Program-made: the position numbers and the translations under genes | Assembly (NCBI GenBank): GCA_965204745.1 | Contig: OZ242010.1 | Span: forward strand, 3,264,001 to 3,328,000 | DNA: 64,000 nt | Direction: 5' to 3' | Origin: Candidatus Latescibacterota bacterium | GTDB taxonomy: Bacteria; Latescibacterota; UBA2968 | In this document: positions 1 to 64,000 of the stretch, in pieces | Position numbering within the stretch: the stretch's first letter is position 1 | Layout of the letters: the number at the start of each line of letters is the position of its first letter | The notes under the pieces: model-generated | The model's input: the letters and a program-made list of their open reading frames with translations, nothing else | Told to the model about the DNA's origin: nothing | Databases searched by the model: none

Positions 1-304
1 CGATGACCGCGATGGGCAAGAAGCGATCTACATTTTTGAAGCGGATGTCTGTGACCGGGAGGGTTTGTTCGGGATTGTCCGGATGCTTGAAGGTGACGGT
101 CAGCGCGCGCCAAAACGTGCCGCCTTGCAGGACTTGCCCGCCTTGTAGCCCGGTGATGGTCGCGTCGAGGTAGATGGCCGCCTGCGTGCAGATGTAGATG
201 CCCAAAAACAGGGCGATGAGATAGAAGACCACCTGAACGATGGGATGGTTTTTGATGGTGGGGTGGTTTTTGATCGACGCGATGTATGCAGCGGGTTTGG
301 GCAT
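1..304 (-). CDS. Partial membrane protein, runs off the window start (MPKPAAYIASIKNHP...VVFYLIALFLGIYIC...)
   Basis: My own translation: open minus-strand frame from ATG at 304 to the window edge, with a hydrophobic TM-like segment. Confidence 0.55.
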   Translation of the reverse strand, partial: MPKPAAYIASIKNHPTIKNHPIVQVVFYLIALFLGIYICTQAAIYLDATITGLQGGQVLQGGTFWRALTVTFKHPDNPEQTLPVTDIRFKNVDRFLPIAVI

Positions 305-489
305 ATCATCTCTACCATTGCGGTGAGTTCAGTAGCGGACGGAATTTGACCAATTTAAGGATTTACGCAGGACTTATCCACCAAAATTTTGGGCAATAGA
401 AGAACGCCCCATCTAAAATCGCTTGCACGATCTCGGATGGGGCCAATCGTTTCGATCACCCAAAGGCGCGTTGCGTCGGATCATGAACT

Positions 490-882
490 TTATTTACTAT
501 CCCCATCTCGGTCGATAGACCTCGTTTCTTCATCGGGGATTCGGCTCCGAATTTTTTCAACCAATGCGGCGGTTGACTGCCGATAGCGATACCACAAACT
601 CATCAATACGAGACCGCCGATGAAACCGATGGTGACAATCACGGTGAATACAGTAAAAATGCGGTCAGAAGCGATGTGTGTCGCGAGTAGAGCGATGAGG
701 AATGAACAACTTATGGACACCAGCGCAATGCCAAAGTTTAGGAAAAGACTCGCAGGCATTCCCTTTTCGAGCATATCCAATTCGCGTTCCTCAATTTCGT
801 ACAATCGCATCGCAGGGACTTTGCCCCTCAGAATCTCGATGGATTTTTCGCCGCCGTTTCGCGCTGAAGATATATGATCCAT
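490..882 (-). CDS. Small two-TM membrane protein, hypothetical
   Basis: ORF 490..966; likely start MDHISS at 882, 1 nt after the upstream stop; two hydrophobic helices. Confidence 0.65.
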   Translation of the reverse strand: MDHISSARNGGEKSIEILRGKVPAMRLYEIEERELDMLEKGMPASLFLNFGIALVSISCSFLIALLATHIASDRIFTVFTVIVTIGFIGGLVLMSLWYRYRQSTAALVEKIRSRIPDEETRSIDRDGDSK

Positions 883-883
883 C

Positions 884-1162
884 TCAAAGATTCCTTTCCA
901 GCCATTCGTCGCTACAAAGCACATTCCATCCGGCCGCTTCCGCTTGAACATCTGACTTGACGACAAAAAGACGACTTCCCTCTATATGCCTCCACAAGTC
1001 CTCTGTAATCTCTGTCGCGCTCTTATCAGTCACCACGGCCCAGGTCGATTTGGTAATGTGCGCCCAAGCGCGATATTTCTTAATTGCATCGCGGAGCGCG
1101 TCGTAATCGCTTCCTGCCGCAATGTCGCAAGAGATAATATAGCACTTTTCATTTTTTTTCAT
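884..1162 (-). CDS. Small Cas2/VapD-like ferredoxin-fold protein (often annotated SinR-family or stand-alone Cas2)
   Basis: 92 aa with pattern YIISCD...DYDAL..AIK.Y..WAHI..STW; GAGGAGG RBS upstream. Confidence 0.6.
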   Translation of the reverse strand: MKKNEKCYIISCDIAAGSDYDALRDAIKKYRAWAHITKSTWAVVTDKSATEITEDLWRHIEGSRLFVVKSDVQAEAAGWNVLCSDEWLERNL

Positions 1163-1181
1163 TGACGTTCCTCCTCGTGTT

Positions 1182-1910
1182 TTACCCGGCGATGATCATG
1201 TAGGTCAGCCATTCCCCGTGGGGGTTTTGGATGTGGTAGGGCGTGCCGGGGGGCAGGTGGACCGCGTCGCCTTCGGTGATGGGTTGTTCGCCATCCGGGG
1301 TGACGAGGACGCCCTTGTTTTCGATGATCCACAACCCGAGTTCCACCTCGTCATAACGCCGCGCGATGCTCTGATGCCCGGGTTGAATGGCTTCGCGGTC
1401 GATGAATGCAATGGATTTCAAGCACCCGTCTTCTGTGCCCACAGGCCCGAGTTGATGCCAGCGAATCGCGCCTGCGCCGTCGCTGACCGGCAACACGTCT
1501 TCCCAGTTGCGAATCACGCACGCGCCGCCCGGGGCCGCGTCGATGTTTTTGCCCAGAACGAGGTGTTCGAGCCAATCGTCGTTCATGTCATTGAACATCT
1601 GGTGGTGAATGTCGGCTGGCAAATAGACCGCATCCCCCGCCCGGACTGGAAACCGGTCTTCGCCGACCAAGACTTCGCCGCTACCGCTGAGGATGTAATA
1701 GGCTTGTTCGACTTGCGCGTGCTTGTGGTGGTCAGAGGTCTTGCGGCCTTGCAATGCGTGCTTGACAATGCCTTGAAGATGGTGCAACTGATGTGCGTCT
1801 TCGTCCTTCCGATTGGGGCCGGCATTTCTGCTTTTCAACCCCGGCCAGCGAATCGCGCTCAAGTGCGCGACTTCGGGCTGTTGGTCTCGCCAGTTTCTAA
1901 TGTGTGCCAT
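1182..1910 (-). CDS. Bicupin-domain protein
   Basis: Two cupin motifs: HKH..VEQAYYILSGSG...GDAVYLP..IHH, and GDAVHLPPGTPYH. Confidence 0.85.
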   Translation of the reverse strand: MAHIRNWRDQQPEVAHLSAIRWPGLKSRNAGPNRKDEDAHQLHHLQGIVKHALQGRKTSDHHKHAQVEQAYYILSGSGEVLVGEDRFPVRAGDAVYLPADIHHQMFNDMNDDWLEHLVLGKNIDAAPGGACVIRNWEDVLPVSDGAGAIRWHQLGPVGTEDGCLKSIAFIDREAIQPGHQSIARRYDEVELGLWIIENKGVLVTPDGEQPITEGDAVHLPPGTPYHIQNPHGEWLTYMIIAG

Positions 1911-2002
1911 GTTTGTTTCCTTTCGCGGTGTTGTGAAGGACTTGTGCGAATCTGGGTGAGGTTCGGCTAAATTAGCGCGATTGGCGAATGTTAAATAAAA
2001 AA

Positions 2003-2042
2003 GTCAGTTGTCAGTTGTCAGTTGTCGGTTGTCAGTTGTCAG
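2003..2042. repeat. Heptamer tandem repeat (GTCAGTT)n
   Basis: About 5-6 units seen directly. Related GTCAGTN/CTGACTA arrays at ~14611-14638, 22951-22982, 25592-25614, 32901-32974 and 34123-34213. Confidence 0.9.
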
Positions 2043-2044
2043 AC

Positions 2045-2290
2045 CGCCCAGCCCCTCACCCCCGTTACTCGCTTCGCTTCGTTGTAGGCTACGCCTGTGC
2101 CTTTGAGGAAGGGGGGAACGCGGATGGGTTTTGCGAGGGGATGGTGTGAGGGGTTTTTAATCGCTTTATGCCCTCGCGCAATGCCATCAGAGCAACCAGA
2201 GCGAGAAGCCATCAAAGGAGCTTTACTCCCCTTTCCTCGTAGGAAAGGGGCCGGGGGATAGGTCCCCTCGGTCAACGCCATCAAAGGACC
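2045..2290. repeat. Modular palindromic intergenic repeat (core hairpin CCCCTTTCCTCGTAGGAAAGGGG)
   Basis: Near-identical blocks at 11696-11982 and, inverted, at 14856-15390. Confidence 0.85.
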
Positions 2291-2327
2291 AAACGCTTTA
2301 GACAAGCACCGCATGATCCCTTTGGTA

Positions 2328-3101
2328 TTATGCCGCTGCGAGCACTTCGCGCACTCGGGGAAATTCGCGCCAGATGTCGAGGAAGCCCCGATTGCCGTTT
2401 TCAGTGCAATCGACGTGGCGGAGGCGGGCAATGGTCGCGTAGCGAATATTGGGAGACGCATTCGGGCCGGCGCTGTGGACCATCTGGTGGTGGGCGAGAA
2501 CGAGATCGCCCGCGTTGCCGGTGATCATATCCGGACCTTCGGGCAATGCCACATGCGGCGTACCATCGGAGAGCACTTCGAGCCCCTCGCGCTTGAAGTA
2601 GGATTGAAAAAAGCGATGCGACCCCGGCCAAACCGTGAAATTGCCGCTAAAGGACTCGGGCACATCGGCCAGGTAAATGACGGCAAAACAGGTGAAATCG
2701 CGGCGGTACACGCCTTTGGGCATGCCATTCATGCCCGTGCCCATGCCGTCGAGATGCCCCCGCGGTTCGGCCGGGTCTTTGCCGATGACATTGGGAAACC
2801 GCGGCGCCACCTGCGCGCCTTGGATGGGCTTTTGCAAGTTGCCCTCTCCCATCAGGGATTCGGCGAGGGAAATGACCGGGCTGTTGTTGAACAGGTCCAT
2901 AATCACGGGACTGCCATTCAAGTCGCGGCAAAACTGCGCGGCGCGATGCTTGGACATATCCTCGCCATTTGGCCCCAGCGTGCCAATCGAATGGTTGATG
3001 GCCTGCCGCGCCGTATCCACCATCGCCTTCGAGATGGCACCGGGGATTTTGACGTACCCACGCTCGTAAAATTCGCGGATTTGTTCGGTCGTGAGTTGCA
3101 T
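2328..3101 (-). CDS. Phytanoyl-CoA dioxygenase (PhyH) family Fe/2OG oxygenase
   Basis: MQLTTEQIREFYERGY start with AAGGAG RBS; HLD motif, WPGSH and distal HSAGPN. Confidence 0.85.
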   Translation of the reverse strand: MQLTTEQIREFYERGYVKIPGAISKAMVDTARQAINHSIGTLGPNGEDMSKHRAAQFCRDLNGSPVIMDLFNNSPVISLAESLMGEGNLQKPIQGAQVAPRFPNVIGKDPAEPRGHLDGMGTGMNGMPKGVYRRDFTCFAVIYLADVPESFSGNFTVWPGSHRFFQSYFKREGLEVLSDGTPHVALPEGPDMITGNAGDLVLAHHQMVHSAGPNASPNIRYATIARLRHVDCTENGNRGFLDIWREFPRVREVLAAA

Positions 3102-3184
3102 GACGATCTCCTTAAAATAGGGTTGCACAACGTCGCTATTGGTCATTAAACTTACGAAAAATACAATTCAAGGACAACGATTAT

Positions 3185-5584
3185 ATGCACGCCAAGCCCA
3201 AATACCTCCCCTTGCTCGTCGCCCTGTTCGCGGGCAGTGGGTGTGCCGCGCTCATCTACGAAATCGTCTGGTTTCAGATGTTGCAACTCGTCATCGGGTC
3301 TTCGGCTATTTCCCTCGGCATCTTGCTCGGCACGTTCATGGCCGGGATGTGCGTGGGCAGTGTGATGCTCTCCCGCGTCATCGCCACGCGCCATCATCCC
3401 TTGCGGGTCTATGCGCTGTTGGAACTGGGCATCGGCATCATGGGGATCGCCCTGCTGTCCGTGTTGCCACTGATCGGCAAATTCTACATCGGCGCGGCAA
3501 CGCAGGGCTTGTGGGGGCATCTCTTGCGCGGCCTTATCTGCGCGTTCTGCCTCTTTCCGCCCACCGTGTTGATGGGCGCGACCCTGCCCGCGATTGCGCG
3601 CTGGACCGCATCCACCCGGCGCGGCGTCTCATGGCTCGGGTTTTTTTATGGGGGCAATATCGTGGGCGCAGTGTGCGGCTGCTTGTTCGCAGGGTTTTAC
3701 CTCTTGCGCCTCTACGACGTGGTCATCGCAACGTACGTGGCAGTCGCGCTGAACATCGGCGTGGCCTTCATCGGGTATGGCTTGGCGCGCCGCGCCGAAT
3801 ACGCCGCAGCGGACGCGCCCACGCGCAATTTGTGGATCGCAAACGCCTGGCGCGTCTATGTCGCCATCGCGATTTCCGGCGCGTGTGCCCTCGGCGCGCA
3901 GGTGATCTGGACGCGCTTGCTGTCGCTGATGATGGGCGCGACCGTGTATGCGTTTTCGATCATCTTGGGCGTTTTCCTCATCGGACTCGGCGTGGGCAGC
4001 AGCGCGGGCGCCGCTCTTGCTCGCAGCAAACGCAATCCCCAACTCGCGCTGGGATGGTGTCAACTCCTCCTCGTCGGCGCGATAGCCTGGGCCGCTTACG
4101 CGCTCGCGCAGTTGCTCCCCTACTGGACGCCGGGCGGAACCGTTGCCGTGCGATTTCAGTTGGATTTGCTGCGTTGTTTCGTGGCGATCTTCCCGGCAAC
4201 CGCGTTGTGGGGCATGAGTTTTCCACTGGCCCTTGCAGCCGCGAGTACGCGAGACCGCGACCCGGGCGCGCTCGCCGGTAGCGTGTACGCGGCCAACACC
4301 GCAGGGGCTATCGTGGGCGCGCTCGGTTTTGTGGTGATCGCGCTTTGGGGAACGCAAACCGCGCAGCGAGTCCTGCTCGTCCTGTCCGCCTGCGGGGCCG
4401 CGTTGATGTTTGGACGTGCATTGTGGCAGGCGCGCAACCGAGGTCGGGCCGTCCGATCAGATCGCTGGGTTGCCGTCACGGTCGGCGTCGCCCTGCTCGT
4501 ATGGCACCTGCCCGCGCCACCGGCCGCGCTGATCGCTTATGGCCGCTCCCTGCTCGACTGGGGCGATGAGGCCCAATATCTCTACGTGGGCGAGGGCATG
4601 AACGCCTCCATTGCCGTGTCAGAACTGGACACGGGCGTGCGAAATTTTCACGTGAGTGGCAAAATCGTCGCGTCCAGCGAACCCCAGGATACGCGCTTGC
4701 AGCGCATGCTCGGGCACCTCTCCGCGCTGATGCACGCAAAGCCGCGATCCGTGCTCGTGGTGGGGTGCGGCGCAGGCGTGACAGCGGGAACATTTCTCTT
4801 GCATCCGAGTGTTGAACGCATCGTAATCTGCGAGATCGAACCGCTGATCCCGCCTGCGGCCAAGGCGTATTTCGGCCCCGAGAATTACGCGGTCTTGCAA
4901 GACCCCCGCGTGGAGGTCGCGATCGACGATGCGCGACATTATCTGGTGACAACGGATGAGAAATTTGATATTATTACGTCCGACCCCATCCACCCTTGGG
5001 TCAAGGGCGCAGGTGCCCTGTATTCAAAAGAGTATTTCGCCCTGTGCAAAAAACGCCTGAACCCCGGCGGGGTGGTGACGCAGTGGGTCCCCCTGTACGA
5101 ATCCCGCGCAGATGCGGTCAAAAGCGAAATCGCAACCTTTTTCGACGTGTTTTCACACGGGACAATTTGGGGCAATCAGGACGACGGCCAGGGCTATGAC
5201 GTCGTCCTCCTGGGCACGGAATCGCCGCTCATCATCGACGTGGATGCCCTGCAAACGCGCTTGGACCGCGACGACCACACCGAAGTTTGGGCATCGCTCG
5301 ACGACGTGGATCTGGGATCGGCTGTCGCGCTTTTGTCAACCTACGCCGGCCGCGCCTCGGACCTCGCAGAATGGCTCGCAGACGCCGAAATCAACCTCGA
5401 CCACAACATGCGCCTCCAGTACTTGGCCGGCCTGGGCCTGAACCGCTACGAGGCAGATGCCATCTACACCGCGCTCTTGGAATACGCGCATTACCCGACA
5501 ACCCTTTTCGTCGCCACCCAAACCACCGAAGCCGCCCTGCGATCCGAAATCGCTTGGCAACACGGCGGGAAAAACAACCGCTGA
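3185..5584 (+). CDS. Fused MFS-like membrane domain / spermidine synthase-like protein
   Basis: SGCAALIYEIVW multi-TM N-terminus; C-terminal VLVVGCGAG, DDAR, FDIITSDP. Confidence 0.85.
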   Translation: MHAKPKYLPLLVALFAGSGCAALIYEIVWFQMLQLVIGSSAISLGILLGTFMAGMCVGSVMLSRVIATRHHPLRVYALLELGIGIMGIALLSVLPLIGKFYIGAATQGLWGHLLRGLICAFCLFPPTVLMGATLPAIARWTASTRRGVSWLGFFYGGNIVGAVCGCLFAGFYLLRLYDVVIATYVAVALNIGVAFIGYGLARRAEYAAADAPTRNLWIANAWRVYVAIAISGACALGAQVIWTRLLSLMMGATVYAFSIILGVFLIGLGVGSSAGAALARSKRNPQLALGWCQLLLVGAIAWAAYALAQLLPYWTPGGTVAVRFQLDLLRCFVAIFPATALWGMSFPLALAAASTRDRDPGALAGSVYAANTAGAIVGALGFVVIALWGTQTAQRVLLVLSACGAALMFGRALWQARNRGRAVRSDRWVAVTVGVALLVWHLPAPPAALIAYGRSLLDWGDEAQYLYVGEGMNASIAVSELDTGVRNFHVSGKIVASSEPQDTRLQRMLGHLSALMHAKPRSVLVVGCGAGVTAGTFLLHPSVERIVICEIEPLIPPAAKAYFGPENYAVLQDPRVEVAIDDARHYLVTTDEKFDIITSDPIHPWVKGAGALYSKEYFALCKKRLNPGGVVTQWVPLYESRADAVKSEIATFFDVFSHGTIWGNQDDGQGYDVVLLGTESPLIIDVDALQTRLDRDDHTEVWASLDDVDLGSAVALLSTYAGRASDLAEWLADAEINLDHNMRLQYLAGLGLNRYEADAIYTALLEYAHYPTTLFVATQTTEAALRSEIAWQHGGKNNR

Positions 5585-5597
5585 TGAAGGAGAACAA

Positions 5598-7454
5598 ATG
5601 ACCATGGAAAACGACCTCAAAGCCCAAGCCGCGCAAAACGTGCCGGAGGGCTACGATCCCGAGTTGTATCGGATCCGCCATTCACTCGCGCACATCATGG
5701 CGCAAGCCGTGATCGAGCAGTTTCCGGGCGCCAAAACCGCGATTGGCCCGCCCATTGAAAACGGGTTCTACTACGACTTCGACTTGCCCGCCAAATTGGG
5801 CGAAGAAGACCTGAAGGGGATTGAAAACAGGATGAAGGAAATCATACGCGGTCGCCATCCCTTTCGAGTTCGGGAAGTCAGTGCCGCCGAGGCGCGCGAC
5901 CTGTTTCAGGACAATCCCTACAAACTCGAACTCATCGATGGTCTCACGCAGGGCAACTATGACGAATACGGCAATGCGCTGTCAGACGCGCAGCAAACCG
6001 CGATCACGGTCTATCGACAAGACGCCTTTCTCGACCTGTGTCGCGGGCCGCATGTCGCGCACACCGGCAACATCAAATACAACGCATTCAAATTGATGAA
6101 CGTGTCGAGTGCTTACTGGCACGGCGACGAAAACAACCCCATGCTCACGCGCATCTACGGCACGGCTTGGCGCGACAAGGCAGAACTCAACGCCCACCTC
6201 AAACGCCTCGAAGAGGCCCAAAAGCGCGACCACCGGCGGTTGGGCCGCGACCTCGAACTCTTCATGGGCCACGAATTTATCGGCACCGGGCTTCCCATCT
6301 GGTTGCCCAATGGCGCCACCGTGCGCCGGATTCTCGAGGAATACATCGAGGAAGAAGAGCGCAAAGCGGGGTACATGCACGTTTATTCCCCGCACTTGGG
6401 CAAACAGGAACTCTACGAAAAATCGGGTCACTGGGAGCACTACAAGGATGAGATGTTCCCGCCTATCGAGTTGAAAAATGAGAACCTGGTATTGCGCCCC
6501 ATGAACTGCCCGCACCACATCTTGATCTATGCGTCAAAGCTCCACAGCTACCGGGAGTTGCCGATCCGCATCGCCGAATTGGGCACGATGTACCGGTTCG
6601 AGAGATCCGGCAAAATGGGCGGCTTGAGCCGCGTGCGCGCAATGACCTTGAACGACGCGCACATTTTTTGCACCCCGAGCCAAGTCAAAGACGAATTTGC
6701 CGATGTGATGCGCTTGGTCGAGCGCGCCTATCGCACCTTGGGCATTGTGGATTACACGTACCGCCTTTCCCTGCGCGACAAGGCGGACCGCGAAAAATAC
6801 GTGGACAACGACGCCATGTGGGATATGGCCGAGGACATGCTGCGCGAGACGATGAAGGCCCTGGATCTGCCTTATGTCGAAGTGCCCGGCGAAGCGGCGT
6901 TCTACGGCCCAAAGCTCGACATTCAATTCCGCGATGTGTTGGGCCGCGAAGAGACGTATTCCACCATTCAAATCGACTTTCACCTGCCCAATCGATTCGA
7001 TCTGACGTACGTAGATCAAGACGACCGCGAATGCCATCCCGTGATCATTCACCGGGGCGTCCTCAGCACCATGGAGCGGATGGTCGCCTATCTCATCGAA
7101 TTGTACGCGGGGGCATTTCCGGTTTGGCTCGCGCCCATCCAAGCGGTTTTGATCCCGATCTCGGACCGCCATATCGACTACGCCCAGCAAGTCACAACGC
7201 GCCTCGCCCAAGCCGGCTTTCGCGTGGAGATCGATGACAGCAACAACCGCATCAATGCCAAAATTCGCAACGCACAACTGCGGAAAATTCCCTACATGCT
7301 CGTCGTGGGCGACCGCGAGGTGCAAGGCGACTCCGTCTCCCCGCGCCTACGCACAGGCGAAAACTTAGCAGCAATGCCCGTGCAAGCCTTCGAAGACCTC
7401 CTGCAAAATATCGTGAGCACGCGGTCCTCGTCATTGGTCAAAGGCGAAAAGTGA
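5598..7454 (+). CDS. thrS: Threonyl-tRNA synthetase (lacks the N-terminal TGS domain)
   Basis: RHSLAH, DLCRGPH, RDHRRLG, RPMNCP, AAFYGPK, IHRG motifs; AAGGAG RBS before ATG 5598. Confidence 0.97.
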   Translation: MTMENDLKAQAAQNVPEGYDPELYRIRHSLAHIMAQAVIEQFPGAKTAIGPPIENGFYYDFDLPAKLGEEDLKGIENRMKEIIRGRHPFRVREVSAAEARDLFQDNPYKLELIDGLTQGNYDEYGNALSDAQQTAITVYRQDAFLDLCRGPHVAHTGNIKYNAFKLMNVSSAYWHGDENNPMLTRIYGTAWRDKAELNAHLKRLEEAQKRDHRRLGRDLELFMGHEFIGTGLPIWLPNGATVRRILEEYIEEEERKAGYMHVYSPHLGKQELYEKSGHWEHYKDEMFPPIELKNENLVLRPMNCPHHILIYASKLHSYRELPIRIAELGTMYRFERSGKMGGLSRVRAMTLNDAHIFCTPSQVKDEFADVMRLVERAYRTLGIVDYTYRLSLRDKADREKYVDNDAMWDMAEDMLRETMKALDLPYVEVPGEAAFYGPKLDIQFRDVLGREETYSTIQIDFHLPNRFDLTYVDQDDRECHPVIIHRGVLSTMERMVAYLIELYAGAFPVWLAPIQAVLIPISDRHIDYAQQVTTRLAQAGFRVEIDDSNNRINAKIRNAQLRKIPYMLVVGDREVQGDSVSPRLRTGENLAAMPVQAFEDLLQNIVSTRSSSLVKGEK

Positions 7455-7587
7455 CCCGAAGCATAAACGCGAATCCCGCAACCGCGTACAAAAAGAACGC
7501 CATCGACAAATCGCCGATGGCGTTTCTGCTTATCCCAATCGGATCATCGCACGCCTGCACGCTTTGGCTGGCAATCAGGGCCATTGT

Positions 7588-8349
7588 TCACCGCCAAAAT
7601 GGACTCGCCCTCTCCGAAAACACCACCTGTCCAAAATCCGCTGGCGCGTGGAATTGCGGGTGGGGCGTTCGGCTGCCCGACCACTGGCTGAATTGCTCAT
7701 TGGTCTTCCCGCCCAGACGGTTCAAATTCAGATGCCACACATCCCCCGGTTGCGGCGGGGTATGCGCGGCAACGTGTGCAAAATTGCGAAAGGGAATGGC
7801 CGCCTCCAAAATCCAGTATTCATCCTCATCGCTGTCGTCGTTCAGCGTGCCCACGATCTGCGTTTTGATCTGAATGCCCTCGCCATTCCATTCCCCGGGC
7901 ACGGGCGCGTCAGGCCCTTCGGGATGAAACTGGTCCAAAAAAATGCCCAGCACATTCATTTCGATATTGAAATAGGCTTGGGGCAAATTCGGATTCGGCG
8001 CGGTAAAAACCTCTACGGTGTCGTCCTTCCACACCGCGGAATCGCGGGCCGTGTGTTCGGCCCAAATATGGGCGTCTTCGCAGATGTAGGCCACGTACAA
8101 ATGCGCGTCATCCCACAGCATTTTGGCGACGGTCTGTTCCTTCTTCCCGGACGCATACCACGGAAAAACAAACGCCCCCACATCCGGCGCGGCCACCCAG
8201 GCGGGTTCGTCCAACCGTCCGTCAATGACAATCGGCGTTCCCGCGCGATAAACGGCGTACACCGGCGGCTCCGCATAAGTTGATGGTACCATAAAAATCC
8301 CCCCAAAAAGCAAAATCAGAGCGGCTGTAAAAAAAGAATGAGCGAACAT
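7588..8349 (-). CDS. Secreted carbohydrate-binding family 9-like protein
   Basis: Signal-like N-terminus; IDGRLDEPAW, LWDDAHLYV, DDTVEVF, W.LEAAIPF, FHAP. Confidence 0.8.
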   Translation of the reverse strand: MFAHSFFTAALILLFGGIFMVPSTYAEPPVYAVYRAGTPIVIDGRLDEPAWVAAPDVGAFVFPWYASGKKEQTVAKMLWDDAHLYVAYICEDAHIWAEHTARDSAVWKDDTVEVFTAPNPNLPQAYFNIEMNVLGIFLDQFHPEGPDAPVPGEWNGEGIQIKTQIVGTLNDDSDEDEYWILEAAIPFRNFAHVAAHTPPQPGDVWHLNLNRLGGKTNEQFSQWSGSRTPHPQFHAPADFGQVVFSERASPFWR

Positions 8350-8538
8350 TTTTGCCTCTTGTGTAGCGTATCGCGTGCAAAGTTCAAACGCAAAATACCA
8401 TAACAAGCCGCATTTTCAACCCCTTTTTGCAGGCTATTCCTTGGGATTCACACTTGATTAGATCAACGGAAAAATATATACTCTGCCAATGGACCGCGGA
8501 TAACCAATCCCGAAAATCAAATCCGACCCCATGGGGCA

Positions 8539-8757
8539 ATGATGAAAGCCTATCGCGTTCAAAAGAAGATCGCCGCAAACGGCGATCTCAAACTGCGTGC
8601 TCTCCCTTTTCGAGAAGGGGATGAAGTAGAGGTCATTATTTTGTCGCACGAAGCCATCCGCCCTTCCGCAACGCCATCACCAATACGCGGCAAGGTCATT
8701 GAATATCTGGATCCGACGGAGCCAGTAGCGACAGAAGACTGGGAACTTTTGAAGTAA
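8539..8757 (+). CDS. Small AbrB-like antitoxin-type protein with no adjacent toxin
   Basis: 72 aa, LPFREGDEVEVII...GKVIEYLDPTEPV..EDW pattern typical of PIN-associated antitoxins. Confidence 0.6.
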   Translation: MMKAYRVQKKIAANGDLKLRALPFREGDEVEVIILSHEAIRPSATPSPIRGKVIEYLDPTEPVATEDWELLK

Positions 8758-8787
8758 GGACGAGGTAGATTCGCCAAGGAGACAACC

Positions 8788-9573
8788 ATGTTGACCGAAG
8801 AACAAGTGGCAGAATTTCACGACAATGGGTTTTTGAACGGCGGCCCCCTGTTGGACGACGCGCAGGTCGAGGTGTTGCGCGAGGAACTCTACCGCGTGAT
8901 CGCCGACAAAGACCGCGATGACGTGCCACAGCCCGTGCTGTTGCGGAACTTGCGCGGCGACGATTCGGCACCGGTCTGGCAGATTGTGAATATCTGGGAA
9001 GCCAGCGCGCCGTTTGAGGCATTGATGTATTCGCAGAAAATTGTCGAGGAAATGGCGCAGTTGACCGGCGCGACCGAATTGCGTATCTGGCACGACCAGA
9101 TCCAGTACAAACCCGCTGAAATCGGAGGCACGACCGGCTGGCATCAAGACGCGCCCCTGTGGCCGATTATCCGCCCCATGACCGAAGTCAGTGCTTGGGT
9201 GGCCCTGGACGATGTGGATGAGGAAAACGGGTGTATGAGCATGGTGCCGGGCTCGCACAACTGGGGCAATCAAATCGCGTTTGTTCGCACGGTGCAAGAC
9301 TTCGATGCCATGCCCTCAACCTTTGAAAACCATCCCATCGAGGTGGTGCGCCGCCCAGTGAAAAAAGGCGAAGTGCATTACCACCACGCCCTCACATGGC
9401 ACGGTTCGCACGACAACCACAGCAACCGCCCTCGCCGCGCCATCGCGATTCACTACATGACACAAGACACTTACTACGATGCACGCGGCAACCATGTGAT
9501 GAAAGAATTTGTCGATGTAAAAGACGGCGAAATCCTGCGTGGAAAACACTTTCCAACGGTGTGGCAAAAGTGA
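8788..9573 (+). CDS. Phytanoyl-CoA dioxygenase (PhyH) family protein
   Basis: MLTEEQVAEFHDNGF, WHQD, VPGSH, HGS. Confidence 0.9.
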   Translation: MLTEEQVAEFHDNGFLNGGPLLDDAQVEVLREELYRVIADKDRDDVPQPVLLRNLRGDDSAPVWQIVNIWEASAPFEALMYSQKIVEEMAQLTGATELRIWHDQIQYKPAEIGGTTGWHQDAPLWPIIRPMTEVSAWVALDDVDEENGCMSMVPGSHNWGNQIAFVRTVQDFDAMPSTFENHPIEVVRRPVKKGEVHYHHALTWHGSHDNHSNRPRRAIAIHYMTQDTYYDARGNHVMKEFVDVKDGEILRGKHFPTVWQK

Positions 9574-9642
9574 AAGGCACAAACAACTAACCGCTAATCG
9601 CTGACCGCTTGGTACGGCACTCCTCTCCCCTCTTGTATCTTT

Positions 9643-9668
9643 GGCCGAGCACGGGGCATCGCCCCTAT
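9643..9668. repeat. GTAG-type REP-like palindrome
   Basis: G(G/C)CGAGCACGGGGCATCGCCCCTA. Related copies at ~22845-22870, 36713-36738, 15410-15435 and 42146-42171. Confidence 0.6.
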
Positions 9669-9953
9669 ACACGGCTCGCCTTTCCCCGCTCGTGGCTTAA
9701 ACTTCCATCTTGCCTCTCGCCTCTTGCCTCTCACCTCTTGTATCTTACGTCCCTTCCTCTGCGGCGCGTTCAGCGGTGCAAACTGAACACATCGTTCACT
9801 TAACCGATAAATTCTCGTGTTGTATTTCACGGATGCAAGATCCACGCCAACCCTTCTTGCAATAGACGAAAAGAAAGGGTTGTAAAATCGGGGGCAGAGA
9901 TGTATGTTGTCGCTGGGCAGAATATTTGATCACATGCAACAAAGGAAGGCATT

Positions 9954-10301
9954 ATGACCATCAGAGAAGAAATCAAGGACGACATCGCGATCCTCACCCT
10001 GCGGGGCGATTTGATGGATGGGCCGGAGGTCGCGCCGTTTCACGAGCACGTCAAAAAACTCGTCGACAACAACATCAATCGCGTGATTGTCGATTTTTCC
10101 GGCATCAGATGGTTTGGCAGTGCGATGCTCGGCGTGCTCACCGCGTCTTTGGCAACCGTGAAAGAAGCCGGTGGCGAGTTGTGCTTGGTGGGCATTACCA
10201 AGCGAATCGAAAGCATTTTCATGGTCACGTCCCTAGCGTCGGCTTTTCAAACCTATCGCACTGTGAACCGCGCGCTGGTCCATTTCAGGCACAATCCGTG
10301 A
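9954..10301 (+). CDS. STAS-domain anti-sigma factor antagonist
   Basis: 115 aa; ILTLRGDL, VIVDFSGI..FGSAMLG, GGELCL. Confidence 0.85.
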   Translation: MTIREEIKDDIAILTLRGDLMDGPEVAPFHEHVKKLVDNNINRVIVDFSGIRWFGSAMLGVLTASLATVKEAGGELCLVGITKRIESIFMVTSLASAFQTYRTVNRALVHFRHNP

Positions 10302-10397
10302 TCGGGTTTGAGCCACGAAGGGTATGAAGAAAGGCGAATCGCGGGTTAAAGTCGGAAGTCATTCCAATTCGTCTGTCCCCGGTTTCGCACATTCGCA

Positions 10398-11600
10398 ATG
10401 GCACATTCTGAACTCACCCGCAGCGTTCGCTTGTATCCGATTTACGCGCCTATCGCGCAGGCGCATTTCTGGTTGCCCGTATTTTTTTTGTATTTCAACC
10501 AGCACATGACCATCGATCAGGTGTTGCGTCTCGAAGCCATTTACTACGTCGCTGTGGTGATCCTCGAAGTGCCATCTGGGTACTTGTCCGACACCTTGGG
10601 CCGCCGTCTCACCCTTTTGATCTCCACCCTCGCTGCGGTACTTGCGTACATCCTGTTTTTTTTTGCTCACGCATTTGGCGCCTTTGTGTTGGCGCAACTC
10701 GGCTTGGCCGCGAGTGTGGCGTTTCGGTCCGGCACGGACACGTCCTTTCACTACGACCTGCTCGCGTGTTTGGGCCGCGAAGCCGAGTACGCGGACCGCG
10801 AGGCGCGCATTACGCGCAATGTGTTTTTCGCCTCGGCCGGGGCCGCGCTCACAGGCGGTTTGGTCGCCATTTATGCGTTGCGTCTCGCGTATTGTCTCTC
10901 CCTGTTGACCGCGTGTGTGTGTGGCGTGCTGGTCTTTGCATTTGCCGAACCGAGCCGAGACCCCAAACGCCGTTTTTTGATGCCGGGATTTTTTGCACAG
11001 ATTCGCGCATGTGTGGCGTATCTCAAGCAACCCGCGCTCGCGTGGTTGATGTCGTTCTCCGTGTTTATGACGGTGATCAACCACATCCCCTACGAATTTT
11101 ACCAACCCTACATCGACTTGCTCACAGGACAGGCGCCCACCCCGTTGGTCACGGGTTGCCACACCGCGTTGACGATGGTCATTGCGGCGTGGTTTGCAAA
11201 GCGCAGTGTTCGCCTGTCCGATGCCGTGGGCACGCGCTCGGCCCTGATGCTCAGTGCGGGCATTCAAGGCTTTCTCATCTGGACGATGAGCGTTTTTCTG
11301 CATCCCATTGTCGTGTTGCTGTTGGGGTTTCGCTCGGTCCCTCGTGCCCTGATGATCGCGCCGCTCAATGCCGCGATTGTTCCCCGGTTGCAACAACACC
11401 ATCGCGCCACCTATCTCTCCATCCAAAGCCTGATCGGCCGGTTGGCATTTTCGCTCTGCCTCGCCCTGCTCGCGTCCTCCGCATCAACGGGCGCGGACGC
11501 GATCTTTCACCCCCTCCACACGGCCGCGGTTTTTGCCCTCGCGGGATGCGCGGTGCTCGCGATCATCGCGGTGCTCATTCCCCAGGCGCAGTGGGAATAG
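10398..11600 (+). CDS. MFS transporter
   Basis: LEVPSGYLSDTLGRR motif; many TM segments. Confidence 0.9.
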   Translation: MAHSELTRSVRLYPIYAPIAQAHFWLPVFFLYFNQHMTIDQVLRLEAIYYVAVVILEVPSGYLSDTLGRRLTLLISTLAAVLAYILFFFAHAFGAFVLAQLGLAASVAFRSGTDTSFHYDLLACLGREAEYADREARITRNVFFASAGAALTGGLVAIYALRLAYCLSLLTACVCGVLVFAFAEPSRDPKRRFLMPGFFAQIRACVAYLKQPALAWLMSFSVFMTVINHIPYEFYQPYIDLLTGQAPTPLVTGCHTALTMVIAAWFAKRSVRLSDAVGTRSALMLSAGIQGFLIWTMSVFLHPIVVLLLGFRSVPRALMIAPLNAAIVPRLQQHHRATYLSIQSLIGRLAFSLCLALLASSASTGADAIFHPLHTAAVFALAGCAVLAIIAVLIPQAQWE

Positions 11601-11665
11601 AGGTGAGAGGCGAGAGGGGAGAGGCGAGAGGCGAGAGGCGAGAGGCGAGAGGCGAGAGGCGAGAG
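11601..11665. repeat. Heptamer tandem repeat (GAGAGGC)n
   Basis: About 8-9 units directly after the MFS stop; variants at 9707-9750, 14568-14745, 22985-23015, 31548-31610 and 40803-40830. Confidence 0.9.
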
Positions 11666-11695
11666 GGCATGGAAGGACATAGCGGCGGGGAATTG

Positions 11696-11982
11696 GGACC
11701 TACCCCCCTAACCCCCCCTTCCTGCAAGGAAGGGGGGAACGCGGATGGGTTTTGCGAAGGGATGGTGTGAGGGATCTTTAATCGCTTTATGCCCTCGGTC
11801 AATGCCATCAGCTCAACCAGAGCGAGAAGCCATCAAAGGAGCTTTACTCCCCTTTCCTCGTAGGAAAGGGGCCGGGGGATAGGTCCCCTCGCGCAATGCC
11901 ATCAGCTCAACCAGAGCGAGAAGCCATCAAAGGAGCTTTACTCCCCTTTCCTCGTAGGAAAGGGGCCGGGGGATAGGTCCCC
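11696..11982. repeat. Modular palindromic repeat with a tandemly duplicated ~95-bp unit
   Basis: CAATGCCATCAGCTCAACC...GGATAGGTCCCC occurs twice; homologous to 2045-2290. Confidence 0.85.
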
Positions 11983-12043
11983 GGGCGCAGTGGGAATAGA
12001 GGCAAGATGGGATTTTAGCCACAAAAGGCACAAGAGGTGCAAA

Positions 12044-13498
12044 ATGAATCCATCCTCCAGAAAACCGAATCTGTTATTCATTTTCACGGATCAGCAACGC
12101 GCCGATACCATGCGGTGCTATGGCAATGTGCATCTCGATGTCGCGCATCTCAACGCGCTTGCGGATGGGAGTTTTGTCTTTGAAAACGCCTACGTCAGCC
12201 AACCCGTGTGCAGTCCGTCTCGCGCTACGATGTTGTGCGGCCTGTACCCGCACACGGCCCGGGTGCCCGCGTGTAATGTGCCGTTGCCGCGAGAGGTGCG
12301 GACTATCGCCGAAATGGTATCGGCGGATTATCGGTGTTGTTACAATGGCAAGTGGCACTTGGGCGATGAGATTTTTCCACAGCACGGCTTTGGCGAGTGG
12401 GTCGGCACAGAGGACTCGTACCGCCGGCATTTCTCGAGCGCGGAACGCCATCGATACCGCAGTGCTTACCATCACTTTCTCGTGGCAAATGGGTTTGAAC
12501 CCGACGCGGAATCCGAAGGCCAGCGCGTTTTCTCCCGGCATGTGGAAGCCAGCATGCCCGAACCCTTTACCAAAGCCGCTTTCCAAGGCGACCGCGCCGC
12601 GCAATTTATCCGCGCCTGCGGGGATGACCCCTTTGTGCTCGCGGTTTCGTATTTGGAGCCACACCCGCCGCATACCGGGCCGTTCAACGACTATTGCGAT
12701 CCGGACGACCTTCCGGTCGGCCCCGCGTTCCGGCAAAAGCCACCTGCCAATGCGTCTCTCCTCAACCGCGTTTTGGCCGCTTATTACATGGAATCCGAAG
12801 AATACGGGTACGACCTTCGCACGGATGAAGGCTGGCGTGCAGTGCGGGCGCGGTATTTCGGCAACATCACCTTAGTGGATCGCTCCGTCGGCAAAATCCT
12901 GACTGCGTTGGAAGAAAGCGGGCAGGCCGACAATACCATCGTCGTCTTCACCAGTGACCACGGGGAGATGGTCGGGGACCACGGCATTTTGGGCAAGACC
13001 GTGCTCTACGAGGAATCCGTCAAAGTTCCCCTGCTCATCCGCGTGCCGTGGCTGTCCAAGCAACAGCGGATAGTCCCCGGCAACATCTCGCACATCGACC
13101 TCGTACCCACCCTGCTCGATCTGATGGGCGAACCCATCCCCGAGCACTTGCAGGGCGAGAGCCGCGTGCCGGTGATGATTGGCGAGGCCACCTTGGCGGA
13201 AAACGACGCGTTTATCCAGTGGAACCGCAGCGACGGTCATCCGCGTCCGGGCGAGGCCGAAGTCAATCCGGCGATGGGCACGCCTTGGCGGTGCATCGTC
13301 TCCTCGGATCGCTGGAAACTCAATTTGAGTGCCCACGATCAATGCGAACTCTACGATCTCAACACGGACCCCCATGAGATGATCAATCGCTTTGGCGATC
13401 CCAAACACCGCACCCGCATCCGCGACCTCGCCGCCCGCATTCGCCAATGGCAAGCGCGGACGAACGACCGAGTCTCGTTGCCCCACCCCAACCATTGA
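12044..13498 (+). CDS. Sulfatase (formylglycine-dependent, Cys-type)
   Basis: PNLLFIFTDQQR, CSPSR (CxPxR), GKWHLG, FTSDHG, ELYDL..DP.E. Confidence 0.93.
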   Translation: MNPSSRKPNLLFIFTDQQRADTMRCYGNVHLDVAHLNALADGSFVFENAYVSQPVCSPSRATMLCGLYPHTARVPACNVPLPREVRTIAEMVSADYRCCYNGKWHLGDEIFPQHGFGEWVGTEDSYRRHFSSAERHRYRSAYHHFLVANGFEPDAESEGQRVFSRHVEASMPEPFTKAAFQGDRAAQFIRACGDDPFVLAVSYLEPHPPHTGPFNDYCDPDDLPVGPAFRQKPPANASLLNRVLAAYYMESEEYGYDLRTDEGWRAVRARYFGNITLVDRSVGKILTALEESGQADNTIVVFTSDHGEMVGDHGILGKTVLYEESVKVPLLIRVPWLSKQQRIVPGNISHIDLVPTLLDLMGEPIPEHLQGESRVPVMIGEATLAENDAFIQWNRSDGHPRPGEAEVNPAMGTPWRCIVSSDRWKLNLSAHDQCELYDLNTDPHEMINRFGDPKHRTRIRDLAARIRQWQARTNDRVSLPHPNH

Positions 13499-13508
13499 GA
13501 GGTAGATC

Positions 13509-14552
13509 ATGCCAAAAGTCCTGCTCGCGTTTGACGAGCGCGTGCGCGAAAATTGTATCCCGCCCGAAGAACTCGCGCGCCTCGAAACCTTTGCCACCTG
13601 GGCGTGGTTTGAATGCCAAGGCGGGGGCATTTACGAAGCGCACCGCGATCCCGAAACCCTTGCCCGCTTGATCGAGTGCGTGCGCGATGTCGATGCCATT
13701 GTCGTTTGCCACGGCGCGCCCACCCTGAATGCGGACGTGATGGATCGCGCACCGCGGTTGAAATTGATCGGCGAACTCGAGGGCGACCGCTTTGCCGCAC
13801 GGATGGACCTCGACGCGGCATGGGCGCGCGGCATTCGCACAGTGGATACGACGCAGGGATCGTCTTATCCGGTCGCTGAATGGGCACTCGCCCTCATCCT
13901 CATCGCCCTACGCAATGCGGGCGCGGCCTTTCGCCGCATCATCTCGGGCAATACGCCCAGCGGTGCTGAAAAGCGCGAGAACATGCGCGGCATGCTAACC
14001 GGCAAGCGCGTGGGCCTCATCGGTTGCGGGCACATGGGCCGCCGCCTCATTTCTTTTTTGCGGCCTTTCAATGTCGATATCTGGGTGTACGACCCGTACT
14101 TGTCCCGCGACATTGCAGAAATCGTCGGCTTTACGCAAACCTCAATGGACAATGTCTTTTCCCAATGCGACGTCATCGTTTGCGTCGCGCCGCTCACCCC
14201 GCGCACCGAGGGGATGATCGGCAAACGCGAACTCGACCTCATCCGCTCCGGCTCGGTTTTTGTCAATGTCTCGCGCGGCGCGATTGTCGATTCCAACGCC
14301 CTCATCGCGCGCCTGAAACGGGGCGACATCGCGGCGGGCTTGGAGGTATTCGACCCGGAACCCATTCCCGCAGACAGCGAGATCATCCACCTGCCCAACG
14401 TGTTCCTAAGCCCGCATTTTGCCGGCGTTACCGGCGACGATTATCCACCCTTTTTCGCGCTGATGGTCGATGAACTCCACCGGTTTTTTCAAGGCCACGA
14501 GACGTGGTTCGACCTCACCCCGCAATCGCAGGCCAATCGCAGAGGCGACTGA
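13509..14552 (+). CDS. D-2-hydroxyacid dehydrogenase family protein
   Basis: VAE, GLIGCGHMG, VNVSRG, VFDPEP, SPHFAG. Confidence 0.9.
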   Translation: MPKVLLAFDERVRENCIPPEELARLETFATWAWFECQGGGIYEAHRDPETLARLIECVRDVDAIVVCHGAPTLNADVMDRAPRLKLIGELEGDRFAARMDLDAAWARGIRTVDTTQGSSYPVAEWALALILIALRNAGAAFRRIISGNTPSGAEKRENMRGMLTGKRVGLIGCGHMGRRLISFLRPFNVDIWVYDPYLSRDIAEIVGFTQTSMDNVFSQCDVIVCVAPLTPRTEGMIGKRELDLIRSGSVFVNVSRGAIVDSNALIARLKRGDIAAGLEVFDPEPIPADSEIIHLPNVFLSPHFAGVTGDDYPPFFALMVDELHRFFQGHETWFDLTPQSQANRRGD

Positions 14553-14567
14553 TCGCTTTTACAAATT

Positions 14568-14790
14568 CGGTGAGACGTAAGACGGGAGACGGGAGAGGCA
14601 AAAGGCAGTAGTCAGTTGTCAGTTGTCAGTTGTCAGTTTCCACCCCGCCCAACCCCCTTCGGTGAGACGTAAGACGGGAGACGGGAGAGGTGAGGCAACC
14701 CCGCCCAACCCCCTGCGGTGAGAAGTAAGACGGGAGAGGTGAGACCGCCCCGCCACCGCCCAAGTGGTCCGTGGTCAGTCGTCAGTAGGT
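14568..14790. repeat. Composite repeat: CAGTTTCC.CCCCGC.CAACCCCCTTCGGTGAGA plus heptamer arrays
   Basis: Homologous copies at 25620-25700 (rc), 31511-31633, and 34222-35596 (rc, split by IS110). Confidence 0.8.
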
Positions 14791-14855
14791 CGTGTTGACA
14801 TTTTATTTTTTTCTAGAGATCAGCAAATGTGTTGCTTGCTCATTTAAGGCGTTTC

Positions 14856-15390
14856 CTTTGATGGCTTCTATCTCTGGTTGCTCTGATGGCGGTGCGCGAG
14901 GGGACCTATCCCCCGGCCCCTTTCCTACGAGGAAAGGGGAGTAAAGTGCCTTTGATGGCTTCTCGCTCTGGGTTGCTCTGATGGCGGTGCGCGAGGGCAT
15001 AAAGCGATTAAAAATCCCTCATCAATCCCCTCGCAAAACCGATCCTCGTTGCCCAATGGGACCTATCCCCCCGGCCCCCGTTATTCGCTTCGCTCATTGT
15101 AGGCTACGCCTGTGCCTACGAGGAAAGGGGGAGCGCATGGCTTTCTTAAAGGTTTGCATCCAGGGCTGTTTTGATGGCTTTGGGCGAATGGATCACGCCA
15201 TGCAAATCCAAAAACCCTTACACACAATCCCTCGCACAACCTCTCGCCATTCCCCCTTCCTCTTAGGAAGGGGGCCAGGGGGTAGGTCCCCCTCGCACAA
15301 CCTCTCGCCATTCCCCCTTCCTCGCAGGCACAGGCGTAGCCTACAACGAAGCGTAGCGAGTAACGGGGCCAGGGGGTAGGTCCCCCTCGC
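14856..15390. repeat. Cluster of modular palindromic repeats, inverted relative to 2045-2290
   Basis: Multiple CCCC(T/C)TTCCT...AGGAA(A/G)GGGG hairpins and the CGCTTCGCT..TTGTAGGCTACGCCTGTGCC insert. Confidence 0.8.
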
Positions 15391-15521
15391 ATCCCCCGCC
15401 CCATCCGTCGTAGGGACAGGCCCCTGCGCCTGTCCTTATTGCTTGACTGACCATCGACCCCATCGTTATTTTACCACTTGACAAATAATAACGCGATTCC
15501 CTTCCCCGAAAAAAAAATAAA

Positions 15522-18500
15522 ATGACATCCCATTATCTCCGTTTTCTGTCCCTTCCAACATGGATCGCCGTGTTGGTCATGCCCTTGCTGATCGCCCCCG
15601 CGACAGCGCAGACGACACCACTGGTGAGCAGCGGGGGCGACACGCTCAAGATGTACTGGACGGACACTGTCACGGATAAGATTCAGCGTGCCAACCTCGC
15701 TGGCTCCAATGTCGAAGACCTCATCACCACAGGATTGAGAGATCCAGTTGGCCTCGCGCTGGATGTGGGGGGCGGAAAGATGTACTGGGTGGACTGGGGC
15801 ACGGATAAGATTCAGCGTGCCGACCTCGATGGCTCCAATGTCGAAGACCTCATCACCACAGGATTGACGAATCCAGCTCGCATCGCGCTGGATGTGGGGG
15901 GCGGAAAGATGTACTGGACAGACTTTGGCACGGATAAGATTCAGCGTGCCGACCTCGATGGCTCCAATGTCGAAGACCTCATCACCACAGGATTGAGAGA
16001 TCCAGTTGGCATCGCGCTGGATGTGGGGGGCGGAAAGATGTACTGGACGGACCTTGGCTCTGGCACGAGTAAGATTCAGCGTGCCGACCTCGATGGCTCC
16101 AATGTCGAAGACCTCATCGCCACAGGATTGGGTAATCCATCTGGCCTCGCGCTGGATGTGGGGGGCGGAAAGATGTACTGGACGGACGTTACCACGTCTA
16201 AGATTCAGCGTGCCGACCTTTCTGGCTCCAATGTCGAAGACCTCATCACCACAGGATTGAGTCAGCCATATGGCATCGCGCTGGATGTGGGGGGCGGAAA
16301 GATGTACTGGACGGACCTTGGCACGGCTAAGATTCAGCGTGCCGACCTTTCTGGCTCCAATGTCGAAGACCTCATCACCACAGGATTGAGTAGGCCATCT
16401 GGCCTCGCGCTGGATAAACCGACGGTGACATTGGCACTGTCGCCCTCGTCGATTTCTGAGGCTGGTGGTGTTGCGACGGTGAGCGCGAAGCTGTCGCATC
16501 GGTCGGCGGCGGCGACAACAATCACGGTGCGCCCCGTGACCGGTGCTTACACGGTGGGGTCGGATTCGACGATCACCATCGCGGCGGGGACACGACGAAC
16601 GCGTCGGACACGGTGGTCATCACGGCGGTGAACAACACGACCGATGCACGGTGGGGTCGGATTCGACGATCACCATCGCGGCTGGGGACACGACGAACGC
16701 GTCGGACACGGTGGTCATCACGGCGGTGAACAACACGACCGATGCACCGGACAAGCGCTTAGGCGTGTCTGGCACGGTGGCAGGCGACGATGTGGCATCG
16801 ATGGCTTCCGGGACCCTGACGATCACAGACGATGAAGCCTCGCCGGATGTGACGCTGATGCTGTCGCCCTCGTCCATCTCGGAGGCTGGCGGTGTTTCGA
16901 CGGTGAGCGCGGTGCTGTCGCGTCCGTCGAGTGAGGCGACCACGATCACGGTGCGCCCCTTAGCCAATGCCTACACGGTGGGTCAGGATTCGACGATCAC
17001 CATTGCGGCTGGGGACACGACGAACGCGTCGGACACGGTGGTCATCACGGCGGTGAACAACACGACCGATGCGCCGAACAACGATGTGACCGTGTCCGGT
17101 GTGGCACGCAACGATCAAGGCGTGGGCAGTGTGACCGGTGCGGCTTTGACGCTGGATGACGATGAAGCCTCGCCGGACGTGACGCTGATGCTGTCGCCCA
17201 CGTCGATTTCTGAGGCTGGTGGTGTTGCGACGGTGAGCGCGACGCTCTCGCGTCCGTCGAGTGAGGCGACCACGATCACGGTGCGCCCCTTAGCCAATGC
17301 CTACACGGTGGGTCAGGATTCGACGATTGCCATCGCGGCCGGGCAAACGGCGAACACGTCGGACACGGTGGTGGTCACGGCGGTGGACAACGCCCAATAC
17401 GAGCTTGATCGCGCCGTGACCGTGTCCGGTGTGGCAAGCAACGACCATGGCGTGGGCCGTGTGACCGGTGCGGCTTTGACGCTGGAAAACGATGACGCGT
17501 CCAAGATGTACTGGACAGACGCTGGCACGGATAAGATTCAGCGTGCCAGCCTCAATGGCTCCCAGGTCGAAGACCTCATCACCGCAGAATTGGAGAGTTC
17601 ATGGGGCATCGCGCTGGATGTGGGGGGCGGAAAGATGTACTGGACGGACAGGGACGCGAATAAAATTCAGCGTGCCGATCTAAATGGCTCCAATGTCGAA
17701 GACCTCATCACCACAGGATTGAGTTCGCCACGGGGCATCGCGCTGGATGTGGGGGGCGGAAAGATGTACTGGGTGGACGCCGGCACGGATAAGATTCAGC
17801 GTGCCGACCTCGATGGCTCCAATGTCGAAGACCTCATCGCCACAGGATTGAGTTCGCCACGGGGCATCGCGCTGGATGTGGGGGGCGGAAAGATGTACTG
17901 GACGGACGCCGGCACGGATAAGATTCAGCGTGCCGACCTCGATGGCTCCAATGTCGAAGACCTCATCACCACAGGATTGAGTTCGCCACGGGGCATCGCG
18001 CTGGATGTGGGGGGCGGAAAGATGTACTGGACGGACGATGGCAGGAATAGGATTCAGCGTGCCGACCTCGATGGCTCCAATGTCGAAGACCTCATCACCA
18101 CAGGATTGAGAGATCCAGTTGGCATCGCGCTGGATGTGGGGGGCGGAAAGATGTACTGGACGGACAGGGACGCGAATAAAATTCAGCGTGCCGATCTAAA
18201 TGGCTCCAATGTCGAAGACCTCATCACCACAGGATTGGATAATCCAGTTGGCATCGCGCTGTTTCAACCGACGGTGATTTTGGCACTGTCGCCCACGTCG
18301 ATTTCTGAGGCTGGTGGTGTTTCGACGGTGAGCGCGACGCTCTCGCGTCCGTCGAGTGCGGCGACCACGATCACGGTGCGCCCCGTGGCCAATGCCTACA
18401 CGGTGGGTCAGGATTCGACGATCACCATCGCGGCTGGGGACACGACGAACGCGTCGGACACGGTAGCGATCACGGCGGTGGACAACGGTCAATACGAGGT

Positions 18501-21500
18501 TACTCGCGCCGTGACCGTGTCCGGTGTGGCAAGCAACGATCAAGACGTGGGCAATGTGACCGGTGCGGCTTTGACGCTGGAAGACGATGATGCGCCCAAG
18601 ATGTACTGGATGGACGCTGACACGGATAAGATTCAGCGTGTCAACATTGATGGCTCCTACGTCGAAGACCTCATCACCACAGGATTGGATGGGCCATATA
18701 GCATCGCGCTGGATGTGGGGGGCGGCAAGATGTACTGGACGGACACTACCACGGATAAGATTCAGCGTGCCGACCTCGATGGCTCCAATGTCGAAGACCT
18801 CATCACCACAGGATTGGGTGATCCAAGTGGCATCGCGCTGGATGTGGGACGCGGAAAGATGTACTGGATGGACGCTAGCACGAATAAGATTCAGCGTGCC
18901 GACCTCAATGGCTCCAATGTCGAAGACCTCATCACCGCAGGATTGAGGTATTCAGGTGGCATCGCGCTGGATGTGGGGGGCGGAAAGATGTACTGGACGG
19001 ACAGGGCCGCGGCTAATATTCAGCGTGCCGACCTCGATGGCTCTAATGTCGAAGACCTCATCACCACAGGATTGGATGGGCCATTTGGCATCGCGCTGGA
19101 TGTGGGACGCGGAAAGATGTACTGGACGGACATTGTCACGGATAAGATTCAGCGTGCCGACCTCGATGGCTCCAATGTCGAAGACCTCATCACCACAGGA
19201 TTGGGTAATCCATTTGGCATCGCGCTGGATGTGGGACGCGGAAAGATGTACTGGACGGACAATGTCACGAATAAGATTCAGCGTGCCGACCTCGATGGCT
19301 CCAATGTCGAAGACCTCATCACCACAGGATTGACTACGCCAAATGGCATCGCGCTGGATAAACCGACGGTGACATTGGCACTGTCGCCCACGTCGATTTC
19401 TGAGGCTGGTGGTGTTGCGACGGTGAGCGCGAAGCTGTCGCATCTATCGAGGGATGCGACAACAATCACGGTGCGCCCCGTGACCGGTGCTTACACGGTG
19501 GGGTCGGATTCGACGATCACCATCGCGGCTGGGGACACGACGAACGCGTCGGACACGGTGGTCATCACGGCGGTGAACAACACGACCGATGCACCGGACA
19601 AGCGCTTAGGCGTGTCTGGAACGGTGGCAGGCGACGATGTGGCATCGCTGGCTTCCGGGACCCTGACGATCACAGACGATGAAGCCGCGCCTACCGTGAC
19701 GCTGATGCTGTCGCCCTCGTCCATCTCGGAGGCTGGCGGTGTTTCGACGGTGAGCGCGACGCTCTCGCGTCCGTCGAGTGAGGCGACCACGATCACGGTG
19801 CGCCCGGTGACCGGTGCTTACACAGTGGGTCAGGATTCGACGATTGCCATTGCAGCCGGGCAAACGGCGAACACGTCGGACACGGTGGTGGTCACGGCGG
19901 TGGACAACACACAAGACGAGGTTAATCGCGCCGTGACCGTGTCCGGTGTGGCGCGCAACGCCCAAGGCGCGGGCAGTGTGACCGGGGCGACTTTGACGCT
20001 AACCGATGATGACGCGACGCCGACGCTGAGTATTGCTTCTGCGAGTGTGGATGAGGGCGCCACTGGGGAGACGCCATCCCTTGAGTTCATCGTCTCGTTG
20101 AGCGCGGCGAGTGGGAAGGTAGTGACGGTGGGCTATGCAGACGCGACTAGCGGGACCGCGACTTCGGGCACGGACTACACCGCAATCACTGCCGGCACGC
20201 TGACGTTCGCGGCGGGTGTGACGCGCAATACCATTGCGGTGTCCGTCACCGGTGACAACACCGCCGAGCCGAATGAGACCGTGAGCGTGACGCTGAGCAA
20301 TCCTGTCAATGCGACCTTCACCGGCGGGAGCGCGACCCTCACCAGTAGCGGGACGATCACCGATGATGACACGACGCCGAGGCTGAGTATTAGTTCTCCG
20401 ACTGTGGCCGAGGGGAGCGGTTCCTCATCCCTTGAGTTCATCGTGACGTTGAGTGTAGCCAGTGGTCAGCAAGTCACGGTGGACTATGAGGACGCGGGCA
20501 CCGGTACCGCGACTTCGGGAGATGACTACACCGCAATCACTGCTGGCACGCTGACCTTAGCGGCTGGCGTGACGAGCGATACCCTTGCCGTGGGCGTTCT
20601 CGCCGATGCCCTCGATGAGGAGAATGAGACCGTGGTCGTCGAGTTGAGCAATCCTGTCAATGCGACGATCAACACGGCGACCGGCACCGGAACGATCACC
20701 GATGATGACGACGAGCCGACGTTGAGTATTGCTTCTGCGAGTGTGGCCGAGGGCACCACTGGCGCCACGCCGTCGCTTGAGTTCATCGTGACGTTGAGCG
20801 CGGCAAGTGGTCGGCAAGTGACGGTGGACTATGAAGACGCGGGCACCGGTACCGCGACTTCGGGCACGGACTACACCGCAATCACTGCTGGCACGCTGAC
20901 CTTAGCGGCTGGCGTGACGAGCGATACCCTTGCCGTGACTGTCCTCGGCGATGCCCTTGACGAGGATGATGAGACCGTGATCGTGACGCTGAGCAGTGCG
21001 AGCAATGCGGCGATAAGCACGGCGACCGGCACCGGAACGATCACCGATGATGACGCCCCGCCGACGTTGAGTATTGCTTCTGCGAGTGTGACCGAGGGTG
21101 ACGCTGGGGAGACGCCATCGCTTGAGTTCATCGTCTCGTTGAGCGCGGCGAGTGGGAAGGTAGTGACGGTGGGCTATGCGGACGCGACTAGCGGGACCGC
21201 GACTTCGGACACGGACTACACGGCAATCACTGCTGGCACGCTGACGTTCGCGTCAGGTGTGACGAGAGATACCCTTGCCGTGTCCGTCACCGGTGACGAC
21301 ACCGCTGAGTCGGATGAGACCGTGATCGTGACGCTGAGCAATCCGAGCAATGCGACCCTCAGCGGCGGGGGCACGACCCTCACCGGCACCGGGACGATCA
21401 CCAATGATGACGGCGTGCCGAGGCTGAGTATTAGTTCTCCGACTGTGGCCGAGGGGAGCGGTTCCTCATCCCTTGAGTTCATCGTGATGTTGAGTGTAGC

Positions 21501-22476
21501 CAGTAGTCAGCAAGTCACGGTGGGCTATGAAGACGCGGGCACCGGGACCGCGACTTCGGGAGATGACTACACGGCAATCACTGCCGGCACGCTGACGTTT
21601 GCGGCTGGCGTGACGCGCGATACCCTTGCCGTGACTGTCCTCGCCGATGCCCTCGATGAGGATGATGAGACCGTGATCGTGACGCTGAGCAGTGCGAGCA
21701 ATGCGGCGATAAGCACGGCGACCGGCACCGGAACGATTACCGATGATGATGGCGAGCCGACGGTAACACTGTCGCTATCGGCGTCGACGATTTCGGAGAA
21801 CGGCGGGGTTTCCACGGTGAGCGCGACGCTGTCGCATCCATCGAGCGCGATCACGACGATCACGGTCTCTGCGGCACCTGTGTCCCCTGCAACTGCGAGC
21901 GACTTCACGCTATCGAGTGCAGACACGCTGATCATCGCGGCGAGTGAGACGACGAGCACGGGCACCGTGACGATCACCGCAGTGGACAACGACGACCGGG
22001 CAGGCGATAAGACGGTCACGGTGTCTGCAACCGCAAACAACGCCCAAGGCATCACCGCACCCGAACCCGTGACCCTGACCATTACCGATGACGAACCGAG
22101 TGCCAACTTGGATGTAGATGGCGATGGCCGGGTGAGACTGTTCTCGGATATAATCCTGGTCATTCGATATGTCCTCTTCTTCCGGGAAGAGGCCCTCCTC
22201 AGAGGGAACGTCATCGAGCAACAGGCTACGCGTACGACTGCTCAACAAATTGAACCCTACCTCGACATATTGGTCAATCAGAACATTCTCGATGTGGATG
22301 GCGATGGCGATGTGAGACTGTTCTCGGATATAATCCTGATCATTCGATATGTCCTCTTCTTCCGGAACGAGGCCCTCATCAGAGGGAACGTCATCGAGCA
22401 AAGTGCTACGCGCACGACCGCTCAACAAATTGAACCCTTCATCCGAAGCCTCTATCCCGACTCTCACTTCGAATGA
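15522..22476 (+). pseudogene. Giant secreted protein (3 six-bladed YWTD propellers, Ig-like and Calx-beta repeats, 2 C-terminal dockerin/EF-hand-like repeats), frameshifted by a 97-bp tandem duplication
   Basis: ORFs 15522..16631 and 16543..22476 join into ~2285 aa if 16550-16646 is removed. Signal peptide; 18 MYWxD repeats; ATSGTDYTA..GTLTFAAG and TGTITDDD Calx-beta motifs; LDVDGDG twice. Could be an assembly artefact. Confidence 0.8.
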
Positions 22477-22668
22477 AAGCCTGTTCCCTGACCGCCACAG
22501 ATGAAGATGGCGACGAGAACACCCCGAGTTTCTTCCTCACCATCAGCGCGAACGTGGCACCGTCCTTTGGCGATGCGAGTGTGGAATACGCGGAAGCAAG
22601 AGATCGCGCCCCTAACGTTGCCGCAAGCAACCGGTGGCACTGACCCGCTGACCTACGCGCTGACCCCC

Positions 22669-22810
22669 GAGTTGACATTTTGTTTTTTGGCGATGCAACA
22701 AAACAAAGAAAATCGAGTTAGCGACTATAGCCGAGAGCCTATCCTGCGATAGGGCTTGATTTTCCCGATAACCACCTCAACCAAGGTACGTTGCTTGTAA
22801 ATGTCAACTC
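22669..22810. mobile_element. MITE-like element of ~142 bp
   Basis: Perfect 12-bp terminal inverted repeat GAGTTGACATTT / AAATGTCAACTC with an AT-rich non-coding interior; a similar end at ~14786-14803. Confidence 0.55.
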
Positions 22811-23051
22811 AACCTAACTACTGAGCACTGCATCTTGTATCATTGGGCGAGCACGGCGCATCGCTCCTACACATACTGATCGCCTTTGAACTGGCTATCG
22901 CCAGTTGTATCCCGCTCGTGGCTCACTTCAGGTTGGGTGGTCGAGTGGGGACTGACTACTGACCACTGGCAACTGACTACTGCTTCTTGTATCTCACCTC
23001 TCGCCTCTCGCCTCTCGCGCCTTTCACCTCACCTCATCCAAAGGAGCCCCC

Positions 23052-23969
23052 ATGCCCGAACTCGAAACGCGACGCTTGGGTCGCACCGAACTCAAACCCA
23101 AAGCACTCGGCCTCGGCTGTGCTTTTCTCGGCAGTCCGCAGCGCGTCTCTGACGACACGGGCATCGCCACTGTGCGCGAGGCCATTGACCGGGGGATCAA
23201 TTTTATCGACACGTCTGCCGCGTATGGCGGGGGCGAGAGCGAACGTCGCGTGGGCCTCGCGCTTCGAGATGGATACCGGGAAAGAGTCTATCTCCAGACC
23301 AAAGCGGGCACGCATCCTGACCTACGCCACGACTATTCGGCAAAAGCCATTCGCTGGACAGTCGAGAACAGCTTGCGACAACTCAAGACCGGCTATATCG
23401 ACTCGGTTCTCATCCACGACCCGCAAGACATGGACGAGACATGCGCGCCGGGATACGCTTTGGACGAACTTTTGAAAATGAGGGACGAGGGCCTGATTGG
23501 ATACACGGGCATCGGCTGTCGGTCACACGAGTTTCACCGTCGCATCATCGAGACCGGGCATTGCGATATCGTCATCACCTTTCTCGACTACACACTGCTC
23601 AGTCAGACCGCGGCCGAGACGACCATCCCGCTCGCCCTTGAACGCGATGTGGGCCTCATCCTCGCCAGCGTGCAGGGCATGGGCACGCTCGCCGGGCCAA
23701 AGCCCGATCCCGAATTGACAGACCGCCGGTATCCCGGACGAGCAGACCGCGCCTGCGCCATGTGGACATGGTGCAATGACCGCGGCATCAGCATTCGCCG
23801 CCTGGCCCTGCAATTTTGCCTGGCCGCGCCCCTCGATGGCAATGGCATGCTCTTGGTAGGGCCTGCATCCCCCCGCGAACTCGACGAAGTCCTCACCGAC
23901 GCCACCGCCGATATAGACCGCGACCTCTGGCAGGCATTTGAACGAGCGTTTGGCATCGGCATCACCTAA
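23052..23969 (+). CDS. Aldo/keto reductase
   Basis: RRLGRT, GINFIDTSAAYGGGESE, QTKAG, SLRQLKTGYID..LIHD. Confidence 0.93.
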   Translation: MPELETRRLGRTELKPKALGLGCAFLGSPQRVSDDTGIATVREAIDRGINFIDTSAAYGGGESERRVGLALRDGYRERVYLQTKAGTHPDLRHDYSAKAIRWTVENSLRQLKTGYIDSVLIHDPQDMDETCAPGYALDELLKMRDEGLIGYTGIGCRSHEFHRRIIETGHCDIVITFLDYTLLSQTAAETTIPLALERDVGLILASVQGMGTLAGPKPDPELTDRRYPGRADRACAMWTWCNDRGISIRRLALQFCLAAPLDGNGMLLVGPASPRELDEVLTDATADIDRDLWQAFERAFGIGIT

Positions 23970-23985
23970 AACAAAGGAGCAGGGC

Positions 23986-24732
23986 ATGAAAAAAATACTC
24001 GTCACGGGGATGAGCGGGTTGATCGGGGGCGTGGTTCGCAGGCAACTCGAGGGCAAGTACGCGCTTCGCGCCCTCAATCGGCGTGCTGTTGCGGGGGTGG
24101 AATGCCATCGCGCGGATATTTCGGATTATGAGGCGATTCGCCCGGCATTTGAGGGCATCGACACGGTGGTTCATCTGGCCGCGGCGATCAGAAGCGATTT
24201 TGAGGGCTTTGTCGCGCACAACATCGCGGGGACGCATCATGTTTTTGAAGCCGCTCTGCGCGCCGGGGTCAAGCGCGTGATCTTTGCCAGCAGCGGATCC
24301 GTCACGGCCGGGTGGGAAAATGACCCGCCCTACGACGCGATTGTGCAAGGCCGATACGCGGACGTGCCCGACACATGGGAGAACTTATCCCACAAAACGC
24401 CCACGCGCCCACGCGGCATTTACGGCTGCACTAAGGTGTGGGGCGAAGCCCTTGCGCGGCACTATGCCGACAGCACCCCGCTCTCTGCGATTTGCCTTCG
24501 CATTGGCAGGGTCAATGCCGAAGATCGACCCCAAGAAGCGCGCGGTTATTCCGTGTGGTGTAGCCAAAACACCATCGCACGCCTGATCGAGTCGTGCATC
24601 GAGGCCCCTGACGATCTCAAATTCGACATTTTTTACGCGGTCTCGAACAACGAGTACAGCTATCGGGACATGGCGCACGCACGCGCTGTGCTCGGTTTTG
24701 AACCCGAAGGCCATGCGGAGGATTATCGGTGA
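23986..24732 (+). CDS. NAD-dependent epimerase/dehydratase (uronate dehydrogenase-like)
   Basis: ILVTGMSGLIG, VVHLAA, FASS, YGCTK. Confidence 0.9.
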   Translation: MKKILVTGMSGLIGGVVRRQLEGKYALRALNRRAVAGVECHRADISDYEAIRPAFEGIDTVVHLAAAIRSDFEGFVAHNIAGTHHVFEAALRAGVKRVIFASSGSVTAGWENDPPYDAIVQGRYADVPDTWENLSHKTPTRPRGIYGCTKVWGEALARHYADSTPLSAICLRIGRVNAEDRPQEARGYSVWCSQNTIARLIESCIEAPDDLKFDIFYAVSNNEYSYRDMAHARAVLGFEPEGHAEDYR

Positions 24733-25433
24733 GGTACACCACGGTTTTTTTTGACGGCTATGGCACGTTGTTCGACAAGACATTTGACGCCCTGTACGAG
24801 ACCTGCCAGATCATCGTTGACGATCTCCAACTCCACGCGACCAAAGAGGCGTTTCTCCATCACTGGGACCGCTACTTTTTCCCCCGGTTGCACGCAGACG
24901 ATTTCGTGCCCTTTTGGGACGCGCACGTTCTCAGCCTGCAAGAGGTGTTCGCGGACCTCCGCGTTCAAGCCCGCGCTGAAAATTACGTCTCCGACCTGTT
25001 TGACGCCTTTGGGCGCGTGCCCGCATTTTGCGATGTCAACCCCACTTTGGCCGCGCTTTCCCATGTGCAAACCGGCGTTATCTCCAACGCGGATCACGGA
25101 CACCTCACAGCGGCATTGCACGCCAACAACTTGCACTTCGAGATCGTGGTGAGTTCGGAATCCGCACGCTGCTACAAACCCCATCCCGAGATTTTCGCAA
25201 CCGCACTCGCCACACGCGCCACGGACCCGGCGCAAACCCTGTACGTCGGGGATTCGCAAGACGACGACATCATCGGCGCGAAACGCGCAGGCATCCCCAT
25301 CGCCTGGCTCAACCGCACGGGCACAACCCGCAACGCCCATATTCCGGTGCCGGACTACGAGATCGACAGCCTGTCTGAATTGGTCGATATTGTGGAGGGA
25401 AAGCAACCACGGGCCTGTCCCTGCGTGATGTAA
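24729..25433 (+). CDS. HAD-family hydrolase
   Basis: FDGYGTL, ISNAD, YKPHPEIF, YVGDS..DDI.GA. Confidence 0.9.
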   Translation: MRYTTVFFDGYGTLFDKTFDALYETCQIIVDDLQLHATKEAFLHHWDRYFFPRLHADDFVPFWDAHVLSLQEVFADLRVQARAENYVSDLFDAFGRVPAFCDVNPTLAALSHVQTGVISNADHGHLTAALHANNLHFEIVVSSESARCYKPHPEIFATALATRATDPAQTLYVGDSQDDDIIGAKRAGIPIAWLNRTGTTRNAHIPVPDYEIDSLSELVDIVEGKQPRACPCVM

Positions 25434-25533
25434 TACCAAATTGAATTGTCCTAATGTGATGCGGTACGCGGGGCATTCTCAATTCCTAATTTCTCGATGA
25501 GAGGCAGGATACGGACAACCAAAAATCGAATTG

Positions 25534-25575
25534 AAAAAAAAGAAGCCCCAACGATACAAAATCGTCGGGGCTTCT
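25534..25575 (-). terminator. Rho-independent terminator of the pdh operon, possibly bidirectional
   Basis: Stem AGAAGCCCC.ACGAT / ATCGT.GGGGCTTCT followed by a T-run on the minus strand. Confidence 0.8.
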
Positions 25576-25708
25576 CACTTGGGAATGGGCGGACTGACCA
25601 CTGACTACTGACTACTTGGGCGGTGGCGGGGTTGCCTCACCTCTCCCCTCTTGCGTCTCACCGAAGGGGTTGAGCGGGGTGGAAACTGACCACTGACCAC
25701 TTCGCTCT

Positions 25709-27121
25709 TTACTTTTTCGGCATGTACACGTCGGTCGCGGAGCCGAGGTGGATTTCAGCGGCGAGGGCGATGGATTCGGACAGCGAGGGGTGGGGGTGAA
25801 TCGCGTGGGCGATGTCTTCGGCGACAGCGGCCATTTCGATGGCGAGCACGCCTTCGGCGATGAGGTCGCCCGCGTGGGGGCCAACGATGCCCACGCCGAG
25901 CACGCGCTGGGTATAGGGATCGATGACCAACTTGGTCTGGCCTTCCACGCGCCCAATGGCATGGGCTTTGCCAGAGGCCGCCCAAGGGAAACGCGCAACA
26001 TCGACTTTGCGATTCTGAGCACGCGCCTCCATCTCGGTCAGGCCCGCCCAGGCAATTTCGGGATCCGTGTACACCACAGACGGAATAATGGCGTCAAACG
26101 CCGCGGGTTCGCCGGCCAAAACCTCGGCGGCAATTTTGCCTTCGTGCGCGGCTTTGTGGGCAAGACCGGGGCCTGGCACCGCGTCGCCAATGGCAAACAG
26201 GCGCGGGTCGCGGGTCCGCATCTGCGAATCCACCGGGATGAACCCGCGCTCATCCGGTTCGACATCCGTGGTTTCAAGGCCGATAGTGTCGGTGTTGGGC
26301 CGCCGGCCAATGCACAGGAGAACCCGGTCGTACGTTTCAGAAGCCATCGGCGCGCTGCCCTCGTAGTGGACTTCGAGGCCGGCATTGACTTCCTCGATCT
26401 GCGTCACGCGCGTTTGCGTGTAGATGCCGCGAAAGGACTGGCGCAGTCGGCTTTCCAGGGGTTTGACCAAATCCGGATCCGTGCCGGGCAAGAGCGCGTC
26501 CGTCATTTCGACCACTGTGACGTCGCTGCCCAATGCCGCATGCACACTGCCGAGTTCCAGGCCGATGATGCCGCCGCCGACGACCAGCAGGCTTTTGGGA
26601 ATGTCGGCGAGATCGAGCGCGGTTGTCGAGTCCAAAATGCGCGGCGTGTCCAGTGCAAATGTGGGCAGGACAATGGGCCGCGACCCCGTGGCGATGATGG
26701 CATGCTCAAATTCTACGCGGTCGATAGCCGCATGGCCTTCGACAGCCGCGCTTTGCGAACTCTCAAATCGCGCCCGCCCGGTGAGATGCGTGACCTCGCG
26801 TTGGCGCACCAAGCCGGACAAGCCGCCCGAGAGGCGGGTGATGATCCCGTTCTTCCAGCGGCGCAACGCCTCCAAATCGACTTTGGGATCGCCAAACGAG
26901 ACCCCATAAGTTTTGGCTTCCCGCGCCTCGGCGATGAGTTCGGCAACGTGGAGCAAGGCTTTGGACGGGATGCACCCGCGCAACAAACAGGTGCCACCTA
27001 AGTGGTCGTCAGCGTCGACCAAGGTCACGGTCAGGCCCAAGTCCGCAGCGCGAAAGGCCGCGGTGTACCCGCCGGGGCCACCGCCGATAACGAGGAGTTG
27101 GGTCGTGTGCGTTTCGGCCAT
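25709..27121 (-). CDS. lpdA: Dihydrolipoyl dehydrogenase (E3)
   Basis: GGGPGGY, GGTCLLRGCIPSK, HPHPSLSE. Confidence 0.96.
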   Translation of the reverse strand: MAETHTTQLLVIGGGPGGYTAAFRAADLGLTVTLVDADDHLGGTCLLRGCIPSKALLHVAELIAEAREAKTYGVSFGDPKVDLEALRRWKNGIITRLSGGLSGLVRQREVTHLTGRARFESSQSAAVEGHAAIDRVEFEHAIIATGSRPIVLPTFALDTPRILDSTTALDLADIPKSLLVVGGGIIGLELGSVHAALGSDVTVVEMTDALLPGTDPDLVKPLESRLRQSFRGIYTQTRVTQIEEVNAGLEVHYEGSAPMASETYDRVLLCIGRRPNTDTIGLETTDVEPDERGFIPVDSQMRTRDPRLFAIGDAVPGPGLAHKAAHEGKIAAEVLAGEPAAFDAIIPSVVYTDPEIAWAGLTEMEARAQNRKVDVARFPWAASGKAHAIGRVEGQTKLVIDPYTQRVLGVGIVGPHAGDLIAEGVLAIEMAAVAEDIAHAIHPHPSLSESIALAAEIHLGSATDVYMPKK

Positions 27122-27136
27122 CTTCTCTCCAAACCA

Positions 27137-28402
27137 TTACGATCCGCCGAGCAACATGAGTTCCGGCTTTTCGAGTGCATCGACAATTTTTCGCATAAAC
27201 CGCGCACCATCCGCGCCGTCAATCGCGCGGTGGTCATAAGACAGGGCCAAGGGCATGATCAGGCGGGGGACGACGCGCCCATTGCGTACAGCCGCTTCTT
27301 CTCTCGCGCGCCCGAATCCCAAAATCGCCACTTCGGGATGGTTGACGATGGGGGTAAATTCACCCACGCCCAAGCTGCCCAAGTTGGTCACCGTGAACGT
27401 GCCGCCGTGCAATTCGTCGAGACCGATTTTGTTGTTGCGCGCCCGCTGGCTGATGTCCCCGAGTTCGAGGGCCACTTCCAAGATGTCTTTGCGATCCACA
27501 TCCTTGATGACCGGAACGAGCAACCCGCGCTCTGTATCGACCGCGATGCCGAGGTTGTAATAGCGTTTGAGAATCAACTCATTGGCCGCAGGGTCGAGGC
27601 TGGCGTTGAATTGTGGAAAGGTCTTGAGCGCGGCGATGATGGGTTTTAAGGCGAGGACAGTCGGCGTCAGTTTGGCCCCCAGCGCTTCGGCGTCTGCTTT
27701 GTTGCGTTGCCGAAACGCCTCGAGGTCCGTGACATCGGCGCGATCAAATTGCGTGACGTGGGCCACTTCTCGCCACGCCCGGCTCATGTTCTGCGCGATG
27801 ATCTGCCGAACCTTGCTGAGGGGTTGGCGTTCAATGGCCCCCCATTTCGAGAAATCGGGCAAGGGCGCGACCGGAGCAACGCCCCCCACTTGCCGGTTGC
27901 GAACCGCGGCTTTGACGTCGTCTTGCGAGATGCGGCCCCCCGGCCCTGACCCGGCGACCTGCGCGAGGTCAACCCCGAGTTCTCGCGCGAGCCTGCGCGT
28001 GATCGGCGCCGCGGGAACGGGGTCGCCATTGGATGGGGCGACAGTGGGCGCGGGGCTGACCGAAGGGGAAACGGCCGCGCTACCGGCGTCTGAACGGCGG
28101 ACGGGTTCTGCCACGGGCGCGGGTTGACGATCTGCTTTCGGCGCCGGATCGCCCTCGGCTTTCTCTCCTTCTTCCACCGAGATCAAGACCTGCCCCACGG
28201 GCACGTGGTCCCCCTCGCTGACGTGTACTTCCGTCACAATGCCCGCCACGCTACAAGGCACTTCGACAAGGGCCTTGTCGGTCTCGAGTTCGACCACGCC
28301 TTGGTCGATGCCAACCGCGTCGCCCTCGGCAACGAGCACGCCGACAACATCGCCGGCCTCCACGCCTTCGCCGAGATCGGGGAGCTTAAATTCAGTTGCC
28401 AC
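27137..28402 (-). CDS. aceF: Dihydrolipoamide acetyltransferase (E2), single lipoyl domain
   Basis: ETDKA lipoyl site, E3-binding domain, SYDHRAIDGA. Confidence 0.93.
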   Translation of the reverse strand: MATEFKLPDLGEGVEAGDVVGVLVAEGDAVGIDQGVVELETDKALVEVPCSVAGIVTEVHVSEGDHVPVGQVLISVEEGEKAEGDPAPKADRQPAPVAEPVRRSDAGSAAVSPSVSPAPTVAPSNGDPVPAAPITRRLARELGVDLAQVAGSGPGGRISQDDVKAAVRNRQVGGVAPVAPLPDFSKWGAIERQPLSKVRQIIAQNMSRAWREVAHVTQFDRADVTDLEAFRQRNKADAEALGAKLTPTVLALKPIIAALKTFPQFNASLDPAANELILKRYYNLGIAVDTERGLLVPVIKDVDRKDILEVALELGDISQRARNNKIGLDELHGGTFTVTNLGSLGVGEFTPIVNHPEVAILGFGRAREEAAVRNGRVVPRLIMPLALSYDHRAIDGADGARFMRKIVDALEKPELMLLGGS

Positions 28403-28474
28403 AACACGTCCTTTCTGTGAATTTCAGTTGATGAAATGATACATTTATTACGCAGTCTTCAAAGTCTATAACAC

Positions 28475-28705
28475 TCAGGCAGGCACCATCCTTCGGGCGT
28501 GGGTGATGTCCTCATCGGGTACGGGCCGGGCTTGCGATGGCAAGACGTCTGCAACGGCGGCTGTATCGCCGCCCAGGGTTAGAAATTCGACGACAAAGGC
28601 GTCGCCGCCTGGATAAACATGTACAATTGTGCCTGCGTCGCCGGCTTTCAATCCTTCCTCGGCGATATCGGTTGTGAGTACGATGCAGTCGAGTTCCACA
28701 AACAT
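28475..28705 (-). CDS. DUF4926-family small protein
   Basis: MFVELDCIVLTTDI.EEGL.AGD.GTIVHVY..G.AFVVEF; AGGAG RBS. Confidence 0.8.
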   Translation of the reverse strand: MFVELDCIVLTTDIAEEGLKAGDAGTIVHVYPGGDAFVVEFLTLGGDTAAVADVLPSQARPVPDEDITHARRMVPA

Positions 28706-28790
28706 GTCATCTCCTGATCGGATATGCGGTAACAAATCTGGGAATGACGCTACCGATCTAATTTCTCGAATCCCATTCACGCCCCAAAAG

Positions 28791-31496
28791 CTAATAATAC
28801 GTCGTGACCGGGCCTGCGGATACGGGATCGATTTTCTCTGGATCGATGCCGAGTTCGTCGATGGCTGTGGCGACTTGTTCGCGTTTGATTTTGCCTTGTT
28901 GGGCCAAAGCGTAGAGCGCGGCGACGGCAATGCTTTCGGCATCGACTTCAAAATGCCGGCGCAGGGCTTGGCGCGTATCGCTGCGGCCAAACCCGTCTGT
29001 GCCGAGGGCGATCAGGTCTTCGGGCACCCAGGGGCGGATCATTTCCGGGAGGGACTTCATGTAATCGGACGCGGCGACAATCGGACCATCGGCCTTTTCG
29101 AGCACCTTGGCGAGGTACGGTTTTTTGCGCCGCCGGGTGGGATGGAGCATATTCCACCGCTCGGCCTCGAGGGCGTCGCGCCGCAATTCCTTGTAGGACG
29201 TCACGCTCCACACATCCGCGGAAATATTGTATTCCGCCGCGAGAATTTCCTGGGCGCGCAGGGTCTCGCGGAGGATGGACGCGCTGCCGAAGAGTTGCAC
29301 CTTGTGCTGGCCCTGTTGCATCTCGTGCGCCTCGAGCCGGTAAATGCCCTTGATAATGCCTTCCTCAACGCCTTCGGGCATGGGCGGGTGGTCGTAGTTC
29401 TCATTGCCCAGCGTCAGGTAGTAATACACGTCTTGTTGCTCGTGGTACATGCGCCGGATCCCGTCTTGGATGATGATGGCGATTTCGTACGCGTAGGCGG
29501 GATCGTACGCAATGCAGTTGGGAACGGACGACGCCAAGATGTGGCTGTGCCCGTCCTCGTGCTGCAGCCCCTCCCCGTTGAGCGTGGTGCGCCCGGCCGT
29601 GCCGCCCAAGAGAAAGCCCTTGCAGCGGATGTCGCCCGCCAACCACATGAGATCCCCTACGCGCTGGAACCCGAACATGGAATAGTAAATGTAAAACGGA
29701 ATGGTGTTCACGCCGTGCGTGGCATAAGCCGTACCCGCGCAGATGAACGAGGACATGGCGCCGGCTTCGTTGATGCCCTCTTCGATGAGTTGACCGTCTT
29801 TTGCCTCGCGGTAATAGCTGATGTTGCCCGCGTCGACCGGTTCGTAGATTTGCCCCATGTGCGAGTAGATGCCCAGTTGCCGAAACAGCGAGTCCATGCC
29901 AAACGTGCGCGCCTCGTCCGGAATAATGGGCACGAGCAACTCGCCGATGTCCTCGTCCCGTGCGAGTTTGGCAAACAGGCGCGCAAAGGCCATCGTCGTC
30001 GAAGCCTGGCGGTCGCCCGTGCCTTTGAGGGCTTCGTCAAACACGTCCGGCGAGGGCATTTGAATGGGCGTGGCCCGAACCAGGCGGTTGGGCAAGTACC
30101 CGCCGAGTTCGCGCCTGCGTTGTTGCAAATACTGCATTTCAGGGCTGTCGTCGGGCGGACGATAAAACGGTGCCTCGCCCACTTCGTTGTCCGAGATGGG
30201 AATGTCAAACCGCCGCTTAAATTCGCGCATCTCGTCTTCTTCCAGCTTTTTTTGCTGATGCGTCATGTTGCGCCCCTCGCCGGCCTCGCCCAAGCCATAG
30301 CCCTTGATGGTTTTGGCTAAAATAACCGTGGGCGCGCCCTCGTGCTCGACCGCGGCTTTGAACGCGGCGTACACCTTTTCCGGATCGTGCCCCCCGCGCC
30401 GCAGTTTTTGGAGTTGTTCATCCGAGAGGTGGTCGACCATCTCGAGCAGGTCCGGATGCGTGCCAAAAAAGTCGCGGCGGATGTACTCTCCGGATTCGAC
30501 CGTGTACTTCTGGTACTGACCATCGACCACTTCTTCCATGCGCTGCTGGAGCAGGCCCTGCGCGTCCCGTTCGAGAAGCGCGTCCCAATCGTCTCCCCAA
30601 ATCACCTTGATGACATTCCACCCGTCGCCGCGAAACACCTGCTCGAGTTCTTGGATGATCTTGCCATTGCCGCGCACCGGGCCGTCCAGGCGTTGCAAGT
30701 TGCAGTTGATCACGAAGATGAGGTTGTCGAGTTGTTCGCGGGTCGCCAAACTGATCGCGCCCAGGGTTTCGGGTTCGTCGGTTTCGCCATCGCCCACAAA
30801 AACCCAGACCTTGGAATCCCGCGTGGATTTGAGGCCGCGGTCTTCGAGGTACCGATTAAAACGCGCTTGGTAAATGCCCATCAGCGGCCCCAAGCCCATC
30901 GACACCGTGGGGAATTGCCAAAAGTCCGGCATCAGATACGGGTGTGGATAGGAAGACAAGCCCCCCGGATTGCGGAGTTCGCGCCGAAAATTTTCCAGAT
31001 GTTCCGTGGTCAACCTGCCTTCGAGAAACGCGCGCGCGTACATGCCGGGCGAGGCGTGGCCCTGAAAAAAGACCTGATCCCCCGAGCTCTCGCCATCGGG
31101 TGCTTTGAAGAAGTGGTTCTGCCCCACTTCGTACAAAGTGGCAGCCGATGCAAAGGTGGAGATGTGACCGCCAATGCCATCGGCTTCTTTGTTCGCGCGC
31201 GTCACCATGGCCATCGCGTTCCAGCGCACGAGGCTCTTGATGCGGCGTTCGATTTCCCTATCGCCCGGATAGGGCAGTTGCTTATCGCGCGAGATGGTGT
31301 TGATATAAGGCGTGTTCGCGGTAAAGGGAATGTCAATGCCCAGGCTTTCCCGCGCCTCTTTTTCCAAGCGGTCGAGCAAATACCGCACGCGCTCAGGCCC
31401 CGCGCTTTGCCGCACATAAGCCAGTGATTCGATCCATTCCTCGGTCTCAATCGGATCGATGTCGGCAGAGGCATTGCGTACAACGGAATCGGCCAT
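28791..31496 (-). CDS. aceE: Pyruvate dehydrogenase E1, homodimeric type
   Basis: DIDPIETEEW, GGHISTFAS, GDGETDEPE, DEARTFGM, GEGLQH. Confidence 0.97.
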   Translation of the reverse strand: MADSVVRNASADIDPIETEEWIESLAYVRQSAGPERVRYLLDRLEKEARESLGIDIPFTANTPYINTISRDKQLPYPGDREIERRIKSLVRWNAMAMVTRANKEADGIGGHISTFASAATLYEVGQNHFFKAPDGESSGDQVFFQGHASPGMYARAFLEGRLTTEHLENFRRELRNPGGLSSYPHPYLMPDFWQFPTVSMGLGPLMGIYQARFNRYLEDRGLKSTRDSKVWVFVGDGETDEPETLGAISLATREQLDNLIFVINCNLQRLDGPVRGNGKIIQELEQVFRGDGWNVIKVIWGDDWDALLERDAQGLLQQRMEEVVDGQYQKYTVESGEYIRRDFFGTHPDLLEMVDHLSDEQLQKLRRGGHDPEKVYAAFKAAVEHEGAPTVILAKTIKGYGLGEAGEGRNMTHQQKKLEEDEMREFKRRFDIPISDNEVGEAPFYRPPDDSPEMQYLQQRRRELGGYLPNRLVRATPIQMPSPDVFDEALKGTGDRQASTTMAFARLFAKLARDEDIGELLVPIIPDEARTFGMDSLFRQLGIYSHMGQIYEPVDAGNISYYREAKDGQLIEEGINEAGAMSSFICAGTAYATHGVNTIPFYIYYSMFGFQRVGDLMWLAGDIRCKGFLLGGTAGRTTLNGEGLQHEDGHSHILASSVPNCIAYDPAYAYEIAIIIQDGIRRMYHEQQDVYYYLTLGNENYDHPPMPEGVEEGIIKGIYRLEAHEMQQGQHKVQLFGSASILRETLRAQEILAAEYNISADVWSVTSYKELRRDALEAERWNMLHPTRRRKKPYLAKVLEKADGPIVAASDYMKSLPEMIRPWVPEDLIALGTDGFGRSDTRQALRRHFEVDAESIAVAALYALAQQGKIKREQVATAIDELGIDPEKIDPVSAGPVTTYY

Positions 31497-31661
31497 CGTA
31501 AAACCCCTTTGTCAGTGGTCAGTTTCCGCCCCGCTCAACCCCCTTCGGTGAGAGGTAAGAGGTAAGAGGCGAGACGGGAGAGGTAAGCGGTAAGAGGCGA
31601 GACGGGAGAAGGCCACCGCCTAAGTCGTCAGTTCCTACACTGCCCCAACCGCTGTTGCGAT

Positions 31662-31902
31662 TTAGAATTTACGGGGGATATTGATTTTTGTCAAATGTAC
31701 GGGGCAACCTGGGGCAGGTTTTGCTCTCTCGCACATCACCAACTTCCTCGGGCGTTTGGGTGGCAAAGAAATCACCTTTTTGTCGCTCAATCTCTGTTTT
31801 GCCTGCAAATCTCGGCAAATCGCATCGAGATCGTAATCAAACCTTTTGGCATACGCATCACGCGCCTTGCGAACTTCCTCAACGATTTGGGTCCCGTTTC
31901 AT
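31662..31902 (-). pseudogene. Frameshifted small antitoxin-like gene (MKRDP-IVEEVRKARDAYAKRFDYDLDAICRDLQ...)
   Basis: An extra A in GACCCAAATCGTT; removing it yields the DPIVEEVR..R...A..F.YDLDAI pattern seen next to PIN toxins. Confidence 0.6.
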
Positions 31903-32314
31903 AAGTTTCTTCCTCCATGAGTTCAAGAGGTGTGCAAAGAATGGGAGTTTGGTAACCGGCAGATTCGCAAAACTTTGCCTTCTCATACAACGTCTTTCCC
32001 GAACTTTCGATTTCGCAACAAAAAGAAGTGCCGTGCCGCCGAAGGAGTTCGTACTCTGCTTTGGTGTAGATGAGCAGATCGATGGGAACGCGCCTATTGA
32101 TTTCACGGAGCCTGTCCCGCACCATAAGCCGCCGCCGCATCCTTTCCCGATAGGTTTGTGAGATCGCCTCAGAGTCGAGGATGACCAGCAGATCTATATC
32201 GCTGTCCGCGTTCTCTGTCCCCGATGCCTGGGATCCGAAAAGCACGATCCGATAGGGTTCAAGAGTCAAAAGACGCGAAACGATATCGCATAAGTCGTCG
32301 GTTTGGGTCTTCAT
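31787..32314 (-). CDS. Minimal nucleotidyltransferase (MNT antitoxin) fused to a PIN-toxin 3' remnant
   Basis: LFGS.A.G....DSDIDLLV motif; natural end near GKTLYEK, then CESAGYQTPILCTPLELME. Confidence 0.75.
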   Translation of the reverse strand: MKTQTDDLCDIVSRLLTLEPYRIVLFGSQASGTENADSDIDLLVILDSEAISQTYRERMRRRLMVRDRLREINRRVPIDLLIYTKAEYELLRRHGTSFCCEIESSGKTLYEKAKFCESAGYQTPILCTPLELMEEETYETGPKSLRKFARRVMRMPKGLITISMRFAEICRQNRD

Positions 32315-32391
32315 TTTTTGTCCGTTTATGTTATCGTCCCACCATCCCCTTCGGCGATCAGATGCATGAGAAAGGCGATGCTCGACAGGTG

Positions 32392-32781
32392 TTACTCCTC
32401 CGGCTCTTTCTTCCCTCTGTGACACATCTGGCAGGTGACTTGGGTAAATTGACCGTCTTTGAAGTCCTTGAGGATCTCGCCATTGATCTTCTGCGTCATG
32501 GTGATCATGAGGCGGGCGATGTCTTTGTGGTAGTTTTCGTCGGATGCAAAGTCATAGGTGGATAGGGGTTTGTCTTCTTCCCCGACATGGCAAAAGTGAC
32601 ACTTCACCCCAAGCGCGCGGCTAAATTCCTTCATGTGTTGCATGAGTTGCGCCTTTTTGATGTCTTTGGGCAGCACTTTCAAATTGGTATAGGTATCGGG
32701 AATTTGCGCGAAAGACGCCGTGCCGATAGCGATGAGGGTACCGAGTGCGAGAACGAGTGCGACGAGAAGTGAGTATTTCAT
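32392..32781 (-). CDS. Secreted di-heme c-type cytochrome
   Basis: Signal peptide; NLKVLP; CHFCH and CQMCH heme motifs. Confidence 0.88.
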   Translation of the reverse strand: MKYSLLVALVLALGTLIAIGTASFAQIPDTYTNLKVLPKDIKKAQLMQHMKEFSRALGVKCHFCHVGEEDKPLSTYDFASDENYHKDIARLMITMTQKINGEILKDFKDGQFTQVTCQMCHRGKKEPEE

Positions 32782-32974
32782 GAGAATCTCCTTTGCTAAA
32801 GCCTGCGACTGAATAACACCCCTGCAACACAGGCCATGAATGCCTGTATCAGGGTACAAAATTCCTAAATGGTCGACCGCTTGGGGGACGGGGATTGGGA
32901 CTGACTACTGACTACTGACTACTGACTACTGACTACTGACTACTGACTACTGACTACTGACTACTGACTACTGA

Positions 32975-34122
32975 TACCAAATTGAATTTATCTTGTCCTA
33001 TTATTATCTTTTATTTTTTGTTGTTCTACCCTATTGTGCGGAGGTGTCCATGTGGATTGACTATCCCAATCAGATTACAGAAAGCCCGGAAGCCTTGCTC
33101 CGGGAAGAAAAACGCCTGAAAGCCACCCCAATGGCTGATCGCGTGCGTTTCTTGCGCTTGCTCAAAAGCGCGACCTATCCCACGCAAACCCAAGTCGCTG
33201 ATCTGTTGGGATACGATGTGCGCACATTGCGGCGTTGGTGGCGTTGCTACCGCACGGAGGGCCTGCCCGGTCTTCTGGCGCAGGCCAAAAAACGCGGGGC
33301 CAAAGAGCGGATCACGGCTTCAGCACGCACGGCGTTGCTGGCGGCGATGAAGCAGGGAGAGATCGCCACCATGGAAGAGGCCCGGCAACTGCTTCAGACG
33401 CAGTTTGGTGTGGTCTATCGCAGTGTGAGTAGCCTGTCCAAGTGGTGCCAACGCCATGGGATCAAACGCAAGACAGGACGGCCTGTGCATGTGAAAACGG
33501 ATGGGGATCGCCAAGAGACTCTTAAAAAAACTTCGCCACGCTCATAACTCATGCCAAAACCGGGCATTCGCCACGCCGCCGGCGTGTCTTTGCCTTTGAT
33601 GAAGCCCGTTTTGGCTTGAAAACATGGCATCGGCGGCGCGGGTGTCCAAGCGGGCATCGTCCGCCTTGGCCAGTGCAGATGCGCTATGACTGGCTCTGGC
33701 GCTATGCTGCGGTTGAACCGGCGACGGGGCACTGCGTCTGTTTGTCTCTGCCCGCGTTGAACCAGGAGTCTTTTCAATGCTTTATTGATCATCTTCAACG
33801 TCTGTATCCCGAAGATTTGGTGATCCTCGTCCAAGACAATGCCCGGGCCCATTGTCGCGCAAAGGTGCGTTGGTCAAAGCAGATGGCCCCCTTTTATCTG
33901 CCGCCTTATTCGCCTCAACTGAATCCTGTGGAACGTTGGTTTGAGGGCTTGCGCGGGGCCTTATCTAACCGAGTCTTTGAGACGAGGGCGGCGTTAGAGA
34001 CCGCGTTGAGCGATGTGTTGCAAGCCTTTCGCAATGCCCCAGACCGGTTGGCGCGTTTGACCGGCTTTGGCTGGTGGTTACAAGCACTCGAAACATGAGG
34101 ACAGATTAATTTCAATTTGGTA
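32975..34122 (+). mobile_element. IS630-family element, 1148 bp
   Basis: TIRs TACCAAATTGAA / TTCAATTTGGTA; flanked by TGA on both sides. Confidence 0.9.
33050..34098 (+). CDS. IS630 transposase, orfA/orfB joined by a programmed -1 frameshift
   Basis: HTH orfA; A7C slippery site at 33524-33531; orfB has FDEARFG, QDNA, LPPYSPQLNPVE. Confidence 0.88.
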
Positions 34123-34274
34123 TGACTACTGACTACTGACTACTGACTACTGACTACTGACTACTGACTACTGACTACTGACTACTGACTACTGACTACT
34201 GACTACTGACTACTTGAGCAATGGCGGGGTTGCCTCACCTCTCCCGTCTCCCCTCTTGTATCTTGGAAGTAAGG

Positions 34275-34450
34275 GTTAATTAGGAGTTGCGCCCTCGTAT
34301 CGAGATAAGCCATCTTGATGCCCGGCTCGGGGAAGGCCGGCCCCTCTTGAAGGCGATGACCTTGTAGGTAAGATAGGCCCCCCGACCACCGGGTCTATGC
34401 CGAAGAGTATCTAAGCCCCTTGAGGCTGCATATACAAGACCGGTAGACTT
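34275..34450 (+). ncRNA. Predicted IS110 bridge RNA
   Basis: Two stem-internal-loop modules. Guides CCCCTCT (34341-47) and AGGTAAG (34366-72) match the target; AGAGTATCT (34404-12) and ATACAAG (34432-38) match the donor junction. RNA ends are approximate. Confidence 0.75.
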
Positions 34451-34522
34451 GGCGTCAATGGTCGGGACGCGACCCCGAGCGCACACCAGACCCTTACAAC
34501 CCCCTCATCACAGGAGGCCCCC

Positions 34523-35530
34523 ATGTCGAAATCTCAACCCGCTTTTGCCGGCATTGATGTCAGTGCCCGCACGTTGTCCGTTGCCCTGTCCAGACCCGGA
34601 CAAGCTGTCATGCAAGCGACCTTTGCCAATGATCCCCAAGCCCATAAGCGGTTGCTGCAGTGGCTCACGAAGGGCGGGCACATGGTCTCTGTGTGCCTCG
34701 AAGCGACCGGGCTTTACAGTTTGGGGGTGGCCTTGGCCTTGCATCGGCATCGCCACACAAAGGTCATGGTCGTCAATCCCAAAGCGATGAGCAAGTACGC
34801 CCAAGCCTGCATGCAACGGGCGAAGACGGATGCGAAGGATGCGTTGTTGATCCTCGACTATGCCGAGCGCATGCCTTTTGTGCCTTGGCAAGCGCCGAGC
34901 GAGCAACGGCTTCAACTGCAAGCCCTCACCAGACGCATTGACCAACTCAAGCAGGAGATCATCCGCGAACAGAGCCGCAACCACGCGCAGAGCTACCACA
35001 TCCGCAGCACACGGCGCATCGCACGCGATATTCAGGTGAATATTCGACACTTCAAACGCCGCATTGCCTACTTGGAAAGCCAAGCCCTCGATCTCGTTTT
35101 GCACGATGAGCCCCTCAAGCGTGCCTACCAACGCCTCTGCTCGACGCCTGGCATCGCGCAAACGAGTGCCTTGCGGCTCTTGGCCGAGTTGACCCTTTTG
35201 CCAGAGGAGATGCAACCGCCCCAGTGGGTCGCACATGCAGGCCTGGATCCCAAACCCAAACAATCCGGAACCGCCAATCCACAAAGACGCATCTCGAAAA
35301 CCGGGAATAAGTACCTCCGCCATGCCCTCTATATGCCTGCCTGGGTGGCCAGCAGACACGAAGTCCATGTCAAAGCCTTCTATGACCAACTCATCGCCCG
35401 CGGCAAGAAACCTTTGCAGGCTATCGTTGCGGTGATGCGAAAGTTGCTCCATTCGATCTGGGGCATGTTGCGCCATGACCAAGATTTTGAGGGCGAAAAA
35501 TTCTATCGAATCACCCCGAAAACCCCTTGA
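34523..35530 (+). CDS. IS110 DEDD recombinase/transposase
   Basis: GIDVS, CLEATG, KTDAKDA, PGIA, AGLDP..QSG, GNKYLRHALY, AVMRKL. Confidence 0.95.
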   Translation: MSKSQPAFAGIDVSARTLSVALSRPGQAVMQATFANDPQAHKRLLQWLTKGGHMVSVCLEATGLYSLGVALALHRHRHTKVMVVNPKAMSKYAQACMQRAKTDAKDALLILDYAERMPFVPWQAPSEQRLQLQALTRRIDQLKQEIIREQSRNHAQSYHIRSTRRIARDIQVNIRHFKRRIAYLESQALDLVLHDEPLKRAYQRLCSTPGIAQTSALRLLAELTLLPEEMQPPQWVAHAGLDPKPKQSGTANPQRRISKTGNKYLRHALYMPAWVASRHEVHVKAFYDQLIARGKKPLQAIVAVMRKLLHSIWGMLRHDQDFEGEKFYRITPKTP

Positions 35531-35587
35531 CCTTTTAAGAGAGTATCTTACCTCTCACCGAAGGGGGTTGGGCGGGGTGGAAACTGC

Positions 35588-36613
35588 CTACTGACTCTCA
35601 AGCCATCGCAACTGATCCATTTCCGGAAACGGAACAATGCGATTTTCGAGCGGGCCAATACCTTCAAACGCCATGCACACGCGGTCGCCCTCGCGCAAAC
35701 CGGTCTCGAGATCGCGGTCGGAAAATACGATGGGCGTGCCCCAATAGAGAACTTGCAGGGTATCGGGTTTGAGGGGCAAGCGGGAAAAGAGCGAGCGTTC
35801 GAGGTGGAAGAGGCCGTCGGGCATGTTGAGGTGATCGCGCCCGGTGCGCCCTTCTTTGTGGGCGATGCACACCCCATTGCGAATCACCTTGCAAGAGACG
35901 GCCACACTGCGGTTGTCATAAGCCGAATCCGCGACCATCAACGGGCCTAAACTCGCGCAGCCATAAGACCAGTTTTTCGCCTGCGGCAAGTTGAGTGGGT
36001 TCTCGGCTTCGATGCCATTGTCCGTATAATCATTGCCCCCCGTGTACCCCAATCGCTCAATTTGACCTGTGGCGTTGAGCCCGTAAATGGTGACGAGTTC
36101 GGTTTCGGGCACCAGGCGGCGGGTGGTGTTCGGATATGAGATGCCGCCGCCGTGACCGACCAGAGCCGCGCTGTCGTTTTTGGCAAAGAGTTCGGGCATG
36201 CCGCCTTGCGCGCATTCTCGGTATTTTTGGTCGTACACATTGACGGTCTCGCCCGTGGCCTGCCTGGCCTCAATTTCGCGCAATTTCGCGCTGTCTTCAT
36301 GCGTGACGCCAGCCAGCCAAATCCGCAAGTTGTGCGGCGCGTCCCTCGGCGCCGTGACCGGGCTTATCAAGTGCGGTTGGTCAAAATCGCCCGCATTGTC
36401 CAACAAGTCGTCGAGCAGAAGGCGCGGCGCATCGCGGATATTGATCGCCTGCACGACAGACGCGATGCCATGTTCGCTCCCGCCGTGTCGATAATACAGG
36501 TCGTAAAGCGACGCCGGATGCGGAGCACGAGCCGTCAAGTCCAAAACATCGCGGCCCTCGACAAGCCCCAAGCGCGCACCGGTTCCGGGTTGTGCAAATT
36601 GCAAGAGTTTCAT
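35588..36613 (-). CDS. Fumarylacetoacetate hydrolase-family protein (keto-deoxy sugar acid dehydratase-like)
   Basis: WLAGVT, PELFAK, VPETEL, GYTGGND, IEAENPLNLPQAK. Confidence 0.8.
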   Translation of the reverse strand: MKLLQFAQPGTGARLGLVEGRDVLDLTARAPHPASLYDLYYRHGGSEHGIASVVQAINIRDAPRLLLDDLLDNAGDFDQPHLISPVTAPRDAPHNLRIWLAGVTHEDSAKLREIEARQATGETVNVYDQKYRECAQGGMPELFAKNDSAALVGHGGGISYPNTTRRLVPETELVTIYGLNATGQIERLGYTGGNDYTDNGIEAENPLNLPQAKNWSYGCASLGPLMVADSAYDNRSVAVSCKVIRNGVCIAHKEGRTGRDHLNMPDGLFHLERSLFSRLPLKPDTLQVLYWGTPIVFSDRDLETGLREGDRVCMAFEGIGPLENRIVPFPEMDQLRWLESQ

Positions 36614-36832
36614 AACTTGCCTCAGGAATAGGGGAATCAGTCGGAAAGACAAGAATAGGCACAATCGCCATCCGTGTAAAGCAGATTTTCGGGACGCGCT
36701 CTGCTCATCGCTGGCGAGCACGGGGGCATCGCCCCTACACACTGTTCGCCTTTGAACTAAACGCCCCTCTCCCCTATCCATTGCGGAGAGGGGATCATCG
36801 TTTTAAGACAACCTCGTAGGGAAATTGCGGTC

Positions 36833-38950
36833 ATGAAAAAAAGAAAACGCAGATCGACGGGCAAGACAGGTACGCCGGCTCGCCGCGAACCGCTTATGCT
36901 ACTTCCCGATCTACACGCGCTTCGCCTCAACCGCGACCTCGTCGGCATCGCGTTGCTCTTTGCCGGCGTGCTCGTCCTATACGCCGCCTCCACGCCGCGC
37001 ACCGTGATGTTAGAGGACGACGGCTTGTTCATCACCATCGCGACATTTGCCAGCGTTGGCCACCCGCCCGGCTATCCCCTGTACATCCTGCTCGGCCATC
37101 TCGCCTCGCTGTTGCCACTCGGCAGCGTCGCTTGGCGAGTGCATACCCTGAGCGGGCTGATGGGCGCGCTCACCTGCGCCTGCATCGCCTACCTCGTGTT
37201 GCGCCGCACCGGCAACCGGCCCGCCGCGTATTTGGCCGGCGCAGCACTCGCGGTCTCCGAGCATTTTTGGTCGCAGGCGATCATCGCCGATGTGTACACA
37301 ACCAACACCGCGGTGGTGTTCCTGACGCTGGCCCTCGTGCAAGAAGCGGCGGCGAATCGGAGTACGCGGCTGTGGATCGGCGCCGCGATAGTGTACGGCT
37401 TGGGCCTGGCTAATCACTATCCGCTACTGATCTTGTCTAGCCCCCTCTTTCTCGCCTACGCCATTGGGGCGGAAAGTCACCAAATCATCACCTCCAAGCA
37501 TCAGAATATCTACTTTCTCGCCAGGGATTTTTCTCGCCGCGTTCCCTACCTGCTTCCCATCGCGCTGCTCCCTGCGGCTGTCCTCTACGGCTGGATGGTG
37601 TGGCGTTCTCTCCAGCCATTGCCGGTCAATTTCTTAGGGCCCATTCAGTCGTGGGGCGCGTTCCTCACCTTCATCGACCGCAGCATCTACGGACATATCG
37701 ACCAGAACGTCAACGCCGACCTTTCCGACAAGTTGTTGTACGCCAAATATTTTGCGACGCAAGCACTGTTGCAATTTGGCATCGCGGGCGGCCTTGTCGC
37801 GCTGTGGGGCGCGTTCTCGCAGTATCGGACCGGCTGGCGTATCGGGCTTTTGTGCGAGACGCTCGCATTTGCCGCCAGCAGTTTCCTGCTCATCGCCATG
37901 CTCGGCTTCAACTACGAACCCCTCAGAATCTACACCTTCCGGCCGTATCCGCTGGTCGCGTACTGCATTTTCGCGCTCTGGATGGGCTATGGCATGCACG
38001 CATTGATGCGAGGCGTGCGCGATTGGCGCAAGCCGATGCTTCCGGCCATCTATGCCGCGTGCGCGCTCGGGGTGGCGGCCCTCGGCGTCTATAACGGAAA
38101 ACGCAACTATCGACCGCACGACCGGTTCGCAGCGGAGCAGGCGCAGGCAATGCTCGACATCGCCGAGAAGGATACCGCCTTTGTGCTTTACGCGGACCCG
38201 TATGTCGGCCCGATATCCTATCTTCACTATGTGGAAGGACAGCGTCCAAACCTCCGCCTGCTGGAGTATCACGGCTTGGTCTTCAGCGATAGGATCGTAC
38301 ATCCGTTGACGACGACCAACCAAAAGACCGCCGCGTGGGCCGAATTTCTTCGGAATGCGGATCAACCCGTGTATTCCCTGTGGTTCGGCCCGGCCTTTTC
38401 GGCGGCGGGCCTCGCGCATCTCGGCTTCTTTGTCGAAGTCAATAAGACCGTCGGATCGGGGCGAATCCAGATCAAGGGCAACGACAAGGCCAAAGAGTAC
38501 TTCGAGAAACTGATCGCGATGCCGGTGCCGAAGGACTGGCCGAACGCGGTCCATCGCAATGAAATGCTGAGAGGCTACGGAGAATATCTGGGTCTCGCAC
38601 AAGTGGATGAGCGGTCCGCGATGATCGATTACATCGCCGACATCCTGCCCTTGGCAAAAAGCAATTACTGGTCGCTGATGGGCATGGCCAAGGCGCTCGC
38701 GAGTCAAGGAGGCGACAGGCCCTTAGATCTGGCGGAAACCTACCTACAAAAAGCCGTGCAACTCGCGGGGGATGACCGCAACAAGGAGACCCGAGCAAAG
38801 GAATACTTCGTGGCCGGACAGATCGCACGGCGAAAGGGGAACGACAGCAGGGCGATAGCCTTGTTCCGCGAATCCTTGCGAATCGACAAGGCGCCATCCA
38901 ACCCATCCCATCAGGCACTCAAAGCGATGGGATTTCCCGGGCAGAAGTGA
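36833..38950 (+). CDS. DUF2723/TMEM260-like GT-C glycosyltransferase with TPR-like C-terminus
   Basis: EDDG.F, HPPGYPLY, WSQAIIADVY, GLANH motifs; many TM segments. Confidence 0.82.
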   Translation: MKKRKRRSTGKTGTPARREPLMLLPDLHALRLNRDLVGIALLFAGVLVLYAASTPRTVMLEDDGLFITIATFASVGHPPGYPLYILLGHLASLLPLGSVAWRVHTLSGLMGALTCACIAYLVLRRTGNRPAAYLAGAALAVSEHFWSQAIIADVYTTNTAVVFLTLALVQEAAANRSTRLWIGAAIVYGLGLANHYPLLILSSPLFLAYAIGAESHQIITSKHQNIYFLARDFSRRVPYLLPIALLPAAVLYGWMVWRSLQPLPVNFLGPIQSWGAFLTFIDRSIYGHIDQNVNADLSDKLLYAKYFATQALLQFGIAGGLVALWGAFSQYRTGWRIGLLCETLAFAASSFLLIAMLGFNYEPLRIYTFRPYPLVAYCIFALWMGYGMHALMRGVRDWRKPMLPAIYAACALGVAALGVYNGKRNYRPHDRFAAEQAQAMLDIAEKDTAFVLYADPYVGPISYLHYVEGQRPNLRLLEYHGLVFSDRIVHPLTTTNQKTAAWAEFLRNADQPVYSLWFGPAFSAAGLAHLGFFVEVNKTVGSGRIQIKGNDKAKEYFEKLIAMPVPKDWPNAVHRNEMLRGYGEYLGLAQVDERSAMIDYIADILPLAKSNYWSLMGMAKALASQGGDRPLDLAETYLQKAVQLAGDDRNKETRAKEYFVAGQIARRKGNDSRAIALFRESLRIDKAPSNPSHQALKAMGFPGQK

Positions 38951-38972
38951 AATCGGAAAATAAAAAAATAAC

Positions 38973-40793
38973 ATGGCAAAAAGAACGCCTACAAACAGGA
39001 CGCACCGCAACAGATCGCCCGCAAAGCAAAGTCGGCGGGCGCGACAGCGGGCGGCCAGGGGAAACGCGAAGACGCGACAGCATCAACCGCGCCGCGAATC
39101 GCGCAAACCGACGCGGTGGGACGCGCTGGGCATCCTCGCGCTCGGCCTGTTGGTGGTGGTCAGCTACTTCCCCGCGTTCTTTGCCGGCTTTGTCTGGGAC
39201 GACGAGATCATCACCGAGTCAGTCGTCCAAAATTGGTCCGGCTTGTGGCACATCTATTTCTCGCCCACGGAGATCGAGCGCGAGGGGCACTACTGGCCGC
39301 TGGTCTATACGACCTTCTGGTTAGAGCACAAGTTGTGGGGCTATGCCCCGGCCGGCTACCACATCGTCAATGTTTTACTGCACCTCGTCAACACCCTGCT
39401 CCTTTGGCGTCTGATCGAGCGGTTGACCGTGCCCGGCGCGTGGATCCTCGCCGCCGTATTCGCAGTTCATCCCCTGCATGTCGAGTCCGTCGCCTGGGTG
39501 ATCGAGCGCAAGGACGTGCTCTCGGGGCTATTCTATCTCACCGCCTTCTCGACTTATGTTCGCTTCGCGGCGGAGAATCGTTCGACGCGGAGGCGAAGAA
39601 CCTATCTCTCGGCACTCGCGCTGTTCGCACTGGGGTTGCTGTGCAAGTCCATCGTAGTTACCCTGCCCGCGGCACTGGTGATCTATCACTGGTGGCAAGA
39701 TGACCGCATAACCGGCGCGGACCTGCTCAGGTTGGCGCCATTTTTCGCGCTGGGGCTGATCGCCGTGGTGGCGGATACCCTATTCTACCAGTCCAGAGAA
39801 CCCCTTGCCCTCGGCTACGCCATGCTCGAGCGGGTGCTCATCGCAGCGCACGCCCTGTGGTTCTACGCGGGCAAGTTGCTATGGCCGGTGGACTTAGCGG
39901 TCATCTATCCCCATTGGGACGTGAGCGTCACAGACCCGCTGGCCTGGAGTTATGTCATAGCCGCTGTTGCAGTGGTCGCGGCACTTTACGGCTTTCGACA
40001 TCGGATCGGGCGAGGGCCGCTGGCCGGCGCGCTGTTCTTCGCGGTGACCCTGTCGCCCGTGCTCGGCTTTGTGGACTTCGGGTACATGCAATTCTCCTTT
40101 GTCGCGGACCGTTACCAATATCTGGCCGGTATCGGGTTGATGACCGTGCTCGTCGGTGCCGCGACTTCTGGCGTGGGACGCCTGCCGGAGGGCTGGCGAA
40201 AGGGCGCGACGGGCGTCGCTGTGGTCGCGCTGATCGCCATGGGGACCCTGACCTATCAGCAGGCGGGCATCTACCGGGACGAGGTGACTTTCTTTAGCCA
40301 TATCGTCTCGCACAATCCCACGGCTCGGGGGGCATACCAAAATCTCGGCCGCGCACTGCTCGCCGTACAACGCCCGGAAGAAGCACTGGACGCTTCTCGC
40401 ATCGCCGTGGAACAAGACCCAGACGATGTCAAGGCGCGTGTCAACGCAGGCGTCGCGCTCATACGCTTGGGCCGGTTCGACGAGGGAGAGGCATGGTTGC
40501 GCCACGCCTTGGAACTGGATTCGCAACAGATGGTTGCCTTTCAGAACCTGGCAGAGGCACTCAGGCGCCAGGGCAGATTCGAGGAATCGCTCGAATTTTA
40601 TCGCACCGCGATTCAGATGGATCCCGAAAACGCCTTGCCGTATGCCGGTATGGGCGACGCCCTCTTTCACCTGAAGCGATACGGAGAGGCCCTTCAGAAC
40701 TTCAACCGGGCACTCGCGCTGGCTCCGACCCTAAAAACAGTGCGAGAGATGCGCGCATCCACGCTGACGTTCCTGGGGCGAACTGGCGAATAG
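38973..40793 (+). CDS. TMTC-like GT-C glycosyltransferase with TPR repeats, copy 1
   Basis: FVWDD, YWPL, GYHIVNVLLH, FAVHPLHVESVAWVIERKDVL, ADRYQY; C-terminal TPRs. Confidence 0.85.
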   Translation: MAKRTPTNRTHRNRSPAKQSRRARQRAARGNAKTRQHQPRRESRKPTRWDALGILALGLLVVVSYFPAFFAGFVWDDEIITESVVQNWSGLWHIYFSPTEIEREGHYWPLVYTTFWLEHKLWGYAPAGYHIVNVLLHLVNTLLLWRLIERLTVPGAWILAAVFAVHPLHVESVAWVIERKDVLSGLFYLTAFSTYVRFAAENRSTRRRRTYLSALALFALGLLCKSIVVTLPAALVIYHWWQDDRITGADLLRLAPFFALGLIAVVADTLFYQSREPLALGYAMLERVLIAAHALWFYAGKLLWPVDLAVIYPHWDVSVTDPLAWSYVIAAVAVVAALYGFRHRIGRGPLAGALFFAVTLSPVLGFVDFGYMQFSFVADRYQYLAGIGLMTVLVGAATSGVGRLPEGWRKGATGVAVVALIAMGTLTYQQAGIYRDEVTFFSHIVSHNPTARGAYQNLGRALLAVQRPEEALDASRIAVEQDPDDVKARVNAGVALIRLGRFDEGEAWLRHALELDSQQMVAFQNLAEALRRQGRFEESLEFYRTAIQMDPENALPYAGMGDALFHLKRYGEALQNFNRALALAPTLKTVREMRASTLTFLGRTGE

Positions 40794-40829
40794 CGGATAA
40801 ACGAGGTAAGAGGGGAGAGGCAAGAGGTA

Positions 40830-42122
40830 AGATACTCTCTTAAAAGGTCAAGGGGTTTTCGGGGTGATTCGATAGAATTTTTCGCCCTCAAAATCTTGGT
40901 CATGGCGCAACATGCCCCAGATCGAATGGAGCAACTTTCGCATCACCGCAACGATAGCCTGCAAAGGTTTCTTGCCGCGGGCGATGAGTTGGTCATAGAA
41001 GGCTTTGACATGGCCTTCGTGTCTGATGGCCACCCAGGCAGGCATATAGAGGGCATGGCGGAGGTACTTATTCCCGGTTTTCGAGATGCGTCTTTGTGGA
41101 TTGGCGGTTCCGGATTGTTTGGGTTTGGGATCCAGGCCTGCATGTGCGACCCACTGGGGCGGTTGCATCTCCTCTGGCAAAAGGGTCAACTCGGCCAAGA
41201 GCCGCAAGGCACTCGTTTGCGCGATGCCAGGCGTCGAGCAGAGGCGTTGGTAGGCACGCTTGAGGGGCTCATCGTGCAAAACGAGATCGAGGGCTTGGCT
41301 TTCCAAGTATGCAATCCGGCGTTTGAAGTGTCGAATATTCACCTGAATATCGCGTGCGATGAGACGTGTGCTGCGGATGTGGTAGCTCTGCGCGTGGTTG
41401 CGGCTCTGTTCGCGGATGATCTCCTGCTTGAGTTGGTCAATGCGTCTGGTGAGGGCTTGCAGTTGAAGCCGTTGCTCGCTCGGCGCTTGCCAAGGCACAA
41501 AAGGCATGCGCTCGGCATAGTCGAGGATCAACAACGCATCCTTCGCATCCGTCTTCGCCCGTTGCATGCAGGCTTGGGCGTACTTGCTCATCGCTTTGGG
41601 ATTGACGACCATGACCTTTGTGTGGCGATGCCGATGCAAGGCCAAGGCCACCCCCAAACTGTAAAGCCCGGTCGCTTCGAGGCACACAGAGACCATGTGC
41701 CCGCCCTTCGTGAGCCACTTCAGCAACCGCTTATGCGCTTGGGGATCATTGGCAAAGGTCGCTTGCATGACAGCTTGTCCGGGTCTGGACAGGGCAACGG
41801 ACAACGTGCGGGCACTGACATCAATGCCGGCAAAAGCGGGGTGAGATTTCGACATGGGGGCCTCCTGTGATGAGGGGGTTGTAAGGGATCTGGTGCGCGC
41901 TCGGGGTCGCGTCCCGACCATTGACGCCAAGTCTACCGGTCTTGTATATGCAGCCTCAAGGGGCTTAGATACTCTTCGGCATAGACCCGGCGGTCGGGGG
42001 GCCTATCTTACCTACAAGGTCATCGCCTTCAAGAGGGGCCGGCCTTCCCCGAGCCGGGCATCAAGATGGCTTATCTCGATACGAGGGCGCAACTCCTAAT
42101 TAACCCTTACTTCCAAGATACA
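40830..42122 (-). mobile_element. IS110-family element, copy 2, inverted relative to copy 1
   Basis: Same ends, same flank CCCCTCT|...|TACCTCT, and identical guide segments at ~41941-42038. Confidence 0.9.
40848..41855 (-). CDS. IS110 DEDD recombinase/transposase
   Basis: 335 aa; five amino-acid differences from copy 1. Confidence 0.95.
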   Translation of the reverse strand: MSKSHPAFAGIDVSARTLSVALSRPGQAVMQATFANDPQAHKRLLKWLTKGGHMVSVCLEATGLYSLGVALALHRHRHTKVMVVNPKAMSKYAQACMQRAKTDAKDALLILDYAERMPFVPWQAPSEQRLQLQALTRRIDQLKQEIIREQSRNHAQSYHIRSTRLIARDIQVNIRHFKRRIAYLESQALDLVLHDEPLKRAYQRLCSTPGIAQTSALRLLAELTLLPEEMQPPQWVAHAGLDPKPKQSGTANPQRRISKTGNKYLRHALYMPAWVAIRHEGHVKAFYDQLIARGKKPLQAIVAVMRKLLHSIWGMLRHDQDFEGEKFYRITPKTP

Positions 42123-42342
42123 AGAGGGGAGAGGGCTTGCGAGGAGGACATGCACAGGGGCCTATCCCTACGGTTGATGGCGACGGGGTGTGCGAAGGAC
42201 ATAGCGGGAGAACGATGAAGCGGCTGTAGGGTTGTGGGGGTAATCCGCGCAATCTGTGTAATCCGTTTAATCCGCGATTCAGACACGGCGGGGACGAGAC
42301 GGGCACGCACGGGTGGTTGGGCAGAGCGGCTGGGAATATCCC

Positions 42343-42372
42343 TTGACATCATTATCAGGCAGGCTGTATATT
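42343..42372 (+). promoter_or_regulatory. Sigma70-type promoter of the giant surface protein
   Basis: TTGACA-N18-TATATT, followed by an AAGGAG RBS and ATG at 42438. Confidence 0.55.
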
Positions 42373-42437
42373 GCTTCTCGTCAAGCCATCCTCTATTCGT
42401 GAGCTGGACACCTACCCCCAACGCAAAGGAGAGAATC

Positions 42438-45400
42438 ATGCATAACCGGATTTTTTCAACAGGCTTGTTGATGACCGCGCTCACAGCGCTGGTCTTTCTG
42501 AGCTATCGGGTCGTTGCCGAACCCGATGCCCAAGGCGGCGCGACGGCTGGGGGATCTTCCCCTTCCGAAAGCCCGTCCTCGAGTGATATGCTCACCACGA
42601 CAAACCGGATCTCGTTTAACGTTCCTACGACTTCCACGGCCGATTTTGATGCCGATGGGATGGTAGGCTTTTCCGACTTCTTGGCGTTTGCAGGGCAGTA
42701 TGGCACGCGACAAGGGGATGGCAGATACCAAGCGAAGTATGATTTGGATAGCGATGGTGCGATAGACTTGCAGGATTTTCTGAGTTTTGCCGGCAGTTAT
42801 GGCAACACAGTACCTCCTCCACCTCCTAGTGGTGGCGGTACGCCCAAGATGTACTGGAGGGACAATGTCACGGATAAGATTCAGCGTGCCAACCTCGATG
42901 GCTCCAATGTCGAAGACCTCATCACCACAGGATTGAGGAATCCACGGGGCATCGCGCTAGATGTGGGACGCGGAAAGATGTACTGGACGGACAGGGACAC
43001 GGATAAGATTCAGCGTGCCAACCTCGATGGCTCCAATGTCGAAGACCTCATCACCACAGGATTGAGGAATCCACGGGGCATCGCGCTGGATGTGGGACGC
43101 GGAAAGATGTACTGGACGGACTGGGACACGGATAAGATTCAGCGTGCCAACCTCGATGGCTCCAATGTCGAAGACCTCATCACCACAGGATTGAGGGGGC
43201 CAGAGGGCATCGCGCTGGATGTGGGACGCGGAAAGATGTACTGGACGGACTATGGCACGGATAAGATTCAGCGTGCCAACCTCGATGGCTCCCAGGTTGA
43301 AGACCTCATCACCACAGGATTGAGCAATCCATCTGGCATCGCGCTAGATATGGGACGCGGAAAGATGTACTGGACGGACTATGGCACGGATAAGATTCAG
43401 CGTGCCAACCTCGATGGCTCCCAGGTTGAAGACCTCATCACCACAGGATTGAGCAATCCATCTAGCATCGCGCTGGATGTGGGACGCGGAAAGATGTACT
43501 GGACGGACTGGGACACGGATAAGATTCAGCGTGCCAACCTCGATGGCTCCCAGGTCGAAGACCTCATCACCACAGGATTGAGGACGCCAGGTGGCATCGC
43601 GCTGGATACTCAGGGAACCGGTAGTGCCGGTAGTGGCAGTGGTGGGGGTAGCAGTGGTCCTGACCTGATCGTTGAATCGCCTTCGGTCAGCGATAGCACC
43701 TTGACGCCTGGGCAATCCTTCACCCTGCACGCCACAGTTCGCAACCGGGGCACGGCTCGGTCAGCCTCGACGACCTTGCGCTACTACCGCTCGTCCGACG
43801 CGACGATCTCCACGAGCGATACAGAAGTGGGCACGGATTCGGTCAGCGGTCTGTCCGCTTCGGGCACGGGTTCGGAATCGATCAGTCTGACTGCTCCGTC
43901 GAGTACCGGCACGTATTACTACGGCGCGTGCGTGGCAAGCGTCAGCGACGAGAGCAACACCGACAACAACTGCTCGGCTGCCGTCGTGCGCGTCACGGTG
44001 AGTAGCGGTGGCGGTACGCCCAAGATGTACTGGACAGACTGGGGCACGGATAAGATTCAGTGTGCCAACTTGGATGGCTCCAATGTCGAAGACCTCATCA
44101 CCACAGGATTGACTACGCCAGTTGGCATCGTGCTGGATGTGGTACGCGGAAAGATGTACTGGACAGACTGGGGCACGGATAAGATTCAGCGTGCCAACTT
44201 GAATGGCTCCTATGTCGAAGACCTCATCACCACAGGATTGAGGGGGCCACGGGGCATCGCGCTAGATATGGGACGCGGAAAGATGTACTGGACGGACTCT
44301 GGCACGGATAAGATTCAGCGTGCCAACCTCGATGGCTCCAATGTCGAAGACCTCATCACCACAGGATTGAGTTATCCATATGGCATCGCGCTAGATGTGG
44401 GACGCGGAAAGATGTACTGGACGGACAGGGAAACGGATAAGATTCAGCGTGCCAACTTGGATGGCTCCAATGTCGAAGACCTCATCACCACAGGATTGAG
44501 CAATCCATCTGGCATCGCGCTGGATGTGGGACGCGGAAAGATGTACTGGACGGACAATGGCACGGATAAGATTCAGCGTGCCAACCTCGATGGCTCCAAT
44601 GTCGAAGACCTCATCACCACAGGATTGAGGAATCCACAGGGCCTCGCGCTGGATGTGGGCCGCGGAAAGATGTACTGGACGGACCCTGACACGGAGAAGA
44701 TTCAGCGTGCCAACCTCGATGGCTCCAATGTCGAAGACCTCATCACCACAGGATTGAGGAATCCACAGGGCCTCGCGCTGGATACTCAGGGAACCGGTAG
44801 TGCCGGTAGTGGCAGTGGTGGGGGTAGCAGTGGTCCTGACCTGATCGTTGAATCGCCTTCGGTCAGCGATAGCACCTTGACGCCTGGGCAATCCTTCACC
44901 CTGCACGCCACAGTTCGCAACCGGGGCACGGCTCGGTCAGCCTCGACGACCTTGCGCTACTACCGCTCGTCCGACGCGACGATCTCCACGAGCGATACAG
45001 AAGTGGGCACAGATTCGGTCAGCGGTCTGTCCGCTTCGGGCACGGGTTCGGAATCGATCAGTCTGACTGCTCCGTCGAGTACCGGCACGTATTACTACGG
45101 CGCGTGCGTGGCAAGCGTCAGCGACGAGAGCAACACCGACAACAACTGCTCGGCTGCCGTCGTGCGCGTCACGGTGAGTAGCGGTGGCGGTGGCGGTACG
45201 CCCAAGATGTACTGGGTGGACCCTGGCACGGATAAGATTCAATATGCCAACTTGGATGGCTCCAATGTCGAAGACCTCATCACCACAGGATTGAGGGGGC
45301 CATTGGGCATCGCGCTGGATGTGGGACGCGGAAAGATGTACTGGACGGACTGGCGCACGAATAAGATTCAGCGTGCCAACTTGGATGGCTCCAATGTCGA

Positions 45401-48400
45401 AGACCTCATCACCACAGGATTGAGTTCGCCAGAAGGCATCGCGCTAGATGGACGCGGAAAGATGTACTGGACGGACTCTGGCACGGATAAGATTCAGCGT
45501 GCCAACTTGAATGGCTCCTATGTCGAAGACCTCATCACCACAGGATTGAGTTATCCACAGGGCATCGCGCTAGATATGGGACGCGGAAAGATGTACTGGA
45601 CGGACCCTGTCACGGATAAGATTCAGCGTGCCAACCTCGATGGCTCCAATGTCGAAGACCTCATCACCACAGGATTGAGGTCGGCATCAGGCATCGCGCT
45701 AGATGTGGGACGCGGAAAGATGTACTGGACGGACTCTGGCACGCCTGGGTACCAGGGCACGAAGAAGATTCAGCGTGCCAACTTGGATGGCTCCAATGTC
45801 GAAGACCTCATCACCACAGGATTGTGGGGGCCAGAGGGCATCGCGCTGGATGTGGGCCGCGGAAAGATGTACTGGACGGACCCTGGCACGGATAAGATTC
45901 AGCGTGCCAACCTCGATGGCTCCAATGTCGAAGACCTCATCACCACAGGATTGAGTGTGCCATTGGGCATCGCGCTGGATACTCAGGGAACCGGTAGTGC
46001 CGGTAGCGGCAGTGGTGGGGGTAGCAGTGGTCCTGACCTGATCGTTGAATCGCCTTCGGTCAGCGATAGCACCTTGACGCCTGGGCCATCCTTCACCTTA
46101 CAAGTCACCGTTCGCAATCGGGGCACGGGGCAATCAGCCTCGACGACCTTGCGCTACTACCGCTCGTCCGACGCGACGATCTCCACGAGCGATACAGAAG
46201 TGGGCACAGATTCGGTCAGCGGTCTGTCCGCTTCGGGCACGGGTTCGGAATCGATCAGTCTAACTGCTCCGTCGAGTACCGGCACGTATTACTACGGCGC
46301 GTGCGTGGCAAGCGTCAGCGGCGAGAGCAACACCGACAACAACTGCTCGGCTGCCGTGCGCGTCACGGTCAGTGGTAGCGGTAGCGGCGGTGGCGGCACA
46401 CCTACTAAGATGTACTGGATATCCGGTACCAAGATTCAGCGGGCCAACCTCGATGGGTCCGAGGTCGAAGACCTCATCACCACAGGATTGAGGAATCCAC
46501 GGGGCATCGCGCTGGATGTGGGACGCGGAAAGATGTACTGGACGGACTGGGACACGGATAAGATTCAGCGTGCCAACCTCGATGGCTCCAATGTCGAAGA
46601 CCTCATCACCACAGGATTGAGGGGGCCAGAGGGCATCGCGCTGGATGTGGGACGCGGAAAGATGTACTGGACAGAGAACCTCGGAGCCACCGACAGGATT
46701 CGGAGGGCGAACCTTGATGGGTCCGAGGTCGAAGTCGTCGTGAAACCAGGAGGCGGAGGTCCGGTCGCGCTGGGGCTAGGAAAGATATACTGGGCGACCC
46801 GTAGTAGTATTCAGCGGGCCAATCTCGATGGCTCCGAGGTCGAAGACCTCATCACCACAGGATTGAGGGGGTCACGGGGCATCGCGCTGGATGTGGGGCG
46901 AGGAAAGATATACTGGAAGGACAATTCTTACCCGTATAAGATTCAGCGGGCCAACCTCGATGGGTCCGAGGTTGAAGACCTCATCACAGGATCGGGGTAT
47001 GGAGGAGGCATCGCGCTGGATGTGGGGCGAGGAAAGATATACTGGACGAACGGCAGAAGTAAGATTCAGCGGGCCAACCTCGATGGGTCCGAGGTCGAAG
47101 ACCTCATCACAGGATTGGATGCTCCAAACGGCATCGCGCTGGACGGTCTTGCTGTTAGCGAGGGTGCTGGTCTCGACCTGATCGTTGGCTCGCCTGAGGT
47201 CAGCGACAGCCTACTGGCGCCTGGGCAATCCTTCTCCCTGCGCGCAAGAGTTCGCAACAGCAGCCCGGTATGGTCCGCCGCAACGACCTTGCGCTACTAC
47301 CGCTCAACGGACGCGACAATCTCCACCAGCGATACACCCGTCGGCACGAACGAGGTGGGCGAGCTGTCGGCTTGGGGCACGAGTTTGGAAGCGATCGATC
47401 TGACGGCCCCGTCAAATACCGGCACGTATTACTACGGCGCGTGTGTCGAAAGCGTCAGCGGCGAGAGCAAGACCAATAACAACTGCTCGGATGCCGTGCG
47501 CGTTACGGTGAGTAGCGGTGGTGGTGGCGGTGGCGGCACACCTAATAAGATGTACTGGATATCCGGTACCAAGATTCAGCGGGCCAACCTCGATGGGTCC
47601 TATATCGAAGACCTCATCACCGGAGGGGAGTGGCCAAGAGGCCTCGCGCTGGATGTGGGGCGAGGAAAGATATACTGGACGATCTCTAGTAGTATTCAGC
47701 GGGCCAACCTCAATGGGTCCGAGGTCGAAGACCTCATCACAGGATCGGGGTATAAAGGAGGCCTCGCGCTGGATGTGGGGCGAGGAAAGATATACTGGAA
47801 GGACAATTCTTACCCGTATAAGATTCAGCGGGCCAACCTCGATGGGTCCGAGGTTGAAGACCTCATCACAGGATCGGGGTCTGAAGGAGGCCTCGCGCTG
47901 GATGTGGGGCTAGGAAAGATGTACTGGACGACCCGTAGTAGGATTCAGCGGGCCAATCTCGATGGCTCCGAGGTCGAAGACCTCATCACCAGATTGGCCG
48001 ACCTAGGAGGCATCGCGCTGGATGTGGGGCGAGGAAAGATGTACTGGAAGGGCAATTCTTACCCGTATAAGATTCAGCGGGCCAACCTCGATGGGTCCGA
48101 GGTCGAAGACCTCATCACAGGATCGGGGTCTGAAGGAGGCCTCGCGCTGGATGTGGGGCTAGGAAAGATGTACTGGACGACCCGTAGTAGGATTCAGCGG
48201 GCCAATCTCGATGGCTCCGAGGTCGAAGACCTCATCACCAGATTGGCCGACCTAGGAGGCATCGCGCTGGCACTGGACGATCTTGCTGTCAGCGAGGCCA
48301 CTGGTTTCGACTTAGTCGTTGAATCGCCTTCGGTCAGCGACAGCCTACTGACGCCTGGGCAATCCTTCTCCCTGCGCGCAAGAGTTCGCAACAGCAGCAC

Positions 48401-49832
48401 GATACGGTCCGCCGCAACGACCTTGCGCTACTACCGCTCAACGGACGCGACAATCTCCACCAGCGATACACCCGTCGGCACGGACGAGGTCGGCGCGCTG
48501 TCGGCACGGGGCATGAGCCGGGAATCGATCACTTTGACTGCCCCGTCAAATACCGGCACGTATTACTACGGCGCGTGTGTCGAAAGCGTCAGCGGCGAGA
48601 GCAATACCAATAACAACTGCTCAACCAGCGTACGCATCACGGTGAGTAGGTTCGACCTGATCGTTGAATCGCCTTCGGTCAGCGACAGCCTACTGGCGTT
48701 CGGGCAATCCTTCACCCTGCGCGCCACAGTTCGCAACCGTAGCACGATACGGTCCGCCGCAACGACCTTGCGCTACTATCGCTCAACGGACGCGACAATC
48801 TCCACCAGCGATACATCCGTCGGCACGGACGCGGTGGGCGAGTTGTCAGCTTCGGGCACGAGTTCGGAATCGATCACTTTGACTGCCCCGTCAAATACCG
48901 GCACGTATTACTACGGCGCGTGTGTCGAAAGCGTCAGCGGCGAGAGCAATACCAATAACAACTGCTCAACCAGCATACGCGTCATGGTGCGCGCTGGTTT
49001 CGACTTGGTCGTTGGCTCGCCTGAGGTCAGCGACAGCCTACTGACGTTAGGGCAATCCTTCACCCTGAGCACCACAGTTCGCAACCGCAGCACGATACGG
49101 TCCGCCGCAACGACCTTGCGCTACTACCGCTCAACGGACGCGAGGATCGACACCAGCGATACATCCGTCGGCACGGACGCGGTGGGCGAGTTGTCAGCTT
49201 CGGGCACGAGTTCGGAATCGATCACTCTGACTCCGTTAAATATGGGAGACTACTACTATGGGGCCTGTGTCGAAGAAGCTACGTGGGAGAGCGATTCCCA
49301 GAACAACTGCTCGGATGGAGTGCACGTCTCCGTGGGATTGGTCATAGCCCCGGGCGCGAGAAAACAATACATAGCGAAGTTTCCTGCCAATTTTTCTTAT
49401 CAGCCTTCTTTTGAGACTATCTCGTATCGCGTCGTGTCGTCAGCCGTGGACTCTGGCTTATTAGGTGTGTCAAATGTTGATGTTAGCATAACTTGGCGCG
49501 ACCAGTTTGGAGTTGTTCGCTCAGTAACTGAAGTGAGATTTACTTACAATCTGTCCGTACGCTCATCAACACCCTTAAATACTACGCTACGGGCTAGAAT
49601 GACTTATAAGATAGTCTCGGCGATAGTCGGGAGCGAGGAGTTCACCTCCGGTGCTGTGGCGACTTATACTGTTCCATTAACGATTTTTGTTAGGGACAGC
49701 GGTAGTGCCAAGTTGACCGCCGGAGACGCGGAGTCGGCGACGCCAGTCCAAGAGCAAGACCGTTTGCCCCCGTCATCAGCACGGATCAACCTAAAACGCT
49801 CTATCGAGCAACCTAGAAATCCCTCACCATAA
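42438..49832 (+). CDS. Giant secreted protein: dockerin/EF-hand-like domain, 5 six-bladed YWTD propellers, 7 CARDB-like Ig domains, unique C-terminus
   Basis: Signal peptide; ADFDADGMVGFSDFLAFA; 30 (M/I)YW repeats in blocks of 6; DL.VESPSVSDS...YYYGACV...NNCS modules. Confidence 0.9.
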   Translation: MHNRIFSTGLLMTALTALVFLSYRVVAEPDAQGGATAGGSSPSESPSSSDMLTTTNRISFNVPTTSTADFDADGMVGFSDFLAFAGQYGTRQGDGRYQAKYDLDSDGAIDLQDFLSFAGSYGNTVPPPPPSGGGTPKMYWRDNVTDKIQRANLDGSNVEDLITTGLRNPRGIALDVGRGKMYWTDRDTDKIQRANLDGSNVEDLITTGLRNPRGIALDVGRGKMYWTDWDTDKIQRANLDGSNVEDLITTGLRGPEGIALDVGRGKMYWTDYGTDKIQRANLDGSQVEDLITTGLSNPSGIALDMGRGKMYWTDYGTDKIQRANLDGSQVEDLITTGLSNPSSIALDVGRGKMYWTDWDTDKIQRANLDGSQVEDLITTGLRTPGGIALDTQGTGSAGSGSGGGSSGPDLIVESPSVSDSTLTPGQSFTLHATVRNRGTARSASTTLRYYRSSDATISTSDTEVGTDSVSGLSASGTGSESISLTAPSSTGTYYYGACVASVSDESNTDNNCSAAVVRVTVSSGGGTPKMYWTDWGTDKIQCANLDGSNVEDLITTGLTTPVGIVLDVVRGKMYWTDWGTDKIQRANLNGSYVEDLITTGLRGPRGIALDMGRGKMYWTDSGTDKIQRANLDGSNVEDLITTGLSYPYGIALDVGRGKMYWTDRETDKIQRANLDGSNVEDLITTGLSNPSGIALDVGRGKMYWTDNGTDKIQRANLDGSNVEDLITTGLRNPQGLALDVGRGKMYWTDPDTEKIQRANLDGSNVEDLITTGLRNPQGLALDTQGTGSAGSGSGGGSSGPDLIVESPSVSDSTLTPGQSFTLHATVRNRGTARSASTTLRYYRSSDATISTSDTEVGTDSVSGLSASGTGSESISLTAPSSTGTYYYGACVASVSDESNTDNNCSAAVVRVTVSSGGGGGTPKMYWVDPGTDKIQYANLDGSNVEDLITTGLRGPLGIALDVGRGKMYWTDWRTNKIQRANLDGSNVEDLITTGLSSPEGIALDGRGKMYWTDSGTDKIQRANLNGSYVEDLITTGLSYPQGIALDMGRGKMYWTDPVTDKIQRANLDGSNVEDLITTGLRSASGIALDVGRGKMYWTDSGTPGYQGTKKIQRANLDGSNVEDLITTGLWGPEGIALDVGRGKMYWTDPGTDKIQRANLDGSNVEDLITTGLSVPLGIALDTQGTGSAGSGSGGGSSGPDLIVESPSVSDSTLTPGPSFTLQVTVRNRGTGQSASTTLRYYRSSDATISTSDTEVGTDSVSGLSASGTGSESISLTAPSSTGTYYYGACVASVSGESNTDNNCSAAVRVTVSGSGSGGGGTPTKMYWISGTKIQRANLDGSEVEDLITTGLRNPRGIALDVGRGKMYWTDWDTDKIQRANLDGSNVEDLITTGLRGPEGIALDVGRGKMYWTENLGATDRIRRANLDGSEVEVVVKPGGGGPVALGLGKIYWATRSSIQRANLDGSEVEDLITTGLRGSRGIALDVGRGKIYWKDNSYPYKIQRANLDGSEVEDLITGSGYGGGIALDVGRGKIYWTNGRSKIQRANLDGSEVEDLITGLDAPNGIALDGLAVSEGAGLDLIVGSPEVSDSLLAPGQSFSLRARVRNSSPVWSAATTLRYYRSTDATISTSDTPVGTNEVGELSAWGTSLEAIDLTAPSNTGTYYYGACVESVSGESKTNNNCSDAVRVTVSSGGGGGGGTPNKMYWISGTKIQRANLDGSYIEDLITGGEWPRGLALDVGRGKIYWTISSSIQRANLNGSEVEDLITGSGYKGGLALDVGRGKIYWKDNSYPYKIQRANLDGSEVEDLITGSGSEGGLALDVGLGKMYWTTRSRIQRANLDGSEVEDLITRLADLGGIALDVGRGKMYWKGNSYPYKIQRANLDGSEVEDLITGSGSEGGLALDVGLGKMYWTTRSRIQRANLDGSEVEDLITRLADLGGIALALDDLAVSEATGFDLVVESPSVSDSLLTPGQSFSLRARVRNSSTIRSAATTLRYYRSTDATISTSDTPVGTDEVGALSARGMSRESITLTAPSNTGTYYYGACVESVSGESNTNNNCSTSVRITVSRFDLIVESPSVSDSLLAFGQSFTLRATVRNRSTIRSAATTLRYYRSTDATISTSDTSVGTDAVGELSASGTSSESITLTAPSNTGTYYYGACVESVSGESNTNNNCSTSIRVMVRAGFDLVVGSPEVSDSLLTLGQSFTLSTTVRNRSTIRSAATTLRYYRSTDARIDTSDTSVGTDAVGELSASGTSSESITLTPLNMGDYYYGACVEEATWESDSQNNCSDGVHVSVGLVIAPGARKQYIAKFPANFSYQPSFETISYRVVSSAVDSGLLGVSNVDVSITWRDQFGVVRSVTEVRFTYNLSVRSSTPLNTTLRARMTYKIVSAIVGSEEFTSGAVATYTVPLTIFVRDSGSAKLTAGDAESATPVQEQDRLPPSSARINLKRSIEQPRNPSP

Positions 49833-49844
49833 ACTGCCTACCGC

Positions 49845-50111
49845 AACAACAGCGGCTAGGATGGCGTGCGCGTTACGGTGAGTAGTGGTGGCGGCAGTGG
49901 CAGTCTCGGTGCTTGCCGTGTGGGGATGGTCGTGCGTCCCAACCAGAGTTGTCAGATCGGCGGTGGAGCGTTTAGAAATGTCGGCGGTGGGTGCTTCGTT
50001 TATACTCCCTCCGGTAGCGGCAGGTTTTGCACTGACAGCTTCAATTTGAACGGATTTAGAGGGAGTCGGGTGGGCGACGATTTCAGGATTGACGTTGCCC
50101 TAACCGGTTAG
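49845..50111 (+). pseudogene. Orphan alternative C-terminal module of the giant-protein family
   Basis: Begins with the CARDB-end linker DGVRVTVSSGGG, followed by a 4-Cys domain; no obvious RBS. Confidence 0.55.
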
Positions 50112-50429
50112 AGCTGATAACGGCACAAGCCCTCGCAGTGGCCTCTGAAGGTAGGAGCCTGTTGCGAGGGCTTGTGCATACATAGAACAATGGCGGGCGA
50201 TGTTCCCAAAGCCGCTGACCACTGCTTGTGGCAGGAGATGCGAAGGACATAGCGGGGAGAACGATGAAGCGGCGGTAGGGGTGTGGGTGGATCTTGCCTC
50301 TTACTTGGGGATAGGGCTTGCGGTGGGGCGGAGCGGCTGGGGAAAATCACTTGACATCGCGAGCGGGATTGGAGATTATTTATTTTGTTCCGCAAGTCGT
50401 TCAAACAATGACACGTCAGGAGGCGCCCC

Positions 50430-51467
50430 ATGGCAGAATACGATACGATTCCCAAGCAGTTGATGCACCTCTACCCGCAAGACCTCATCCGCTTGGCACT
50501 CGGACGCGAGGAGGTCGAAATTGAAGTTGAAGAAATCCTCGATACCGAACTCCCCAAGGTGGAAACGCGCCTGGTCGATAGCCTCCTTCGCGTGCGGATC
50601 GATGGCGAGGAAGCCTTGATCCACATCGAATTTCAAACCGCGGATAGCGCGAATATGGCTCGTCGCATGGCTTCCTATATCATCCGTCTCATCGAGCAGT
50701 ATGACTTGCCGGTCTATTCCTTTGTCATCTATCTACGTCCCAATGCCGGGCGGAGCGATAAAGGATTTTTCCGCCAAGATCATGCGGACTTCCCCGTGCT
50801 GGTGCGCTACAAGGTGATTCGGTTGAGCGAGTTGGATGGGCGCGGCATTCTTGAAGGTGACCAGGCCGGCTTGCTTCCTTTCGCGCCGTTGATGAAACCG
50901 CCTGTGGGGATGGATTCCGAGGACTGGTTGCGTGCGTGTGTTCGCAAGGGCGATTCGGTTTCGTTGGATCAGGCAGACAAGGCGAATTATTTGGGTAGCT
51001 TGGCGGTCTTGAGTGGGTTGGCTTATGATCCTGCCACCATCAACCGAATTTTTTCCCAGGAGGGTTTTATGGACGCGATTATGCGTGAGTCATCGTTTGC
51101 CCAGTACCTCGAGGAGCAGTTCAAGGAACAGTTTCTTGAGCAGGGAATCGAGCAGGGAATCGAGCAGGGAATCGAGCAGGGAATCGAGCAGGGAATCGAG
51201 CAGGGAATCGAGCAGGGAATCGAGCAGGGAATCGAGCAGGGAATCGAGCAGGGAATCGAGCAGGGAATCGAGCGAGGAGTCAGAGAACGAGCGGTTGAAG
51301 ACATCCTCGACGTGTTGGAGATTCGCTTTGATCCGGCCGTTGCCGGTCAGTTCGCCGGTCATATTGCGGTTATCGACGATTTGCAACGGCTCAAACGGTT
51401 GCATCGTGTAGCGGTGCAAGCGGATGACCTGGCGGCCTTTCAGCGCGTGTTGAATGCGGAGGCCTAA
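50430..51467 (+). CDS. Rpn/YhgA-like PD-(D/E)XK nuclease family protein
   Basis: YD...K, VDSL, IHIEFQT, M.RRM.SY, (EQGI)11 tail; AGGAGG RBS. Confidence 0.88.
   Translation: MAEYDTIPKQLMHLYPQDLIRLALGREEVEIEVEEILDTELPKVETRLVDSLLRVRIDGEEALIHIEFQTADSANMARRMASYIIRLIEQYDLPVYSFVIYLRPNAGRSDKGFFRQDHADFPVLVRYKVIRLSELDGRGILEGDQAGLLPFAPLMKPPVGMDSEDWLRACVRKGDSVSLDQADKANYLGSLAVLSGLAYDPATINRIFSQEGFMDAIMRESSFAQYLEEQFKEQFLEQGIEQGIEQGIEQGIEQGIEQGIEQGIEQGIEQGIEQGIEQGIERGVRERAVEDILDVLEIRFDPAVAGQFAGHIAVIDDLQRLKRLHRVAVQADDLAAFQRVLNAEA
51138..51269 (+). repeat. Perfect 12-bp coding VNTR (GAGCAGGGAATC)11
   Basis: Counted directly; encodes (EQGI)11. Confidence 0.95.
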
Positions 51468-51599
51468 CGCGCTTCCCTTAACGACCCAAGCCCTCGCATG
51501 CTGACCTTGAACGGATTGTTCGGGGCCAAGCGTTGCGAGGGCTTGTGCGTACATAGGACAATGGCGGGCGATGTTCCCAAAGCCGCTGACCACTAACGC

Positions 51600-52004
51600 A
51601 TGACAAACGACTTCACAATCGCAGGCGTGACCTACCGATCCCGACTGTTGATCGGCACCGCACGCTATCCCAACATGCAAGTGATGCTGGAGGCCATCGA
51701 GGCCAGCGGGGCAGAGATCGTCACCGTGGGGATCCGGCGGATCGACATGCATGACGCATCCGGCGAGGGCGTGCTCAATTTGCTCGACAGATCGCGCTAC
51801 GCCATTTTGCCCAATACGGCCGGGTGTTTCAAAGATACGCAACGTTCAGACTTGGGCGAAGGCTACGTGGATTTCCCCGCGTGCCGCGATGCCATTGCAA
51901 AAATCGGGTACGAGGGCTGGTTGATCTTTGAAACCCCCGCAGGAGACGACCCCATCGCATCGGGGACGAAAAACCTGGCGTTCGCAAAAGCGATGTTTGG
52001 GTAG
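51600..52004 (+). pseudogene. thiG: Chimera of the thiazole synthase N-terminus and a sugar-phosphate isomerase/epimerase TIM-barrel C-terminus
   Basis: SRLLIGT..Y, SGAEIVTV.IRR, LPNTAGC, then LGEG.VDF...IGYEGWLIFE. The ThiG catalytic region is absent. Confidence 0.8.
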
Positions 52005-52072
52005 GGGAGGGAAGAGGGAAGACGTGAGAGGCTAGCAACCCTCTCCCATACTCCCCAAGCGAGGAAGCGATC

Positions 52073-53893
52073 TTGAACACGAGAAGAGGGACGCGCAACA
52101 ACACCGCGCGTCAAAATAGGCGTGTCTCGCGGCGGAAGCGCGGGAAAGAGCACAGCGAAACCGCGGAGACACAACAGCATCAGCCGCGCCGCGAATCGCG
52201 CAACCTGACGCGGTGGGACGCAATGGGCATCCTCGCGCTCGGCCTGCTGGTGGTGGTCTGCTACTTCCCGGCGTTCTTTGCCGGTTTTGTCTGGGATGAC
52301 CGCGTCTTCACCGAGGCCCGTGCGGTTCGGGACCTGGACGGCCTGTGGCGCATCTATTTCTCGCCCGCGGAGATCGAGAACGAGGCGCACTACTGGCCGT
52401 TGGTCTATACGACCTTCTGGTTAGAGCACAAGTTGTGGGGTTACGCCCCAACTGGCTACCACATCGTCAATGTTCTGCTACACCTCGTCAACACCCTGCT
52501 CCTTTGGCGTCTGATCGAGCGGTTGACCGTGCCCGGCGCATGGATCCTCGCCGCCGTGTTCGCAGTTCATCCCCTCCACGTCGAGTCTGTCGCCTGGGTG
52601 ATCGAGCGCAAGGACGTGCTCTCGGGGCTATTCTATCTCGCGGCCTTCTCGACCTACATTCGCTTTGTACAGGAGAAGCGTTCGGGACAGGGGCGAAAAC
52701 ACTACCTCTTGGCACTCGCGCTGTTCGCCCTGGGGTTATTGTGCAAGTCTATCGTGGTCACCTTGCCCGCGGCATTGTCGATCTATCATTGGTGGAAACA
52801 CGGTCGCATAACCGGCGCGGACCTGCTCGGGTTGGCGCCGTTCTTCGCGGTAGGTCTGATCGCCGCGGGCGCAGATGTGACATTCGCCGCGTCGCGAGAA
52901 CCCCTTGCCCTCGGCTACTCAATGCCCGAGCGGCTCCTCATCGCAACGCACGCCTTGGGGTTCTACGCGGGCAAGTTGCTGTGGCCGGTGGACTTAGCGG
53001 TTATCTATCCCCATTGGGAGGTGAACGTCACAGACCCGCTGGCATGGGGCTATGTCATAGCCGCTTTTGCAGTGGTCGCGGCACTTTATGGCTTTCGACA
53101 TCGGATCGGGCGAGGGCCGCTGGCCGGCGCGCTGTTCTTCGCGGTGACCCTGTCGCCCGTGCTCGGCTTTGTGGACTTCGGGTACATGCAGTTCTCCTTT
53201 GTCGCGGACCGTTACCAATATCTGGCCGGTATCGGGTTGATGACCGCGCTCGTCGGTGCCGCGACTTCTGGCGTGGGACGCTTGCCGGAGGGCTGGCGAA
53301 AGGGCGCGACGGGCGTCGCTGTGGTCGCGCTGATCGCCATGGGAACCCTGACCTATCAGCAGGCGGGCATCTACCGGGATGGCGTGACCTTCTTCACTCA
53401 CATCGTCGCCCACAATCCCACGGCGCGGGAAGCCCATCGAAATCTGGGCGAGGCATTGACCAAGCAGGGGCGTTGGGAAGAAGCCCTCGCCGCCTTTCGC
53501 ATTGCCGTAGCGCAGAACCCAAACGACGCCCGCGAGCACTCCAATATCGGAGCCGCGCTGATCATGCTAGACCGACTCGCCGAAGCCGAGGAACCGTTTC
53601 GCCAAGCCCTGAAGCTCAACCCGCGCTCAAAGTACGCCCTACAAAATTTGGCTGCTCTAAAGGTCAAACGACAACGCTACGGCGAAGCACTCGATCTCTA
53701 TCGCCGCCTCGTTGAGGTCACTCCCCGCAACCCGAGTGCCCACCACGGCGTGGGCACCGCGCTGTTCTTCTTGGGCAGACTCGATGAAGCACTCGCGGCA
53801 TTAGAGCGAGGACTGGCCCTAGACCCGACGCGCGGGGACATCCGGACCAACCGCGACGAGGTGCTGGCGATCTTGCGAAAACGCGGGCAATAA
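52073..53893 (+). CDS. TMTC-like GT-C glycosyltransferase with TPR repeats, copy 2
   Basis: Membrane domain highly similar to 38973..40793; TPR tail divergent. Confidence 0.85.
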   Translation: MNTRRGTRNNTARQNRRVSRRKRGKEHSETAETQQHQPRRESRNLTRWDAMGILALGLLVVVCYFPAFFAGFVWDDRVFTEARAVRDLDGLWRIYFSPAEIENEAHYWPLVYTTFWLEHKLWGYAPTGYHIVNVLLHLVNTLLLWRLIERLTVPGAWILAAVFAVHPLHVESVAWVIERKDVLSGLFYLAAFSTYIRFVQEKRSGQGRKHYLLALALFALGLLCKSIVVTLPAALSIYHWWKHGRITGADLLGLAPFFAVGLIAAGADVTFAASREPLALGYSMPERLLIATHALGFYAGKLLWPVDLAVIYPHWEVNVTDPLAWGYVIAAFAVVAALYGFRHRIGRGPLAGALFFAVTLSPVLGFVDFGYMQFSFVADRYQYLAGIGLMTALVGAATSGVGRLPEGWRKGATGVAVVALIAMGTLTYQQAGIYRDGVTFFTHIVAHNPTAREAHRNLGEALTKQGRWEEALAAFRIAVAQNPNDAREHSNIGAALIMLDRLAEAEEPFRQALKLNPRSKYALQNLAALKVKRQRYGEALDLYRRLVEVTPRNPSAHHGVGTALFFLGRLDEALAALERGLALDPTRGDIRTNRDEVLAILRKRGQ

Positions 53894-53927
53894 TCGAATT
53901 CAAAAAATAACGCGGAGGCATATCGTT

Positions 53928-56900
53928 TTGACCCATCCATTTTTTGAACAACCCATTCTCAACTCGCCTTATGCCCACCCGAGCCGGCATTGGGAATTGG
54001 ACGAGGCCGGGCAACCGACTCAGCAGATCATCGAAAGCCGGAGGCAGGTCAAATTCATCACGCCGATCCCAAAGCCGAAGCGGCAAAGGGGCGCGAAACA
54101 AGCGGCGCTGATCTTCGACGAGGGCAAAGGGCTTTCAACCGAGCAACAACAGTACGCACACGCGGAAATCATCAACGGGGTCCGGCGGCAGATCGACCAA
54201 TGGCGAACCATACCCGACCCGAGCCAATGGCGCGTGACCCCCGAGACCGGGTGCTTGCTCCGGCACTGGCGGCATCATGCCTTCAGCGGGATTCGGCCCT
54301 TCTTCTGCCAAATTGAAGCAGTGGAGACCGCGATATGGCTCGCCGAGGTCGCGCCGCGCATGGGGCGCGTTGGCAGAGACTTCCTCGATCATCTGGCAAA
54401 TGCCAACAACGACGCCAACCCCGAGTTGCCGCGTCTCGCGCTCAAGTTGGCGACAGGCGCGGGCAAGACCACTGTGATGGCGATGTTGATCGCCTGGCAG
54501 ACCATCAATGCGGTACGCCATCCCCAAAGCCGCAGATTCACGTGCGGGTTTCTCGTGGTCACGCCCGGCATCACCATCAAAGATCGCCTCCGCGTGTTGC
54601 AACCCCATGATCCGGACAGCTATTACCAAAGCCGCGAATTGATCCCAAGCGACATGCTGCCCGATCTAAAAAAGGCCAAGATCGTCATCACCAATTACCA
54701 CGCCTTTAAGCGGCGCGAGCGCATCGAACTCGCCAAAGGCAGTCGCTCCTTGCTTCAAGGACGCGGCGAGGCCCTCTCGACTTTGGAAGCCGGGGGGCAG
54801 ATGTTGCGCCGGGTCATGCCCGAACTCATGAACATAAAAAATATCATGGTTCTCAACGACGAAGCGCACCATTGCTACCGGGAAAAGCCGGGCGAGGATG
54901 GGGAAGGCAGGCTCACGGGCGACGACCAGCGGGAAGCCCAAAAGAACCGGGAAGCGGCCCGCCTGTGGATTTCCGGGCTCGAAACAGTGGGCAAAAAACT
55001 CGGCATCGGCCGGGTGATGGATCTCTCTGCGACGCCATTCTTTTTGCGCGGGTCGGGCTATGCCGAAGGCACGTTGTTCCCCTGGACAATGAGCGACTTT
55101 TCGCTGATGGACGCCATTGAATGCGGCATTGTCAAGTTGCCCCGCGTGCCCGTGGCCGACAACATCCCCGGCGGAGACATGCCGAAGTTCCGCAATCTTT
55201 GGGAACACATCCGCACCGCCATGCCAAAGGCGAGCCGGTCCAAATTCCTCGATCCCCACAGCCTGCCCGTAGAACTCCAGACCGCCCTAGACGCGCTGTA
55301 CGGGCATTACGAGCAAACCTTTGAGCAGATGCAAGCGGCGGGCATTGCCATGCCGCCGTGCTTTATCGTGGTGTGCAACAACATCTCGACCTCCAAGTTG
55401 GTCTATGACTACATCTCGGGTTTTTACCGGGAAAATGACGACGGTTCGCGGATCTTGGAAAACGGCCGCCTGCACCTTTTCCGCAATTTTGACGAGAATG
55501 GCAACCCGTACGCCCGGCCGCGCACCTTGTTGGTCAACAGCGAACAATTGGAATCTGGCGACGCGCTGGACAAAAACTTCCGCGCCATGGCCGCAGACGA
55601 GATCGAACGCTTCCGGCGCGAAATCATCGCACGCACCGGGGATCGCCACCGCGCCGAGAACATCGACGATCAAGCGTTGTTGCGCGAGGTGATGAATACC
55701 GTGGGCAAACCGGGGCGGCTCGGGGATTCGATTCGCTGCGTGGTGTCCGTGGCCATGCTCACCGAAGGGTGGGACGCAAATACCGTCAGCCATGTGCTGG
55801 GCATTCGCGCTTTTGGCACGCAGTTGCTCTGCGAGCAGGTCATCGGCCGCGCCCTGCGCCGGCAATCCTACGATCTCAATGACCAGGGCCTGTTCGACGT
55901 GGAGTACGCCGACGTGTTGGGCATCCCCTTCGATTTTACGGCAAAGCCCGTCGTTGCCCCGCCGCAAAAGCCGCGCGCGACCATTCAGGTCAAAGCCGTG
56001 CGCCCCGAACGAGACGCGCTTGAAATTCGCTTTCCGCGCGTGGCCGGGTACCGCGTGGCACTGCCGCAAGAGCGACTTCGCGCCGCGTTTAATGACGACG
56101 CGACGCTCATGCTCACGCCCGATCTCGTGGGGCCATCGCGCACGCACAACCAAGGGATCATCGGCGAGGGCGTCGATCTCACGCTGATTCACACCAACGA
56201 CCTGCGGCGCACGACCTTGCTCTTTCACCTGACCAAGCGGTTGCTCTACACAAAGTGGCGCGATCCGGGCGAGGTGCCAAAGCTCCACCTGTTCGGCCAA
56301 CTCAAACAGATCACGCGCCAGTGGCTGACCGACCACCTCGTTTGCAAGGGCGGCACGTACCCCGCGCAACTGATGTACCAGGAACTGGCCGACATCGCCT
56401 GCGAGCGCATCACCGCCGCGATCACGCGCCACCACGCAACCGAGCGCCCCATCGAGGTCATGCTCGATTCCTACAATCCCTCGGGATCCACCGCGCAGAT
56501 CCACTTCAACACGTCCAAGACCAGCCGCTACGAAACCGATGCGCGGCGTTGCCACGTCAACTGGGTCGTCCTCGACAGCGATTGGGAAGCCGAGTTTTGC
56601 CGCGTTGCCGAATCCCATCCGCGCGTCAAAGCCTACGTCAAAAACCACAATCTCGGCCTGGAGGTGCCCTATCGCGTGGGCGCAAAGTCCCGCACGTACA
56701 TCCCGGATTTCATCGTGCAGCTTGACGATGGCGATGCCGACCCGTTGCACCTGATCGCGGAGATCAAGGGCTACCGCGGCGAAGACGCAAAGGACAAGAA
56801 GACCGCGATGGAAACCTATTGGATCCCGGGCGTGAACCGCCTCCGCGATTACGGTCGTTGGGCCTTTGCCGAACTCACCGATGTTTATGAAATCGAATCC

Positions 56901-56951
56901 GCATTTGCCGATTGTGTCCGCCGGTTAGTCGCAAATCCGCCCCAAAGTTGA
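53928..56951 (+). CDS. res: Type III restriction endonuclease (Res) subunit
   Basis: LATGAGKT Walker A, NDEAHH, LSATP, EGWDA, YIPDF...EIKG nuclease motif. Confidence 0.92.
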   Translation: MTHPFFEQPILNSPYAHPSRHWELDEAGQPTQQIIESRRQVKFITPIPKPKRQRGAKQAALIFDEGKGLSTEQQQYAHAEIINGVRRQIDQWRTIPDPSQWRVTPETGCLLRHWRHHAFSGIRPFFCQIEAVETAIWLAEVAPRMGRVGRDFLDHLANANNDANPELPRLALKLATGAGKTTVMAMLIAWQTINAVRHPQSRRFTCGFLVVTPGITIKDRLRVLQPHDPDSYYQSRELIPSDMLPDLKKAKIVITNYHAFKRRERIELAKGSRSLLQGRGEALSTLEAGGQMLRRVMPELMNIKNIMVLNDEAHHCYREKPGEDGEGRLTGDDQREAQKNREAARLWISGLETVGKKLGIGRVMDLSATPFFLRGSGYAEGTLFPWTMSDFSLMDAIECGIVKLPRVPVADNIPGGDMPKFRNLWEHIRTAMPKASRSKFLDPHSLPVELQTALDALYGHYEQTFEQMQAAGIAMPPCFIVVCNNISTSKLVYDYISGFYRENDDGSRILENGRLHLFRNFDENGNPYARPRTLLVNSEQLESGDALDKNFRAMAADEIERFRREIIARTGDRHRAENIDDQALLREVMNTVGKPGRLGDSIRCVVSVAMLTEGWDANTVSHVLGIRAFGTQLLCEQVIGRALRRQSYDLNDQGLFDVEYADVLGIPFDFTAKPVVAPPQKPRATIQVKAVRPERDALEIRFPRVAGYRVALPQERLRAAFNDDATLMLTPDLVGPSRTHNQGIIGEGVDLTLIHTNDLRRTTLLFHLTKRLLYTKWRDPGEVPKLHLFGQLKQITRQWLTDHLVCKGGTYPAQLMYQELADIACERITAAITRHHATERPIEVMLDSYNPSGSTAQIHFNTSKTSRYETDARRCHVNWVVLDSDWEAEFCRVAESHPRVKAYVKNHNLGLEVPYRVGAKSRTYIPDFIVQLDDGDADPLHLIAEIKGYRGEDAKDKKTAMETYWIPGVNRLRDYGRWAFAELTDVYEIESAFADCVRRLVANPPQS

Positions 56952-56986
56952 CAAATGGTGACTGGTTTTCTATCTTTTTTGTCAAC
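56947..56986 (+). promoter_or_regulatory. Repeated promoter module GTTGACA-N17-TATCTT...GTCAAC, copy A
   Basis: Further copies at 57829-57870 (interrupted by IS982) and 59976-60018. Confidence 0.7.
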
Positions 56987-57039
56987 TGAGCGAATCAGTC
57001 ATTGTCGATGCGGGTGGCTTTTAATGAAAGGCGGTAACA

Positions 57040-57438
57040 GTGGATACAGGGCTTAATTTTTCGCGTGTATTGAAGTACGAAGGTTTTGTTGCATTCTGGC
57101 TTCTCCTTGTCGATAGTCTTGCGGTCATGTTATGGTTGAATAAATTTGGTCTGAATCCGTATCGAGGCATTCAAGGCGCGGGTGATATGGTGGGCTTTGT
57201 TGCCTTGTTGTTGTTCATTCCTTTATCAGCATTGGAGGCGATCATGATTTTTTATCAAATGTTTAAGGAGCGAGAACGCCGAGAAGGGCGCGAAGAAGGG
57301 CTTCAAGAAGGACGCCAAGAAGGACGCGAAGAAGCGCGGCAGGAATTGCTTCAAGAGCTCACTCGCGTGTTTGCGGGCGATAAAGACGCCATGGAAAAGA
57401 TCGATAAATTTTTCAATGGCACAGCCAGTCAGAAGTAA
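57040..57438 (+). CDS. Two-TM membrane protein with an Rpn-like (EGREEG) C-terminal tail
   Basis: Two hydrophobic helices, then MIFYQMFKERERREGREEGLQEGRQEG. Confidence 0.65.
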   Translation: MDTGLNFSRVLKYEGFVAFWLLLVDSLAVMLWLNKFGLNPYRGIQGAGDMVGFVALLLFIPLSALEAIMIFYQMFKERERREGREEGLQEGRQEGREEARQELLQELTRVFAGDKDAMEKIDKFFNGTASQK

Positions 57439-57482
57439 ATCGCAAAACATTATTCGGCCCTTTATCATCACTGGAGGCGATC

Positions 57483-57701
57483 ATGATTTTTTACGAAATG
57501 TTTAAGAAGCGAGAACGCCGAGAAGGGCGCGAAGAAGGACGCCGAGAAGGACGCCAAAAAGGGCTTCAAGAAGGGCGTAGAGAAGGGCTTCAAGAAGCGC
57601 GGCAGGAATTGCTTCAAGAGCTCACTCGCGTGTTTGCGGGCGATAAAGACGCCATGGAGAAGATCGATAAATTTTTCAATGGCACAGCCAGTCAAAAGTA
57701 A
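57483..57701 (+). CDS. Stand-alone duplicate of the Rpn-like tail
   Basis: Tandem duplication of ~57220-57445; has its own GGAGG RBS at 57473-57477. Confidence 0.6.
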   Translation: MIFYEMFKKRERREGREEGRREGRQKGLQEGRREGLQEARQELLQELTRVFAGDKDAMEKIDKFFNGTASQK

Positions 57702-57882
57702 ATCGCAAGGCGTTATTCGGCATTGGACGTGCAAAGTACGTGGCGCGGAGTTAAATGCGAGGCGGAACATTCGCAACACCCGTTGCCTCTGTTGCGAGAC
57801 TTGATTGACAAAGCCATCAACCCCAAAGGTTGACAAATGGTGATAGGTATTCTATCTTTATTTTTGTCAATGCGAATTAAGA

Positions 57883-58959
57883 TAGGACTTACGCCAGGGT
57901 CATTGGTATCGCCGGTGTTTTGAGTTGTTGTCTCAAATAGTCCTCCCATAAGCCATGTTTGACTTGAGAGATGGTTTGTCCGGTCTGATGGGCGACTTGG
58001 GTCAGTCGTCCCCAAACGAGAAAGGCACACGCAATGTGGTTTCGCACAATGCGTGCCAATCGGCATTGACACTTTTCAAGCCCCGTTACCTGTTTTGCTT
58101 CCCGGTGAACTTGCTCAATCTTCCAACGCAAGTGGCACACCTCTTGTGCCACCGACGGGTCGGTTTGCGTCAAGTCGTTGGTTACGATATACGCCGTGCG
58201 TCCCGTAGGAGATGCAACCCGGAATACGTTCACCTTATGGTTTTTGGGGAACCCTCTGAGTTTCATGCGTTTTCCTGTGGCCTGTTCGCGTTTTGTCCAA
58301 GTTAAGGCATCGACCCGTTGATAGGGGTTTTCACCTGCCGAATCGTCCACGAGGCGATTCTTTTTAATAGGACAGGAATAGGTCTTTTGCAAGTGCTCAA
58401 TGTGAAGCATGACCGCTTTGGTGGCATACCAAGTATCCATCACGACCCGATCAAAAGGCAGCTTTTTGTGATAGACCAAGAGTGACAACATCTCTTTGAC
58501 GGGGTCTAACTTGGTTTTTCCGTCCCCTTCTGGGTCGTAAATGCGAGAGTCAATCAACCAAAACGGATCGGTAACCGGATTGACAGACACACATGTCACC
58601 ACACCGATCCCATTGATGACCCCCTTCGCATTGCCACTGTATTGCCGACGCACGAGGGCCATCTTTTTCGCATAGCGCTTGTCTTGGACCGTATCATCAA
58701 AGAGAACCACGCCCTTTGCGGTCGACGTGAGGTGGGGTTTGACGTTTTTCCAGATCTCACGCGGCGAGACGCGATCCCCACTCAGCGTGCGGTTGAGCAT
58801 ATCATGCGTGAACTGGTCGCTGTGATCTGCGAAATGAGTCAGGGTATAGTTGTGCGGACTACTAAGCAATACTGGCAGTAATCCAGGCGCGTTGGTTTCG
58901 CCATACAGACCTCCAATGTGAGGATGGGGGGCGTCCCGTTCTTTTTTGCGTAAGTCCTA
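57883..58959 (-). mobile_element. IS701-family element, copy 1, transposase frameshifted near the N-terminus
   Basis: TIRs TAGGACTTACGC / GCGTAAGTCCTA; 6-bp DR TTAAGA; 1-bp deletion at ~58869 relative to copy 2. Confidence 0.88.
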
Positions 58960-59035
58960 TTAAGAGTTGAATCCATCGCGTACTTGTCTTTTCTTGAGGG
59001 CTCAACCATTTCACCCTTAAAGGAAGGAGCACGCG

Positions 59036-59929
59036 ATGGATTGGCAAGATAAACTCATTCACTTGTATGTCTATATTTGTCAGCAGTATGACCAAAAGCA
59101 TCTGTGGTTTTATACACAACGCATGAGTAATAACGATACGCCGACCTTCACAGATGAAGAAGTGCTGACGATCTATCTGTTTGGGATCATGCAACAACAC
59201 ACGCAGATCAAGGCGATTTATACCTATACCAAGGATCATCTTTCCGACTGGTTTCCCCATCTGCCCACTTATGCAGGCTATATCCAGCGGTTGAACCGTT
59301 TGTGTGTGGTCTTCGCCCCATTGATTGAACAGATCCAAAAGGACAGTCCCGCAACCGATGTCTCTGAACACACCTACAGGGTGGATTCCATGCCGATTGT
59401 TATGGCACAATCGGCACGTAGCGGAAAGGCATGTGTGGCCGAAGAACAACTGGCCAACAAAGGCCGGTGCGCTTCCAAAAAGATGTGGTATTACGGCACT
59501 AAACTGCACATTGTCGCACAAGACCGAGCGAATGGCCTGCCCAAAGCAGAGTACTTCGGCTTGACAGGCGCAGCAGAGCATGACCTGACCGCTTTGCGAC
59601 AAGGCTTACCCGTTTTGCGGGATGGACACCTCTACGGCGATAAAATCTACGCCGATCAGCCCTTAAAAGACACGCTTAGCAAACAGCAGAACCTGATCTT
59701 CAAGACGCCGGTGAAGCGAAAGAAGGGGCAAGAAAGCCTGACCGAGGCCGAAAAAGACTTTTCTCGGGCGGTTTCGAGCATGCGACAGCCTATAGAGGCC
59801 TTGTTCAGTTGGATTGAACGAAAGACGAACATCTCGATGGCGTCTCGGGTACGATCCTATGAGGGCTTACTCGTTCATGTCTTTGGGCGATTGACCGCGG
59901 CTTGCTTCTTACTCGCTTTCTACTCTTGA
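59036..59929 (+). CDS. IS982-family DDE transposase
   Basis: FTDEEVLTIYLFG, VDSMPI, YYGTKLH, GDKIY, RQPIE.LF. Confidence 0.85.
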   Translation: MDWQDKLIHLYVYICQQYDQKHLWFYTQRMSNNDTPTFTDEEVLTIYLFGIMQQHTQIKAIYTYTKDHLSDWFPHLPTYAGYIQRLNRLCVVFAPLIEQIQKDSPATDVSEHTYRVDSMPIVMAQSARSGKACVAEEQLANKGRCASKKMWYYGTKLHIVAQDRANGLPKAEYFGLTGAAEHDLTALRQGLPVLRDGHLYGDKIYADQPLKDTLSKQQNLIFKTPVKRKKGQESLTEAEKDFSRAVSSMRQPIEALFSWIERKTNISMASRVRSYEGLLVHVFGRLTAACFLLAFYS

Positions 59930-60047
59930 TTCGCATTGTCAACAAAAAGATTGACTATTATTCATGCCAAAAAAGGTTGACAAATGGTGATAGGTATTCT
60001 ATCTTTATTTACGTCAACAAAAAGATTGACCATTATTCATCCCAAAA

Positions 60048-61046
60048 ATGGAACGAGAGATGCAAAAAACATTACAGGACGCTGGCGACGACAATCAACA
60101 CGACGAGTCTCAGCAGAAAATGAAACAGGAAATGCAAAGCGCGTTGCAAGGCTTGGCTACCAAACGGCGGCGTCCCGTTCTTTGCTTCTATGGAGATATG
60201 GATCCGGTTTCTGTCCAGACGATACGTCGTATCGCGCCTAAATTAGAAGAGTCCAGTAAATTATCGGTGTTGTTGCATTCCCCCGGAGGCAATATTGAGG
60301 ATGCCTATAGAATAGTTTTGACATTGCGAGAATACGCAGAAGATATCGAAGTGCTCGTGCCTCAATGGGCAAAAAGTGCTGCGACCTTTTTTTCTCTCGT
60401 GGCAAATACCATTTATATCGGACGGTATGGAGAACTGGGGCCTCTCGATCCGCAGAGGTTAAATCTAAAAGGAAGCGCGCTGTGGACCTCTGCACTGGAA
60501 TCGTTTAAGGCACTTGATCAACTTTTTGAATTCTCTTTAGACTCTTTAGATGGGATAGTCCAGAACTTATTAATGCGTGCTCCGATAGATATTCCCTATG
60601 CAATAGAACACGCACAACCATTATTCTCAGCAATCGTGTCGCCTCTATACTCCCAAGTTGACCCACATGAATTGGGCAATGCGGGAAGGGCGTTGGCTAC
60701 TAGCGAGGAATATGCGATGAGAGTAATGGAGAGATGGGGATATTCAGAGCTAGGAGATAAGGAAAGGCGGGAGATAGCATGGCGTTTAACTTGGGATTAT
60801 CCGACGCATGGATTTGTCATTGACTTGGAGGAAGCAAAACAGATCGGGCTGAAAGCCAAAAGACTTGACCATGAATGTGACGAGATGTGTAGGGAAACAT
60901 TGGCACTGCTCAACAGCGCAGATATCCCTCACTATATTGACATTGAATCCCCACCACCAGATGTCCAAGACAAGGAGAACAGGCATGAACCCAAAGGAGA
61001 GGAACTTGCAGAGAGGGATTCGGAGAGGCAACAGAACGCCGTTTAG
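60048..61046 (+). CDS. SDH-family ClpP-fold serine protease
   Basis: LHSPGG, VPQWAKSAAT, LGPLDPQ, YPTHGFVI..EEA..IGL; lower GC than the flanks. Confidence 0.85.
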   Translation: MEREMQKTLQDAGDDNQHDESQQKMKQEMQSALQGLATKRRRPVLCFYGDMDPVSVQTIRRIAPKLEESSKLSVLLHSPGGNIEDAYRIVLTLREYAEDIEVLVPQWAKSAATFFSLVANTIYIGRYGELGPLDPQRLNLKGSALWTSALESFKALDQLFEFSLDSLDGIVQNLLMRAPIDIPYAIEHAQPLFSAIVSPLYSQVDPHELGNAGRALATSEEYAMRVMERWGYSELGDKERREIAWRLTWDYPTHGFVIDLEEAKQIGLKAKRLDHECDEMCRETLALLNSADIPHYIDIESPPPDVQDKENRHEPKGEELAERDSERQQNAV

Positions 61047-61182
61047 GCGCGAAAAGGCATCCGAGCGATCATCTCTTCGCATCAAGAGGTGGTTGCGGCA
61101 AAGGCGAATCTATCGCGGCATTAAAGAAGTGCCCTTTATGCCCTATGAGGATGATAGATCCAAGGGCAGACCAGGGTACTGA
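60985..61182 (+). CDS. Small Arg-rich hypothetical protein (65 aa) overlapping the protease 3' end
   Basis: AAGGAG RBS before ATG 60985; no recognisable family. Confidence 0.35.
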   Translation: MNPKERNLQRGIRRGNRTPFRREKASERSSLRIKRWLRQRRIYRGIKEVPFMPYEDDRSKGRPGY

Positions 61183-61311
61183 AAAATCCAATTTTGATCC
61201 ACATCCGCTCCATGGCAGTACGTCTTGCTCCCATCGCGCAATGAGGGCGATCACAAGTAAGACCGATCCCTTGGAGCTTTTTTTTGTACAAGTCGAGAAA
61301 GGATCGCGCCC

Positions 61312-64000
61312 ATGGCGAAACGAGCGAGAACGCCCAAATCCGTCGAAACCCTCACGCACGGCGATGCGACGCGCAAGAATATTCCCACCGCCGAGTATCA
61401 ACCCGTGATGCGGGAAGAGGAGCAAACCCCGATTCGAGTCGCCTATCAGCGGCGCAACCGCGACCTCGATCCGCAACTCGTCTGGCGCGGCAAGGACGAG
61501 CAGGATTGGTCCGATTTGGTCGTTCAAGCCCCGCCGATCTTCATCCAAGAGAAGGTGCATCCCAAGGTCGTGATCGACGACCTGATGCGCCAATGCGCGG
61601 AGACAGCCACCACAGCACAGGGGTTCCAGCCCGACTTGTTCGCCGATTTCAACGGCCTGCCCGACCCAAGCGCGGCGACCGAGTTCTATCAGCACGACGC
61701 CAACTGGTCAAACCGCATGATCCTCGGCGACAGCCTGCAAGTGATGGCATCCTTGGCCGAGCGCGAGGGCCTGCGCGGTCAAGTGCAGTGCATTTACATC
61801 GACCCGCCCTACGGCATCAAGTTCAATTCCAATTTCCTACCGGCAACACCCAGCCGCGAGGTGCGAGATGGCAAGCGCGAGCACATCACGCGAGAGCCAG
61901 AGCAGATCAAGGCGTATCGGGATACGTGGCGCGACGGCATCCATTCCTACCTGACCTACCTCCGCGACCGCCTGACCGTAGCACGCGACTTGCTGACCGA
62001 GAGCGGGTCATTGTTCTTTCAGATCGGAGACGAAAATGTCCATCGCGTCAGGGCGTTGATGGACGAGATATTTGGGGATGAGAATTTTGTCGGGGAGATT
62101 ATTTTCAAAACCCGTAGCACTTCTACCAGCAAAAATCTGTCTGCATTGAACGATTACATCATCTGGTATTGTAGAGATATTAATGCTCTAAAATTCCGTC
62201 AATTTTACGTGCCGAAAAGTGCTGACAGGGCGCGTTTCAGTTTTGTCGATATTGATGGCGAAGTTTTCAGGGCGAGTAAAAATGCCGGGAGCGTTAAAAT
62301 ATTTTCAAGTAGTAGCCTGTTTTCAACAAGCGGCGGCGACGCCTCCCGGATTCCCTTTGAGTTCCGTGGCAAAGAATATACCCCGGCAACCTCTCGCGGA
62401 TGGCGCTGCTCACTTGATGGACTATTACGCCTTACCTATGCAAGCCGTATATTTAACCAAGGTTAGGACTTACGCCAGGGTCATTGGTATCGCCGGTGTT
62501 TTGAGTTGTTGTCTCAAATAATCCTCCCATAAGCCATGTTTGACTTGATAGATGGTTTGTCCAGTCTGATAGGCGACTTGGGTCAGTCGTCCCCAAACGA
62601 GAAAGGCACACGCGATGTGGTTTCGCACAATGCGTGCCAATCGGCATTGACACTTTTCAAGCCCCGTTACCTGTTTTGCTTCCCGGTGAACTTGCTCAAT
62701 CTTCCAACGCAAGTGGCACACCGCTTGTGCCACTGACGGGTCGGTTTGAGTCAAGTCGTTGGTTACGATATACGCCGTGCGTCTCGTCGCAGACGCGACC
62801 CGGAATACGTTCACCTTGTGGTTTTTAGGGAACCCTCTGAGTTTCATGCGTTTTCCTGTGGCCTGTTCGCGTTTTGTCCAAGTTAAGGCATCGACCCGTT
62901 GATAGGGGTTTTCACCTGACGAATCGTCCACGAGGCGATTCTTTTTGATAGGACAGTAATAGGTCTTTTGCAAGTGCTCAATGTGAAGCATGACCGCTTT
63001 GGTGGCATACCAAGTATCCATCACCACTCGCTCAAAAGGCAGTTTTTTGTGATAGACCAAGAGTGACAACATCTCTTTGACGTGGTCTAACTTGGTTTTT
63101 CCATCCCCTTGCGGATCGTAAATGCGATAGTCAATCAGCCAAAACCGATCTTGAATCGGATTGACATACACACACGTCACCACACCGATCCCCGAGATGA
63201 CCCCCTTCGCATTGCCACTGTATTGCCGACGCACGAGAGCCATCTTTTTGGCATAGCGCTTATCTAAGACCGTGTCATCAAAGAGAATTACGCCCTTTGC
63301 GGTCGACGTGAGGTGGGGTTTGACGTTTTTCCAGATCACACGCGGCGAGACGCGATCCCCACCCAGATAGCGGTTGAGCATATCATGCGTGAACCGGTCG
63401 CTGTGATCTGCGAAATGAGTCAGGGTATAATTGAGCGGACTGCTAAGCAGATACTGGCAGTAATCCAAGCGCGTTGGTTTCGCCATACAGACCTCCAAAG
63501 TGAGGATGGGGGTTCGATCCTGTTCTTTTTTGCGTAAGTCCTACAAGGTAATTCTATCCGCTATAAATACTTTCACGACGATTTCCCATTCGTCGAAGGC
63601 GGGAATCTATGGATTGATCAAATGTCCGAGCAAAACAAATCTTATGTGGTGCAAACATCTCCAAGACCCATTGAACGTTGCGTCCTCATGACCACCGACC
63701 CTGGCGACCTCGTCCTCGATCCCACCTGCGGGGCTGGCACAACCGCGTATGTTGCCGAGCAGTGGGGCAGGCGGTGGATCACCATCGACACCAGCCGAGT
63801 TGCCCTCGCGTTGGCGCGTGCGCGCATCATGGGGGCGCGTTATCCCTACTACTTGCTCGCGGACAGCGCGGAGGGGCAGCGCAAGGAAGCGGAAATCAGC
63901 CGCACCGCGCCATCGGAAATGCCCGCGCATGGCGACGTCCGCCAAGGCTTTGTGTATGAGCGCGTGCCGCACATCACCTTGCGCGACATCGCCAACAACG
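61312..64000 (+). pseudogene. mod: Type III DNA methyltransferase (Mod), interrupted by IS701 and continuing past the window end
   Basis: IDPPY motif. Removing the IS and one DR restores the frame ...FNQG|NSIRYK...DLVLDPTCGAGTT. Confidence 0.92.
62464..63543 (-). mobile_element. IS701-family element, copy 2, with intact ORF 62470..63498
   Basis: Same TIRs; 6-bp DR CAAGGT at 62458-63 and 63544-49; DDT..DK, DTWY, RWKIE motifs. Confidence 0.92.

Follow-up and report, generated by a model that had tools for sequence, protein, structure and literature searches.

The 64,000-nucleotide stretch of Candidatus Latescibacterota bacterium DNA analysed here (the window; contig OZ242010.1, positions 3,264,001 to 3,328,000) carries an IS110-family element of the IS621/ISCro4 type that very probably moves by bridge-RNA-guided recombination into the junctions between units of a 7-bp tandem repeat. 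The mechanism is a known one, of which this is a clear new example; what is new is the unusual class of target, a microsatellite instead of a REP sequence. The evidence presented here comprises the protein family and its catalytic residues, the RNA fold, the guide matches, guide-flank covariation and the insertion pattern. The element at 34257-35548 on the forward strand (copy A; Table 1) is 1292 bp long when counted with one CT core, its limits having been set by alignment with a second copy in the window (copy B) and with 52 full-length genomic copies. Its ends, TGTATCTTGG... and ...AGAGAGTATCT, have no inverted repeats, and CT is present at both junctions in 52/52 copies. A preliminary description of the window had placed both IS110 copies inside CCCCT-CT-TACCTCT, and both are indeed found there: the flanks of copy B are identical to those of copy A (TCTCCCCT-CT / TACCTCT), and the array around copy B reads ...CCCTCTCCCCT-CT / TACCTCTTGCCTCT.... 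Both window insertion sites are intergenic, copy B having a TPR/PMT_2 gene on one side and a giant LDL-receptor-B-repeat gene on the other.

Table 1. Coordinates in the window of copy A, its predicted bridge RNA and promoter elements, and copy B.
Feature	Position	Strand	Remarks
Left flank	34234..34256	+	Degenerate heptamer array end (Tandem Repeats Finder, period 7)
Left target CCCCT	34250-54	+	From sequence; flank consensus of 45 copies
Core CT, left side	34255-56	+	From sequence
Right donor TGTAT	34257-61	+	From sequence; conserved in G016, G018, G036
-10-like TATCTT	34259-64	+	From sequence; conserved in G016, G018, G036
Bridge-RNA core	34325..34480	+	RNAalifold consensus and pair counts
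Target-binding loop	34335..34379	+	Stem GGCC/GGCC 34335-38 / 34376-79
LTG CCCCUCU	34341-47	+	Equals left target plus core, sense
Target-loop hairpin AAGG/CCUU	34350-53 / 34360-63	+	Consensus fold
RTG AGGUAAG	34366-72	+	Reverse complement of core plus right target
Handshake AU, target loop	34373-74	+	Complementary to donor A6, T7 (35545-46)
Donor-binding loop	34381..34466	+	Stems 34381-86 / 34461-66, 34388-95 / 34446-53, 34398-402 / 34441-45
LDG AGAGUAUCU (DNA AGAGTATCT)	34404-12	+	Equals right end 35540-48, 9/9
Donor-loop hairpin AGCC/GGCU	34414-17 / 34424-27	+	Consensus fold
RDG AUACAAG	34432-38	+	Reverse complement of 34255-61, 7/7
Handshake A, donor loop	34439	+	Complementary to target T7
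Recombinase gene, 335 aa	34523..35530	+	DEDD RuvC-like domain and Tnp domain
Right end of copy A	35527..35548	+	-35-like box, left donor, core
-35-like TTGACC	35527-32	+	Overlaps stop codon TGA 35528-30
Left donor AGAGTAT	35540-46	+	From sequence
Core CT, right side	35547-48	+	From sequence
Right flank	35549..35559	+	Right target TACCT 35549-53, then heptamer units
Empty perfect target CCCCTCTTACCT	40804..40815	-	Copy B array, 15 bp past copy B right end
Copy B	40830..42122	-	1293 bp, CDS 40848-41855, majority 99% subfamily

The encoded protein matches Pfam families PF01548 (DEDD_Tnp_IS110; E = 8e-25) and PF02371 (Transposase_20; E = 1.2e-19), both above the gathering cut-offs, and scores 212 bits against NCBIfam NF033542 (IS110 family RNA-guided transposase), for which the cut-off is 140. 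Its best sequence match in the PDB is ISCro4 (9t56; E = 1.3e-39, residues 7-326 aligned with 9-323). The match to IS621 (E = 1.2e-36, 129.9 bits) is a full-length alignment that includes the same two recombinase domains, although the proteins are distant, with an identity, read by eye from the alignment, roughly in the high 30s per cent. D12, E60, D103, D106 and S248 (followed by G249) lie opposite the five IS621 residues D11, E60, D102, D105 and S241 (followed by G242) when an offset of +2 in the PDB chain numbering is applied; the catalytic roles of the IS621 residues are taken from PMC11208158. By homology, the protein is an IS110-family RNA-guided transposase related to IS621 and ISCro4, with the predicted DEDD and serine catalytic residues in place.

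The left end of the element is predicted to encode the bridge RNA. As proposed in the preliminary description, it contains, in order, CCCCTCT, AGGTAAG, AGAGTATCT and ATACAAG, starting at 34341, 34366, 34404 and 34432. When the 266-nt left end was shuffled 200,000 times, all four guide motifs never occurred together and at least two occurred in 0.07% of the shuffles; the product of the single-motif frequencies is approximately 1.6e-9. Measured against the flanks of 45 copies, the matched guide length is 5+2(+1) on the left and 2+5 on the right; U 34348, directly after the LTG, fits the first right-target base. The handshake guides of IS621 pair with the other DNA partner at its position 7 (and 6) (PMC11208158). 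The corresponding donor-loop bases here are AC, of which the A pairs with T7 of the target and the C does not pair with C6; in the related genome G016 the handshake base is G and the targets end in C.

A consensus fold calculated with RNAalifold from 25 distinct left ends of four genomes places both guide pairs in hairpin-flanking internal loops. It also contains the features expected for this RNA from the outset, namely the AAGG/CCTT and AGCC/GGCT hairpins between the members of each guide pair and the stems that close each pair. An outer stem, GCUCGGG / CCGAGC (34325-31 with 34468 and 34475-80), surrounds both binding loops. Over its 42 pairs, 97.6% of cells are paired, as against 24-46% when the partners are slid, and compensatory changes occur in 8 pairs, a result reached by 0/500 shuffles; the target-loop closing stems are invariant and thus uninformative on covariation. 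The bridge RNA was recovered by direct alignment in every relative fetched, and the predicted two-loop layout of the left-end RNA is supported by these compensatory base changes among relatives. The preliminary description had held that guides folding into stems rather than loops would count against its reading. In the consensus fold they lie in loops, but the minimum-energy fold of the naked RNA (-63.9 kcal/mol, compared with -53.6 kcal/mol when the guides are held open) does literally pair guide segments among themselves, UCUUG with UAAGA and GUAU with AUAC. Some guide self-pairing is inherent to any bridge RNA, because both guides of one loop cover the same core. For the left end as a whole, the folding z-score reaches only -2.05. 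A search of window positions 33000-37000 against Rfam 15 (4227 models, E ≤ 1) gave no match, a result uninformative on class membership because the search turned up no bridge-RNA model.

Throughout this genome (designated G000), 49/52 full-length copies lie within runs of at least three (NNCCTCT) units. Forty-five copies have the guides CCCCUCU/AGGUAAG and are found at CCCCT-CT-T[A/G]CCT, with base counts of C41 C41 C45 C44 T44 at positions -5 to -1 and T43, A25/G18, C45, C42, T44 at positions +1 to +5. Position +2 is opposite a guide U, so the A/G choice there is an rU:dG wobble. The preliminary description had raised the possibility that other copies have unrelated flanks; a target consensus was recovered instead. 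Misfits in the main class are confined to four copies with left target TACCT (2 mismatches), two with right target CCCGT (3 mismatches) and two with one other mismatch, while in copy 602781 the flanks deviate from its own guides at 3 positions and fit another class better. Full-length copies fill 20/25 perfect sites (CCCCTCTTACCT) and 17/82 wobble sites (CCCCTCTTGCCT), a difference with Fisher p = 1.2e-7, and the perfect site next to copy B is one of only 5 that are unoccupied genome-wide.

More than 100 guide-matched sites are spread across the chromosome.

Shared flanks of this kind might be produced by joint copying of the IS with its surroundings, through segmental duplication or array recombination. 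Thirty-seven copies are at least 98.7% identical, arrays are recombination-prone repeats, and the right flank CCCGT of two copies is unexplained by the guide, all of which would suit such copying. Beyond the array units, however, the 52 copies have mutually unrelated 30-nt flanks, with unit number and order varying by copy; the junction is invariably exact at the CT core; and the far higher filling of perfect than of wobble sites is not what joint copying predicts. In addition, one contig from run X1 joins the right flank of copy A to an array without the IS, passing from 34253 to 35546 and skipping 1292 nt, with a 476-nt right-flank anchor and a left side of only 28 nt. This contig is an IS-free allele of the copy A site in a related strain. 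Most other joints that skip approximately 1292-1307 nt were rejected as empty sites, their short sides (21-35 nt) lying in heptamer repeats and possibly belonging to other arrays. We consider joint copying extremely improbable and favour repeated guide-directed insertion.

Four guide classes occur in the genome, one main and three minor subfamilies. Where the guides are CGCCUCU/AAGUAAG (n = 4 copies), CGCCT is found on the left in 3/4, TACTT on the right in 3/4 and both in 2/4. The single copy with guides UCCCUCU(C)/AGGUGAG is flanked by TCCCT-CT-CACCT, which matches its guides exactly, down to the extra base past the core. Among relatives, G018 has guides UCGCCUCU/AGGGAG with flanks T[CT][GA]CCT-CT-CCCGT, and G036 has guide GACGUUAG with CT-AACGT in 3/3 copies. 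Guide AGAAAAG of G016 is accompanied by the right flank CT-TTTCT in 4/5 copies carrying it, and a sixth G016 copy, with guide AGGAAAG, likewise has CT-TTTCT. Mean Watson-Crick matches, out of 9, to the own and to the best foreign guide class were 8.27 and 6.53, 7.06 and 5.50, 8.50 and 7.50, and 9 and 7. Comparison of the v7 and v2 subfamilies places 3/39 differences within the 15 target-guide positions, and an enrichment of substitutions in the target guides between subfamilies is suggestive only. That changed guides tend to go with correspondingly changed flanks is supported by these alignments, both within the genome and across relatives.

This covariation bears directly on whether sites are instead chosen by the protein, or by DNA-level microhomology of the IS ends with the repeats, the matches in the left end being mere by-products. 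The left-end transcript is a prediction, its guides partly self-pair in the naked fold, and flank positions -8 to -6 are conserved (T41, C39, T42 of 45) with no matching guide base, as a choice of that kind would allow. Array context can explain the -8 to -6 conservation; an extra layer of recognition could be an alternative. Against microhomology, the ends (TGTAT... / ...GAGTAT) are unlike the target, and the segments that do match lie 85-180 nt inside the element, in a fold with compensatory-change support. Flanks track guides in the three minor classes and in three other genomes, and RNA guidance has been demonstrated by experiment for the homologues IS621 and ISCro4 (PMC11208160 and PMC11208158). 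Site choice by protein or microhomology is, in our assessment, very improbable, and RNA guidance is retained as the preferred reading.

Tandem Repeats Finder located (NNCCTCT)-family arrays in the window at 9708, 11599, 14572, 14664, 22992, 31547, 34234 and 40803, eight positions that bear out the earlier impression of a 7-bp microsatellite family abundant in it. A perfect (CTGACTA)13 array to the left of copy A (34123-34214) was discarded as a target, being of a different heptamer family, and an IS630-like neighbour was set aside as a second array-targeting family, one genomic copy allowing no pattern to be claimed. Four-unit (NNCCTCT) arrays gave 528 matches in this genome, 219 in the same-genus genome G018 and 0-1 in the other 39 genomes. 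The related IS of G018 is also aimed at four-unit arrays, and this restriction to the two genomes with an IS aimed at them is what would be seen if the IS had generated the arrays, as footprints or through amplification by the recombinase, instead of exploiting a repeat that the host already had. Yet the genome holds 542 loose arrays with 3669 units for 52 IS copies, and most units (TGCCTCT, CACCTCT, CCCGTCT) are not guide-matched. A heptamer family unrelated to this one, (ACTGACT)n, is common in the genome and occurs in 8 further genomes of the genus, and nothing connects it with the IS. Insertion and excision of IS110 elements are scarless according to PMC11208160. An origin of the arrays from the IS is thus exceedingly unlikely, and we regard them as a host repeat used by the element.

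Across array midpoints, the median length of the longest stop-free frame is 207 aa, compared with 458 aa at random positions, and frames of at least 200 aa are found at 51% of arrays and 86% of random positions. This comparison points to intergenic arrays but is rough and not decisive, being biased because CT-rich arrays lack stop codons. The term 'safe harbour', used for the repeats in the preliminary description, holds as far as the heptamer runs are the landing site for 49/52 copies, but is overstated, an intergenic position being shown for the two window copies only.

By homology with IS621, the element would excise as a circle. Joining of its right and left ends would bring TTGACC and TATCTT together as a sigma-70 promoter, and both hexamers are in place for the TTGACC-N18-TATCTT arrangement forecast in the preliminary description, with a predicted spacing across the circle junction of 16+2 = 18 nt. 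In relatives the -35-like box is TTGACC or TTGAAC, and the junction spacer would be 17 nt in G016, G018 and G036. Transcription from such a promoter would yield first a bridge RNA of approximately 160-220 nt, from the left end, and then the recombinase mRNA. Through its donor-binding loop (AGAGUAUCU / AUACAAG), the bridge RNA would pair with the circle junction, AGAGTAT-CT-TGTAT, and recombination at the shared CT core would insert the element exactly where a CCCCTCT unit meets a T[A/G]CCTCT unit in the (NNCCTCT)n arrays. Transcription, the circle intermediate, RNA-protein binding and strand-exchange chemistry are carried over in this scheme by analogy with IS621.

A promoter consensus scan of integrated copy A found none, and a flank-borne promoter was dismissed as a general feature, a TTG-type hexamer occurring 16-18 nt upstream of TATCTT in only 5/51 copies. 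The circle junction AGTATCTTGTAT had 0 matches in the assembly; the sequencing data searched were Logan contigs, which are unable to show rare circles. Contig joints that 'go back' were rejected as circles, since they are positioned in G-rich boxes flanking arrays and not at IS ends.

The closest described system is IS621 of Escherichia coli with its bridge RNA (PMC11208160, Durrant et al. 2024, and PMC11208158, Hiraizumi et al. 2024). As in IS621, the predicted non-coding RNA precedes the gene, within the left end, and its target loop comes before its donor loop; the core is CT; the LTG and LDG are sense and the RTG and RDG antisense, all including the core; the LDG is 9 nt long; and a putative handshake AU follows the RTG. 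A -35-like box is present at the right end and a -10-like box at the left, a repeated and probably intergenic sequence is preferred and a wobble pair in the target is tolerated. Here the element inserts where two units of a non-palindromic 7-bp tandem repeat meet, whereas IS621 targets a REP palindrome; the effective LTG is 5+2 plus one base past the core, compared with 7+2; the RTG is 7 nt, whereas that of IS621 has 4 and can be extended to 7; both loops are enclosed by an additional outer stem; and a single genome carries 52 copies in four guide classes. The same differences probably apply to ISCro4, which was compared at the protein level.

IS110 elements were already known to favour genomic repeats. 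IS1111-group elements have their guide RNA downstream of the transposase gene, whereas the element described here follows the IS110 group in having it upstream. The two groups are alike in being RNA-guided DEDD transposases of the same superfamily. IS1111-group elements with seekRNA are named in review PMC13604230, and ISCro4 is named as a bridge recombinase in bioRxiv 10.1101/2025.05.14.653916. ISPpu9 and ISPpu10 of Pseudomonas putida target REP-type sequences (PMC12288879, bioRxiv 10.64898/2026.03.19.712850) and resemble the present element as multi-copy IS110-family elements that all lie in one intergenic repeat family. For ISPpu10, a target stem-loop is reported to add specificity (bioRxiv 10.64898/2026.03.19.712850), whereas the CT-rich heptamer target, from a reading of its bases, cannot form an own-strand stem-loop. 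Our literature search revealed no publication describing an IS110 element directed at a microsatellite, nor one dealing with these repeats, although the supplementary target tables of Durrant et al. may include such cases.

The original interpretation, of a new recombinase/bridge-RNA pair with a microsatellite target, agrees with the protein, the RNA layout and the guide-predicted flanks of the 52 copies. No new mechanism is revealed. With this finding, the range of natural targets known for IS110 elements, previously REP-type palindromes, comes to include a non-palindromic microsatellite, which suggests that this orthologue can spread efficiently in nature without a target hairpin. With its 52 copies, four guide classes and few tolerated mismatches, the genome allows bridge-RNA programming to be studied as a natural experiment. 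Recent activity of the recombinase/RNA pair is suggested by the 37 near-identical copies, and the pair, which comes from a little-studied candidate phylum, could be tried as a further orthologue for programmable recombination. More speculatively, and with considerable doubt, element and microsatellite may form a coupled system in these symbiont-like Latescibacterota: slippage-prone arrays would offer a renewable landing pad, lineages would retune guide bases to claim unit junctions, the supply of perfect junctions would limit copy number (20/25 being filled), and the recombinase might drive array-to-array inversions and deletions, making the arrays a genome-wide rearrangement grid.

The element is predicted to work like IS621, and its protein, ends, RNA layout, guides and guide-flank covariation show the features of membership that can be tested on sequence. 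The protein encoded by copy A, the IS110-family element of this region, scores 212 bits against the NCBI model 'IS110 family RNA-guided transposase' (cut-off 140). Over its full length it also aligns with ISCro4 (E 1.3e-39) and IS621 (E 1.2e-36), the two bridge recombinases whose structures have been solved. Residues D12, E60, D103, D106 and S248-G249 align with D11, E60, D102, D105 and S241-G242 of IS621, which are reported to form its composite active site (Hiraizumi et al., PMC11208158). Domains, model match, alignments and active-site residues are thus all consistent with the IS621-type system proposed in the preliminary description. Copies A and B can be aligned from the left CT core to the right CT core, and beyond the element they have only TCTCCCCT (left) and TACCTCT (right) in common. 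Copy A is flanked by an IS630-like element and an FAA-hydrolase gene, copy B by a TPR/PMT_2 gene on one side and a giant LDL-receptor-B-repeat gene on the other.

Features of the window (LTG/RTG and LDG/RDG, left/right target and donor guides of the predicted bridge RNA)
Feature	Position	Strand	Remarks
(ACTGACT)n arrays	2003, 22951, 25593, 32900, 34123		second heptamer family
Very large ORFs	15648-19359 and 42234-49832		129-bp (43-aa) LDL-receptor class B / YWTD-type repeats, CARDB domains
IS630-like element	32900-34214		HTH ORF 32993-33547, DDE_3 ORF 33616-34098
Copy A	34257-35548	+	IS110-family element, 1292 bp, one CT core counted
TATCTT	34259-64	+	left end
Outer stem of predicted RNA	34325-31 with 34468 and 34475-80		encloses two modules
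LTG, CCCCTCT	34341	+	equals left target + core, 34250-56
RTG, AGGTAAG	34366	+	reverse complement of core + right target, 35547-53
LDG, AGAGTATCT	34404	+	equals right end 35540-48
RDG, ATACAAG	34432	+	reverse complement of 34255-61
Recombinase gene	34523-35530	+	sole gene of copy A; 335 aa, both IS110 domains
TTGACC	35527-32	+	overlaps stop codon
G-rich box, ACCGAAGGGGGTTGGGCGGGG	35556-35582
Copy B	40830-42122	-	second copy of the copy A element
Perfect 12-bp tandem repeat, GAGCAGGGAATC	51138-51273		x 11.3

The four guide strings lie at the positions and in the order originally claimed; when the 266-nt left end was shuffled 200,000 times, no shuffle held all four and 0.07% held two or more. Predicted circularisation would bring TTGACC and TATCTT to a spacing of 18 nt, as had been proposed from the sequence, and the same boxes occur in the related IS of genomes G016, G018 and G036, with a predicted circle spacer of 17 nt. 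A consensus scan of the integrated copy found no promoter.

In the source genome, G000, a single contig of 5.48 Mb, there are 52 full-length copies (37 at ≥98.7% identity, nine at 96.2%, one at 94.7% and five at ~89%) and ~25 fragments. That 37 of the copies are nearly identical speaks for a recent burst. Among the partial hits are pieces of 60-880 nt, from the left end only, in which the CCCCTCT-TGTAT junction is retained, and left junctions number 63 against 52 full copies. At G000:C1:1121591-1124181 two copies, of the 99% and 96% subfamilies, stand in head-to-tail tandem with only CT-TACCT-CT between them.

Guides CCCCUCU/AGGUAAG are present in 45 copies, and the common flank that had been anticipated was recovered on comparing them: CCCCT-CT-T[A/G]CCT, with base counts C41 C41 C45 C44 T44 - CT - T43, A25/G18, C45, C42, T44. 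The variable A/G position faces a U of the guide, with which G would form an rU:dG wobble. The individual sites are CCCCT-CT-TACCT (20/45), CCCCT-CT-TGCCT (17/45), TACCT-CT-TACCT (4/45), CCCCT-CT-CCCGT (2/45) and sites with one other mismatch (2/45). Empty sites comprise five perfect and 65 wobble 12-mers, and 15 bp separate one of the five perfect ones from copy B; in a third-order Markov simulation of the genome the two 12-mers together number 1. Occupancy is 20/25 for perfect versus 17/82 for wobble sites (Fisher p = 1.2e-7).

Guides and flanks also vary together in the smaller classes. Among four G000 copies with CGCCUCU/AAGUAAG, the left flank is CGCCT in 3/4, the right flank TACTT in 3/4 and both in 2/4; the exceptions read CACCT in one case, where an rG:dT wobble would form, and TACCT in another. 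The single UCCCUCU(C)/AGGUGAG copy in G000 has the exactly matching flank TCCCT-CT-CACCT, and because this match extends to the base right after the core, that LTG base acts as guide rather than stem. Of two UGCCUCU/AAGUAAG copies in G000, one can be paired with its guides by way of a single G:T wobble; the second, copy 602781, is mismatched at three positions and is better explained by another class. In G018 (18 copies, 76-78% protein identity) guides UCGCCUCU/AGGGAG accompany flanks T[CT][GA]CCT-CT-CCCGT, RTG pairing being limited to the core plus three bases. Five of the six G016 copies carry AGAAAAG, with right flank CT-TTTCT in 4/5; in the sixth, where AGGAAAG faces CT-TTTCT, a G:T wobble would form. 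The three G036 copies (53%) have guide GACGUUAG and flank CT-AACGT. Mean Watson-Crick matches out of nine, for own versus best foreign guide class, were 8.27/6.53, 7.06/5.50, 8.50/7.50 and 9/7. The handshake positions described for IS621 appear to be partly matched: the AU that follows the RTG is complementary to donor T7 and A6, and the A that follows the RDG to target T7, where G016 has G and targets ending in C. In G036, two of three copies (L027-L029) show a left junction AT, not CT, and the left donor guide reads ...GUAUCC against a right end ...GTATCT; the AT junctions reflect either non-canonical core use or misjudged element boundaries.

An alignment of 25 distinct left ends (eight from G000, six from G016, ten from G018, one from G036) gave an RNAalifold consensus in which the outer stem encloses a target module (GGCC/GGCC stem, LTG, AAGG/CCUU hairpin, RTG) and a donor module (three stacked stems, LDG, AGCC/GGCU hairpin, RDG). 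Scored on the named structure without guide-guide pairs, 97.6% of cells were paired, falling to 24-46% when partners were slid by 1-3 columns, with compensatory changes at eight pairs (e.g. one pair GC 13 / AU 10); 0/500 shuffles matched these values. The target-module stems are invariant across the alignment and so uninformative either way. Read by eye, a Gemmatimonadota relative (48% protein identity) has the same layout; Rfam holds no matching family for the left-end RNA. The claim that the guides sit in loops is thus supported by consensus fold and covariation, but the naked single-sequence fold (-63.9 kcal/mol, against -53.6 with guides held open) pairs parts of the guides together and so literally agrees with the preliminary description's own ground for refutation, that guide segments fold into stems. 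Part of this pairing is unavoidable, since the two guides of each loop cover the core on opposite strands, and the case therefore rests on covariation, not on one sequence's fold.

The heptamer tandem repeat was confirmed as the landing site: with 30 nt scanned on each side, 49/52 copies lie within runs of ≥3 contiguous loose units NN[CT][CGT]T[CT]T. Strict (NNCCTCT) arrays of ≥3 units number 229 in G000 and 0 in simulation; loose arrays of ≥4 units number 542 in G000 (3669 units in total), the commonest units being TGCCTCT (684), CACCTCT (435), CCCGTCT (321), TACCTCT (266) and CCCCTCT (259). Guide-matched units are thus some among many, so that the IS recognises one particular unit-to-unit junction. 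Four-unit matches are strand-biased (157 forward versus 371 reverse), as are the IS copies (18 on +, 34 on -). ACCGAAGGGGGTTGGGCGGGG often trails array ends genome-wide, its 8-mers following ~40-57 of 542 arrays, and similar G-rich boxes precede some, so the arrays may belong to a larger intergenic repeat of composite structure.

Counts of the four-unit pattern, taken in 41 genomes of the order, are 528 in G000, 219 in G018 and 0-1 in the others. G018 is the sole other genome whose related IS aims at (NNCCTCT) arrays; G016 has a related IS, no arrays and guides directed elsewhere. The second family, (ACTGACT)n, has 218 three-unit matches in G000 and occurs in eight further genomes of the same genus; G018 lacks it. 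From this distribution, heptamer microsatellites seem to be characteristic of the host genus, with the IS following the locally abundant family. Downstream flanks of G018 loci L036, L042 and L043 contain solo stubs CTTGTATCTT (the first IS left-end bases) within arrays, followed in L036 and L043 by a hairpin-type repeat cggacaggcacggg... and differently in L042; its full form (...gggggcctgtccctacg) is in the upstream flank of L047. The stubs may be truncated-copy remnants or another mobile repeat. The IS630-like element, single-copy in G000 with ends TACCAAATTGAA...TTCAATTTGGTA and an apparently split gene, is embedded in a perfect (ACTGACT)n array (10.7 units left, 13 right). The repeat content of the very large ORFs is eukaryote-like.

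One sequencing run, examined as assembled contigs, yielded a contig that matches 476 nt of the right flank at 98.5% identity and passes directly into the array, skipping exactly the 1292 nt of the element; four ambiguous bases at the joint are in line with the shared core. It carries moderate weight as a putative IS-free allele of a related strain, the left anchor being 28 nt long. The G000 assembly contained no circle junction, contigs being unable to reveal rare circles. Sponge and marine metagenomes are among the runs that contain the IS.

Compared with IS621, the effective LTG is shorter (5+2+1 bases instead of 7+2), the RTG is 7 nt, an extra stem encloses the structure and the target class differs, being a heptamer microsatellite. 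Genomic repeats such as REP are reported as frequent IS110 targets, and guide-target covariation across IS110 orthologues has already been demonstrated (Durrant et al., PMC11208160). For ISPpu10 a target stem-loop is reported as an added determinant (2026 preprint, bioRxiv 10.64898/2026.03.19.712850), whereas the CT-rich target here offers none. Among the papers listed in our literature search, none describes a bridge-RNA IS aimed at a microsatellite. For IS621, copy-and-paste behaviour and insertions at half-matches have been reported (preprint), and these would agree with the high copy number and the few half-matching sites seen here. The mechanism is known, and the element is a well-documented further example of the IS621 type.

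Follow-up and report, generated by a model that had tools for sequence, protein, structure and literature searches.

The window, a 64-kb stretch of DNA from a Latescibacterota bacterium, carries two giant genes, A and B, in which the blades of YWTD beta-propellers are nearly identical in DNA, synonymous sites included, except at five codons per blade where amino-acid-changing differences lie far above synonymous ones (dN far above dS). The explanation favored here, and a reasonably probable one, is that blades are exchanged within and between genes while the loops of the ligand face are under strong diversifying selection.

Propeller arrays of genes A and B

The window has 48 copies of the blade-start motif, all on the + strand and none on the - strand, and the 48 blades form eight propellers (P1 to P8) of six blades each with no exceptions (8/8 arrays), exactly as an earlier note on this DNA had counted them. 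The propellers sit in two giant predicted-secreted proteins, the products of genes A and B, with the following features.

15522..16631, + strand: first ORF of gene A, with an N-terminal signal-peptide-like segment, P1 and the beginning of an Ig-like spacer; frameshift at its end
15648..16427, + strand: propeller P1, six blades (blade-start motif)
16543..22476, + strand: second ORF of gene A, 1977 aa, with Ig-like spacers, P2, P3, five Calx-beta domains and a borderline C-terminal dockerin-type repeat pair
16550..16646, + strand: 97-nt tandem duplication breaking the gene A frame (TRF and alignment)
17503..18276, + strand: propeller P2, six blades (blade-start motif)
18598..19371, + strand: propeller P3, six blades (blade-start motif)
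40848..41930, - strand: IS110-family transposase (DEDD_Tnp_IS110, Transposase_20), immediately upstream of gene B
42234..49832, + strand: gene B open frame, 2532 aa from GTG (ORF list, Pfam)
42846..43619, + strand: propeller P4, six blades, the one modelled (blade-start motif, AF2)
43620..44021, + strand: linker and CARDB domain 1 (Pfam)
44022..44795, + strand: propeller P5 (blade-start motif)
44796..45203, + strand: linker and CARDB domain 2 (Pfam)
45204..45992, + strand: propeller P6 (blade-start motif)
45993..46406, + strand: linker and CARDB domain 3, 94% identical to CARDB 1 (Pfam)
46407..47162, + strand: propeller P7, of a diverged short-blade type (blade-start motif)
47547..48293, + strand: propeller P8, diverged, made of duplicated two-blade units (blade-start motif)
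48294..49330, + strand: three tandem CARDB domains with a 345-nt period (Pfam, repeat finding)

Gene B, whose start is likely the ATG near 42438, encodes a signal-peptide-like segment, a weak EF-hand/dockerin-like pair, five modules of a propeller plus CARDB, additional CARDB domains and a C-terminal tail of 200 aa with no family match in Pfam. In gene A, where the signal peptide was judged by eye, TRF reports two copies of a 98-nt period with 99% identity at the frame break, and the spacer is 97 bases longer than its intact paralog after P3 when the two are aligned; the Dockerin_1 match of this gene, at 22.9 bits, equals the cut-off exactly. Blades of P1 to P6 are exactly 129 nt in 33 of 36 cases, P7 and P8 have shorter blade types of 120–129 nt, and the duplicated units of P8 are seen as 47856–48021 repeated at 48105–48270. 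The scaffold noted earlier as common to the genes at 15.6–19.4 kb and 42.8–48.3 kb extends genome-wide: the closed, single-contig genome (5.48 Mb) has 24 blade clusters, of which 19 show six motif matches. Together they comprise about 135 blades, spread over at least 14 genes, and the genome has 123 Ldl_recept_b matches compared with none in 14 control genomes.

Pfam assigns the proteins to Ldl_recept_b (PF00058; cut-off 21 bits) with scores of 735.6, 338.2 and 202.1 bits, the E-value being 2.6e-227 for gene B and, for the first and second ORF of gene A respectively or in the reverse order, 3.8e-103 and 1.2e-60. An AF2 model of P4 has 24 strands (pLDDT 96.3, pTM 0.92), placed at residues 2–6, 11–15, 23–26 and 33–39 of each 43-residue unit by DSSP, and in Foldseek it superposes on the propellers of LRP4, LRP6, LDLR and nidogen with TM 0.88–0.92, rmsd 1.4–2.2 and 28–36% identity. 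By this model the arrays are true YWTD beta-propellers of six blades, in the LDL-receptor class B family. DSSP of the model puts slot 1, the two variable codons just after YWTD, in the B-C loop, and slot 2, three codons in TTGL-xxPx, in the D-A loop; given the strand topology, both loops are predicted on one face of the four-stranded meander, in keeping with the co-facial arrangement that had been proposed. In LRP6, ligands are described as binding the top surface and center of the propeller (PMC7585440). Neither EGF nor Ldl_recept_a was found at E <= 0.001 in the Pfam search of the gene A and gene B proteins, which carry CARDB, Calx-beta and weak dockerin/EF-hand domains instead. The proteins are not receptors of the LDLR type, and the receptor label previously attached to them names a putative function. 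They look like secreted or displayed multi-domain proteins, and surface display is the probable arrangement.

Uniform scaffold and proposed exchange between blades

Comparisons between blades were made on a canonical set of 129-nt blades, 33 in the window and 91 of the 135 genome-wide. Scaffold codons have a pS of 0.068 and a pN of 0.046 among the 33 window blades, many being identical in 33/33, and a pS of 0.090 and a pN of 0.050 among the 91. Codon bias was rejected as a cause of this uniformity: the most-used synonym stands at only 14 of 36 scaffold codons, and the rare CGT, ACA, GGA and CCA are fixed. Scaffold pS rises from 0.065 within a propeller to 0.076 within a gene and 0.092 between genes.

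A clear sign of exchange is a 209-nt tract of P4 (43038–43246) that recurs exactly in the diverged P7 (46464–46672), between flanks that are 45% and 24% identical. Blade 3 of P6 (45459–45587) is chimeric, with the scaffold markers of P5 blade 2 and the slots of P5 blade 3, and blades 2, 4 and 5 of P3 join a gene-A-type RADL body to a gene-B-type tail, VGRG. For 49 of the 91 blades, the nearest neighbor lies in another propeller and at another position within it. The tract, the chimera and these neighbors do not fit a simple duplication tree, which bears out the mosaicism suggested earlier. The statistical evidence for recombination is weak: of 496 pairs of scaffold sites, 211 fail the four-gamete test, a result that recurrent mutation could also give with ~90 lineages, and a PHI-like distance-dependent signal (p 0.0005) is reduced to p 0.26–0.74 after removal of the propeller-end codons 40–43 and same-codon pairs. 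The case for conversion therefore rests on the few clear tracts and on the comparison with the CARDB domains adjoining the propellers, non-repeat parts of the same genes, whose pS between loci is 0.225, so that the blade scaffold (0.09) is 2.5 times more uniform.

It is proposed that the ~135 blades would constitute one evolving pool, in which gene conversion or unequal recombination may copy blade DNA from blade to blade, propeller to propeller and gene to gene, alongside duplication of blades and propellers, and that the scaffold would thereby stay almost uniform, synonymous sites included. A distinctly less probable but still sizeable alternative is that a single ancestral blade recently gave rise to all the others, in a burst of duplications of blades, propellers and genes, and that no conversion is now going on; the scaffold would then be identical because it is young, and the loops would have been positively selected afterwards. 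Propellers are described as arising continuously through amplification of single blades (PMC9218822); a propeller from an Acidobacteriota MAG (L014), with blades nearly identical even in the slots (slot pN 0.125), has the look expected of a newborn one; CARDB 1 and CARDB 2 are one base apart (43597–44015 against 44773–45191); and the expansion is lineage-specific, with ~135 blades in the genome under study (G000) and, by motif matches, 46 in its sister species (G016) and 6 in another genome (G018). A burst would not, however, leave the scaffold so much more uniform than the CARDB domains, the tract in P7 and the chimeric blade demand transfer rather than descent, more than half of the blades have their closest relative elsewhere, and the same scaffold is found in genes of differing architecture.

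Comparison between species complicates the preferred reading of exchange under diversifying selection. Scaffold pS between G000 and G016 is 0.08–0.13 (0.106), compared with 0.09 within G000 and 0.084 within G016, a net divergence of about 0.02, while their PDH E1 genes differ at a pS of 0.31. Such sharing is not what neutral concerted evolution predicts. G018 is closer by E1 (pS 0.26), yet has a single propeller, with a blade pS of 0.40 (5 blades). Repeats do group by species, with within-locus values far below those between species, in the L018 locus of another Latescibacterota genome (scaffold pS 0.064, slot pN 0.62; 0.249 to G000) and in the L026 locus from Bryobacterales (0.065 and 0.56; 0.488 to G000), but not in G016. 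Both L018 and L026 are independent recurrences of the pattern seen in G000. A more speculative extension, and a rather improbable one, is that the blades are a shared cassette pool kept identical in DNA on purpose, either because selection preserves the homology needed for exchange or because blade DNA passes from one co-resident symbiont species to another and is then spread by conversion. If this were true, G000 and G016, with a housekeeping pS of 0.31, would draw on one scaffold, and the blades would represent a germline-encoded, fast-evolving bacterial recognition repertoire, analogous to fungal NLR repeats or lamprey VLRs, used by sponge symbionts of several phyla to bind variable host, phage or particle ligands.

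Diversification of the slots

Variation is far from uniform along the blade, and the concentration in a few codons after YWTD and TTGL reported from first inspection resolves to five. Among the 33 window blades, pN per codon is 0.73 (codon 7), 0.40 (8), 0.45 (31), 0.66 (32) and 0.75 (34), with Pro33, between the variable codons of slot 2, conserved; across the 91 canonical blades the five codons together have a pN of 0.628 against 0.05 for the scaffold. Where slot codons are four-fold degenerate, the third base is C in 58/58 (codon 8), T in 29/34 (codon 7), G in 43/48 (codon 32), T in 32/45 (codon 34) and T in 20/24 (codon 31), such that first and second positions are saturated and synonymous positions are not. 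Such conservation of third positions suggests that new substitutions changing the amino acid arose under selection. In the 87 pairs of blades whose 87-nt scaffolds are identical, 5.4/18 and 5.1/12 slot nucleotides still differ, as in all pairs. Arg, Ser, Thr, Tyr and Trp are abundant in the slots, whereas Lys and His each occur once among 455 residues and Cys and Met are absent. Some slot alleles do recur in different combinations, as had been noticed, but they are a minority: singletons account for 34 of 50 slot-1 and 62 of 74 slot-2 alleles, and 86 of 91 blades have a unique combination. With most alleles unique, the reshuffling of a limited allele set, put forward earlier, is not the main source of diversity.

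That these are ordinary repeat proteins, with a scaffold under purifying selection and unconstrained loops for which diversifying selection is unneeded, is improbable. It draws on the relatives: most other genomes have the same amino-acid pattern with a scaffold pS near 0.5 (0.42–0.62) and a slot pN of about the same size (0.52–0.68), as for neutral loops in an old family, and the amino-acid scaffold is kept across MAGs labelled as seven phyla. In those genomes, judged from such values, slot variability could be mere lack of constraint. In G000, G016, L018 and L026, by contrast, slot pN (0.56–0.63) is 6–9 times scaffold pS (0.064–0.09), it is about threefold the pS found for CARDB domains in the same genes, and neutral loops cannot exceed synonymous sites, which in the slot codons are conserved.

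Less probable still is a dedicated mutator that writes the slots, whether a diversity-generating retroelement (DGR) or another targeted mechanism. DGRs place NNC/NNT-type codons on a fixed scaffold, require a reverse transcriptase and a template, and mutate adenines. The slot codons, with NNC at codon 8 in 86/91 blades, resemble the product of adenine mutagenesis of AAC/AAT template codons, and replacement by template copies would homogenize the scaffold too. No DGR-type reverse transcriptase was found, however, in the RVT_1 profile search of the closed genome, the sole match being an RT/endonuclease of the retron Ec67 family (708 bits). In the scaffold, adenines at third positions that are free to change synonymously stay the same in 88–91 of 91 blades (ACA 28, 90/91; GGA 29, 90/91; CCA 33, 88/91), slot codons include both T- and G-ending forms, and codon 8 is mostly GGC (42/91). 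Selection, rather than a mutator, probably drives the slots. Least probable of all is an assembly artefact in which near-identical repeats were collapsed or mis-joined into apparent mosaics. In its favor, the repeats are long and similar, Pereira and Lupas (2022; PMC9218822) warn of this hazard in repetitive propellers, and the public contigs that match gene B are short and fragmentary, with numerous spurious joints. Against it, the genome is closed in a single contig, gene B is in frame over 2532 codons, every window propeller has exactly six blades, the pattern recurs in several independent assemblies, and mis-joining cannot create the slot sequences themselves.

Under exchange combined with diversifying selection, the five positions per blade would have diverged to saturation through amino-acid-changing substitutions. 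The propellers may form a series of heads on giant proteins that a sponge-associated bacterium secretes or displays, alternating with CARDB domains in gene B and with Ig-like and Calx-beta domains in gene A, both with weak dockerin-type putative Ca-binding repeats. Since both loops are predicted on one face, each propeller would display about 30 residues, each individually chosen, on the face where animal YWTD propellers bind their ligands, and the genome would encode about 24 different predicted binding surfaces on one scaffold. The ligands are presumably varied and of host, phage or particle origin.

Comparison with known repeat systems

TAL-effector repeats are likewise near-identical in DNA, with variation confined to two codons (the repeat-variable di-residues); unlike the blades, they use few recurring alleles to read DNA bases and form a solenoid, not a propeller. 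The propellers of animal LRP4, LRP6, LDLR, LRP2 and nidogen share PF00058 and six blades, but their blades have diverged within the propeller, where those described here are near-identical, and they are followed by an EGF module in membrane receptors rather than neighbored by CARDB, Ig-like and Calx-beta domains.

Recently amplified symmetric propellers (Pereira and Lupas, 2022; PMC9218822) also have blades near-identical in DNA, have been amplified independently in related genomes and are often disrupted by frameshifts, but that account concerns the origin of propellers rather than face-specific hypervariability across a multigene pool, and no mention of YWTD, LDL, hypervariable or sponge was found in its text. 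Sponge-associated bacteria have also been described with LDL-receptor class B repeat proteins that carry the same Pfam domain in tandem and are predicted to be extracellular (Kamke et al., 2014; PMC3909097). These eukaryote-like proteins were recorded in Poribacteria, with "virtually nothing" known of them, and the report is a record of presence rather than a DNA-level or per-site analysis.

The WD40-repeat NLR genes of the HNWD/NWD family (het-d, het-e) in Podospora anserina (Paoletti et al., 2007; PMC1805685) share more features. There too, beta-propeller repeats are described as nearly identical in DNA within and between genes (about 10 genes), evolving in concert via exchange of repeat units, with some positions clustered on the interaction face and subject to positive diversifying selection (four per repeat, compared with five here), a large total repeat number that serves as a mutation supply, and pseudogene members that retain intact repeats, like the frameshifted gene A. 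In contrast, the fungal repeats are WD40 rather than YWTD, belong to eukaryotic cytoplasmic NLR death-switch proteins rather than to bacterial secreted multi-domain proteins, vary in number where six per propeller is fixed here, and cluster by species where one pool here serves two species; RIP has been proposed as an additional mutator in the fungus (PMC1805685). With these differences, the system reads as a bacterial, extracellular counterpart of the fungal HNWD WD40 repertoires.

Propeller genes of the window and the genome

The window contains 48 blade-start motifs, all on the + strand, which fall into eight groups of exactly six, and the blades match Ldl_recept_b in a Pfam profile search. 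Three of these six-bladed YWTD propellers (P1-P3) lie in gene A and five (P4-P8) in gene B, and the two genes and other features of the window are arranged as follows.

Features of the window
15522-16631 and 16543-22476, + strand: gene A, two ORFs (ORF call)
~16550-16646, + strand: tandem duplication of 97 nt within the Ig-like spacer that follows P1, breaking the gene A frame (aligned to the unbroken paralogous spacer that follows P3)
32900-32974: perfect heptamer array, ACTGACT x10.7
34123-34214: perfect heptamer array, TGACTAC x13.1
42234-49832, + strand: gene B open frame, 2532 aa (ORF call)
57889-58869 and 62470-63498: two paralogous DDE transposases inside the low-GC stretch 53928-63498

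Gene B encodes six CARDB domains, which alternate with its propellers, and gene A five Calx-beta domains (Pfam). Dockerin/EF-hand-type Ca-binding repeats are weakly assigned at the N-terminus of gene B (19.1 bits, below the cut-off) and borderline at the C-terminus of gene A (22.9 bits, at the cut-off), and the last 200 aa of gene B are without a family match. Both proteins open with segments that, judged by eye, resemble signal peptides. Since the frameshift leaves gene A with a downstream ORF of 1977 aa that lacks a signal peptide, gene A may be a pseudogene, and may be a very recent one that still holds intact, scaffold-identical blades. An IS110-family transposase is located directly upstream of gene B, and gene B is absent from the equivalent position in both of the closest genomes examined, those of a sister species (G016) and a relative (G018). 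Just downstream, a 345-aa ORF (50430-51467) lacks any Pfam match; it is one copy of a large multicopy family, which accounts for dozens of the 78 DNA matches in G016 and the 29 in G018, and it may be mobile or repeated. Lowered GC (0.50-0.54) marks the stretch at 53928-63498, a possible mobile or defence island, which also encodes a 1007-aa ResIII-type helicase, an N6/N4 DNA methylase and an SDH-type ClpP-like protease.

Across the closed 5.48-Mb chromosome (genome G000), the blade motif has 144 matches, comprising 135 blades in 24 clusters and nine singletons; 19 of the clusters have six motif matches. These correspond to at least 14 propeller-bearing genes, megabases apart, and PF00058 has 123 matches in G000 vs 0 in 14 control genomes (Pfam). 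A 131-nt blade with two extra bases (G000:C1:4563921-4564051) splits another YWTD gene into frames of 516 and 1394 aa, and blades at 4306235 and 3233313 meet stop codons immediately after the propeller. CARDB-like domains form a very large family of their own in this genome, with ~80 DNA matches to CARDB 1 and long tandem arrays of 70-76% identity (e.g., G000:C1:3234054-3239619 and 4300016-4305557). Exact pieces of gene B occur in runs labelled as sponge metagenome, such as X3 (129 nt and 153 nt, 0 differences), which show no more than the presence there of the organism, or of a close strain; the four public runs compared with gene B consist of short assembled contigs, in which hundreds of pieces fit two places and joints are many, and no RNA run is among the datasets listed as containing it.

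Near-invariant scaffold and hypervariable slots

Variation was analyzed in the 91 of 135 blades that are canonical, i.e., 129-nt units without stops. Scaffold codons (1-39 minus the slots) differ at pS 0.090 and pN 0.050 (synonymous and non-synonymous differences, respectively), whereas codons 7 and 8 after YWTD (slot 1) and 31, 32 and 34 after TTGL (slot 2) reach pN 0.628; codons 5, 9, 10 and 33 are intermediate. Together with the grouping of motifs by six, these values confirm the observation of an earlier note that the blade repeats are near-identical units interrupted by two hypervariable slots.

Codon preference does not account for the invariance, because rare synonyms are among the many scaffold codons identical in 91/91 blades and the most-used synonym is present at just 14 of 36 scaffold codons; CGT, ACA, GGA and CCA are fixed even though each makes up 9-12% of its own synonym family in long ORFs. 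In the hypervariable codons, positions 1 and 2 are near random but position 3 is not.

Dominant third base among four-fold-degenerate slot codons
Codon 7: T, 29/34
Codon 8: C, 58/58
Codon 31: T, 20/24
Codon 32: G, 43/48
Codon 34: T, 32/45

This conservation of third bases indicates that the slot codons are as young as the scaffold and that their amino-acid-changing substitutions are saturated. In the 87 pairs of blades whose 87-nt scaffolds are identical, slot differences are as large as in other pairs, and slot and scaffold distances are only weakly correlated (Mantel r 0.125, p 0.012). R, S, T, G, Y and W are abundant in the slots, while Lys and His each occur once and Cys and Met are absent among 455 slot residues.

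The P4 propeller was modelled with AlphaFold2 (pLDDT 96.3, pTM 0.92), giving four strands per 43-residue unit, at residues 2-6, 11-15, 23-26 and 33-39. In this model slot 1 (residues 7-8, extending to 10) occupies the loop that joins the YWTD strand to the one after it, and slot 2 (31, 32 and 34) the loop leading to the innermost strand. The topology of an up-and-down four-stranded sheet would place both slot loops, of the B-C and D-A types, on the same face and the invariant NLDGS and VGRG loops on the opposite one, so that the proposal of a variable surface confined to one face appears largely right. In the usual nomenclature of propellers, the face common to both slots is the 'top' face. 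In a Foldseek search, propellers of LRP4, LRP6, LDLR, LRP2 and nidogen matched the P4 model at TM 0.88-0.92, and the fold of the G000 blades is a true YWTD propeller. Ligands of LRP6 are described as bound to the top surface of the propeller and to its centre (PMC7585440). A second blade type, in which B-C loops are shorter and D-A loops Gly-rich, is present in P7 (46407-47162) and P8 (47547-48293), the latter being built from two-blade units duplicated at a 249-nt period, with 166 nt repeated exactly.

Probable exchange between blades and the origin of slot diversity

A simple duplication tree of blades is excluded by mosaic tracts. The sequence at 43038-43246, which spans the last part of P4 blade 2, the whole of blade 3 and the first part of blade 4, recurs exactly (209 nt) at 46464-46672 inside P7, a diverged short-blade propeller in which the flanks at the same offset are just 45% and 24% identical. 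Compared with P5 blade 2, blade 3 of P6 has eight differences (seven within codons 7, 31, 32 and 34, the other at the third base of codon 5); compared with P5 blade 3 it has seven, five of which are scaffold markers. It is a patchwork beyond what descent alone can produce. The mosaicism anticipated in the earlier note is thus borne out by clear tracts, although formal recombination tests added little. Four-gamete failures (211/496 scaffold site pairs and, in a second count, 77/190) are weak evidence, as recurrent mutation in a large star-like family could suffice, and a PHI-like permutation signal (p 0.0005 with all scaffold sites) was lost without codons 40-43 and same-codon pairs (p 0.26-0.74) and is not counted as evidence.

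For 49/91 blades, the nearest neighbour belongs to a different propeller and occupies a different blade position there. Scaffold pS rises from 0.065 inside single propellers to 0.092 in comparisons between genes, vs 0.225 between loci (102 pairs) for the CARDB domains that adjoin propellers in the same genes, which makes the suggested homogenisation of the scaffold largely correct. CARDB 1 and CARDB 2 of gene B show one difference in 419 bases, and their adjoining propellers differ throughout the slots.

A diversity-generating retroelement (DGR) was rejected as the mutator because the sole reverse transcriptase match in G000 is of retron type, an Ec67-family RT/endonuclease fusion (708 bits; G000:C1:5010819-5011442, L093:1369-3105), and because freely synonymous scaffold adenines do not vary. 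The retron RT is preceded by a 131-aa ORF without a family match. Shuffling of recurrent slot alleles, to which the earlier note had attributed the repertoire, is a minor source: most alleles are unique (34/50 in slot 1 and 62/74 in slot 2), so the repertoire is not built by recombining a few of them, 86/91 blades have a unique slot combination, and no allele quartet was found with all four combinations of recurrent slot-1 and slot-2 alleles. That part of the proposal needs correcting, the slot sequences pointing instead to new substitutions under selection as the probable source of diversity.

Distribution and comparison with known systems

Scaffold identity extends to the sister species. Between G000 and G016, the PDH E1 gene differs at pS 0.31 (901 codons), other compared genes show 85-91% DNA identity, and non-blade parts of the G016 propeller genes are 75-87% identical to their best, non-syntenic G000 counterparts. 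Blade scaffolds, represented for G016 by 28 unique canonical blades from 5/7 loci (of 46 motif matches), differ between the two at just pS 0.08-0.13, vs 0.09 within G000 and 0.084 within G016. G018 is nearer to G000 by E1 (pS 0.26), and the five blades of its only propeller are pS 0.40 apart. Divergence between species is not reduced by neutral concerted evolution. Either blade DNA was transferred between the lineages and then spread through conversion, or blade synonymous sites are constrained; this identity is a separate puzzle for multigene-family theory.

The amino-acid scaffold KMYWTD-xx-TDKIQRANLDGS-x-VEDL-[IV]-T-x-GL-xxPx-G-[IL]-ALD, with variable slots, was also detected in MAGs labelled Latescibacterota, Poribacteria, Gemmatimonadota, Acidobacteriota, Dehalococcoidia, Pirellulales and Saprospiraceae. 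Slot pN is 0.45-0.68 in all except an Acidobacteriota MAG (L014), and the majority have almost saturated synonymous sites (scaffold pS 0.42-0.62 within a genome). DNA-identical scaffolds with variable slots recur in three cases, each with its own nucleotide version.

Scaffold pS and slot pN within a genome or locus
G016 (sister species): scaffold pS 0.084, slot pN 0.61
L018 (Latescibacterota locus): scaffold pS 0.064, slot pN 0.62
L026 (Bryobacterales locus): scaffold pS 0.065, slot pN 0.56

In the exceptional propeller (L014:3001-3759), blades are almost identical in DNA, slots included (YG...RGPS repeated; slot pN 0.125), as would be seen in a propeller that is newborn or has just been homogenised.

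The proteins of genes A and B lie outside the LDL-receptor family, as no EGF or LDL-A domain was found in them. LDL-receptor class B repeats have been noted in Poribacteria by the one paper to discuss this type, with "virtually nothing" known of them according to its authors (Kamke et al., PMC3909097). According to a 2026 paper, single eukaryote-like proteins (ankyrin, TPR, NHL and cadherin) alter sponge-bacterium interactions, and the LDL-receptor class B type lies outside its protein set (PMC13747020). The present locus opens to testing what eukaryote-like repeat proteins do in sponge symbionts: five positions per blade are named as putative specificity-defining sites, and ~24 natural variants of one stable scaffold could be screened against sponge extracts, glycans or phages. 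The near-consensus, stable-looking blade with defined variable positions may likewise serve as a ready natural binder scaffold.

Propellers are continuously amplified from single blades (Pereira and Lupas, PMC9218822), and no mention of YWTD, LDL, hypervariable or sponge was found when that text was searched for these terms. Nor did the literature searched, with subscription journals outside its coverage, yield an account of bacterial YWTD proteins with this slot and scaffold pattern. The same evolutionary device is seen in the WD40 repeats of the Podospora het-d/het-e family, which evolve in concert within and between ~10 genes, with positive selection acting on four interaction-face positions (PMC1805685). 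This device of fungal immune receptors, in which propeller repeats undergo concerted evolution and one of their faces is diversified by selection, would also operate in bacterial secreted proteins, recurring in several phyla.
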